A stretch of DNA of 42,382 bases from Leptolyngbyaceae cyanobacterium (GTDB taxonomy: Bacteria; Cyanobacteriota; Cyanobacteriia; CAKZMO01): positions 1 through 42,382 of the forward strand of contig JBFRWC010000300.1 in the NCBI GenBank assembly GCA_051439365.1, read 5' to 3'. The translations under genes and the position numbers were made by a program. The notes beneath the pieces are model-generated. The model had not been told where the DNA came from. It saw only the letters and a program-made list of their open reading frames with translations, and did no database searches. Positions 1-42,382 of the stretch are shown piece after piece. The first letter of the stretch is position 1. Every line of letters begins with the position of its first letter.

Positions 1-800
1 ACCGTAAAGTCATCGTCCCCCTGCAAAATGTTGTGGCGGAGACGCAGCAAATTTCTGATTTGGTAAACTGCCGCGTTGGTTGAATCTGGTTGATCCAAGG
101 AAATGGCAATCACCTGCACGCTGGGGCTGGTTTTGCCCGTTTCCTGTCCGGTTAGCTGACTTACCATTACATTAATGGGAATGTAAACGGCCTCGTCCTG
201 GTTTTGACCGAAGGAGGAACCCCGCTCCGCCACCACGCCACTGACGGTAAAGCTGAGGTTATTGATGCGAATTTTGCGTCCCACTGGATCTTGGTTGCCA
301 AATAGGGTTTGGGCTGTGGCACTGCCCAGCACCGCCACCCGCTCATTGGTGTGGAGATCTATCGGATTCAAGAACTGGCCTTGTTCCATCTGGATATCCC
401 GTACCACCTGGTAGTCTGGGGTAGTTCCGGTAATGTTGGCTTGGGTTTCTACGGCTCCTTGGGTGATGCGAAAGCGCTGGTTCTTCTGGGGGGCGATCGC
501 ACTCACCGCCGCTACCTCTTGAGTAATGGCTTCCGCATCCGCCAGGGTGAGGGTATCGGCCTGGGTGGTGCCAGCTAGTGGTCCTCGTTGGGCATCACCG
601 GGAGTGATAAAGAGCAGATTGGTGCCGAGGGAATCGAATTGAGCTGTGACAAATCCTTGGGTGGATTCCCCTGCCGCCACCATCGCAATCACAGAGGCGT
701 TACCAATAATAATCCCCAGCATGGTGAGACCACTTTGTAATTTATTGGCAGCCAGGGTTTTGACCGCCATCTTGGCATTTTCGAGAAATTTAAATCCCAT
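1..800 (-). CDS. ABC transporter permease, MacB/DevC-like (FtsX family); 5' portion only, gene continues past window start
   Basis: Absent from the ORF track because there is no stop inside the window. Minus-strand translation from ATG 800..798 reads MGFKFLENAKMAVKTLAANKLQSGLTMLGIIIGNASVIAMVAAGEST..., i.e. an N-terminal TM helix. A MacB-type periplasmic domain follows (VAVLGSATAQTLFGNQDPVGRKIRINNLSFTVSGVV). A GGAGA lies just upstream, and the gene starts 16 nt after the adaptor gene stop, matching devB-devC order. Confidence 0.8.
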   Translation of the reverse strand, partial: MGFKFLENAKMAVKTLAANKLQSGLTMLGIIIGNASVIAMVAAGESTQGFVTAQFDSLGTNLLFITPGDAQRGPLAGTTQADTLTLADAEAITQEVAAVSAIAPQKNQRFRITQGAVETQANITGTTPDYQVVRDIQMEQGQFLNPIDLHTNERVAVLGSATAQTLFGNQDPVGRKIRINNLSFTVSGVVAERGSSFGQNQDEAVYIPINVMVSQLTGQETGKTSPSVQVIAISLDQPDSTNAAVYQIRNLLRLRHNILQGDDDFT

Positions 801-816
801 CATTGTTCTCCAATGG

Positions 817-1986
817 TTATGGTTCCGGTGGCAGTTCCAGGAAAATGCGATCGCCCCCATCCAACCCCGCCAAAATCTCAGTTTTCCCGGTTTGAGTAAT
901 ACCCACGGTAACGGGTTGGAATGCTGGATTTCCCTCACTGTCTGGCATTTGCACGCCAAGTTGTCCATCCTGGGTGGCGATCGCCACCGTCGGCACCATC
1001 AGGGCATCGGTTACGGTCTCACCAATAAAGGCAGCATCCACGGTCATCCCCGATCGCAGTTGGTCGGTGCCCGTCAACAATTCCACCACCACCTGAAATG
1101 TGGTGACATTATTTTCAATGATGGCCTCTGGGGCAATGCGTTGCACCTGACCTTGGTAAACCTGATTGGGAAAGGCTTCTGCCACAATCTCAACCGCTTG
1201 GCCCACTTGAATTTGGCCAATATTGGCTTCTAAAATATCAATTTCGACTTCCAACCCGGATGACAACGCCAAAATTGAACTCGAAGTTGCAGATGCCGTA
1301 GACGACGCCGTAGTTGTGGGTGTAACGATCGCGCCCATCGTGGCGTAGGTTTGGGTGACGTAGCCGCTAAACGGGGCACGAATATTTGCCTCTGCCAGTT
1401 CCGTTTCAACCACTGCCAGTTGAGCCTGAGCCGCTGCCACATTCGCTGCCGCCGCCGCAATTTCTTCAGGCCGGGAACCGCTGGCGATCGCCTCAAGCTG
1501 TTGTTCTGCCTCATCAAAATTGGCTACCGCACTCTTGGCTTCACTCACATATTGGTCCAACTCATTTTGGGAAATTGCCCCCTGCTGCGCCAGATCCTCA
1601 AACCGAGCCAACCGAGCAGCAGTCAGATCCACTTGGGATTGGGCCGTGACTAAACGGGCTTCCGCTTGGCGAATTTCCTCATCACGATTGCCAGCTAACA
1701 CCTTGGCATAATCGGCTTCGGCCTGGGCAAGCTGAGCCTGTCGTTGCTGTCGCTCAGCGGTCAAACTGCCCACTTCCATCCGGGCTACCACCTGACCTGC
1801 CTCAACGCGATCGCCCTGCTGGACATAGAGTTCTGCTACCCGCCCGGTGGTTTTGGGACTAAGGTTCACGCTGTCTTTGGAGATGACCGTACCGCTGCCC
1901 TCCACCCGAATGGCTAAAGTCTCATAGGTGACAGGAACGGTTAACGACTCTAATATCTCTGCTCGGTTAGTGTCCTGTCTAGTCAT
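817..1986 (-). CDS. HlyD/DevB-family efflux adaptor (membrane-fusion protein); anchorless as delimited by the ORF track
   Basis: 389-aa ORF. It has a lipoyl-like hairpin (VNLSPKTTGRVAELYVQQGDRVEAGQVVARM), a long Ala/Gln/Glu-rich coiled-coil region and a second hairpin half (IRAPFSGYVTQ). It sits directly upstream of the permease gene. Confidence 0.85.
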   Translation of the reverse strand: MTRQDTNRAEILESLTVPVTYETLAIRVEGSGTVISKDSVNLSPKTTGRVAELYVQQGDRVEAGQVVARMEVGSLTAERQQRQAQLAQAEADYAKVLAGNRDEEIRQAEARLVTAQSQVDLTAARLARFEDLAQQGAISQNELDQYVSEAKSAVANFDEAEQQLEAIASGSRPEEIAAAAANVAAAQAQLAVVETELAEANIRAPFSGYVTQTYATMGAIVTPTTTASSTASATSSSILALSSGLEVEIDILEANIGQIQVGQAVEIVAEAFPNQVYQGQVQRIAPEAIIENNVTTFQVVVELLTGTDQLRSGMTVDAAFIGETVTDALMVPTVAIATQDGQLGVQMPDSEGNPAFQPVTVGITQTGKTEILAGLDGGDRIFLELPPEP

Positions 1987-2001
1987 TGGTACGGATGAAC
2001 G

Positions 2002-2238
2002 CTATACTGCAATGCCGCCTCTGAGAAGTAACAGGATACTAAGGGCCAGTGCCCTATTGCGCCAGGACCAACGATGGGGTTTTAGTGCTGTTGTTGTAGA
2101 TGATTGGGTTGTGGGGGAGTGGGGTTTAGATGAGAGATTTGCAGTGGCATTTGCAGCGGCATTTGCAGTGGCGATCGCGTCATGCTGGTCTGTAGGGAGC
2201 ATCGTTACTGTGCCGTTGGTGCAAGTGTGCTTATTCAT
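2002..2238 (-). other. Same-frame upstream segment encoding the adaptor's missing cytoplasmic tail and TM anchor, closed by TAG 2004..2002
   Basis: 78-aa ORF ending ...HRWSWRNRALALSILLLLRGGIAV-TAG. Codon-by-codon reading shows the TAG is in frame with ATG 1986, with 5 sense codons (RSSVP) between them. Confidence 0.5.
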
Positions 2239-2376
2239 GGCAATACTGAATGTTAGATTCAGTTTAGAGTCAGTGCATAATTGGGATTGAAAGAAAACTC
2301 CTCCCAGCCTTTTGGCTAGAGACCAAGAGGAGTGACGTGACGGAGTATAAGATACATTCAGAAACGATATGTCGTT

Positions 2377-2820
2377 TTAGATCTGGCTAACGATCGTCAT
2401 TTCCAGAATGCTTTCAATTTGTTCAGGATTTAGAATGTCTTGAAGCTCATTAACCATTGCTTCACGAGCTTCGACAATCTGCTTTGCTTGCTCCTCAGTC
2501 AAGTCTAATTCTTCTGTCAGTGCTTGAGCATTGTGGGCTTGAGGTTGCATCTGAGATTGCATTTCTTCCCGTTCAGCTTGCAACAGTTCAAGCTGTTCAG
2601 ACGTGAGGATATCTTCGACTTCGGATCGAAAACCTCGCATCACGCCAGCTAGTTGACGCATTTGCGATCGGCTCAGATCCATCTCTTCGGCCATTTCCCG
2701 CATGGCCTGCCGACTAACTTGGGCTGTAGCAGGCTGAACAGTAAAGCTTCCGATGCCTAGGATCATTGTTCCAATCACCAAGGGGCTGATGATTTGTTTG
2801 GGCGTGAATTGGATTTGCAT
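2377..2820 (-). CDS. Periplasmic LTXXQ-motif protein (Spy/CpxP-like)
   Basis: 147 aa. Signal-peptide-like N-terminus (IISPLVIGTMILGIGSFTVQPATAQ). The rest is helical and acidic with repeated LTXXQ-type motifs (LSRSQ, LTSEQ, LTEEQ, LNPEQ). Confidence 0.6.
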   Translation of the reverse strand: MQIQFTPKQIISPLVIGTMILGIGSFTVQPATAQVSRQAMREMAEEMDLSRSQMRQLAGVMRGFRSEVEDILTSEQLELLQAEREEMQSQMQPQAHNAQALTEELDLTEEQAKQIVEAREAMVNELQDILNPEQIESILEMTIVSQI

Positions 2821-3027
2821 AGAATTCTCCGATTGATTAGTAACGGGTTATGTTCTTTGTGTGGAACAGGTTCATCCTATGAAATTTGAGTGGAATTACG
2901 CTTGTAGCAAACGTCCTATTTCCCAAGGGACTAAAGTCCTTCAACCTCAGGACTCTGCGCCCTACTGATACAAAAAAACACTGGTTAGAGTGGGTTCATA
3001 CCGTTTAGCACACAAGGAATATTCGCC

Positions 3028-3996
3028 ATGAGCAACCGAACGAAAACCCAACGTCAAAACTTGAAAAATCTGTTTCAAGACATCAAAACTAGTATTAATG
3101 TCTCTCGCTCAGAAATCGAGTTTTCCTCATTCAAGCAGGATTTGAAGGCAGCATTGAAGGATGGCAATTTTACCCGCAGGGAATTTCGAGCTACTCAAAA
3201 AGAGGTGAAATCAATCATCAAAGAGGCAGATATTTCCGTGGAAGATGCGGAAACCTTGTTGACAGACTTACAGAAAATTGCCGTGGAAGCGGGGACAAAG
3301 CGACCAATTACTCTTTCCAAAGAACAACAAGAAAATATCCAGAAATTAATTGTAAATGTGCAAGAAAGTGTTGATTCTCCCCCCGATCAAGAGTTAATCA
3401 ATGAGTTGCGAACCACGTTGACCGATGCGTTGAGTGATGGGGAACTGACGGAGGATGAATGGGTGGCGATCGCCCAGGACACCATTGAAGTTGTCGCCTC
3501 TGTGGGAGTTACTGCTGAAGAAGCCCGCATCATTTTCTACGACTTGCAGGATATTGCTAATACCTCCCAGTTACCCAGAACCAACGATGATCTGACAGGT
3601 ACTGATGAAAATGATATCCTTTGGGACGGGCTGGGGAATGACACCTTGACCGGGACTGGAGCCAATGGCGGCGTGGGTGAAACTGACTGGCTCATCGGCG
3701 GTGGTGGCAAGGATCGGTTTGTGTTGGGCGATCGCCAACAGGCTTTCTATAATGATGGCCAAGCCTTCACGGCAGGTCTCTCAGACTTTGCCGCAGTTCT
3801 GGACTTTAATGTCAACCATGATGTGATTCAACTGCATGGATCAGCGGCAACCTATCAACTGGCCGAACTGCCGGACAGCGTGGGCATCTCAGGGACAGGC
3901 ATCTATCAGACAGAAGGAGAGACTACGCCAGAACTAATTGGAGTGGTTGTGGGTGTGACCTTGACCGATATGTCATCAGGGTTTGCATTTGTCTAG
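3028..3996 (+). CDS. Calcium-binding protein with hemolysin-type (RTX-like) Gly/Asp repeats; no signal peptide
   Basis: 322 aa, ATG preceded by AAGGAA. C-terminal half reads GTDENDILWDGLGNDTLTGTGANGGVGETDWLIGGGGKDRFVLGD, followed by ...DVIQLHGSAATYQL...GTGIY...ELIGVVVGV. The N-terminus is hydrophilic (MSNRTKTQRQNLKN). Confidence 0.7.
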   Translation: MSNRTKTQRQNLKNLFQDIKTSINVSRSEIEFSSFKQDLKAALKDGNFTRREFRATQKEVKSIIKEADISVEDAETLLTDLQKIAVEAGTKRPITLSKEQQENIQKLIVNVQESVDSPPDQELINELRTTLTDALSDGELTEDEWVAIAQDTIEVVASVGVTAEEARIIFYDLQDIANTSQLPRTNDDLTGTDENDILWDGLGNDTLTGTGANGGVGETDWLIGGGGKDRFVLGDRQQAFYNDGQAFTAGLSDFAAVLDFNVNHDVIQLHGSAATYQLAELPDSVGISGTGIYQTEGETTPELIGVVVGVTLTDMSSGFAFV

Positions 3997-4014
3997 GGTT
4001 CAGCACACCTAAAT

Positions 4015-4033
4015 AGATCCCATTTGGGGATCT
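4015..4033 (+). terminator. Candidate hairpin downstream of the RTX-like gene
   Basis: AGATCCC-atttg-GGGATCT (7-bp stem) followed only by TT. The U-tail is weak. Confidence 0.3.
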
Positions 4034-4243
4034 TTAAGAACGGTAGAATGCATGAAACCTCCCCCACCTGCTACCGCGAGGATGGAGAGTGCGACGAATT
4101 TTGTTCAAAAATGGTGCTTCAAAAATGAAGTCTTCCAGTTGTTGAAGGGATCGTAAGTGGATACGACTTGCTGAACCTCACGATTAGTGGGGTTCAGCGG
4201 CACAGAGGGACAAACTAAAAGACTTGGGCGAAACTAGGCAGAT

Positions 4244-7200
4244 TTAAGCGGTGCGGCTTACCTCCAGGTAGTCAAAATTTCCACCACTGCGGCCCGTTGC
4301 CGTTAGTCGGATCGTATTGAGACCTGCATCCAGATTGAGCGATCGCGTTAGCAAGTCCCAATCATCCCAGCTTAGGGTGTTAGCGAACTCAATCCGTTCC
4401 ACCGTTTGGCCATTGACCGATAGATCCAGGGGACGTTGGCCTTTCCCCAAACTATAGCGCCAAGCTAAGTCGTATTCTCCTGCCGTTTCGGCATCAACCG
4501 ACCACTCAATGAAGGCTCCATCTTTGCCTCGGAAGTCCACTAGTTGACCGTCTACCCCAGATTGAGAACGAGCGATCGCCCCATTTAACCAAGCATCTTC
4601 TGCCTGCAAACGGGTCACACTGGGAGGCTCGGTGGGAGGGGCGGGGGTCGGGTCAGGATTGGGAGTCGGTGAGGGGCTGGGATCAACGGGCTGGGGACTC
4701 GGGGACTCGGTCACGGTTGTGGGCGTGATCGTTAAAGAGTCAAAATCACCGCCGCTCTTGCCAATGGCGGTCAATCGAATGGTGTTCGCCCCAGCTTTGA
4801 GATCTAGGGTACGGGTGAGGTTTTCCCAGGTATTCCAATCCGCCGTGTTGGGGAAATCAAGACTGGCCTCCACTACTTCGCCATTGATGCTGAGAGCAAG
4901 GGGGCGATCGCCACGGCCTAATGTATAGCGCCAGGATAGATCATAGGTTCCTGGTTGGGCCATGTCCACCGACCATTCAATGAACGCTCCATCCTGCCCC
5001 CGGAAGTCTACAAATTCCCCATCCTCAGCACCCGGTTTTGTCCGGACGATCGCCCCACTCAACCGAGCCTCTTCCGCCGGTAGCGTCACACTGGACTCAC
5101 CAGAAATCGGGTTAGGGCTGGGGCTAGGATTAGGATTGGGGCTGGGATTAGGATTAGGGCTGGGTGTAGGCGTAGCATCAATCGGCGGCTCAGTTACGGG
5201 TGGATCGCTGGGGGGAGTGTCATCCGGGCTGGGACTGGGACTGGGGCCAGAATCCCCAAGTCCACTGTCATTCGGTTGTCCGATCGGATTCATTACTGAT
5301 CCCGTTTGAGCGATGATCTTGCCGTTCCGAACCGTTGCTTTTATTGTCGCTGATGCCCCCTGGTTATCGTAAACCGTGAGGGCAACCGTATGATCCCCCT
5401 GGCCCAACGTGCGATTTACCGTCCATCCCCAATCGTCGTAAACCCCGTCATCATTAAAATCCCAGGCATAAGAGGCGATCGTGTTGTGGTTATCCGTTAA
5501 CTTATAGACCGGATAATCAGGATCAACTGAGGCTCGACCGTTAAAGGTGAGTTCGTTTCCAGCAGACGATACACTAAACTTGGCGACTGGTGCTTGGTTG
5601 TCCGAGGGCGGTTCAAAATACAACTCCCCACTCATCTGATAGTACGGATTGAAGGGGTTGTAATTACGGCTACTCATCATTGAGGTATCCTGTGCCCGAT
5701 CCCCAGCCCGTCCCGGAGTCGCCGCTAAATTATAGGTGTTGTTGGCAAAATATCCACCGATCAATTGTCCCGGTCCCAATGGTCCCTCACTGGACAGGTT
5801 CAGCCCTTGACCTTCCGTTTGCTGAACCAGTGCCCCCACTTCAAAGCCTTCAACCCGATTATTCTTCAGCGTCACGTAACGCGCATTTTTCGCTAGGAAA
5901 ATGCCATGACCATACATGCCATTGTTGTCTGCTCCAACAAAATTGCCTCGTTCCAGGGGATCAGTCATGTCACCCAAAAAGAGGGAATTTTCCACGTTGG
6001 TGTGAGCTGCATAACCAATACCGAGACCAAAATGACGCACCCCCCAGACTTTCATATTGTCAATGGTGGCGCGGGTTTGATGCCCTAGATTGAAGAATCG
6101 ATCTCGGGCTACGTCATCCCGTAACACTCCCCGGATCTCTGCCCCAGACTCACTGTTGTAGGCCACATTCCCCGACCAGGGGCCAGGATTCGGCACTTTC
6201 CACGCATGAATTTCGCTGGCTCCGTTGGCAATATGGCGCAGATGGCTGGGCAAGGTGGAGACGGGCACTTTGACTAGACCAGGGGTGGGAGTCTTCAAGT
6301 TGTTGCCCCGTTTGTCCTCCGTAAATTCGTTGTCGTTGTGACCATAGAAAAGGTAGGCAGTTTCCCTCGTGCTAGTGACAATATTGTCCTCTAACGCGAA
6401 GGCGCTGTAGGGGGCATCAAGCCAGAACCCATAGCCTTGGACCCCAAGATCGCGAATGGCTCCCCGGGGTGTTTTATCCAGTTGTAAGAGACCCCGATTC
6501 ACTTGATTGGTGGACCCTTCAGCTTTGATGGCAATATTGCGGCGAAATTCAGCGATTTCATCCCCGTCTTCGGTAACATAGTGGGCACCCAACACGTCAA
6601 ATGAGACATTATCTTCCACCACGGCTTTACTGCCGTGGATCACGTATCCCCAACCGGGGCTACCATCAATGGCGTTGCCTGTGACCCTTGCTGCAGGGTC
6701 GCTGTAGCTGTTGGCATGTCTGAGGGTCTCATGGAAGTGGAGGGGATAGCGTGCTCGAGGGTTGGTGTTGGGATTGGCTAACTGATCTTTGTTGGACCGT
6801 CCCATGTCATACAAGCCAGCATTGTGGAATTCCACATCCTGATCCATGAACATGATGTGGCCCCGCTCCATAATTTGGGCGTTTTCCCCAGCTTCGGTGC
6901 TGAAGCGAACGTTGCGGGTGAGGTTGGCCACGTAGATGTCGAGGCCATAGCCCTCAGGGACAGTGTGGTCAAACCGAAGAGCATTGCCGTTGACATCGTT
7001 GTGGTTGAAGGTGATTCGGCTGCCGTTGATACTGGTGATGGTCAGTTCTTCGTCTTCAAAGAAGCTGTTGTCATCGTGGGACAAGCTTTTGTCTCTCCAG
7101 TTGATCCGGCCAGCGGTCCCCGTGAGGACGATGCGATCGCCCACCTGCCAGTCATCAGGGATGGGATCATCGAAGGTGAGGGAGCGATCGCCCGCCTTGG

Positions 7201-9019
7201 CATTGTCTTTCAAGGTGATGTACGGAGTCTTTTCTGCGCCCCACACATCCACTGAGGAATCCTTCATCGTAATCAAGCCCCGGCTCACCAGTTTTGAATC
7301 CCATGATTGATTCACCACCCGGTTGTTGGAGTTGACGGGAGCAAACACGATATCCGTGGTCACAGACTCCCGCACCGGATTGTTGCGAGAGCCGATGTTT
7401 AACTCTCCCCCCGATATCACCATCATCGTGTCCACCAACATCCTAGTATCCTGATTGGCCGCAAAGGTGAGATTGCCATCCACCCGCACGGTGAACAATC
7501 GAGCGTTACTCTCGCCGTCGTAGGTGACGGTGGTGCCTTGGGGAATCACAATGCGGGCATTGTTCCCTGGAAGCTGACCACCCCAGGTTTTGGGATCAAA
7601 CCAGGAGCCGCTGTTGACCGCTGTGTGGGTGGCGGCCCCAGTGGGCACCAGCTTCATGAGTTCTTGCATATGGCTCATCTGCATCTCCATCAGTGGACGG
7701 TCCGTTGCCGTTCCGGCCTCTGGAGTATCCCCTGAATCAATGATATCGACTGCCTCAGGGTCGTAGGATTCACCTTGGATGCTGCTAGCTTTTTCTAGGG
7801 CCGCATCCAAATTCAGGACACCATAACCCGTATTCGCATCCCAGCCATCAACATCCAAATCGGTGGCTGTGGTCTGGAGGATTTCAATCACCTGACGATA
7901 GCTGAGGCCGGGGTTACGATCCCAAATGCGAGTGGCGGCTCCCGACACTTGGGCCGCCGCAGCGGAAGTCCCAAACAATGTCTCATCTGAGTTGGGGAAA
8001 ACTGTGAGAGGGTCTTCAGACGTGCCCCCATTGGCTAGAATTCCTAATCCCACCCCCGTGTTGGAATAAGTCGATCGACTGGCATTCTCGACAGCACCGA
8101 CCGTTAAAACATGGTCGAATTGGCGCGAGGATTGAGCCAAGGCCGAGAGAGCATTGCCATCATTACCTGCGGCAACGACCACCAGCACACCATGCTGACG
8201 GGCATATTCTAGGGCTTCCTGTTCCGCTTCAGTGAGATGATCACGGGCAATGACCTCACCATTTTCATCCTTGATGACTAAATCAAAACTGAGATTAGCG
8301 ATCGCTTTCCTATGACCCGCCGCCTTACTTGCATCCACAAATTCCACTAATGATTCCGTCCAATCGCCAGAACCAACGGCATTCCCTAACCACAATTTTG
8401 TCTGATCATTGATACCATCAATCCCGTCACCATTATTTTGTTGGGCACCAATGAGGTTGGCGATCGCACTACCATGAGCATTACCTTGAACCCCTGCTTT
8501 TGTTCCGGTGTTTGTACGAGTTGTCCCCCACTCTAAGCGAGAGAATTCCACATCCATTTTCTCAGGGACAAATCCGGTGTCAATGATCCCGACCATGCTA
8601 CGATCCGCAGTGGGAGCAAGCCCAAGAGGGGAAAACTCAAGATCTTCAGGCAGTCCAGTTAATTGATCGAGAGACTTTTCAAAAGCCCCTGAAGAAGAAT
8701 CGCCTGGGAGAAACACCTGAGCAGTCTCCAATTGTCCTCCCTCTTCTGCTGGAGAATAACTATCAGCATCAGGATTAGATAATCCATCATCCTGTAATCC
8801 TTCAAACTCAAAAATATTGTCATTAGAATAGTCTACTAGTGGCGCTGGCGATGATAGAAATGGTAGATGTTCAATATTTGATGCATCATTAGATAATACA
8901 CTGGGGTGGTTGCTCCTTAGTTCTAATAGGGCTGGCAGCAAATCATCCTGGAATTCTGATAAGGTTTGTCCAGCATGAAGGGATGATGCATTCAACTGGT
9001 CAGAGGTGAGAAGTTCCAT
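4244..9019 (-). CDS. 1591-aa multidomain exoprotein: S8 subtilisin-like peptidase + G8 / right-handed beta-helix + PKD + two CBM6/35-like modules
   Basis: ATG 9019 with AAGGA upstream.
- S8 triad motifs: VGIIDTGF (Asp ~147), NAHGSAIA (His ~182), GTSAAAAQVSG (Ser ~352).
- G8-like segment: SGSWFDPKTWGGQLPGNNARIVIPQGTTVTYDG.
- Beta-helix region with ERGHIMFM...GRSN...RYPLHFHE.
- PKD-like segment: FNGRASVDPD...YAWDFNDDG...HTVALTVYDNQGASATIKATV.
- Two ~125-aa paralogous C-terminal modules (...GAFIEWSVD...YDL.WRY.LG...RPL.LS.NG...NTIRLTA.G.SGG.FD) separated by Pro/Ser/Asn linkers.
- No N-terminal hydrophobic signal sequence. Confidence 0.85.
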   Translation of the reverse strand: MELLTSDQLNASSLHAGQTLSEFQDDLLPALLELRSNHPSVLSNDASNIEHLPFLSSPAPLVDYSNDNIFEFEGLQDDGLSNPDADSYSPAEEGGQLETAQVFLPGDSSSGAFEKSLDQLTGLPEDLEFSPLGLAPTADRSMVGIIDTGFVPEKMDVEFSRLEWGTTRTNTGTKAGVQGNAHGSAIANLIGAQQNNGDGIDGINDQTKLWLGNAVGSGDWTESLVEFVDASKAAGHRKAIANLSFDLVIKDENGEVIARDHLTEAEQEALEYARQHGVLVVVAAGNDGNALSALAQSSRQFDHVLTVGAVENASRSTYSNTGVGLGILANGGTSEDPLTVFPNSDETLFGTSAAAAQVSGAATRIWDRNPGLSYRQVIEILQTTATDLDVDGWDANTGYGVLNLDAALEKASSIQGESYDPEAVDIIDSGDTPEAGTATDRPLMEMQMSHMQELMKLVPTGAATHTAVNSGSWFDPKTWGGQLPGNNARIVIPQGTTVTYDGESNARLFTVRVDGNLTFAANQDTRMLVDTMMVISGGELNIGSRNNPVRESVTTDIVFAPVNSNNRVVNQSWDSKLVSRGLITMKDSSVDVWGAEKTPYITLKDNAKAGDRSLTFDDPIPDDWQVGDRIVLTGTAGRINWRDKSLSHDDNSFFEDEELTITSINGSRITFNHNDVNGNALRFDHTVPEGYGLDIYVANLTRNVRFSTEAGENAQIMERGHIMFMDQDVEFHNAGLYDMGRSNKDQLANPNTNPRARYPLHFHETLRHANSYSDPAARVTGNAIDGSPGWGYVIHGSKAVVEDNVSFDVLGAHYVTEDGDEIAEFRRNIAIKAEGSTNQVNRGLLQLDKTPRGAIRDLGVQGYGFWLDAPYSAFALEDNIVTSTRETAYLFYGHNDNEFTEDKRGNNLKTPTPGLVKVPVSTLPSHLRHIANGASEIHAWKVPNPGPWSGNVAYNSESGAEIRGVLRDDVARDRFFNLGHQTRATIDNMKVWGVRHFGLGIGYAAHTNVENSLFLGDMTDPLERGNFVGADNNGMYGHGIFLAKNARYVTLKNNRVEGFEVGALVQQTEGQGLNLSSEGPLGPGQLIGGYFANNTYNLAATPGRAGDRAQDTSMMSSRNYNPFNPYYQMSGELYFEPPSDNQAPVAKFSVSSAGNELTFNGRASVDPDYPVYKLTDNHNTIASYAWDFNDDGVYDDWGWTVNRTLGQGDHTVALTVYDNQGASATIKATVRNGKIIAQTGSVMNPIGQPNDSGLGDSGPSPSPSPDDTPPSDPPVTEPPIDATPTPSPNPNPSPNPNPSPSPNPISGESSVTLPAEEARLSGAIVRTKPGAEDGEFVDFRGQDGAFIEWSVDMAQPGTYDLSWRYTLGRGDRPLALSINGEVVEASLDFPNTADWNTWENLTRTLDLKAGANTIRLTAIGKSGGDFDSLTITPTTVTESPSPQPVDPSPSPTPNPDPTPAPPTEPPSVTRLQAEDAWLNGAIARSQSGVDGQLVDFRGKDGAFIEWSVDAETAGEYDLAWRYSLGKGQRPLDLSVNGQTVERIEFANTLSWDDWDLLTRSLNLDAGLNTIRLTATGRSGGNFDYLEVSRTA
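5109..5170 (-). repeat. Hexanucleotide microsatellite inside the CDS, encoding the PTPSPNPNPSPNPNPSPSPNP linker
   Basis: The plus strand reads gggttagggctggggctaggattaggattggggctgggattaggattagggctggg. This is alternating GGATTA/GGGCTG-type hexamers. Confidence 0.8.
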
Positions 9020-10175
9020 AGTTAATATCCTTAGAGAGTGAAGATGTGATAGCTCGATGTAGTCAGCGGAAGTAAACGGCAGCAGTATCTTTCACAATGA
9101 TGCTTAGATCATGTGAAGGACTGATTAGAACCTGATTGACGGAAAAACTTGTATGATTAGTGCTTAAAACCACAGTAAAACGGGTTAAAAAACACTGTAG
9201 ATTGTGTCAAGTCTGATGCTGAAAGTGAATAACAGCACAGCGAAAACGAAACCTTAATTAGAGATGTAGGTCACAGAGAATTCTGATGACTCTGAACCCG
9301 CACAATGGTTTAATTCTCAATGGGAAGATTAGGATAAGTACCCAGGGCAGATGTCTAGGATAGATGTTCAGTATGTCTGTTTGAGATCTGAATATCTGCG
9401 AAGAGGATGGTGATAACACCCATTGTTAATCTCAGTCATCACTACTTCATAACCACTACACTAGCTTTTGACCATTTCTTTATAGAGATAGTTCCCAGAT
9501 TTGAAATTAGGATGAAGACAACCTCAGGCTACAACCCATATTGCCCCATATCACAACACAAACCGAATCTTTTGGGTTCTTCAGGGCATAGGCTAATTGA
9601 CTGAAAAAAGACCATTGTGTAGGTTGGGTTAGCCTTACTGAAAGGGAGATGAGTCTAGTGGAGATGAGCCTTCCTTTACAAAACTTAACTATTGTTTACT
9701 CATGGCTTTTGGTATTTATGCTATGCTCGAGGGTTAACCCGAACGGTTGTCAGATTGATGGCAATCCCATCGATCTGAAGGGTGGCCCAAATGATGGCAG
9801 TGGTGAAATGATCGTCCAATCCCCTATCATCGGGGCTGTGGTGCGATCGCCCAAGGTTGGGTAAGGGCGATCGCCTATTGGCCAACCATATTACTAATAT
9901 TAAAAAAAGTTAATAAAACAGCCCCTCTAACTCAAACTTGTTTGTAGTTTTCTATACTAAGATTAAGAGGACAAGGAGACTCTTCTAGTCTGGTAGACTC
10001 AGGGGTTAGTAAGTCTGTGGCCCTGCTCTGGGAACATGCGTATGTTCTGAGGCACATGCTACTGTCACCGTCTTGGATATCAGCCTTAGATATCAGCTCT
10101 GTTAGTAGAGAGCAACTTTAGTACTCCTTGCTTCTATCAGGCCGTGCATTAGTGTAGTCCATCATCTTTGCAGCG

Positions 10176-11981
10176 ATGACGGTCAGGTGTACGGCAAAGT
10201 TCCTTCAACGCAGTTCACTATTAGAAAGGCAGTTAGGCGTGAGTCAACACCCAATCAATCAAAGTAAGCGGTACGATGCTGAGACAATTGCTCAATACTA
10301 TCGTCGCCGTCCTTGGCGGGTAATGTGGCGAGCATTCACTATTTTTAGAGAATTTGTTGGTCTTTTTCTAGCAATTAAGTTGGATGCCCTTACGGGTGCG
10401 ACTGGTAACCTTCAACGAAACTCGACATCCGTGGGACGGGCGGCTGAGCACTTGCGCCAGATGTTGATTCGCCTCGGTCCCACCTTCATCAAAGTCGGGC
10501 AAGCCCTCTCTACTCGCCCTGACCTAGTTCGGGCTGACTTTTTGGATGAGTTGACTAAGCTTCAAGACCAACTGCCACCGTTTCCCTCCAAAATGGCCCA
10601 TGCGCTGATTGAGCGGGAGTTGGATGATACTATCGACGACCTGTTTGCTGACATCTCTGCTGAACCTGTCGCAGCGGCGAGTCTGGGGCAAGTGTATCAG
10701 GCTAGACTGCATACTGGAGAAGCCGTAGCGGTTAAGGTGCAACGTCCCAACCTGCTGCCTCAGTTGACATTGGATTTGTACCTGATGAGATGGGCCGCTA
10801 GCTGGATTGCCCCTTGGCTCCCATTAAACTTGGGCCACGACTTGCAGCTCATTGTGGATGAGTTCGGGACTAAGCTATTCGAGGAAGTTGATTACCTCAA
10901 TGAAGGGCGCAATGCAGAGCAATTTGCTACGAATTTTCAAAATGACCCGCGAGTCAAAGTTCCCAGCATTTTTTGGCGCTACAGTAACACCCATGTTTTG
11001 ACCCTAGAGTGGATTGACGGGTTTAAGCTGACGGACACTGACAAGATCAAGCAAGCCGACTTAGATTTGGATACGTTGATTGAAATCGGTGTGACCTCTG
11101 GTTTGCAACAATTGCTAGAGTTTGGGTTCTTTCATGCTGACCCCCATCCAGGCAACCTATTTGCTACTCCTGACGGGCGCATGGCCTACATTGACTTTGG
11201 CATGATGGACCAACTAGGCCAGTCCATGAAGGAAGCCCTCGTGGATTCTTTGGTTCACTTGATTAATCAGGATTACAGTAACTTAGCCGATGATTTTGTC
11301 AAGCTGGGTTTTCTGACCCCAGGGACTGACATTACGCCGATTATTCCGGCCCTGGAATCGGTCTTCGACAATGCTATTGGGGAAAGTGTTGCAGAGTTCA
11401 ACTTCCAGACGATTACGAACAGCTTCTCGGAGTTGATGTATGAGTATCCATTTCGGATACCTTCCAAGTTCGCTCTGATTATCCGGTCATTGGTAACTCA
11501 GGAAGGCATCGCGCTGACCCTCAATCCCAATTTCAAGATCGTTGAGGTGGGCTATCCCTATGTGGCGCGGCGATTGCTGACGGAAGAAACCCCAGCGTTT
11601 CGCCAACGCCTGATCGAGGTTTTATTTAAAGATGGCAAGTTTCAATGGACTCGGTTGGAAAACCTGATTGCGATCGCCCGTACCAGCGGAGACTTTGACC
11701 TCCTGCCCTCAGCCCAATTGGGGTTGCAGTATGTGTTGTCCGAGGAAGGCGAGTTTCTCCGGCGGCAGGTGATGTTGTCCCTAGTGGAAGACGATCGTCT
11801 CCAAACTGAGCCTGTGGGTCGCTTGTGGGATCTAGTCAAGCCCGAACTTCATCCCGAACGGTTATTCAACGTTGCCGTGGAAGCCATCAGTGACTTTTCC
11901 TCGGAACAGGCCAATAACCTCCTGCCGGATCTAACAGGATTGGTCGCCTTTCAGAGAGATGATAACCGCGAGCGAGTTTAA
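10176..11981 (+). CDS. ABC1/UbiB (AarF) family atypical kinase
   Basis: 601 aa. Motifs: AAASLGQVYQARLHTGEAVAVKVQRP, FFHADPHPGNLF, YIDFGMM. The exact start is uncertain; a GTG at 10239 is an alternative. Confidence 0.9.
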   Translation: MTVRCTAKFLQRSSLLERQLGVSQHPINQSKRYDAETIAQYYRRRPWRVMWRAFTIFREFVGLFLAIKLDALTGATGNLQRNSTSVGRAAEHLRQMLIRLGPTFIKVGQALSTRPDLVRADFLDELTKLQDQLPPFPSKMAHALIERELDDTIDDLFADISAEPVAAASLGQVYQARLHTGEAVAVKVQRPNLLPQLTLDLYLMRWAASWIAPWLPLNLGHDLQLIVDEFGTKLFEEVDYLNEGRNAEQFATNFQNDPRVKVPSIFWRYSNTHVLTLEWIDGFKLTDTDKIKQADLDLDTLIEIGVTSGLQQLLEFGFFHADPHPGNLFATPDGRMAYIDFGMMDQLGQSMKEALVDSLVHLINQDYSNLADDFVKLGFLTPGTDITPIIPALESVFDNAIGESVAEFNFQTITNSFSELMYEYPFRIPSKFALIIRSLVTQEGIALTLNPNFKIVEVGYPYVARRLLTEETPAFRQRLIEVLFKDGKFQWTRLENLIAIARTSGDFDLLPSAQLGLQYVLSEEGEFLRRQVMLSLVEDDRLQTEPVGRLWDLVKPELHPERLFNVAVEAISDFSSEQANNLLPDLTGLVAFQRDDNRERV

Positions 11982-12091
11982 GAAAGGACACAAACTGTCA
12001 TAATAGGTAGGGCAAGACGACGAACGGTTTTCTCTATGCGAGCCCCCAAGCAGTGAGATGCCAAGTAATACTACAAGAAATGGAGGTTTTT

Positions 12092-12469
12092 GTGCTGCCA
12101 TACGATACCTATCCCAGTACCCCCTATGTTTTGTTGGCGGCTGGCTTTCTGGCGAGTGTCACCTCTGGGTTTGCTTTCAGTGAAACGCTGAAGGAGTCAG
12201 TCAGAAACTGGTCAAATAACAAAGAGTCCATCTCACTTCCCAGTATCCAAAATCTGCGCCTGCTGATCCCCTTTGCGGCAGTTTGTGTTGGGGTGTGTGT
12301 ATTCCTGGCATCTGGTGTTCAAATCTTTGCATTTTCAGCGACTGTTGCCTATGCGATTTCCTTTCCCTTGACGCTTGTGGGGGGCCTATTGCTTTGGTAC
12401 CAGTTAGGTCGTCTGCTGATCCAATTGGAGAAAGGGGGCTCGCGTGCCCTTGATCTAGATGGCTTCTAA
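12092..12469 (+). CDS. Small integral membrane protein, function unknown
   Basis: Three hydrophobic helices are predicted. A GGAGG lies 5 nt upstream of GTG 12092. The ORF-track start (GTG 12053) and ATG 12080 lack an RBS. Confidence 0.5.
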   Translation: MLPYDTYPSTPYVLLAAGFLASVTSGFAFSETLKESVRNWSNNKESISLPSIQNLRLLIPFAAVCVGVCVFLASGVQIFAFSATVAYAISFPLTLVGGLLLWYQLGRLLIQLEKGGSRALDLDGF

Positions 12470-12500
12470 TCTGAATGAAAGGAATCATATCTAGTAGATT

Positions 12501-13475
12501 ATGGTGTTCGTGACTTATAGTCCGGCCTACACGATTGTGCCCACCTACAGTTGTTTTAATCGCTGTAGTTACTGTAACTTTCGGCTGGAGGCTAATCAGA
12601 GCCCACTGTTGCCCCTTGATATGGCACAGCAGCAACTGACTGCCCTACGCCATGAAGATGTGATCGAGATTCTGATCTTGAGTGGTGAAGTTCATCCTCA
12701 CAGCCCCCAGCGAGAGCCTTGGTTCCAGCGAATTTTCGATCTTTGTGAACTAGCATTAGAACTAGGGTTTTTGCCCCATACCAATGTGGGGCCACTCAGC
12801 TATAGCGAAATGGCTCGGCTTAAACGAGTGAATGTATCGATGGGGCTGATGCTGGAGCAAGTGACTCCTGCCCTGTTGCAGTCAGTTCATCGCCACTCTC
12901 CTAGTAAGTTTCCTGAAGTCCGACTACAGCAGTTGGAGTGTGCGGGAGAACTCAATATTCCATTCACCACTGGGTTGTTGTTAGGGTTGGGTGAGTCGGA
13001 GGCGGATCGACTGGATACGCTGGGGGCGATCGCCCAATCCCACGCTCGTTGGGGACACATCCAGGAAGTGATTCTCCAACCCCATAGCCCTGGTTCCCGC
13101 CAGGTCTGGCAAGGTGAAGGCTTTGATCTCCAACAGTTGCCAGAGGTGGTGGCGATCGCTCGGCATCATCTCCCCACTGAAATCACGATCCAAATTCCAC
13201 CCAACCTTGTTCATCATCCGTCCCTTTTGCTGGAGTGCCTAGATGCTGGAGCCAGAGATTTAGGCGGACTTGGTCCCAAAGATGAAGTCAACCCTGATTA
13301 TGCCCACCCCACCCCATCTTGGGTCAAAGCTATTATAGAATCAGCGGGTTGGACACTCAAACCCCGATTACCTGTGTATTCTCAACACTACTCTTGGCTG
13401 AATTCTACCTTGGTAACCGCTGTGAAAGCCGTCTCCCAGCAGCTTGACGCTCACACCCTGCCCCAGCCACTCTAG
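12501..13475 (+). CDS. cofG: 7,8-didemethyl-8-hydroxy-5-deazariboflavin (FO) synthase subunit CofG, radical SAM
   Basis: 324 aa. N-terminus VTYSPAYTIVPTYSCFNRCSYCNFR carries the CxxxCxxC cluster. Length and overall pattern are typical of CofG. Confidence 0.85.
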   Translation: MVFVTYSPAYTIVPTYSCFNRCSYCNFRLEANQSPLLPLDMAQQQLTALRHEDVIEILILSGEVHPHSPQREPWFQRIFDLCELALELGFLPHTNVGPLSYSEMARLKRVNVSMGLMLEQVTPALLQSVHRHSPSKFPEVRLQQLECAGELNIPFTTGLLLGLGESEADRLDTLGAIAQSHARWGHIQEVILQPHSPGSRQVWQGEGFDLQQLPEVVAIARHHLPTEITIQIPPNLVHHPSLLLECLDAGARDLGGLGPKDEVNPDYAHPTPSWVKAIIESAGWTLKPRLPVYSQHYSWLNSTLVTAVKAVSQQLDAHTLPQPL

Positions 13476-13492
13476 GAAATTTTATGGGGGCG

Positions 13493-13966
13493 TTATTGAC
13501 GGAGCACGTGCCGTTCTACCAGATATCGTTCAAATTGGACCCTGTGTCGTTCAACAAGTTCGGTTCCGTAAATATCAAAACCGAACTTGTTGAATAGACC
13601 CAAACTAAACAGGCTAGCTTCTGCATATAGGCGCTGAATATCATGGGATTGAGCATAGTCCAATAGGGTTTGCAGCAGGGTTGAACCAATTCCCTGCTGC
13701 AGACAGTCATGGCGGACATAGGTTGACACCACATGACCATTATCTGCGATCCCGGCAAAGCCCAAAATTACCATGGCACGATCTACCGCGACGAATGTCG
13801 TTGCGTCCAGGATAAACGTGTGGAATTCTGGGGTGTTGTCTCCAAATGCTGCCCATGCCTGCACTTGTGCCGGACTGTAATGTTCCGCCCCACGGAGCAG
13901 GACGGTTTGATGAAACAGGTGGGCTAGTTCTGGGACATCGGCGGCGGTGGCTAATCGAATCTGCAT
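13493..13966 (-). CDS. GNAT family N-acetyltransferase
   Basis: Acetyl-CoA motif QQGIGSTLLQTLLDYA. The likely start is ATG 13966 (MQIRLATAADV...) rather than the ORF-track start at 14005. Confidence 0.8.
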   Translation of the reverse strand: MQIRLATAADVPELAHLFHQTVLLRGAEHYSPAQVQAWAAFGDNTPEFHTFILDATTFVAVDRAMVILGFAGIADNGHVVSTYVRHDCLQQGIGSTLLQTLLDYAQSHDIQRLYAEASLFSLGLFNKFGFDIYGTELVERHRVQFERYLVERHVLRQ

Positions 13967-14362
13967 GGTTTGCGATAGAAAAGACCAGGCAAATAGAAAG
14001 CGCAAGTTAGATTGTGTTTGACGGGAGTGGAGTCTAGGTTAGCAAAATTCTTGGACAAGGGGAAAGTGCGCGATCGCGCTGCGATCAGAAATAGACACGC
14101 TCTCACATCAAAACGATCAAACTATTTGCTACGTATCACAAAATTTAGATTAAGCTAAAACTATTTTAGTTTGCGTATTTTGGTGGGTGTAACCCGCCCG
14201 CGGGGGTTTTCAGCCACGCAAATTAAATGGCAATCAGCTTACCTTAGCTGATTTGCTTGGGGTGCGATAGTTTATGAAGTGTTGTAGGCCATCGATTCAC
14301 TTGGACAAGGAGAGCGATCGCTACAGCACTAGTACTAACAACATTGAGAGGCAACTAAAGTT

Positions 14363-15100
14363 ATGCAAGGGCCGGGTCTTGTTTTGGCAGTTGGGCTGGC
14401 AATTATCCATAGTTTTCTGTCCATGCTCAATATTTCTGCCGTTATTCCAGAACATCGCTGGATTTCGTTCGCGGGGGGCGTATCCATTGGGTATGTATTT
14501 CTAGAGGTTTTTCCCGAACTGAGCCACGCCCAAGAAGAACTGGAGCATTCGGCGCTGCCCTTTGTTGCCTACCTGGAAAACCATGTCTACCTGCTGGCCC
14601 TACTAGGATTACTCGTATTCTACGGTATCGACATTTGGGTCCGTTCCTCCCAGCATCAAGTAGAGACCGGGGGAAACGTGGAATCCCATGCCGTGCGTCC
14701 AGTCGCTTTTTGGATTCATATCACGGTATTTGCCGTGATCAACGGAATTTTCGGTTATCTGCTTCAGGATGTGGGCAATCACAGTTTGCTCCAGTGCCTC
14801 ATCTTTTTCGCAGCGATCGCACTCCACTTCTTCATCATCGATCACAATTTGCGGGAGCACCACACCCGTTCCTACGAGAAAAAGGGACGCTGGATCTTGA
14901 CAGCCGCAATTATGGTGGGGGCGATCGCAGGTCAAACACTGCACTTAAACGAAGCGGCCTTGTCAATCGTTTGGTCATTTTTGGCAGGGAGCATCATCCT
15001 CAATATTTTGAAGCGGGAATTACCTGACACCACAGAGAGTTGTTTTGGGTCATTTCTTGGGGGCGCGGTGCTGTACGCAGGACTACTGTTAGCAGCTTAA
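14363..15100 (+). CDS. Polytopic membrane protein with His/Glu-rich motifs (possible metal-ion transporter; family not recognised with certainty)
   Basis: 245 aa with about 7-8 hydrophobic segments. Motifs: FLEVFPELSHAQEELEH and HFFIIDHNLREHH. Confidence 0.6.
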   Translation: MQGPGLVLAVGLAIIHSFLSMLNISAVIPEHRWISFAGGVSIGYVFLEVFPELSHAQEELEHSALPFVAYLENHVYLLALLGLLVFYGIDIWVRSSQHQVETGGNVESHAVRPVAFWIHITVFAVINGIFGYLLQDVGNHSLLQCLIFFAAIALHFFIIDHNLREHHTRSYEKKGRWILTAAIMVGAIAGQTLHLNEAALSIVWSFLAGSIILNILKRELPDTTESCFGSFLGGAVLYAGLLLAA

Positions 15101-15354
15101 AGATGTGGTGCTTCACCGAGAAGAATACAGGGATAACATTCAGTTATGGGATGATTGAGTTGCTTTGGGGTAAATGGGAGGCTGTAATGAGGGTATCAGA
15201 GAACGATCGCTTTGTTTCGGAATCGTGAGGGGCGATTGCGATCGCCATTTGGCACCAACTTTGGCCATCATTTTACCAAAAGCAATGGTACACCCAATTA
15301 CAGAGCAACGGTCCCTAAGTATGCCACTACCCCTACCCCAGTAAGGGCAATGCC

Positions 15355-15554
15355 CCCGTGCTTGCCCAGGTTGTCCCCGTGCTTGCCCAGGTTGTCCCCG
15401 TGCTTGCCCAGGTTGTCCCCGTGCTTGCCCAGGTTATCCCCGTGCTTGCCCTGGTTATCCCCGTGCTTGCCCTGGTTATCCCCGTGCTTGCCCAGGTTGT
15501 CCCTGTGCTTGCCCAGGTTGTCCCTGTGCTTGCCCAGGTTGTCCCCGTGTGCCC
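15355..15554. repeat. 21-bp tandem minisatellite, 9 full units plus a partial one
   Basis: The unit CCCGTGCTTGCCCAGGTTGTC sits at 15355, 15376, 15397, ... 15523. Variant order is A A A B(..TTATC) C(..CCCTGGTTATC) C A D(CCTGTG..) D. All six frames are open across the array. Confidence 0.95.
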
Positions 15555-15555
15555 T

Positions 15556-16215
15556 CTATCGCCCCCGATCATGCAGTGCATGAATTGCATCAGTGCAGCG
15601 CTGGGTCAGATCCAATAAGACAGAACGATCGCTCGATTCCGGTGGATCAATCGGTTTCCCAATTCGCACTGTCACCGGCACCGATTGGGGCAAAGCTTTC
15701 CCCTTGATCAGAACATCCTGAGTTCCCCACAAACTCACAGGTAACAGAGGAACTTGAGCCTTTGCCGCAATCAAAGCTGCTCCCAACTTGGGCGAAGGAA
15801 TCCGAGCATCGTTGGTGCGGGTGCCCTGGAGAAAAATGCCCACTGCCCAACCTTTTTCCAGGCGGGCTAAGGCAGCCCGGATAGCAGAGCGATCGCCCCC
15901 GCCTCGCTTCACTGGATAAGCCCCATAAAGCTGAATCGCTTGCCGAAAGACAGGAGTTCTAAACAACTCCTCTTTAGCCATATAGGCCACGGGACGGCGA
16001 ACACAATTTGACAACAATGGGGGGTCAAAATAACTAGCATGGTTACTAACCACCAACAATGGTCCCTGTAACGGCACCTGATCCGCCCCATAAATCTGGC
16101 CCCGAAAATAAGTATGGAGCATGGGACTGACCACACTCCACTTCAGTAGATGATACAAGCACAGACTGGACCAGGGTTCACGCGGTTGGCTCATGGATGC
16201 TCCACTGTCAAGCAT
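15556..16215 (-). CDS. plsC: 1-acyl-sn-glycerol-3-phosphate acyltransferase
   Basis: 219 aa. HX4D motif in VVSNHASYFDPP. It is the last gene of the plsX-fabH-fabD cluster. ATG 16194 is an alternative start. Confidence 0.85.
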   Translation of the reverse strand: MLDSGASMSQPREPWSSLCLYHLLKWSVVSPMLHTYFRGQIYGADQVPLQGPLLVVSNHASYFDPPLLSNCVRRPVAYMAKEELFRTPVFRQAIQLYGAYPVKRGGGDRSAIRAALARLEKGWAVGIFLQGTRTNDARIPSPKLGAALIAAKAQVPLLPVSLWGTQDVLIKGKALPQSVPVTVRIGKPIDPPESSDRSVLLDLTQRCTDAIHALHDRGR

Positions 16216-16270
16216 TTAGAATTGTAACAAGGGGAAAATATCTGAGAATCCAGACAAGAACTGAGAACGA

Positions 16271-17152
16271 TTAAGGTGCGATCGCTGCCAACCCACTGAC
16301 ATTCCCCAAGCCCATGCCCTTGCAAGTGCGTTTCATTAACCCAGTGAGTACCTTGCCGGGACCAATTTCTTGCATGAACTCGACTCCTTCAGATTCCAGT
16401 TGCAGGGCAATCTCGCGCCATCGTACCGCCCCCGTCATTTGCCGAGCCAATCGTTGCTTAATCAATACCGGATCGGTGGTGGGATTGGGGTCAACATTAG
16501 ACAATACCGGAACCTTCGCTTCTGCAAATGCCACCGCGTCCAACAGGGGTTGATAAATGCTAGCTGCTTTCGCTAACAAAGGAGAATGAAACGCTCCACT
16601 CACCTTAAGCAGCACTTTCCGTTTGGCCTTGAGGGTATCCATCACTCCCTGCACTGCTTCAGGGGTTCCCGAAATCACTACCTGGCCTGGGCTATTGTCA
16701 TTGGCTAAGACCACTCCATCAGTCTGTTCTAAAACCGCATCCAAGTCTTCCCGCTTAAATCCCATTAGAGCCGCCATCGCCCCTTCAGAGGCTTGACTCA
16801 TCAGTTGCGATCGCTGTTGCACCAATTTCAGCCCCGACTCAAAATCAAAGACTCCAGCCACATACAGAGCCACATATTCCCCTAAACTGTGCCCAGCGAC
16901 AAAATGAGGCGCGTGTCCTTGCTCCATGAGCAAGTCTGCCAAAATGCTTTCAATGATGTACAGGCAGGGTTGGGTATACTGGGTGCTGGATACTTTGTCG
17001 TCTTCGCTTTGGCAAATATCAAACACAGACCATCCTAAAATGGCCTCTGCTTGCTGAAACCGTTGCTGAGCATGGGGTATATTGCTCAGATCACTCCCCA
17101 TCCCCACTTCTTGTGATCCTTGTCCCGGAAATACCCATGCCGTTGTTGTCAT
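16271..17152 (-). CDS. fabD: Malonyl-CoA:ACP transacylase
   Basis: 293 aa. Motifs: FPGQGSQ, GHSLGEY and SGAFHSPLL. Confidence 0.95.
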   Translation of the reverse strand: MTTTAWVFPGQGSQEVGMGSDLSNIPHAQQRFQQAEAILGWSVFDICQSEDDKVSSTQYTQPCLYIIESILADLLMEQGHAPHFVAGHSLGEYVALYVAGVFDFESGLKLVQQRSQLMSQASEGAMAALMGFKREDLDAVLEQTDGVVLANDNSPGQVVISGTPEAVQGVMDTLKAKRKVLLKVSGAFHSPLLAKAASIYQPLLDAVAFAEAKVPVLSNVDPNPTTDPVLIKQRLARQMTGAVRWREIALQLESEGVEFMQEIGPGKVLTGLMKRTCKGMGLGNVSGLAAIAP

Positions 17153-17156
17153 TGCC

Positions 17157-18152
17157 TTACCCCCACTGGAAAATTGCTGCGCCCCAGGTTAAGCCAGCAC
17201 CAAAGCCAGCGGATGCAATTATATCACCTGGTTTAATCATTCCTTTGCGAACATATTCATCAAAGGCAATGGGAATGGACGCGGCAGATGTGTTGCCATA
17301 GTGAGCCATGTTGCTGATCACTTTTTCGCTAGGAACACCGAGACGTTGAGCGGCTGCGTCGAGAATGCGCTGGTTCGCCTGATGGAGCAGGAGCCAATCC
17401 ACATCGTCCACCACCAGTTCGGCATGGTGCAGAGCTTTGCTCACGACATCGGGGACTTGGCGCACGGCAAATTTATACACGTCTTGCCCCTTCATGGCGA
17501 TGGGGGCAAAGGTGCCTTGTTCCACGGTAATGCCATCCACTAATTCCTGACTCTGACTGGTGTAACCCAAGGTTAAACAGGCATTTTGAGTCCCGTCGCT
17601 GCGCAGCTCAAACCCCAAAAGGCGATCGCGCTCACTTCGTTGCATCACCACTGCCCCGGCCCCGTCGCCAAACAAAACACAAGTGCGACGATCGCTCCAG
17701 TCCACCCAGCGAGACAACACATCTGCCCCAATTAACAGCACATTTTGGTACACCCCAGTACGGATAAACTGAGCTGCTGTTACCATGCCAAAGATAAACC
17801 CCGAACAGGCTGCTGTCAGGTCAAAGGCCACCGCTTGAGTGGCTCCAATGGCTGCTTGCACCTTGCTGGCACTACCAAACAAATCATCAGGGGTAGAGGT
17901 CGCAAGAAGAACCAAATCGATGTCACTGGGTTGGAGGTTGGCCCTGGAGATCGCTCCCTCTGCGGCTTGAGCAGCTAGGGACACCAGGGATTCTGATGGC
18001 GAGACCAGTCGCCGCTGCCGAATCCCTGTCCGCGAGGCGATCCACTCATCCGAGGTCTCCACCATTTGACTCATGCCCGCGTTATCTAGTGATTGGGCTG
18101 GAGTGGCTGAACCACTCCCTAAAATCGCCACGCCATGTCCAACGTTTTCCAT
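17157..18152 (-). CDS. fabH: 3-oxoacyl-ACP synthase III
   Basis: Active-site motifs AACSGF, HQAN and GNTSAAS. ATG 18152 is preceded by GGAGAGTGAGG. The ORF-track start at 18158 is a GTG two codons upstream. Confidence 0.95.
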   Translation of the reverse strand: MENVGHGVAILGSGSATPAQSLDNAGMSQMVETSDEWIASRTGIRQRRLVSPSESLVSLAAQAAEGAISRANLQPSDIDLVLLATSTPDDLFGSASKVQAAIGATQAVAFDLTAACSGFIFGMVTAAQFIRTGVYQNVLLIGADVLSRWVDWSDRRTCVLFGDGAGAVVMQRSERDRLLGFELRSDGTQNACLTLGYTSQSQELVDGITVEQGTFAPIAMKGQDVYKFAVRQVPDVVSKALHHAELVVDDVDWLLLHQANQRILDAAAQRLGVPSEKVISNMAHYGNTSAASIPIAFDEYVRKGMIKPGDIIASAGFGAGLTWGAAIFQWG

Positions 18153-18208
18153 CCTCACTCTCCGCCCTAGGGCTGACTTGCTAACTTGATCTCACCTGCT
18201 GGCGATCG

Positions 18209-19255
18209 CTACTCATCCTCAGAAGGCTCGGCCACGCCTGCTGCCACTTTTTGGGGTAACGATTGCATTTGCACCAGTACCTGCTGCTCTACCGCTTCTT
18301 TGGCAATCCGAATCGCATTGAACACTGAAGCCGCACGAGAACTCCCATGACCAATGATGCAAACCCCATTCACCCCCAACAGCAAGCCTCCGCCATATTC
18401 TGTATGATCCATCCGTCGCTTAATCTGACGCAGATTGGGCTTGAGAATGGCTGCCCCCACCTTGCCGTTCACCCCTTTGGGCAACTCTTCCTTAATAATT
18501 TGTAGTAATGAGCCACCAACGGCCTCGGCAAATTTGAGCAGCACGTTGCCAACAAATCCGTCACAAACGATCACATCAAAGTCGCCCGACAACACATCCC
18601 GCCCTTCCGCATTACCCTTGAAGGTGATGCTGGTATTTTTTTCTAAACGGCTATAGGCCCGCAGAGCTAAATCATTCCCTTTTGACGACTCCTCACCAAT
18701 ATTGAGCAGTCCCACCTGAGGATTAGGGCGACCCAACACACTCCGGGAGTAGACGGACCCCATGATGGCAAACTGCTCCAAAAACTTGGGTCGACAATCG
18801 ACGTTGGCTCCCACATCTAGGATCAAAACGGGTTTGTCAGATTGAACGGTGGGGAACACGGCCCCAATGGCAGGACGATCAATCCCTTTTAACCGACCCA
18901 GACGAAGGAGGGCTGAAGCCATCACAGCACCGGAATGCCCCGCCGAAATCATGGCATCGGCCTGGTCTTGCTTGACCAAGTTCATTGCTATGTTAATCGA
19001 CGATTTTGGTTTGCGCCGCACCGACTGCAAAGGTTCCTCATCCATGCCAATGATCTCATCAGCCGGAACAATCTCCATTCCTGTCGAGTCATAGCCGCTG
19101 GCATCAAAGGCCATGGCGATCGCCTGGGGGTCGCCTACCAGTAGCACCTGTACCCCCAACTCGTCCCGTGCCCTGACTGCACCGATAACAATTTCATCAG
19201 GAGCATAATCGCCCCCCATCGCATCCAGTGCGATTCGTACTTGAGTTGACCCCAT
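18209..19255 (-). CDS. plsX: Phosphate:acyl-ACP acyltransferase
   Basis: 348 aa. N-terminus reads RIALDAMGGDYAP. The length is that of full-length PlsX, and it is the first gene of the lipid operon. Confidence 0.95.
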   Translation of the reverse strand: MGSTQVRIALDAMGGDYAPDEIVIGAVRARDELGVQVLLVGDPQAIAMAFDASGYDSTGMEIVPADEIIGMDEEPLQSVRRKPKSSINIAMNLVKQDQADAMISAGHSGAVMASALLRLGRLKGIDRPAIGAVFPTVQSDKPVLILDVGANVDCRPKFLEQFAIMGSVYSRSVLGRPNPQVGLLNIGEESSKGNDLALRAYSRLEKNTSITFKGNAEGRDVLSGDFDVIVCDGFVGNVLLKFAEAVGGSLLQIIKEELPKGVNGKVGAAILKPNLRQIKRRMDHTEYGGGLLLGVNGVCIIGHGSSRAASVFNAIRIAKEAVEQQVLVQMQSLPQKVAAGVAEPSEDE

Positions 19256-19386
19256 TGGACCTTGTGATTAAGAAAGCCTCAAAGATCTTATCAGATGGAC
19301 TCCCCCTCACAACGATGGACCCGAATCATTTTGGCGATATGGATGCCCAGTCACTAGAATCTACTCTTAAAGGAGAGTAACAACGC

Positions 19387-20118
19387 TTAGGGTTCTTCCC
19401 CCGGCTCTACAATGCGCTGGAATAGATACCCGGTGCCCCGTGCAGTCAAAATTAATTCGGGATTACTCGGATCATCTTCCAACTTGGCCCGTAACCGGGA
19501 AATGTGAACGTCCACCACCCGCGTATCAACGTGGCGTTCTGGCGTATAGCCCCACACTTCCTGCAAGATTTCAGATCGGGAGAAAGGCTCACCCGATCGC
19601 CCGACTAACAGTTCCAGTAAACTAAACTCCATCCCCGTCAGCCGAATCCGTTCCCCCCCTTTGTAAACTTGGCGCTTATTCGTGTCAATTCGTAAATTAC
19701 CCACCTGAATAATGCCAGAGCTAGGAATGCCCGTACTCGTTGCCTTGTCCACCCGTCGCAATACGGAACGAATGCGAGCTTCTAATTCCTTGGGTGAAAA
19801 GGGTTTGACGACATAATCATCGGCACCTAGCTCCAAGCCCGTAATCCGATCGGCCACGTCTCCCAAGGCCGTTAGCATGATAATGGGGACATCAGATTCT
19901 TTGCGGAGTTCCTGGCACACGCCATACCCATCTAACTTGGGCATCATCACATCCAGCACAACTAGGTCAGGAATTGCATCGCGGAACGTGTCTAGGGCCT
20001 CCTCTCCGTCAGCGGCTGTGACTACTTCGTAGCCAATCATCGACAGGCGAGTTTCCAAAATCCGTCGAATACTAGCTTCATCATCCACAACCAATATTTT
20101 TTCTTTATTCGCTTCCAA
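19387..20118 (-). CDS. rpaB: OmpR-family response regulator RpaB (Ycf27)
   Basis: KILVVDDEASIRRILETRLSMIGYEVVTAADGEEAL...VVLDVMMPKLDGYGVCQELRKESDVPIIMLTALGDVADRITGLELGADDYVVKPFSPKELEARIRSVLRR closely matches the RpaB sequence as I remember it. The apparent start is TTG, with GGAG 10 nt upstream. Confidence 0.9.
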   Translation of the reverse strand: MEANKEKILVVDDEASIRRILETRLSMIGYEVVTAADGEEALDTFRDAIPDLVVLDVMMPKLDGYGVCQELRKESDVPIIMLTALGDVADRITGLELGADDYVVKPFSPKELEARIRSVLRRVDKATSTGIPSSGIIQVGNLRIDTNKRQVYKGGERIRLTGMEFSLLELLVGRSGEPFSRSEILQEVWGYTPERHVDTRVVDVHISRLRAKLEDDPSNPELILTARGTGYLFQRIVEPGEEP

Positions 20119-20147
20119 TTGACTTACGCTCCGTTAATCTAACGATT

Positions 20148-20168
20148 CCTGTAACATTTTGTACTGTT
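20148..20168 (-). promoter_or_regulatory. HLR1-like direct repeat (candidate RpaB site) upstream of rpaB
   Basis: The minus strand reads AGTACAaaatGTTACAgg. These are two TTACA-type half sites with 10-nt phasing, 30-50 nt upstream of the rpaB start. The first half site is imperfect. Confidence 0.25.
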
Positions 20169-20535
20169 ATGGGGTGGGGATGGCAAGGCAACCCTAAGGG
20201 ATACACAATGGCATCGCAATATTGCCGCAATATTATTTAATACAGCTTCAGTAATATTACTTCACCATATTGCTTCACCCTTTATTTTGCCTAAGTGATA
20301 GACCCCTTTTCAATTCTAAGAGTGGTAAAGGTAAATATTTGAATACCAATTTTTTGTGTACTTTGTCACTTATGCTCTGCCTGAGGGTATCACGTTTAGA
20401 GATCTGAACTGACCTCTGAGCATAGGTTACAGACATTCTTAAGCTTTGCAACAACAGGCCGAAATGAGCGTTTGGCAGGAGTCACAATCGTTGCATTATT
20501 TAATATTTTTTTGGAAAAATTTACCTCGTCTAACC

Positions 20536-20577
20536 CCTCTCGCCCTGGTCCTCTCGCCCTGGTCCTCTCGCCCTGGT
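20536..20577. repeat. 14-bp tandem repeat, 3 perfect copies
   Basis: CCTCTCGCCCTGGT occurs at 20536, 20550 and 20564, then a degenerate tail ctcctctgcc. Confidence 0.9.
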
Positions 20578-20729
20578 CTCCTCTGCCTCAGGAAGAAGGG
20601 GCGAAAAGGTGAACACTACCAGGGTGCTGAACCGGAGCTAAAGCGGGGGGATAAATCGGGAGGCTGAAGTCATGGGTGAAAGGCGAGGTGTGTCATGGTT
20701 TCTGGCTTAGGAGGTGAGCTTTTGGGAGT

Positions 20730-21218
20730 TTATGGCCTAGTGGTGGACAGATCAGGGTGGGGACCATTGAACAACTCGAAAACGTGGCGACAGAAGCGTC
20801 TCAACTGATCTTGGATATCAGGATTGGGAGAAGTGTTGCCTTCGACTTGCCAGCGGTCGATGGTGGACAGTTGCCATTGTTTACCACGGTGATCAAATCC
20901 GGCCACTTCCATACCGATGGCACGAGGCTCAGAATGGCAGTGGGGTTGGGCAGTGGAATTAGATTGAGCAGTGAGTTCGCGATCGCTACACAGGCGAATT
21001 TGGACTAGAATGCTCCGGCTTTGGAAACGGTGGCTAAAGCCGGGTAAATGGAAACCAATATCGATGGAGTCGGGATCGACCAACTCACGGGTATCCTGAT
21101 CATTGGCCCATGGTTTAAGATCAGCCCTAGCATCGGGAAACTCAGCCTTGAAATGATTGACCACTGCTGCTATCTTGCTAGCGGTATCTACACTTTTTGC
21201 TTGTTCAGCCGCGTTCAC
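20730..21218 (-). CDS. Hypothetical protein, no recognised domain
   Basis: The ORF-track start (21233) is TTG. GAGGAG lies 7 nt upstream of GTG 21218, which gives a better start. The product is soluble with no recognisable motifs. Confidence 0.55.
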   Translation of the reverse strand: MNAAEQAKSVDTASKIAAVVNHFKAEFPDARADLKPWANDQDTRELVDPDSIDIGFHLPGFSHRFQSRSILVQIRLCSDRELTAQSNSTAQPHCHSEPRAIGMEVAGFDHRGKQWQLSTIDRWQVEGNTSPNPDIQDQLRRFCRHVFELFNGPHPDLSTTRP

Positions 21219-21520
21219 GGACACACTCCTCAATGCATTGTTGTCAAGTATAAGCGTTTAGATTTATAGAGAATAGTAACAATTCTGACGTAGTTGGGGT
21301 CGCATCATTGGCTACAACTTGATGGATTGGGCTTATATTTTAAGCTGAGATGCTGGAGTGTAGAGTGCCCCAGCATCCCGCTATATGTTGCTCAGCTTAG
21401 GTTTAAGCGTCTAAATCCAAATCAATCTCAATCTAGATATCTGATGAACAGGATGATTCTGGTGGTGTGTTTTACAGGTTATGTATTTTATTGGTGGCGT
21501 TTTACTCGACGGTTTGACAG

Positions 21521-23098
21521 ATGGCACTGAAGTCTCTCAAAGCCAGTATTGGCCTTCAGGCAAATAGTCTGGAAGATGCCCTTGTGTTTTTGTCCCAGCG
21601 CTTTTTACGGGAAACAAAGACGGGCTGTCGCGTGGTGCAAACACCAACGGAGGTTTGTGCGGCGGATGTGTGCCAACCCTTGATCGATGGTTGGATAGCA
21701 GGTCGGGTAGACTATGGCAAGGGGAAGATTGCCTTGGTGTTTCGCTCAGGGATATTGGGGACTGAGGCGGATATGTTGATTTATACCCCGAAGGAGGGCG
21801 ATCGCTTCCTTTACACCAAACCCAAAGTTGGAGATCCCATGTTTGCCTCAGAGATCCCCCCAAAGCCCTCCTCAAACCCTTCCCCCAAAGCCTCTTCTGC
21901 CAACAATGGTACCCATCCCAGTGGTTTGTCTCCTACCAGCACCCTGCCAGAAGCGTCGATGGGGCAAACAGTGGCGGCTTTGCTGCAACGAGTGCAAGCG
22001 CTAGATACAAAGCTCGATTCGCTGCTTGTCACCTCTCAGGCTCGGCCCAAATCGGGGAGCAGCCAGCCGCCTGTATCGTCTACGGCTCCAGGGTCCGGCC
22101 AAGCCCAAGTACAAGCCTTGGCCACGGCTTTGATGCGCCAGATGCAGGGCCAAACCCAACATCATCTTGGCCAGTACCTCACTCAGTATCTTGCCCAGCA
22201 GTTACCCCACCAGCTAGCGATGGCGATCGCCCCTCTCCAGCAACAGTTGGACGATCTGCAAGATCAGGTGGAGAACTTGGCCGATTATATTGCGGAACTG
22301 GATGTGGCCGATTTTGATGTCTCTCCTCCAGTTCCCCAAAGCAATGAAGAGTGGCTAGAACGGATTGAGGCCGCTTGGGGCACTGTGGGAGAGTATGAAA
22401 AATACAGCGCGAGTTACCGGGATGCCAATGCTGAAGCCCCGTTGCAGGAAACTCCCGACTGGATTGCCTTGTGCGAATTTGATTGGATCTGGGAACTGTG
22501 CCCCACCTTGGCGGATTTGTACCAGTTGATCCGAGGCGGCAACGGCATTGGAGACGATGGAGCTGATATTTTGCAACAATTTGGCCAACACATTGACCCC
22601 AAAACGGGTGATTCCTACTACCTGTATCAATTGGGTGGATATTCAGCGATGGAGGCCCTACGCCAAATCGCTCATAACCCAGACCATTCCTGGCTACCGG
22701 AACTTCAACAATTGTGGGCATTGTTGGGCGATCGCAACCACCCTATTTTTCAATTACTGGGCTGGGAAACTGAAGCGATCGCCGCCCTTGAATATCTTGT
22801 GTCACCGACTCGCCAAAGCTATAGTTCTAATCAGGCAGAACGGTCGTCTTCCGATCCCGGTTACAATGCTGGTTACCGAGTGGGAAACCCCTCCTCTGGC
22901 CCCACCTTGCGCGATTACCAAGCAATGCTGGACTTGGGTCCGTTTACTCCTATCACCGTCGAAACGATTAAACGGGCTTACCGACAAGCCATGAAGGCTG
23001 CCCATCCTGACGCAGGAGGGAGCAAGGAATACGCCCAGCAGGTCAACGCAGCTTATGCAGCGGTTATGACTCACTACTTTCCCGAAGTGGGCCAGTGA
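21521..23098 (+). CDS. J-domain (DnaJ-like) protein with large unrecognised N-terminal region
   Basis: 525 aa. The C-terminal ~65 aa reads LRDYQAMLDLGPFTPITVETIKRAYRQAMKAAHPDAGGSKEYAQQVNAAYAAVM and contains the HPD tripeptide. The middle is Ser/Pro-rich, then Gln-rich and helical. Confidence 0.8.
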   Translation: MALKSLKASIGLQANSLEDALVFLSQRFLRETKTGCRVVQTPTEVCAADVCQPLIDGWIAGRVDYGKGKIALVFRSGILGTEADMLIYTPKEGDRFLYTKPKVGDPMFASEIPPKPSSNPSPKASSANNGTHPSGLSPTSTLPEASMGQTVAALLQRVQALDTKLDSLLVTSQARPKSGSSQPPVSSTAPGSGQAQVQALATALMRQMQGQTQHHLGQYLTQYLAQQLPHQLAMAIAPLQQQLDDLQDQVENLADYIAELDVADFDVSPPVPQSNEEWLERIEAAWGTVGEYEKYSASYRDANAEAPLQETPDWIALCEFDWIWELCPTLADLYQLIRGGNGIGDDGADILQQFGQHIDPKTGDSYYLYQLGGYSAMEALRQIAHNPDHSWLPELQQLWALLGDRNHPIFQLLGWETEAIAALEYLVSPTRQSYSSNQAERSSSDPGYNAGYRVGNPSSGPTLRDYQAMLDLGPFTPITVETIKRAYRQAMKAAHPDAGGSKEYAQQVNAAYAAVMTHYFPEVGQ

Positions 23099-23249
23099 GC
23101 GATGGGATCATCTGTGGCGTTAGGGCCATTTCTTGTAAAAAAATTACCAACCTGCGGTGCGCTACGCTGGCGCTTTTCTGGTATGCCCTTTGGGCCATAC
23201 AGCACCCTACAGCTACAGCGGTATATTTTTTCTCGGAAATCACCTAGGG

Positions 23250-23705
23250 TCAACTCGGGTCTCTAGGCAGTTGCTGCAAGTGAGACACTAGGGCATGAAG
23301 GCCCAACTCATAGCTCTGGGCACCAAATCCACTGATCTGCCCTAGAACCACAGGGGCAATGTAAGAATGATGACGGAAGCTTTCCCGCTTGTAGACATTG
23401 CTGAGGTGGACCTCCACAGTGGGAAGTGCCACACCAGCGATCGCATCCCGGAGCGCTATGCTGGTGTGGGTGTAAGCCCCAGCATTGATGACGATGCCAT
23501 CATGAATACCACGAGCATCGTGGATGGCATCCACCAAAGCTCCCTCGTAGTTGGACTGCAATGCTGCCAACTTAACTCCTAGCTGGTCTGCGACCGAAGT
23601 CAGTTTAGCGTTGATCTCACTCAGGGTGGAATAACCATAGACGGCAGGCTCACGCCAGCCTAGCAAGTTCAAATTAGGCCCGTGGAGAACCAGAATACTA
23701 AACAA
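23250..23705 (-). CDS. aroQ: Type II 3-dehydroquinate dehydratase
   Basis: 151 aa. Motifs: [38 protein letters not shown] start. Confidence 0.9.
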
Positions 23706-23788
23706 GATTCTTATCCTATGGATTCTAAAGGAGCAATGGCTTTGCTATTTTATAGTTTGTTCCTAAAGTTATTGACGCTCGACCGTTT

Positions 23789-23932
23789 TCAAAACCGTTG
23801 GCGGCTTCGCTTTTCGTTCACAGGAATCGGAATCAACTCTGGCTCAGCTTCGGGCTGTGGTCCCAGCAGTGAATCTAACAATTTACGAACGAGTTCCCTC
23901 AGCTTATCCAGCATCTCTTCGATGAAGTCCAT
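23789..23932 (-). CDS. Candidate 47-aa small protein (below the ORF-track cutoff)
   Basis: MDFIEEMLDKLRELVRKLLDSLLGPQPEAEPELIPIPVNEKRSRQRF is an amphipathic helix plus a Pro-rich basic tail. GGGAG lies ~10 nt upstream. Same orientation as aroQ and just upstream of it. No homology evidence is available. Confidence 0.3.
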   Translation of the reverse strand: MDFIEEMLDKLRELVRKLLDSLLGPQPEAEPELIPIPVNEKRSRQRF

Positions 23933-24237
23933 TGGCTAAGTAGCTCCCTATATAAACGTCAAGATTTGCACTATCACACCGCTGGAGTTCAACCTGCATT
24001 AATTTAAGACCTTGAGACCTTAAAATTGAGACAGTGCGTCTTCATTTCATAATAGCGAATTTTCTCAAATGATCAAGGCGATACAGCCGAGCAAGGATCT
24101 GAGGGCAAACTCATCTCCATATAACCCAAGTGACGTGTGCACTATGGAAGACCTAGAGCCAACGCTCTTTAGCTTCCGGATAGGTCTAAGTGAGAAATCT
24201 ATGACGAAATGTTTACTTATCTTAACACAGTGAGGCT

Positions 24238-25503
24238 TTATCTGAGAAATTGCCGACGCAATTGATCTAGTGCCGTGCAAGTACTGAGCCAGCGGACCCA
24301 GTCGCGGCCTCGATAGGCGGCAAACCGATAGGCTTGACTGTCTAGATATCCGTTAGGTCCAGCTAAGCCAATATAAACTAGGCCCACAGGTTTGGTTTCG
24401 GTGCCGCCGTCCGGTCCAGCGATGCCTGTAATACTGATCCCCCAAGTGGTTTTGAGGCGATCGCGCACCCCCAAGGCCATTTGTTGGGCCACAGGATGGC
24501 TGACCGCTCCCTGTTCTGCTAGGTCCATCGCACTCACCTTCAGGAGGGTTTCTTTGACCGCATTACTGTAGGCGATCACGCCGCCGCCAAAATAGCTGGA
24601 GCTGCCTGCCATCGAGGTGAAGGCATGGCCTAACCCGCCACCTGTACAAGATTCGGCCACCGCGATGGTGTGTTGATGTTGGCGCAAGAGTTGGCCCACT
24701 ACGGAACTGAGGGTGTCACTGTCGCTGCCAAAACAATCGTCCCCAATGCGTTGGCGGAGTTGCTGTTCCACGGGAGTGATCAAAGCAAGAGCCTCAGCTT
24801 CCGAGGGGGATTGGGCTGAAATTCGCAGTCGTACTTCGCCTTTACTGGCATAGGGCGCAACCGTGGGGTTCTTCAGGTCAAAAAATTCACTGACCCGCTC
24901 AGCTAGGCCGGATTCTGTCACACCCCAATGCCGGAGGGTACGGCTGTAGATGATCTGTTGCACCCAGCCATTTTCTTTAAGGTAGGGAACAGCAACTTGC
25001 TCCCACATGGCGTGCATTTCCCTGGGCACACCGGGAAAGGTGAGAATGGTGAGATTGGGGCGGGGTTGCCAGATGATTCCTGGGGCACTACCTAATGGAT
25101 TGGTCAAAATTTGGGATGACTCTGGGGCCAGGGCTTGTTTGCGGTTGCTGGGGGTCATGGGTCGTCCCCGGTGGGCAAATTTTTCGGTCAGGTCGGCCAG
25201 AATTTCCGGACGCTCGACGAGGCGATCGCCAAAAAAATCAGCCAGGGTTTCGGTGGTAAGGTCATCTGGAGTAGGGCCAAGACCTCCGGTAAAGATTAGG
25301 AGTTGGGCGCGATCGCTGGCAATGGCGATCGCCTCCTGTAGCCGTTGGGGGTTATCGCCCACTACAGTTTGGTAGTAATGGGGAATGCCCAGGGTGGCCA
25401 ATTGTTGGGCTAAATACTGAGCATTGCTGTTGAGGATATCACCCAACAGTAATTCGGTGCCCACACAAATCACTTCAGCGCTGTTGTTGATACTCTTGTC
25501 CAT
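24238..25503 (-). CDS. cinA: CinA-family competence/damage-inducible protein (MoCF-binding + PncC-like NMN amidohydrolase domains)
   Basis: 421 aa. N-terminus AEVICVGTELLLGDILNSNAQYLAQQLATLGI. C-terminal half has AVAESCTGGGLG. Confidence 0.9.
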   Translation of the reverse strand: MDKSINNSAEVICVGTELLLGDILNSNAQYLAQQLATLGIPHYYQTVVGDNPQRLQEAIAIASDRAQLLIFTGGLGPTPDDLTTETLADFFGDRLVERPEILADLTEKFAHRGRPMTPSNRKQALAPESSQILTNPLGSAPGIIWQPRPNLTILTFPGVPREMHAMWEQVAVPYLKENGWVQQIIYSRTLRHWGVTESGLAERVSEFFDLKNPTVAPYASKGEVRLRISAQSPSEAEALALITPVEQQLRQRIGDDCFGSDSDTLSSVVGQLLRQHQHTIAVAESCTGGGLGHAFTSMAGSSSYFGGGVIAYSNAVKETLLKVSAMDLAEQGAVSHPVAQQMALGVRDRLKTTWGISITGIAGPDGGTETKPVGLVYIGLAGPNGYLDSQAYRFAAYRGRDWVRWLSTCTALDQLRRQFLR

Positions 25504-25595
25504 GTGGGTGTTACCGTTCCATCCTACGCTTCGTCAACTAGCCCGACAGAGGGCAGCGATCGGCACTGCTGCTCCAGGGAATTTCTCAGGTCCAG

Positions 25596-26675
25596 CTACT
25601 GTCGGGCGACGCACCGGACCCGCCAACAACCATAACAGAGAAGGGCCGTGGCTGCACTGGCATAAATGATGCCGCTGGGAACGCGGGCGATCGCCAAGGC
25701 CAGACTACCGACCCAGGTCGTCAGCGCATAGATAAACAAAACGGTGGACCGATGGGAGAGACCTGCCTGTAACAGGCGATGGTGCAAATGGCGCTTATCC
25801 GCGATGAAAGGGGATTTGCCACTGCGGAGGCGATCGATAATCACTGCCGACATGTCGAAAATGGGCACTGCCAGAATCAGCACAGGCAGCAACACCGCCA
25901 CTGTTGTCACTCCTTTGAGGACACCAATCACCCCCACTCCCGCCAAAGTAAATCCCAGATAGTAAGCACCGCCATCTCCCATAAAGATTTGGGCCGGATT
26001 GAAGTTATAGCGTAGAAAGCCCAGACATCCCCCGGCCAATGCCGCTACAATCAGGGCCGCGTCCGGTTGCTTGACGAAAAGACTGACAATTAACATGACA
26101 ACCGCCGCAATGCCACATACCCCTGCGGCCAAGCCATCGAGGCCATCAATCCAGTTAATCGCATTGGCCATCCCCACCAGCCAGATTATGGTCACCAAGC
26201 AACTGACCGCAGTGGGTAAGGGGACCATGCCCTCAAAGGGCACATTGATAAACGTGATTTGGACTCCCACATACCAAGCTCCTCCCGCGACGACAAATTG
26301 CAGCGCTAATCGGGTGATTGGAGACAAATCAAAGAAATCATCCGCCAAGCCAATGAGGAAGAAGAATAACCCACCAATGGTCACCCCCCAAATTTCATAT
26401 TCTTGTTCTGGAGGAAGAATACTAAAGCCCCCGCTCCACCAAATTGTCAACAATGCCACCAACACGCCCAGAAAAATAGAGATCCCGCCCAAACGCACCA
26501 TGGGACGCTCGTGCATCTTGCGGTCATTGGGTAGATCCACTTGGCCTTGCTGCAACCCGAGCACTCGCACAATTGGGGTGCTGATGAGGACAACCGAAGC
26601 AGACATCAAGAATGCGGCTAGATGATAAAGCTGATCGTAATTGTTGGTGGTGGTGGCAATGGTATTCAGAGTCAC
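25596..26675 (-). CDS. Glycosyltransferase family 4 polyprenyl-phosphate sugar-1-phosphate transferase (WecA/MraY superfamily)
   Basis: 359 aa with about 10-11 TM segments. Motifs: DRKMHERPMVRLGG, GLADD, NAINWIDGLDGLA. GTG start. Confidence 0.85.
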   Translation of the reverse strand: MTLNTIATTTNNYDQLYHLAAFLMSASVVLISTPIVRVLGLQQGQVDLPNDRKMHERPMVRLGGISIFLGVLVALLTIWWSGGFSILPPEQEYEIWGVTIGGLFFFLIGLADDFFDLSPITRLALQFVVAGGAWYVGVQITFINVPFEGMVPLPTAVSCLVTIIWLVGMANAINWIDGLDGLAAGVCGIAAVVMLIVSLFVKQPDAALIVAALAGGCLGFLRYNFNPAQIFMGDGGAYYLGFTLAGVGVIGVLKGVTTVAVLLPVLILAVPIFDMSAVIIDRLRSGKSPFIADKRHLHHRLLQAGLSHRSTVLFIYALTTWVGSLALAIARVPSGIIYASAATALLCYGCWRVRCVARQ

Positions 26676-26900
26676 AACAAATCCGTGTTTAGTGTAGCTG
26701 AACTGTAGATGCTTTCCGAAAACTCATCAACAGAAGACTGAGGCTGTGGAAAAGACCACTGCAATGCTACTCCAAGTTGTCCCCCATTGATCAATTTGCA
26801 TCATTGGGGAGGACAAGGATTGCTTATTTATATGTGCAATAAAGTTGAATCTGAACAGGATAGGGGATACATTACTTGTTGATTGTAGGGACTGACGTTA

Positions 26901-26937
26901 CCAAAATACGGGGTGAATTTTCCACGGAACTCACCCC
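26901..26937 (-). terminator. Candidate intrinsic terminator downstream of glyA
   Basis: The minus strand reads GGGGTGA-(14 nt)-TCACCCC followed by GTATTTTGG, about 40 nt after the glyA stop. Confidence 0.4.
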
Positions 26938-26978
26938 AGTTAAGTTGATTTCTGGTAAAGATAATCTAACCTGCTAGC

Positions 26979-28244
26979 CTATTGACCTAGGTGGGGATAG
27001 AGAGGAAATTGACGGCAGAGGGCGCTGACCCGTTCTTGGCAGGTAGTGGCGATCGCCTCATCCTCTGGGTTCAACAAGCGATCGGCGATAATATCGGCAA
27101 TCTCCCTAAATTCCGCAACACCCATGCCCCGCGTCGTCATGGCGGGAGACCCTAGGCGTAACCCACTGGTGACAAAGGGAGACTCAGGGTCAAACGGCAC
27201 GGTATTTTTGTTGGCCGTAATCTTCACGCCGCTGACCAATTTATCGGCCTCTTTCCCGGTCATACCAATGGAGCGCAGGTCCAGCAACACCACATGATTA
27301 TCGGTGCCACCGGAAACAATTTTGATTCCCCGTTCCTGAAGCTGAGCCGCCATTGCCTGGGCATTGGCAATCACTTGGCCGGAATATGCCTTAAATGCAG
27401 GCTGAAGTGCTTCCCCAAAGGCCACGGCTTTAGCCGCAATGACGTGTTCTAAGGGACCACCTTGGGTACCAGGAAAGACGGCCTTGTCGAATTTCTTGCC
27501 CAGTTCTGGATCGCGGGTCATAATCAAACCGCCCCGTGGGCCGCGCAGGGTTTTGTGGGTCGTGGTGGTGACGACATCACAATGGGGCAAAGGATTGGGA
27601 TGATGTCCCGTGGCCACTAACCCCGCAATGTGGGCAATGTCTGCCATCAGTAAGGCTCCCACTTCGTCGGCGATCGCTCTCAGCTTGTCAAACTGGATGG
27701 TGCGGGGATAAGCGGAATAACCACAGATTAATAACTTGGGTTCATAGGCCAATGCCAGTTCACGCACTTGGTCATAATCGAGCTGCTCAGTCTCTTTACT
27801 CACCCCGTAGTGCTTCACCTCAAACCATTTACCAGAGACATTCACCGGAGACCCGTGAGTTAAGTGTCCTCCGTGGGATAGATCCATGCCCATGATTTTG
27901 TCGCCGGGACGGAGGAGCGCTAAAAAGACCGCAAAATTGGCCTGAGCACCAGAGTGGGGCTGGACATTGGCATGGGCCGCACCAAATAATTCCTTGGCCC
28001 GATCGATGGCCAACTGTTCTACCTCATCGATAAATTCACACCCACCGTAGTAGCGTTTACCCGGTAGACCTTCGGCGTACTTGTTGGTCAAAACCGATCC
28101 TTGAGCGGCCATGACGGCTGGAGAGGCAAAGTTCTCACTGGCGATTAGTTCCAAATGTTCTTGTTGACGCTGCAACTCGCGCTGGAGGATTTGAGCGACT
28201 GTAGCATCAGTGTGAGCCAGATAATCAGCGCTGGTTTGGGTCAT
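26979..28244 (-). CDS. glyA: Serine hydroxymethyltransferase
   Basis: 421 aa. Motifs: [37 protein letters not shown]. Confidence 0.97.
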
Positions 28245-28473
28245 GACGACGCTCCTTTTGAGTATTCCAAATCAAGTCTTTCAAGTTCTGTGTCTTCGTT
28301 CTGTGGCCTAAGCCAGACCAGACACACACACCAGCTTCATATCCTAACGTGTCTTTGACAGGCAAACAGCAGTTTTCAACGGCAAAATGGTTAACTTTAC
28401 TTGTGAAGGGAGGACAGTGCCTTTAACCATCCCCTAAAATAGAATCATTAAAAAATTCTTGGAGGTGCTTATT

Positions 28474-28680
28474 ATGCTGGTCATCCTCATGAAGGAGCAG
28501 GTCATTTCGCCGCAGATGGTTTGCCCAGGGTGTTTGATGGCAACGCAACAGGGACAACCTCGGTGGCGGGGAGGGAAGCTGCTCTGTGGTCGCTCATCCA
28601 ATAATCTGGCAGAGGGTGGGAGCGATTGCCCCGCTCAGTACGAATGCCAAATGGGCTTTAGGGTGGCCGACATCCACTAA
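28474..28680 (+). CDS. Small Cys-rich protein, function unknown
   Basis: GGAGG lies 8 nt upstream of ATG 28474. The 68-aa product carries CPGC...C...C...C spacing. No recognised family. Confidence 0.4.
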   Translation: MLVILMKEQVISPQMVCPGCLMATQQGQPRWRGGKLLCGRSSNNLAEGGSDCPAQYECQMGFRVADIH

Positions 28681-28805
28681 CCAGCGTTTCTTCATGTCCC
28701 TCCTTACATGTCTCTTAATCTCTGAGAGTTGGGGTTGTATCCCGCGCCTCCTGTAAAGAAGTTGATACAATCAAGGGCGTTACCGTTGCGAGGGAGACAA
28801 TTTGC

Positions 28806-29369
28806 ATGGTATGGCGTAGCCACACGACGACGCAAGATCGTTTTTTCGCCTGTCTGGTTTATCTTTTACCGTTGATTAGAGCTTATACACTACTGTATTG
28901 GGGGGTTAACCTTGGTGGTTCTGTGTTTGCAAGGTCGATCATTTCTTTTTGGGCACAGTATCTTCCCTTCCTTGACTTAGTTCTCTTCCCCATTGATCTT
29001 GTCGCAGGTTTTTACTTGTCTATTACTAGGGTGATTGCGCCCTTCGGTCTGGGTGACTTTCTCGTATTCATTGTCTTAATTGTGGCGGTTGTCCGTAACG
29101 AAAGCATTCGCCATTTTGTTCGTTTTAATACAATGCAAGCCATTTTGGTTGGGATTGCGTTGAGTTTGTTTGCCATCGTGTGGCAGGGGTTGGTTCTCCC
29201 GATCACACAACCGTTGAGATTTGACTTATCTCCTCTAACTTTGCTTGTGGGTAGTGGGTTATTCTTGGGAACCGCAGCGATTTGCGTCTACTCCATGATT
29301 CAGTCGGCAACGGGCAAATATGCGGAAATTCCTACCATTTCGGATATTGTCTATGGTCAAGTGCCCTAG
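28806..29369 (+). CDS. Tic20-like membrane protein
   Basis: 187 aa with 4 hydrophobic helices. The N-terminal DRFFACLVYLLPL resembles the DR..A.L.YLLPL signature of Tic20-family proteins. The call is by motif only. Confidence 0.55.
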   Translation: MVWRSHTTTQDRFFACLVYLLPLIRAYTLLYWGVNLGGSVFARSIISFWAQYLPFLDLVLFPIDLVAGFYLSITRVIAPFGLGDFLVFIVLIVAVVRNESIRHFVRFNTMQAILVGIALSLFAIVWQGLVLPITQPLRFDLSPLTLLVGSGLFLGTAAICVYSMIQSATGKYAEIPTISDIVYGQVP

Positions 29370-30229
29370 GCTTGATTGGTTTTAGTTTGGGTGGCTTCAG
29401 TCTCGATTTCGTCCTTTAATCCCGCGTTATCAAGGGTCTGCTGGAAGACGGGGCGGGGACGAGACGCGATCGTATTTTCCAGGGTGCCGATGCCCTCAAT
29501 GGTGACTTGAATGCGATCGCCCACTTGTACCGGACCCACCCCTTCTGGTGTTCCGGTCAGTACCACATCCCCCGGCAACAGCGTCATCACCTGGCTGATA
29601 TAGGACACGAGAACGTCAGGGGCAAACACCATGTCATCAATTGAGGCGGATTGGACTGGGGTGGGATCATTGTTCACAAAGGTTTCGAGTCGTGCCCCAG
29701 CGGGTAACTCTCGGACTATCCACGGTCCCAGGGGACAAAAAGTATCAAACCCTTTGGCACGGGTCCACTGGTGGTCGCTGCGCTGCAAATCTCTGGCGGT
29801 GACATCATTGGCAATAGTGTATCCCCAGATTTTGCCGAGAGCTTCATCGGGGGAACAGTCCGTACAGCGATCGCCAATCACCACCGCTAGCTCACCCTCA
29901 TAATCGACCCGCTGGGACTGGGGCGGATAGAGTACCGGGGATTGAGTCGCCGTTAGCGTGGTGGAGGGCTTGATAAACAGTAGGGGTTCTGCCGGCACCT
30001 GAGAATTCATCTCGGCAGCATGTTTGCGGTAGTTTTTCCCCACCGCGATAATTTTGGATGGTGCACAGGGAATCATCAGTTGATAATCCGTCTGAGATAA
30101 TACCCGATCCGTGGGTTGTCCCTTCAGCCAAGGTGGTGCGTCCAAGAGCCGCACACAGCGATCCACCTCTAACAGCCCGTAATGGACCTGCCCTGTTTGA
30201 GTTTGAATTCGGACATAACGTTGTGCCAT
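29366..30229 (-). CDS. Fumarylacetoacetate hydrolase (FAH) family protein
   Basis: Motifs: VGKNYRKHAAEM, YEGELAVVIG, ANDVTARDLQ, LLPGDVVLTGTPEGVG. The likely start is ATG 30229 (MAQRYVRIQ...), not the ORF-track start at 30322. Confidence 0.85.
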   Translation of the reverse strand: MAQRYVRIQTQTGQVHYGLLEVDRCVRLLDAPPWLKGQPTDRVLSQTDYQLMIPCAPSKIIAVGKNYRKHAAEMNSQVPAEPLLFIKPSTTLTATQSPVLYPPQSQRVDYEGELAVVIGDRCTDCSPDEALGKIWGYTIANDVTARDLQRSDHQWTRAKGFDTFCPLGPWIVRELPAGARLETFVNNDPTPVQSASIDDMVFAPDVLVSYISQVMTLLPGDVVLTGTPEGVGPVQVGDRIQVTIEGIGTLENTIASRPRPVFQQTLDNAGLKDEIETEATQTKTNQA

Positions 30230-30511
30230 AATTCCTGACTCCATGAGTGTTGACGAATAAAGTGGTGATCGATAAAGTCTTAACGGATCAATAGCGATCG
30301 CGACTCCAGTGAGAGGTCGCACCTGAATTAGAGTAGGCGAGAAGTGTCTAGCAAATCAATCCTTTGATGCTGTACAATAAAGAATCCTTGCCAAGCTTTT
30401 CAGTAGAAAAATTTTCTCGAAGAATTTTCGAGAGATACTTTCCAGCATCCTGATGGATGCGGTGTCTCACTGGATAGCAGGCCATTTGTCCATAAGGAGA
30501 TTCATTCTTCC

Positions 30512-30862
30512 ATGCAATCCTACGAAACCATGTACATCCTTCGCCCAGATATGAGCGAAGATCAGACTGACCAGTCAATCACGAAGTATCAAACCCTCCT
30601 GATTGACAATGGTGCCACCGAAATTGAAACCCAGCATCGGGGTAAACGCCGTCTGGCCTACGAAATTGATCGCTTTCGAGAAGGAGTCTACATCCAGATG
30701 AATTATCTGGCTCCCGGAGAGGCAATTAAGGCAATGGAACGCACCATGCGCTTAGCAGAGGATGTCATTCGTTACCTCACTATCAAGCAGGATTTACCCT
30801 CCCAAGAGGAACTAGATGCTGAGGCTGCTGCTGAGAATCTAGTCAGCGAGCGGCCTAACTAG
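30512..30862 (+). CDS. rpsF: 30S ribosomal protein S6
   Basis: [18 protein letters not shown]...[11 protein letters not shown], with AAGGAGA upstream. The C-terminal tail is acidic. Confidence 0.95.
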
Positions 30863-30870
30863 GAGACAGT

Positions 30871-32700
30871 TTAGTTTAGGGAAAATTCATCGAATTTGAC
30901 CACGGGCTGATCAGGGGTGCGCAGGTCAAAGCGATAGCTACTGACGATGCCTGTTTCTGTATTGAAGATCGTGAAGACGGTGATGTCATTGCTGGCGATG
31001 TAGGGCTGAGGCTCACCTGTGTCATCCAATAGGGGGGCAAGGGTAGGCATGACGGGGGTTAGACCGTTGGGGTCGCCCCAGGGATGATAGTCCTCTTGGT
31101 AGCCAATGGGAATGGGGCGGCGATCGCCCTCTTCTTGGCCATCCTTTACCTTTCGTAAAAAAGCGCCGTAGGAATTGCCCACATTTGACGATTCCAGGAA
31201 GTGGGTGCCCTGCTCATTGGTAAATCGGTTCCACAAATGGGAATGACCGAAAAAGACCAGATCAACTCCGGCTGATTCCAGCAGTGGCACCACATCCCGA
31301 ATCAAATAATCGGTTTCCTTGGGGTACTCGTACCGCACCGCCTTGATGCTGCCGTCTGCAAACCGATCAATGGTTTGCACCGGATCGGTGTAGGCGGGGA
31401 CGATGTTATCTCCCAGGGTGTGGGGAGGATGGTGAAACATGGCGATTTTGTACTTGGCCTCGGTATAGGCGGGGGATTGGAGTTCCTGCTGGAGCCAGCG
31501 GTACTGGTCGCTTCCTGGGCCAATCGGTTCAAAAATATGCTGGCCATATCCCCACTGGGCCGGGTGGGCCAGGTCCGCATCGGCTTCTCGATATCGTCCT
31601 CTAGTATTGGCTCCTAGGCTGGGCGATCGCCAGATATTCGTCGCGTAGAGAACGACGAGGCGCACATCACCCACGGTCACAGCATAGTATTTCGAATGTC
31701 CTTGGGGATTTTGGGGCAATGAAAAAATTTCATCGTAGGTGATGGTGTTAAAGGATTGGTTGGTAATCCAGGCAGTTCCGTCATCATCCACGGTTGGGGG
31801 GAGGGTGCCTGCTGCGAGACTTTCCTGGTAGCGTTGGGTCGCGATCGCCACGGGCACCGGATCATTAAATTGGTGGTTCAACCCTTGCTCCATTGACCAA
31901 CGCCCCATTACCTCATGGTTGCCAAGGGCGGGAAATAGGGGGGCAGACTGGATCAACGCGCCGCCTTGGTAGGGAGTTACCATGCCATTTTTCTCCACGA
32001 TTGCTGTGGATCGGCCTTGCAGGGCTGGGAAGAAAGCGCGACCGCGATTGTCATCAAACCATTCCGAGGCCCGATCGGGGATATTGACTAAATCTCCCGC
32101 CAGGAATACCGCATCAATGGTGTCCACGGTTTGCTCCACCAGTTGCAAATTCACCGGGGTTAAGGGCATGAGCTGGTGGTCTGAAGTCAAGAGGATATTG
32201 AGGGGAGTCCCGCTGGGGGGCAAGGCGCTGAGGGTGAACGTGTCGCTGGTGTGCGATCGCCCCTGATCATCCACACTCACCACCCGATAGGGGAGGCGCT
32301 GATTGGGCACTAAATTGGGGACCGTGATTTCATGCCGCCATACCGCTCGGTAGATTGGCTGGGTATACACCGTGCCATCTCCCGCTTGATCGCCCACATA
32401 GGATTTGGCATCTTCACGGGTACGACTCAGTTGAATCGTGGTGGCGGGGAGGGACCGCTCCAGATTGTCCCCATATTCGATCGTGTGTTGTGACCCCGCA
32501 AATTCGGTAAACCACACTACTTTGACCGACGAGGCCGTGGGTAACTGTAGAAATGGATCCGTCAAAAGATGGGAGGGTGAGCGCATGGTTTGGAAAAAGG
32601 AGTAAATGAAATGGGTCCCAGCAATCAGAACAGTCAGCCCGATCATACTGGCCAATAATACAACGCCATTGGAAGGGGAATAATCGCGATCAACGTTCAC
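30871..32700 (-). CDS. Membrane-anchored calcineurin-like metallophosphoesterase (purple-acid-phosphatase-like)
   Basis: 609 aa. N-terminal TM helix. Metal-ligand motifs: TSDHQ, GDLVN, GNHE, FHHPPH, GHSHLW. GTG start with AGGAG 6 nt upstream. Confidence 0.85.
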   Translation of the reverse strand: MNVDRDYSPSNGVVLLASMIGLTVLIAGTHFIYSFFQTMRSPSHLLTDPFLQLPTASSVKVVWFTEFAGSQHTIEYGDNLERSLPATTIQLSRTREDAKSYVGDQAGDGTVYTQPIYRAVWRHEITVPNLVPNQRLPYRVVSVDDQGRSHTSDTFTLSALPPSGTPLNILLTSDHQLMPLTPVNLQLVEQTVDTIDAVFLAGDLVNIPDRASEWFDDNRGRAFFPALQGRSTAIVEKNGMVTPYQGGALIQSAPLFPALGNHEVMGRWSMEQGLNHQFNDPVPVAIATQRYQESLAAGTLPPTVDDDGTAWITNQSFNTITYDEIFSLPQNPQGHSKYYAVTVGDVRLVVLYATNIWRSPSLGANTRGRYREADADLAHPAQWGYGQHIFEPIGPGSDQYRWLQQELQSPAYTEAKYKIAMFHHPPHTLGDNIVPAYTDPVQTIDRFADGSIKAVRYEYPKETDYLIRDVVPLLESAGVDLVFFGHSHLWNRFTNEQGTHFLESSNVGNSYGAFLRKVKDGQEEGDRRPIPIGYQEDYHPWGDPNGLTPVMPTLAPLLDDTGEPQPYIASNDITVFTIFNTETGIVSSYRFDLRTPDQPVVKFDEFSLN

Positions 32701-33114
32701 GGGATACTCCTGTGTTTGTTGGTGTCTCTTGTCTCTATGGATGCCTACCTAAAGCCCAATGTCACTGAAATAAGCTGACTTCAGAACCCCCAGATTCTCA
32801 AAGAAGCTGGAGTTCTGGGCTACAACCTCGCCCTCAAGCCAATGACTAGGATGCATGATAACGCACCGTTTCCAGTTATCTATGTAGCCTGGGTACCCTG
32901 TATTCCAAAAATCCCAAAAAGAGTGTGGATAGACCGTTCTCACATAGGTGCATGGCACCGTTTTGTGGTGCTCTCGCTCCAAGCCCTAGCCCAAAGATGC
33001 AAGCTTGAACAGTTGCCTAGTGGCCAAGACTCTGCATCTGGCAAGGACGAGTGGTCAATAGGGCAACATAAACCACTCCTACATTACAGCTAGATTTAAC
33101 TTTATGGAGGGTTA

Positions 33115-34035
33115 CTAAAAAACTTGGGGAATATATAGCTCCCCTGGTAACTCACCCCGCTCATAATCTGTGTTGAATACTCGCTTAGGAAGCTGAACCG
33201 TTTCACGAGCCACTTCTTTGTAGGGAATCTGGTCAAGCAAGTGCTGAATACAGTTGAGCCGCGCTCGTTTCTTGTCGTTGGCAGGCACAATCCACCAGGG
33301 AGCTTCTGGAATATTGGTCCGGGCCAACATCACCTCTTTCGCTTTGGTGTAGTCTTCCCAACGAATCCGCGATTGCAAGTCCATCGGACTCAATTTCCAC
33401 TGTTTGAGCGGATCATGAATTCGCATAAAGAACCGCAGTTGCTGTTCATCGTCCGTAATGGAAAACCAATACTTAATCAAAGTGATGCCGGAGCGAACCA
33501 GCATCCGTTCAAACTCAGGTACATCCCGAAAAAAGGATTCCACCTGCTCATCGCTAGCAAAGCCCATCACCTTCTCCACTCCGGCTCGGTTATACCAAGA
33601 GCGATCGAACAAAACCATTTCACCGCCTGCCGGAAGATGAGGAACGTAACGCTGAAAGTACCATTGGGTTTGCTCTCGGTCGGTGGGCTTAGGCAGGGCA
33701 ACGACTCGGCATACGCGGGGGTCCAAACGCTGGGCAATCCGTTTAATCACCCCGCCTTTTCCAGCAGAATCTCGCCCCTCGAAGATAACTACAATTTTTG
33801 CCTGTGTCTCTTGCACCCAGTCATGAAGTTTAATCAGTTCAGCTTGCAGCTTAAGCAAACTTAAAAAGTACTCTTTGCGAGGTAAGGTATTTTGGTGCTT
33901 AGCCTGGTAGATTTTCTTGATTTCTAGTGAGAGGAGGGCATCCTCCAGATCAATTTCAAAATCTTCGTCCAGGGTATCTTCAATTTCAGCTTCTAGCCAG
34001 TCCTTTGGCCCTTGGCCGTCATCAAATGGTGTCAC
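33115..34035 (-). CDS. ppk2: Polyphosphate kinase 2 (single PPK2 domain)
   Basis: 306 aa. Walker A-like FEGRDSAGKGG, then DRSWYNRAGVE. GTG start with AGGAG 7 nt upstream. Confidence 0.9.
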   Translation of the reverse strand: MTPFDDGQGPKDWLEAEIEDTLDEDFEIDLEDALLSLEIKKIYQAKHQNTLPRKEYFLSLLKLQAELIKLHDWVQETQAKIVVIFEGRDSAGKGGVIKRIAQRLDPRVCRVVALPKPTDREQTQWYFQRYVPHLPAGGEMVLFDRSWYNRAGVEKVMGFASDEQVESFFRDVPEFERMLVRSGITLIKYWFSITDDEQQLRFFMRIHDPLKQWKLSPMDLQSRIRWEDYTKAKEVMLARTNIPEAPWWIVPANDKKRARLNCIQHLLDQIPYKEVARETVQLPKRVFNTDYERGELPGELYIPQVF

Positions 34036-34141
34036 GGTATTGCTCCTGCTCGTTGGCCTGATCCATCAAAGGCAGATTGTAATGCCTTGTATTTAATCCA
34101 ATGTTAAGAGCTTCTGGGCATGACGCCAAAGGGGTTAGACT

Positions 34142-34211
34142 AAAGGAACTGGTCCCAAAGAACCGGACCCAGGGGACTGGGCCAAAGGAACTGGGCCAAA
34201 GGAACTGGGCT
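34142..34211. repeat. 14-bp tandem repeat, 5 units of increasing degeneracy
   Basis: AAAGGAACTGGGCC-type units start at 34142, 34156, 34170, 34184 and 34198. By-eye mismatches to that unit are 1, 4, 3, 0 and 1. The last unit ends at 34211, directly abutting the TAA (34214..34212) of the oxidoreductase gene. Confidence 0.85.
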
Positions 34212-35321
34212 TTAAGGCTCAAGGGTGATGGCGATCGGGATGCCTCCTTGATTGAGCGATTCAGTAATGGCAGTGAGAATCTCCACAAATTTAGCTCCGA
34301 GTTGCCCAGAAGAAAGCGTAGAGGGTTGGTTTCGGCGAACGCAATCTAGAAAATGATCACACACATGGCGTAAGGGTTCCACAGGTTCCAATGGGATGAC
34401 TTGGGGCGGCGGTTGTGTTGGCGCAAAGTGAATGCCGCGAGGGGTCGATTGGCGATCGAATTCTCCTACATTCAGCACTAGAGGGGCATCGGTGCGGAGT
34501 TCGTCGAAGACGAGGGTGCCTTTATCGCCCACTAGACAGAGGCGGCGCTGTTTATCTGGGTTGGCCCAACACAAGTGCAGGGTGAGTTGGATATGGTTGG
34601 GGAAGGTTAAGGTTGCCCAAACTAGATCGGATGGGCCTTGAGGGAAGAGAGAAGCGATCGCCCCCGCTCTATCACTCTCCCCCGTCAATTCTTTCCCTCC
34701 GCTTCTAGCAGGCTGCAACCACACCGTACCCTGCGCTTGCACCTGGGTGGGGTAGGCATTCAGCCAGTGGCAGAAAATCGAGATATCATGAATCGCCAAG
34801 TCCCAGAGGGCATCCACGTCATGACGAACAGGCGCTAGATGGGTGCGGGTGGCATAGCCGTAGCGCAGGGTACCTAATTGGCCCTGTTGCACCAGTGTTT
34901 GGCCTTTGGCCACCGCTGCATTAAATAAATACGTATGATCTATCACTAGCTGTCGCTGTACTGACTGGGCTAACTTACACAGTTCCAAGGCTTGAGGGGC
35001 TTCCAAGGTGATGGGTTTCTCCACAAGGACATGTTTGCCATGTTCCAAGGCGGAGCGGATCAGGTCAGCGTGGGTCGAGGCAGGAGTGGCGATCGCCACC
35101 CCATCTATATCAGGCCGTTGCACCACTGCCGTCCAGTCACTCGTTACTAATACTCCATCCGCCTCCAGAGCGTACTTATGGGCCAACTGTTCCAAGCGCT
35201 CCTCCTGGGGATCGACTAGGGCGACCAGGTGAGCATCAGGGTGTTGGGCAAAGTTACGGACTAAATGATTGCCCCAGCGCCCTGCCCCAATAACGGCCAT
35301 TCCAACGGTTTGTGATTGCAT
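34212..35321 (-). CDS. Gfo/Idh/MocA family NAD(P)-dependent oxidoreductase
   Basis: 369 aa. Rossmann motif AVIGAGRWGNHLVRNF, and EKP motif in VLVEKPITL. Confidence 0.9.
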   Translation of the reverse strand: MQSQTVGMAVIGAGRWGNHLVRNFAQHPDAHLVALVDPQEERLEQLAHKYALEADGVLVTSDWTAVVQRPDIDGVAIATPASTHADLIRSALEHGKHVLVEKPITLEAPQALELCKLAQSVQRQLVIDHTYLFNAAVAKGQTLVQQGQLGTLRYGYATRTHLAPVRHDVDALWDLAIHDISIFCHWLNAYPTQVQAQGTVWLQPARSGGKELTGESDRAGAIASLFPQGPSDLVWATLTFPNHIQLTLHLCWANPDKQRRLCLVGDKGTLVFDELRTDAPLVLNVGEFDRQSTPRGIHFAPTQPPPQVIPLEPVEPLRHVCDHFLDCVRRNQPSTLSSGQLGAKFVEILTAITESLNQGGIPIAITLEP

Positions 35322-35412
35322 CTTTCTTGCCCTCTCTGTTGACTGCGATCGGAACTGTGATTGTGATCGGGACTGTAATCAGGACTGCGATTGTGCTTAT
35401 GAGAAATACTGA

Positions 35413-37284
35413 CTACAACGTTTTCAGATATTCCACCAATGCCCATCGTTCTGCTTCCGACAATTCCGGCCCAATAATGCCCGGTCCCATCCCCTCTTCA
35501 AACGAGTGCCCCGTATTCAGGTTGCCCGGAAGCGATGTATCAACCAAGGTGCCACCCGGTAACTCACTCGTGTCATAGCCTACAACCGTCGGATCAAACT
35601 CCTTGGAACCAACATAGAAAGTCTGGGTCCGTTCCGCTGCTGGCACCAACATTTCGTACAAGCTGGGTACAGAGCCATTGTGTAAAAACGGGGGCGTGGC
35701 CCAAATGCCATTGAGTGGACGGGCTTTATAGGCCAGGGGTGTTCGTGCTAGATTGGGGCGGCCCCCATCCAGTTCGTCCCACTGTTCCGGGGGAATGCCC
35801 AAATCCTGGTAACGCTTGTTAGCCGTTTGCTTCACCACAAAAGGCAGCGCTTGCCCAGCCCTGACGATCCCATGTTCATCAAAATACTCTGGCCCTTGTT
35901 CGCTGGGGGGGTGATCCATGAGGGTCTTCATATTGATGGTGCTTTCATACCAATTTTTCGCGGTGGTTGGGTCAGTGCCGATGTCATAGAGATTTTTCAT
36001 CGTCACCTTGAGGTACTGAGGATTCTGGTCTACCAACACCTGGTAATATTCAGGATTCATTTTCTCCAGCGTAGGCAGATAATCTGGGTTCATATAGGCC
36101 AACGTAGTCCAGTTTCCAGCAGCCATGAACTGGTCGGAGTCCATCGGTGGCAGGTGACATTGCTGGCAATTCTGTTGATACAGCTCTTTGCCTTGGGCTG
36201 CTTTTTCGGGGTCAATCGGACCTAGAATCTCTTCTGGCCACTGGGGAGCGGCTAACCCAGTGAAAATGCTGTCCTTGGCGATCAGCTTCTCGATTTTATA
36301 GAGATTTTCTACATCCACATTGGAGCGATATCGCTCTGCTTCTGGGGCATTGGGATCAAGCTGGACTCGCGAGAATACGCCCATCGCTTCCCCAGCATTG
36401 CGGGTCATGGGTTGCATCACCGATCCATTATACTGGACCCAGTCAAACCAGGGCGCAGACCAAATGTGGGGGTAACTGACAGGGGCATCAGCAACCCGAT
36501 AGTTCTCTAGAGCTAGCTGGGCGCCAAAGACAAAGTTGTCAATCCGATCGAGCGCGTCCAATCGGGCAAACCCCTCGGGAGGATAGAACTTTTGGGTCAA
36601 GGTTTGCTGTTGTTTTGCTCCATCCACCAGGGCTTTGAGCTCGGCTTTGAGCTTGGCTTTAGAGTCTGAAGTAAGGTCTTCTCCCAGCACAGTTTGGGCA
36701 AAACGGTTAAACCGGAAGGGATCAATCTGGGTGAGGAAGAGGGCTAACCCGGTGGCAGTTTTGAACTTGTTGACATCGGTCACCGCAGGCCCGCCCTCGG
36801 TACGGATGCCCTTGCCCTGAAAATTGATTTGCCCAGTATGACAAGCGGCGCAGGTAAACCCAACCACGTCATTGGTTTGATTATTGACAGGATTCCAAAA
36901 GTTTTCTGACTTGGCAAAGCCCACAGGGAGCGCATCAGGGTTATCAGGCCGTGGACCATCGGGGAAAAACCCAAATCCTGCCATGAAGGTGGGGTCAATC
37001 AATGGGGGGACTGCCTGCAATAGGGGATCGAGCGTGGGTTGTTCCAGGGCGATGAACCAGTCATAGGGGATAACGGCTTCAAAGGCGGAGCCTTGGGGAA
37101 CGTGGTACCACCATTGCCATTCTTCGGGGGTCCAGTTTTGATCGACCCACACCACGTCTACCGGATCAACGGGAGGCACCTTAATTTTAGATTCAATCCA
37201 GGCATTAACCGCGAAGGGGGCGATCGCCACCAGCACTACCAAGGCGATCGCCACTCCGACTATCCATTTCGTCATCGTATTCAT
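35413..37284 (-). CDS. Di-haem c-type cytochrome enzyme (cytochrome c peroxidase/MauG/RoxA-like superfamily), membrane-anchored or secreted
   Basis: 623 aa. N-terminal hydrophobic helix (WIVGVAIALVVLVAIAPFAV). Two CxxCH motifs: FTCAACH (codons at 36852..36838) and NCQQCH (36168..36154). The C-terminal IWATPPFLHNGSVPSL resembles the conserved CCP/MauG segment. AAGGAGA RBS. Confidence 0.75.
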   Translation of the reverse strand: MNTMTKWIVGVAIALVVLVAIAPFAVNAWIESKIKVPPVDPVDVVWVDQNWTPEEWQWWYHVPQGSAFEAVIPYDWFIALEQPTLDPLLQAVPPLIDPTFMAGFGFFPDGPRPDNPDALPVGFAKSENFWNPVNNQTNDVVGFTCAACHTGQINFQGKGIRTEGGPAVTDVNKFKTATGLALFLTQIDPFRFNRFAQTVLGEDLTSDSKAKLKAELKALVDGAKQQQTLTQKFYPPEGFARLDALDRIDNFVFGAQLALENYRVADAPVSYPHIWSAPWFDWVQYNGSVMQPMTRNAGEAMGVFSRVQLDPNAPEAERYRSNVDVENLYKIEKLIAKDSIFTGLAAPQWPEEILGPIDPEKAAQGKELYQQNCQQCHLPPMDSDQFMAAGNWTTLAYMNPDYLPTLEKMNPEYYQVLVDQNPQYLKVTMKNLYDIGTDPTTAKNWYESTINMKTLMDHPPSEQGPEYFDEHGIVRAGQALPFVVKQTANKRYQDLGIPPEQWDELDGGRPNLARTPLAYKARPLNGIWATPPFLHNGSVPSLYEMLVPAAERTQTFYVGSKEFDPTVVGYDTSELPGGTLVDTSLPGNLNTGHSFEEGMGPGIIGPELSEAERWALVEYLKTL

Positions 37285-37872
37285 AGTTTCTCCTTGCCAT
37301 CAATCGTACAAAATTAGCTCTTACCTTGCTAGCTCAAGCTCTACCTAGAACTCACTTCTGCAATGGTATGGGGAGATTTGACCAACTCAAAATCAATGTC
37401 ATGTTTATTTAAGACAGCTTGTTCGTCATGTCCATGAACTCCCATATTTGGGAACTCGCTCAACGTGAAGCAGTGGAGTGATGTAGTTTTTTTACAAAAG
37501 ACGCCGTGATATCACTGATGGCAGTCAAGACGATAGTTCTGTAGCGACCCACTATCGTTCGCCTCCCTAGCGGCATAGGCCAAGTCTCCTTTTACTCAAA
37601 TGCGCCTCAGGTATGAATTCGCCATCCCAGAAGACAAGGCCAGCCGTTGAGTTAATTAATAATCAGAGGTTTCCGGATTTTCTATAGATTACGTAATAAC
37701 ACCTGTTTACCCCAAGATACGACAGGGAACATTAAAACTGAGGTCAGCGTCGCCCGCCTGATCAGCCTTCATGGTTGTGTTCGCATACGGGAAGGATGAA
37801 TCGGGGCATTGGGCGATCGCCACCATTCACAGCATTATCTGCTCACACCCCTCTGCTTACAGCAGAACGCAT

Positions 37873-37912
37873 CGCATCTGTCCATTCGCATCTGTCCATT
37901 CGCATCTATCCA
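37873..37912. repeat. 14-bp tandem repeat, about 2.9 units, in the 5' leader of the giant gene
   Basis: CGCATCTGTCCATT at 37873 and 37887, then CGCATCTATCCA at 37901. It ends 17 nt before ATG 37930. Confidence 0.85.
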
Positions 37913-37929
37913 CCCGGAAGGAGAGTTCC

Positions 37930-40900
37930 ATGAGTCTTAACCCTGGAGATATTGGTTTTGTCCAATACAACGCTGATGAAACCCAAAGTTTCGCCTTTGT
38001 GACCCTTGTAGAGATTGCTGCCAATGAGGAAATCCACTTTACTGATCGAGGTTGGCTGAGCAACAATTCTGGTTTTTCTAACAACGCAGGAGATGGCACG
38101 ATTACCTGGGTTACAACCGAAGTCGTTGCTGCGGGCACAGTCATCACCATTTCAGGGTCTACCGCATCGGTAGGTAGCATTAATACTAGCCTCTTTGAAT
38201 TATCTACAGGCGGTGATCAAATCCTTGCCTACCAGGGGACGGACACTGCCCCAGCCTTCATCGCAGCGATCAATAACGACAATCAAGATGGGACCAATCC
38301 TTATTGGGATGGTGTAACCATTTCTCAGAATACGTCAGCCCGTCCACAGGGTCTGAGTGATGGGATCAACTCCGTTTCGATTGATGAGGTGGATAATGCG
38401 AAATATAATGGTTCGATCCTAACAGGCGATCGCTCCACTCTTCTTCTGGCCATCAACGACAAAAGCAATTGGACCAGGAACGACACCACCACCCAAACTT
38501 TCTCCGGCCCATTTAACGTTACGGGGGGAGCAGATAACGTTAAGCCCACCCACCTACTAAATACGTTAACCCCCGGTGATGGGGACACAGACGTTGCCAC
38601 AGGAGAAGCCCTTGCCATTGGCTTTAATGAAGCGATCCAGAAAGGCACAGGCAATATCTACATCAAAAATGCCGACAATAATTCAGTGGCGGATACCATT
38701 GATGTTACCAGCAACCAAGTCAACATCAGCGGCGCAACTGTCACGATCGATTTAACCAATAATCTTGCCAAAGACCAGTCTTACTACGTTCAAATCGACA
38801 ATGGAGCCTTTAAGGATCTTTCCGGCAATACCTATGTAGGCATCAACGACACCACAACTTGGGATTTCAAAACAGCCCCACCAGCCGATCCCAATCCTCC
38901 AGAAGTGACTGGTTACAGCACCACTGGCGTTGAAATTGACATCAACGACAATCTCACCCTTACCTTTAATGAAGCGGTTAAAACTGCCACAGGTAACATT
39001 ACCATTTACAAAGCTGATGGCACTTTGCTGGAAACCATTGATGTCACCACGGCCCAAGTCACAGTCAGCAACACCATTGTAACCATCAACCCTACAACAC
39101 CCCTGACCTACACAACTAACTACTATGTCCAAATTGACAATGAGGCAATTCAAGACCTTGCAGGCAATAACTATGCAGGCATCAGTAACACCACCACTTG
39201 GAGTTTCACGACCCTAACACCAGATACCACCCCTCCTAGCGTTGATATTCAAGGTGAACCTGCTTGGGCCAACAACACAACAACCCCATACCCCGTCACG
39301 TTCCAGTTCAGTGAGGATGTCACCGGATTCGAAGAAGGCGATATTGTTGTCACCAATGGAACGATTGGTAACTTTCAAAGCACGAATGCCAGTACCTACA
39401 CCGCAGACATTACGCCCAATGGTAATGGTAATATCACCATTGATGTTGCCGCAGGAGTCGCCCAAGATGCTGCTGGCAATGCCAACACGGTGGCCTCACA
39501 AGCCACGACCACCTATGATGCCACGGCTCCCACTGTAGCAATTCAAAATGCCCCCCTCATTGGCAATCAAGCTCCATTTACGGTCACCTTTGAATTCAAC
39601 GAGGATGTCACCGGATTTGAGCAGGGCGATATCACCGTTGGTAATGGTAGTGTTGGTCCTGTCACCACGGTTGATGCCCATACCTACACCGCTGAGATTA
39701 CGCCCGATGGCAATGGCGATATCACCATCAATGTAGCCGCAGGAGTCGCCCAAGATGCTGCTGGCAATAGCAACACGGTCGCTCCACAAGCCACGACTAC
39801 CTATGATGGAGTTGCACCCACCGTGGACATTCTGAATGCGCCTGCCACGGGTAACCAATCCTCCTTTACCGCCACCTTTGAATTCAGTGAAGATGTCACC
39901 GGATTTGAACAGAGCGATATCACCGTTGGCAATGGCAGTGTTGGCCCTATCACAACGGTTGATGCCCACACTTATACCGCCGAGATCACACCTGATGGCA
40001 ATGGTGATATCACCATTAATGTCTTCACCAACGTAGCCCAAGATGCTGCCGGCAATGGCAACACAGCAGCTACGCCAGTGACTACCACCTATGATGGCAC
40101 TGTCCCGACGGTGGCGATTCAGAATGAACATGTCACTAGCAACCAAACTCCATTTACCGTCACCTTTGAGTTTAGTGAAGATGTCACCGGATTTGCGCAG
40201 GGCGATATCACCGTTGGCAATGGCAGTGTTGGCCCTATCACAACGGTTGATGCCCACACTTACACCGCCGAGATCACACCTAACGGTAATGGTAATATCA
40301 CCATTGATGTTGCTGCAAATGCTGCCCAAGATGCGGCAGGGAATGGCAATACAACCGCGCCACAAGCCAGTATTACCTATGATGCCACGGCCCCCACTGT
40401 GGCCATTCAAAATACACCGGCCACGAGCAACACATCTTCCTTTATCGCCACCTTTGAATTTAGTGAAACCGTCACAGATTTTGAGGTAGGTGATATCAAT
40501 GTCACCAATGGGGGCGCTGATACCTTTACGGCTATCGATGGGAATACCTACACCGCACAGATTACACCCGATGGTAATGGTAATATCGCCATTGATGTCG
40601 CTGCAAATGCCGCCCAAGATGCGGCAGGAAATGGGAATACAGTGGCACCACAAGCCAGTGTTACCTACGATGGAGCCGTGCCCACCGTCGCGATTCAAGA
40701 TACACCGACAACAAGCAGTACATCTCCATTTACCGTCACTTTTCAATTCAGCGAAACCGTCACCGGATTTGAGCAAACCGATATTGCTGTTGGTAACGGT
40801 AATGTGAGCAATTTCCAAGCCACTGATGCTGATACCTATACGGCAGAGATCACACCTGATGGTAACGGCAATATCACCATCAATGTCTTAGCCAATGCCG

Positions 40901-42382
40901 CTCAAGATGCGGCGGGGAATAACAGCGAGGCCGCCCAAGACACCATCACTTACGATGGCACCCTGCCCACTGTGACCATTCAGAATGCTCCCCCCTTTGT
41001 TAATACGCTGACTGCATACCCTGTCACCTTTGAATTCAGTGAGGTGGTCACAGAGTTTGTTCAAGCCGATATCACCGTTAGCAATGGTAGTGTGAGCAAT
41101 TTTGGCACAACTGATAACATTACCTATAATGCGAGCATCACGCCTAATGGTCATGGCAATATTACTATTGATGTGGCAGCGGGTGTTGCCCAAGATGAGA
41201 GTGGCAACGGCAACACAGTCGCAACGCAAGTCATCACCAACTACGATGGCACTGTGCCCACAGTGGATATTCAGAATGAGCCAACCACGAGCAACTTATC
41301 CTCATTTACCGTCACGTTTGAGTTCAGTGAAGCGGTGACAGGATTTGAGGTTGGTGATATTAGTGTCACCTATGGGAGCGCTGGTACCTTTACTCCCATC
41401 GATGCCAATACTTACACCGCGCAAATTACGCCTGATGGCAATGGTGATATCGTTATTGATGTGGCCACAGGGGTAGCCCAAGATGCGGCGGGGAATGGTA
41501 ATACCCAAACCCAGGCCACCGTTACCTATGATGGCGCTGCACCCACGGTGGACATCCAGGATGAACCCACCGTTAGCAACCTATCTCCCTTTACGGTCAC
41601 GTTTGAGTTCAGTGAGGATGTCACCGGATTTGGGCAAACTGATATTGTTGTTGGCAACGGTAGTGCTGGTACCTTCCAAGTTATTGATGCCAAGACCTAC
41701 ACCGCCGAGATCACGCCCGATGGCAATGGCGATATCACTATCAATGTCGCTGGTGGGGTAGCCCAAGATGCCGCTGGTAATGGCAACACCCAAGCTCAAG
41801 CGACCACCACCTATGATGGTACTGCGCCCACGGTTGCGATTCAGAATGTACCGGGTACCAGCACCCAAGTTCCATTCACGGTCACGTTTGAGTTTAGTGA
41901 GGATGTCACGGGATTTGAGCAGACGGATATTGTTGTTGGGAATGGTAGTGTGGGTACCTTCACCGAAGTCAGTGCTCAGACCTATACGGCAGAGATTACG
42001 CCTGATGGCAATGGTGATATCACTATCGATGTGGCTGCAGATGTGGCTCAGGATACGGCTGGCAATGGCAACGTGGTAGCGCCACAGGCGACTAGCACTT
42101 ACGATATCCCTGTTGTCACTGGTTTCACACCTAGTGATGATGGAACCGATGTTGCTGTTGATGCTAATCTCTCGATTCAGTTCAATGAAGACATCCAACT
42201 ACAAACAGGCAACATTACGCTATATGATGCCGCTGATAATGTGATTGAAGCGATAGATGTCACGGATAATAGCTTAGTGAGTGCTAGTGACAATATCGTA
42301 ACGATCAATCCCTCTCAGGATTTGGAGCGGGGCCAAAGTTACTATCTGATGGTGGATGAGGGGGCGATCGCCGACCTTGCCA
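37930..42382 (+). CDS. Giant repeat-rich surface/secreted protein (>1484 aa, 3' end outside window): unknown N-terminal domain, SbsA/Big_5-like Ig domains, and 10 tandem Ig-like repeats
   Basis: Absent from the ORF track because there is no stop in the window. The frame is open from 37762 to the window end. ATG 37930 is preceded by GGAAGGAGAG. Translation begins MSLNPGDIGFVQYNADETQSFAFVTLVEIAANEEIHFTDRGW... Next come modules of the type P.DG.TDVA....L.I.FNE.I..GTGNI....VTI.P...L....SYYV.ID.GA..DLAGN. Then ten units of the type TYDGTAPTVAIQN....PFTVTFEFSEDVTGFEQ.DITVGNGSVG....D..TYTAEITPDGNGDITI.VAA.VAQDAAGNGN. No signal peptide. Confidence 0.9.
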   Translation, partial: MSLNPGDIGFVQYNADETQSFAFVTLVEIAANEEIHFTDRGWLSNNSGFSNNAGDGTITWVTTEVVAAGTVITISGSTASVGSINTSLFELSTGGDQILAYQGTDTAPAFIAAINNDNQDGTNPYWDGVTISQNTSARPQGLSDGINSVSIDEVDNAKYNGSILTGDRSTLLLAINDKSNWTRNDTTTQTFSGPFNVTGGADNVKPTHLLNTLTPGDGDTDVATGEALAIGFNEAIQKGTGNIYIKNADNNSVADTIDVTSNQVNISGATVTIDLTNNLAKDQSYYVQIDNGAFKDLSGNTYVGINDTTTWDFKTAPPADPNPPEVTGYSTTGVEIDINDNLTLTFNEAVKTATGNITIYKADGTLLETIDVTTAQVTVSNTIVTINPTTPLTYTTNYYVQIDNEAIQDLAGNNYAGISNTTTWSFTTLTPDTTPPSVDIQGEPAWANNTTTPYPVTFQFSEDVTGFEEGDIVVTNGTIGNFQSTNASTYTADITPNGNGNITIDVAAGVAQDAAGNANTVASQATTTYDATAPTVAIQNAPLIGNQAPFTVTFEFNEDVTGFEQGDITVGNGSVGPVTTVDAHTYTAEITPDGNGDITINVAAGVAQDAAGNSNTVAPQATTTYDGVAPTVDILNAPATGNQSSFTATFEFSEDVTGFEQSDITVGNGSVGPITTVDAHTYTAEITPDGNGDITINVFTNVAQDAAGNGNTAATPVTTTYDGTVPTVAIQNEHVTSNQTPFTVTFEFSEDVTGFAQGDITVGNGSVGPITTVDAHTYTAEITPNGNGNITIDVAANAAQDAAGNGNTTAPQASITYDATAPTVAIQNTPATSNTSSFIATFEFSETVTDFEVGDINVTNGGADTFTAIDGNTYTAQITPDGNGNIAIDVAANAAQDAAGNGNTVAPQASVTYDGAVPTVAIQDTPTTSSTSPFTVTFQFSETVTGFEQTDIAVGNGNVSNFQATDADTYTAEITPDGNGNITINVLANAAQDAAGNNSEAAQDTITYDGTLPTVTIQNAPPFVNTLTAYPVTFEFSEVVTEFVQADITVSNGSVSNFGTTDNITYNASITPNGHGNITIDVAAGVAQDESGNGNTVATQVITNYDGTVPTVDIQNEPTTSNLSSFTVTFEFSEAVTGFEVGDISVTYGSAGTFTPIDANTYTAQITPDGNGDIVIDVATGVAQDAAGNGNTQTQATVTYDGAAPTVDIQDEPTVSNLSPFTVTFEFSEDVTGFGQTDIVVGNGSAGTFQVIDAKTYTAEITPDGNGDITINVAGGVAQDAAGNGNTQAQATTTYDGTAPTVAIQNVPGTSTQVPFTVTFEFSEDVTGFEQTDIVVGNGSVGTFTEVSAQTYTAEITPDGNGDITIDVAADVAQDTAGNGNVVAPQATSTYDIPVVTGFTPSDDGTDVAVDANLSIQFNEDIQLQTGNITLYDAADNVIEAIDVTDNSLVSASDNIVTINPSQDLERGQSYYLMVDEGAIADLA
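39226..42105 (+). repeat. Ten in-frame tandem coding repeats of 285-291 bp (95-97 aa)
   Basis: The T-Y-D codon landmark (TATGAT/TACGAT) recurs at 39514, 39802, 40090, 40378, 40666, 40951, 41242, 41527, 41812 and 42100. Units 3 and 4 differ at about 12 of 150 positions aligned by eye and share a 61-nt perfect match. Confidence 0.9.

What the first reader, a model, noticed from the sequence alone, without database searches (positions are those of the whole stretch)
4244..9019. Unusual fusion: S8 subtilase + G8/CEMIP-like beta-helix + PKD + tandem CBM6-like modules in one 1591-aa polypeptide
The sequence shows a complete Asp/His/Ser subtilase triad (aa ~140-410). It is followed directly by a G8-type segment and a long parallel beta-helix-like region containing GHIMF...RYPLHFHE.

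I associate that signature with G8-domain proteins such as the CEMIP/TMEM2 hyaluronan-depolymerising family. A PKD domain and two paralogous ~125-aa carbohydrate-binding-like modules complete the protein.

A protease and a putative glycan-cleaving beta-helix with glycan-targeting modules on one chain would be a bifunctional enzyme acting on glycoprotein, sheath or EPS material. I do not recognise this architecture as a described enzyme class. The ~140-aa acidic N-terminal region before the protease has no recognisable function; it could be a propeptide.
Basis: partly seen in the sequence, partly recalled or inferred. Interest (0 to 1): 0.7.

Follow-up and report, generated by a model that had tools for sequence, protein, structure and literature searches.

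The report
Subtilase fused to CEMIP-like glycan enzyme
A cyanobacterial gene joins an intact subtilisin-type protease to a complete bacterial relative of the human CEMIP/TMEM2 beta-helix, plus sugar-binding modules. The combination is real but very rare, and it is one more swap in a large family of cyanobacterial proteins that carry different cell-envelope-degrading domains behind the same protease head.

Summary
A 1591-aa ORF on the minus strand (9019..4244) encodes six parts:
- a disordered acidic N-terminus (aa 1-135);
- an intact S8 subtilase (D147/H182/N286/S352);
- a G8 + CEMIP-type beta-helix (aa 443-1135);
- a PKD-like domain;
- two CBM35/CBM6 modules that are 60% identical to each other.

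The AlphaFold2 model of aa 440-1140 (pLDDT 87.9) matches the TMEM2 ectodomain best (E 2e-16). The motifs GHIMFM, RYPLHFH and E-x-G-x-E are shared with TMEM2.

The fusion is not an assembly artefact. Three assemblies carry orthologs at 64-66% identity, one in conserved synteny. It is very rare: among 1.84 billion cluster representatives, only one protein covers both the S8 and G8 parts.

The S8 head belongs to a cyanobacterial clade (45-53% identity) with freely varying payloads. Of 118 relatives, 57 carry peptidoglycan hydrolase domains and 9 carry lipases. The C-terminal 1150 aa are a full copy of stand-alone prokaryotic G8 proteins.

Most likely it is an exported matrix- or envelope-degrading enzyme aimed at an acidic polysaccharide. 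Its catalysis, substrate and export route are all inferred. Verdict: a new variant of known kinds, of moderate interest.

The parts
4244..9019 (-). Whole ORF: 1591 aa plus stop, 171.5 kDa, pI 4.5, no cysteine
8615..9019 (-). aa 1-135: acidic, disordered N-terminal region with no Sec/Tat signal peptide and no I9 propeptide
   Evidence: pLDDT <50 for aa 1-131. Identity to orthologs is 34-36%, with indels. No hydrophobic core. No Pfam hit.
7694..8614 (-). aa 136-442: S8 subtilase module of the cyanobacterial clade. Catalytic residues are D147, H182, N286 (oxyanion) and S352. It ends in a degenerate form of the clade's C-terminal motif TWSGEGxVTPxER(A/P); R441 is kept.
5615..7693 (-). aa 443-1135: one continuous right-handed beta-helix unit. 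It comprises a His/Met-rich start, a conserved helix (LVP..ATH), G8 (aa 478-602), a small beta-sandwich insert (about aa 606-700) and the CEMIP-type helix (aa 720-891 and onwards). Residues invariant in 56 homologs: R702, H721, R741, K744, N753, R757, H761, W790, H795, E817, E821, N828, D857, N879.
5324..5614 (-). aa 1136-1232: PKD-like Ig domain
   Evidence: PKD_4 E 2.2e-4, below the Pfam cutoff. Homologs carry PF00801/PF18911. tblastn hits to aa 1141-1231. The profile hits collagenase PKD domains at E about 0.01.
5090..5323 (-). aa 1233-1310: Pro/Ser/Thr-rich linker (54% P+S+T)
4721..5089 (-). aa 1311-1433: first CBM35/CBM6-type module
4616..4720 (-). aa 1434-1468: second Pro/Ser/Thr-rich linker (71% P+S+T)
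4247..4615 (-). aa 1469-1591: second CBM35/CBM6-type module. The closest solved relatives are the uronate-binding CBM35s (2W47, 2VZP, 4QB1).

Best explanation
The gene encodes an exported, modular enzyme that degrades extracellular matrix or cell envelope. It arose by fusing two pre-existing units.

**Unit 1** is the catalytic head of a cyanobacterial clade of S8 subtilases. In that clade the head is routinely followed by interchangeable hydrolytic or adhesive payloads.

**Unit 2** is a complete copy of a stand-alone prokaryotic G8/CEMIP-type beta-helix protein, with its PKD and CBM35 modules.

**Proposed working (inferred).**
- The two CBM35-type modules, on flexible Pro/Ser/Thr linkers, hold the protein on an acidic, probably uronic-acid-bearing polysaccharide. 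This could be sheath, EPS or capsule, the cell's own or a neighbour's.
- The beta-helix cuts or modifies that polymer in a groove lined by conserved Arg/Lys/His/Glu/Asp on successive rungs.
- The active subtilase cleaves protein in the same matrix, or trims the polypeptide itself.

**Shown:** the domain identities, an intact triad, the fold, purifying selection on both catalytic units, the rarity of the fusion and the modular context.

**Inferred:** export, glycan cleavage, the substrate and the biological role.
For: - **Domains and triad:**
- **Selection:** folded domains are 66-83% identical among three orthologs, against 34-41% in the N-terminus and the inter-domain linkers (20-50% across all linker segments). 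Both enzymatic units are therefore under purifying selection.
- **Protease activity:** the triad is kept in about 97% of 120 clade sequences.
- **Clade payloads:** of 118 relatives, 57 carry a peptidoglycan hydrolase domain (M23 in 33, CHAP in 18, Amidase_3 in 5, GH108 in 4, GH25 in 2, GH19 in 1). Nine carry a lipase. LysM, SH3, LGFP and PPC domains are common.
- **Fixed module boundary:** the clade consensus ends at ..ER(A/P), which is R441 here. Sequences diverge completely after it.
- **G8 unit boundary:** stand-alone G8 proteins align from about aa 443-457 onwards.
- **Beta-helix fold:** pLDDT 87.9, pTM 0.92. The top match is TMEM2 (E 2.3e-16), followed by phage capsule depolymerases, the K1 capsule lyase, GH110, GH87 and alginate epimerases.
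- **Conserved site:** 14 invariant polar residues across bacterial and archaeal homologs, several shared with TMEM2.
- **Genomic context of G8 genes:** stand-alone G8 genes sit next to EPS biosynthesis genes in 2 of 3 contexts.
- **CBMs:** they are closest to uronate-specific CBM35s (E 1.5e-17; PMC9843283).
- **Export-type features:** the protein is acidic and cysteine-free and carries extracellular-type domains.
Against: - There is no signal peptide and no recognisable secretion signal. There are no RTX repeats, and no secretion genes are conserved across the orthologous loci.
- No member of the prokaryotic G8 family has a reported activity in the searchable literature.
- The closest solved relative, the TMEM2 ectodomain, showed no hyaluronidase activity in vitro and no assignable active site (PMC10206443).
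- The uronate assignment for the CBMs rests on nearest-neighbour similarity. The His of the uronate signature appears to be replaced by Arg in the pairwise alignment.
- The window contains no EPS gene cluster adjacent to the gene.
Confidence: 0.55

Rival explanations
1. Polymorphic-effector reading. The S8 head is not a second activity aimed at the substrate. It is the constant processing or delivery module of a cyanobacterial polymorphic exo-effector family. After export it cleaves near the conserved boundary (..TWSGEGxVTPxER|) and releases the variable payload. Here the payload is a capsule/EPS depolymerase used against competitors or to breach matrices.
For: - A constant S8 module is followed by highly variable C-terminal payloads of 300-2200 aa.
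- A conserved motif sits exactly at the module boundary.
- Subtilisin is listed among the releasing peptidases of polymorphic toxins (PMC3482391).
- The protein evolves fast compared with its neighbour: 64% identity against 90% for the adjacent ABC1 kinase.
- Fold matches include phage capsule depolymerases.
Against: - No immunity-like partner gene is conserved next to the gene.
- The boundary motif is degenerate in this protein and its orthologs; the Trp is lost.
- The payloads are envelope hydrolases, not the intracellular toxins typical of polymorphic toxin systems.
- No cleavage data exist.
Confidence: 0.25
2. The beta-helix is a non-catalytic binding or adhesion scaffold. The only enzyme is then the protease, targeted to a glycan surface by the helix, PKD and CBM modules.
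For: - Recombinant TMEM2 ectodomain lacked hyaluronidase activity and has no assignable active site (PMC10206443).
- Many relatives combine the helix with cadherin-like, Big and PKD adhesion-type domains.
Against: - Fourteen polar residues are invariant across cyanobacteria, alphaproteobacteria, planctomycetes and haloarchaea. They recur at roughly 20-40-residue intervals on successive rungs. That pattern is typical of a catalytic groove rather than a binding surface.
- Dedicated CBMs are already present for binding.
Confidence: 0.15
3. Artefact: two adjacent genes (an S8 gene and a G8 gene) were joined by misassembly, a sequencing frameshift or a lost stop codon.
For: - The G8 unit begins with a Met-rich stretch (MEMQMSHM) that resembles the N-termini of stand-alone homologs.
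- GC content differs slightly between the halves: 0.49 against 0.54.
Against: - The same uninterrupted fusion is present in three independent assemblies at 64-66% identity, with the junction in frame.
- One of them has the same divergent ABC1-kinase neighbour.
Confidence: 0.02

Closest known systems
CEMIP (HYBID/KIAA1199) and TMEM2 (CEMIP2), vertebrate G8 beta-helix proteins
   Same: - The G8 segment is continuous with a right-handed parallel beta-helix.
- Pfam G8 and CEMIP_beta-hel both score above their cutoffs.
- A profile of homologs hits TMEM2 at E 6e-15, and the best fold match is 8C6I.
- Shared motifs: GH(I/V)M(I/F)M, GRYP(V/L)HFH, HxS, E-x-G-x-E.
- The small beta-sandwich insert is also shared.
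   Different: - There are no GG (lectin-like) domains, which are required for hyaluronan degradation in CEMIP/TMEM2. Carbohydrate binding is supplied instead by two C-terminal CBM35-type modules.
- The host is prokaryotic, so hyaluronan is an unlikely substrate.
- The protein is fused to a protease.
- Identity to TMEM2 is only about 12%.
Stand-alone prokaryotic 'G8 domain-containing proteins' (e.g. P0121, P0123, P0183/P0186, and the L001 965-aa paralog)
   Same: - They align along the whole of aa 443-1135, at 33-52% identity for database homologs and 63% for the L001 paralog.
- They have the same PKD and, in some cases, the same CBM6/CBM35 tail.
- They share the same invariant residues.
   Different: - They lack the S8 head.
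- Some have Sec or Tat signals or a membrane anchor, while many cyanobacterial ones start directly at the His-rich or LVP helix.
- None is characterised.
Cyanobacterial clade of giant S8 family serine peptidases (e.g. Spirulina major P0025, Leptolyngbya sp. PCC 6406 P0044, Nostoc P0037)
   Same: - The S8 catalytic module is 45-53% identical and has the same insertions.
- It has the same C-terminal boundary.
- The triad is conserved.
- A large hydrolytic payload lies C-terminal to the protease.
   Different: - Most relatives have DUF4114 before the S8 domain (85 of 118).
- About a third have an N-terminal FILEPILTPSG motif.
- Their payloads are peptidoglycan hydrolases, lipases and lectins.
- The window protein has none of these features and is, with its two orthologs, the only one with a G8 payload.
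Beta-helix polysaccharide depolymerases (phage capsule depolymerases, K1 capsule lyase 7W1C, PL6 chondroitinase B, GH87, GH110, AlgE/AlgG epimerases)
   Same: The fold is the same. The presumed groove lies along one face of the helix. They are associated with acidic exopolysaccharides.
   Different: There is no sequence-level relationship; Foldseek TM scores are only 0.2-0.3 with identity of 13% or less. The catalytic residues are not alignable. The chemistry (hydrolase, lyase or epimerase) is undetermined.
Uronate-binding CBM35 modules (Rhe-CBM35 2W47, Chi-CBM35 2VZP, Xyn30D-CBM35 4QB1)
   Same: These are the best PDB sequence matches (E 1.5e-17 to 3e-13). The QAEDA start, the W..W motif, RY..G..RP and the N-x-DY motif are conserved.
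   Different: The His of the uronate-specific region appears to be replaced by Arg in the pairwise alignment. Ligand and calcium dependence are untested.

Membership tests
Peptidase S8 (subtilase) | Asp-His-Ser triad in D-H-S order within the DTG / HGT / GTS motifs, plus the oxyanion Asn | tested here: met
   D147 (IIDTGF), H182 (NAHGS), N286 (AAGNDG) and S352 (GTSAAA). The same columns are conserved in 117-119 of 120 clade sequences.
Peptidase S8 (subtilase) | Profile match above the curated threshold, and a subtilisin fold | tested here: met
   PF00082 scores 98.8 bits against a cutoff of 21.8. The model of aa 140-430 has pLDDT mostly 80-97. Foldseek matches savinase/Carlsberg at E 4.5e-16 with TM 0.73.
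Peptidase S8 (subtilase) | Proteolytic activity | not testable with these tools
   Needs an enzyme assay with wild type and the S352A mutant.
T7SS mycosin (TIGR03921) | Equivalog score above the cutoff | tested here: not met
   99.8 bits against a cutoff of 278.75. It is the best NCBIfam hit but far below threshold.
CEMIP/TMEM2 family | G8 domain | tested here: met
   PF10162, E 8.3e-17, 61.7 bits against a cutoff of 22.9, at aa 478-602.
CEMIP/TMEM2 family | CEMIP-type parallel beta-helix continuous with G8 | tested here: met
   PF24606 scores 48.9 bits against a cutoff of 27.3. The AF2 model has pLDDT 87.9. The top PDB match is 8C6I at E 2.3e-16 with TMq 0.54. A profile hits TMEM2 at E 6.1e-15 with shared motifs.
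CEMIP/TMEM2 family | Two GG (lectin-like) domains, GG-1 inserted in the helix and GG-2 at the C-terminus | tested here: not met
   No GG/ILEI-type Pfam hit at E <= 0.1. Only about 118 aa lie between G8 and the CEMIP helix, and they align to the small beta-sandwich of TMEM2 (residues 336-458 of the 8C6I chain sequence), not to the lectin domain. The domain definition is taken from PMC12423501 and PMC10206443.
CEMIP/TMEM2 family | Hyaluronan binding or depolymerisation | not testable with these tools
   Requires biochemistry. This activity is itself disputed for TMEM2 (PMC10206443; PMC12423501).
CBM35 / CBM6 | Profile match above the curated threshold, in two copies | tested here: met
   CBM_6 scores 71.7 bits (cutoff 28.9) and CBM_35 56.1 bits (cutoff 28), two stretches each. 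The copies are 60% identical.
CBM35 / CBM6 | Uronate-specific binding signature (region A Trp, region C Asn, region D2 His, calcium site) | tested here: inconclusive
   The best PDB relatives are uronate-binding CBM35s. Trp and N-x-DY are conserved, but the position aligned to the His of 2W47 (YHNE) is Arg (FRGK).
PKD domain | Profile match above the curated threshold | tested here: inconclusive
   PKD_4 scores 21.6 bits against a cutoff of 27, and PKD 16 bits against 23.5. Homologs and tblastn matches support a PKD-like Ig fold.
Polymorphic toxin/effector systems (Zhang et al. 2012) | Constant N-terminal module with variable C-terminal effector domains across paralogs and orthologs | tested here: met
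   At clade level, there is one S8 module and dozens of payload combinations.
Polymorphic toxin/effector systems (Zhang et al. 2012) | Adjacent cognate immunity gene | tested here: not met
   Neighbours differ between the window, L001 and L002, and none is conserved downstream.
Type I secretion substrate | RTX nonapeptide repeats or a C-terminal secretion signal | tested here: not met
   No HemolysinCabind hit. The C-terminus is a folded CBM.
Type I secretion substrate | No Sec signal, acidic, cysteine-poor, with an ABC/MFP exporter nearby | tested here: inconclusive
   No signal peptide, pI 4.5 and zero Cys. A MacA/HlyD-type adaptor (817-1986) and the start of a MacB/FtsX-type permease (left edge of the window) lie 2.3 kb downstream. 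This arrangement is absent from L001.

The most novel reading that the evidence does not exclude
The protein is one arm of an undescribed cyanobacterial system of polymorphic, secreted lytic effectors built on a common S8 head. In this arm the payload is a catalytically active prokaryotic CEMIP-type enzyme that depolymerises an acidic exopolysaccharide or capsule.

If so, two things follow.
- The invariant R/K/H/E/D groove (R702, H721, R741, K744, R757, H761, H795, E817, E821, D857) would define a new carbohydrate-active enzyme family. It would also point to the long-sought active site of CEMIP/TMEM2.
- The clade as a whole would use non-Sec export. For the motif-bearing members this may go through the neighbouring intramembrane-metalloprotease plus HlyD-like pair.
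Probability: 0.2. Interest if true: 0.75.

Novelty: new variant of a known kind. Interest (0 to 1): 0.45.

Why it matters
- **A tractable CEMIP/TMEM2 relative.** This is a small, soluble, cysteine-free prokaryotic member of the CEMIP/TMEM2 beta-helix family, with a sharply conserved polar groove. It offers a way to test whether the fold is catalytic and where its active site lies. That question is still open for the human proteins.
- **An unrecognised protein family.** The work exposes a large and apparently undescribed family of giant cyanobacterial proteins. In it, one subtilase head is combined with peptidoglycan hydrolases, lipases, lectins and, here, a glycan-active helix. These are candidates for matrix remodelling or interbacterial antagonism in mats and blooms.
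- **A candidate depolymerase.** If active, the enzyme would be a new depolymerase for uronic-acid-rich cyanobacterial EPS.

Tried and rejected
- **Double-glycine leader.** I considered that MELLTSDQLNASSLHAG could be a double-glycine (PCAT/T1SS) leader. The three orthologs do not conserve it, so I dropped the idea.
- **Single-sequence search of the G8 region against PDB.** It gave nothing. Only the profile and the fold search reached TMEM2.
- **Rfam scan of the whole window.** No hits.
- **Promoter and terminator scan of 3900-10200.** No better than shuffled sequence.
- **Exact look-up of the window protein.** It is not in the 15-billion-protein collection. The source genome was not found in genome contigs either; only an ortholog in the MAG 'Cyanothece sp. 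SIO2G6' was found.
- **Literature searches.** I searched for prokaryotic G8 proteins, DUF4114-S8 proteins, the ILEPILTPS motif and CEMIP catalytic residues. No characterisation turned up.
- **Operon partners.** I looked for a conserved secretion or immunity partner of the window gene. The neighbours (an LTXXQ-like periplasmic protein, an RTX-like protein and a MacAB-type exporter) are not shared with L001.
- **Mycosin assignment.** Rejected on score.
Full report
**What is there**

The finding's coordinates delimit a single ORF on the minus strand (9019..4244; 1591 aa; ATG; no earlier in-frame start). Pfam places the following domains:
- Peptidase_S8 at aa 141-400 (98.8 bits);
- G8 at aa 478-602 (61.7 bits);
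- CEMIP_beta-hel at aa 720-891 (48.9 bits);
- a weak generic Beta_helix hit at aa 982-1062;
- a sub-threshold PKD_4 at aa 1141-1229;
- two CBM_6/CBM_35 stretches in the last 280 aa.

The catalytic residues can be read directly: D147, H182, the oxyanion N286 and S352. The domain aligns end to end with subtilisin DY/Carlsberg. An AlphaFold2 model of aa 1-470 gives a confident subtilisin fold for aa 140-430. Foldseek matches it to savinase at E 4.5e-16 with TM 0.73.

In the same model, aa 1-131 have pLDDT below 50. That region is acidic (26 D+E against 3 K+R). It has no hydrophobic core and is only 34-36% identical among orthologs, with many indels. It is therefore a disordered, fast-evolving segment and not an I9-type propeptide.

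The two C-terminal modules are 60% identical to each other (E 4e-52). They are separated by linkers of 54-71% Pro/Ser/Thr.

**The beta-helix part**

A search with aa 440-1140 found about 200 relatives. Nearly all are proteins of 800-1200 aa annotated at most as 'G8 domain-containing', 'PKD domain-containing' or 'cadherin-like'. They come from cyanobacteria, Parvularculaceae and other alphaproteobacteria, planctomycetes, Opitutales and haloarchaea.

With 56 of them as the alignment, AlphaFold2 gave a model with pLDDT 87.9 and pTM 0.92. Its best PDB match is the TMEM2 ectodomain 8C6I (E 2.3e-16, TMq 0.54). Next come phage capsule depolymerases, the Klebsiella K1 capsule lyase, GH110, GH87 and alginate C5-epimerases.

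A profile of the alignment hits TMEM2 by sequence at E 6.1e-15. The aligned motifs are RGHVMFM/GGHIMIM, RGRYxLHFH/GRYPVHFH, HxS and E-x-G-x-E. Homology to CEMIP/TMEM2 is therefore established.

Fourteen polar residues are invariant in all 56 sequences: R702, H721, R741, K744, N753, R757, H761, W790, H795, E817, E821, N828, D857 and N879. They fall at the edges of consecutive strands, about 20-40 residues apart. That spacing is what a groove along one face of a beta-helix would give. This last point is an inference, because the model's coordinates could not be inspected.

Two cautions apply. First, the TMEM2 crystal-structure paper found no hyaluronidase activity and could not assign an active site (PMC10206443). 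A 2025 review still calls the roles of the G8 and PbH1 parts unresolved and shows that the lectin-like GG-1 domain is critical (PMC12423501). Second, this protein has no GG domains. Only the small beta-sandwich insert is present between G8 and the helix. It should be filed as a prokaryotic G8/CEMIP-type beta-helix protein, not as a CEMIP/TMEM2 orthologue, and hyaluronan should not be assumed as substrate.

**Hints to the substrate**

By sequence, the CBMs are closest to Rhe-CBM35 (2W47), Chi-CBM35 (2VZP) and Xyn30D-CBM35 (4QB1), at E 1.5e-17 to 3e-13. This is the uronate-binding subgroup of CBM35 (PMC9843283). Most signature positions are conserved, but the subgroup's His aligns with Arg, so the assignment is only suggestive.

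In two of the three genomic contexts examined, stand-alone G8 genes lie beside exopolysaccharide biosynthesis genes:
- GT2, GT2, a sulfotransferase and GH9 in a cyanobacterial MAG;
- GT4, GT2, GT2, an acetyltransferase, a priming transferase and UDP-glucose dehydrogenase in Amphiplicatus.

Together these point to an acidic exopolysaccharide. The chemistry (hydrolase, lyase or epimerase) remains open.

**The protease part and its family**

Apart from one full-length homolog, every hit of the whole protein matched only the S8 region, at 45-53% identity. All named hits are cyanobacterial proteins of 900-2700 aa.

In these proteins the S8 module is followed by 300-2200 aa of very different content. 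Of 118 relatives:
- 57 carry at least one peptidoglycan hydrolase domain (M23 in 33, CHAP in 18, Amidase_3 in 5, GH108 in 4, GH25 in 2, GH19 in 1);
- 9 carry a lipase;
- LysM (28), PPC (28), LGFP (25) and SH3 (18) domains are common;
- 85 have DUF4114 ahead of the protease.

The triad is intact in about 97% of them. The module has a fixed C-terminal boundary: the consensus ...P-x-T-W-S-G-E-G-x-V-T-P-x-E-R-(A/P) is followed by complete divergence. In the window protein this motif is degenerate but R441-P442 remain. The G8 unit begins at the next residues, M443 onwards (MEMQMSHMQELMKLVP...), which is where many stand-alone cyanobacterial G8 proteins start.

The protein is thus a clean junction of two pre-existing units.

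**How rare, and is it real?**

I ran a full HMMER scan of aa 100-1150 against 1.84 billion cluster representatives. Exactly one protein (P0001) covered both halves. All others in the top 150 matched either the S8 part or the G8 part.

Three orthologs are now known:
- the window protein;
- P0001, from a Logan assembly (66% identity; locus L001);
- a copy in the MAG 'Cyanothece sp. SIO2G6' (64% identity, truncated by the contig end and carrying at least three CBMs).

The third has the same divergently oriented ABC1-kinase neighbour as the window. That neighbour is 90% identical, against 64% for the fusion protein.

Domain-by-domain identity among the orthologs is 68-70% for S8, 71-83% for the helix, 66-71% for PKD, 72-73% for the first CBM module and 54-56% for the second. 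The N-terminus and the two inter-domain linkers outside the CBM pair are 34-50% identical, and the short linker between the CBMs drops to 20% in one comparison. Both enzymatic halves are therefore maintained by selection, and misassembly is excluded.

In L001 the ortholog is followed directly by a 965-aa stand-alone G8 paralog. It has an N-terminal membrane anchor or signal and is 68% identical to the fused copy. This suggests the fusion arose from a local duplicate.

**Export**

None of the three orthologs has a Sec or Tat signal, and many cyanobacterial stand-alone G8 proteins lack one too. The protein is acidic (pI 4.5) and contains no cysteine in 1591 residues. From general knowledge, both properties are typical of proteins exported in one step without periplasmic folding. 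However, it has no RTX repeats.

Downstream in the window lie:
- an RTX-like repeat protein (3028-3996, + strand);
- a small periplasmic protein with LTXXQ-like repeats (2377-2820, minus strand);
- a HlyD/MacA-type adaptor (817-1986, minus strand);
- the start of a MacB/FtsX-type permease at the window edge.

L001 has different neighbours. The export route is unresolved and is the weakest link in the functional reading.

**Interpretation**

The best-supported reading (about 0.55) is an exported, CBM-anchored enzyme that attacks an acidic polysaccharide matrix with the beta-helix while carrying an active subtilase.

The main rival (about 0.25) is that the subtilase is the constant processing or release head of a polymorphic effector family, rather than a second activity aimed at the substrate. 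The modular evidence fits this. The absence of a conserved immunity partner and the degenerate boundary motif in this protein do not.

A non-catalytic helix (about 0.15) is kept alive by the TMEM2 data, but the invariant polar residues argue against it.

**Novelty**

Each module belongs to a known family. The combination is new and confined to one small lineage, so this is a new variant of known kinds.

The wider value lies in two uncharacterised families it brings into view:
- prokaryotic CEMIP-type helices, for which no paper was found;
- the cyanobacterial S8-head giants, likewise without a paper.

**Side observation worth follow-up**

About a third of the S8-head giants begin with a short basic stretch and a near-invariant FILEPILTPSGL(V/L)DGGDD motif. 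Four of the five motif-bearing genes examined lie within 8 kb of a conserved gene pair. The pair consists of:
- an intramembrane metalloprotease, daptide-protease-like (NF041824, E 2e-44), with a weak PqqD-like N-terminus in one locus;
- a HlyD/NHLP-secretion-like adaptor.

The motif-less window protein and the motif-less P0045 lack the pair. This looks like a leader-dependent export or processing apparatus for giant proteins. It is not part of the window.

Noticed in passing
Relatives P0002-P0120 (e.g. P0006, P0025, P0037, P0044, P0058); not in the window: About a third of the cyanobacterial S8-head giants start with a short basic stretch followed by a near-invariant motif, F-I-L-E-P-I-L-T-P-S-G-L-(V/L)-D-G-G-D-D. 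They have no Sec signal. No paper in the library contains the motif.
   Followed up: partly
L018:3577-6528; L019:3849-6672 (minus strand); L022:4718-7642 (minus strand); L023:15626-18679: Four of the five motif-bearing S8 giants examined lie next to a conserved gene pair. One partner is an intramembrane HExxH/M50-like metalloprotease of about 475-507 aa (daptide-protease-like, E 2e-44; weak PqqD/RRE-like N-terminus in L019). The other is a HlyD/NHLP-secretion-like adaptor of about 461-493 aa. The motif-less P0045 (L021) and the window lack the pair. It may be a leader-dependent export or processing system.
   Followed up: partly
window 7664-7693 (aa 443-452); L002 junction; N-termini of P0123, P0124, P0130, P0183, P0186, P0241, P0242: A His/Met-rich low-complexity stretch sits directly before the conserved 'LVP..ATH' helix of the G8 unit. 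It is present both in the fusion proteins and at the N-termini of stand-alone G8 proteins; L002 reads HGTDMNHMHGMDMSHM. It could be a metal-binding element, given the invariant His residues in the helix.
   Followed up: no
L016:1-6224 and L017:1-7496, 15964-18837: Stand-alone G8 genes lie beside exopolysaccharide biosynthesis genes (GT2, GT4, sulfotransferase, acetyltransferase, priming transferase, UDP-glucose dehydrogenase, GH9) in 2 of 3 contexts checked.
   Followed up: partly
L001:5765-8662: The P0001 ortholog is followed directly by a 965-aa stand-alone G8/CEMIP-helix paralog with an N-terminal membrane anchor or signal. It is 68% identical to the fused copy, which suggests the fusion derives from a tandem duplicate.
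   Followed up: partly
window 3028-3996 (+), 2377-2820 (-), 817-1986 (-), 1-~800 (-): Downstream neighbours of the gene are a 322-aa protein with RTX-like Gly/Asp repeats and no Pfam hit, a 147-aa signal-peptide protein with LTXXQ-like repeats, a HlyD/MacA-type adaptor, and the start of a MacB/FtsX-type permease that runs off the window. No link to the S8-G8 gene is shown.
   Followed up: partly
window 9020-10175: A 1.16-kb intergenic region lies between the S8-G8 gene and the divergent ABC1 kinase gene. It has no ORF of 80 aa or more, no Rfam hit and no above-chance promoter or terminator pattern. The equivalent spacer in L002 is about 1.09 kb.
   Followed up: no
window 4244-9019 compared with 10176-11981: The S8-G8 protein is 64% identical to its ortholog in L002, while the adjacent ABC1 kinase is 90% identical. 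The fusion protein is evolving unusually fast. It also contains no cysteine in 1591 residues.
   Followed up: no
window 35413-37284 (-); L022:15622-19033: A RoxA-like di-haem cytochrome c gene is present in the window, 26 kb from the finding. Similar RoxA-like genes plus a lipoxygenase lie a few kb from the S8 giant P0037 in a Nostoc contig. This is probably coincidence.
   Followed up: no
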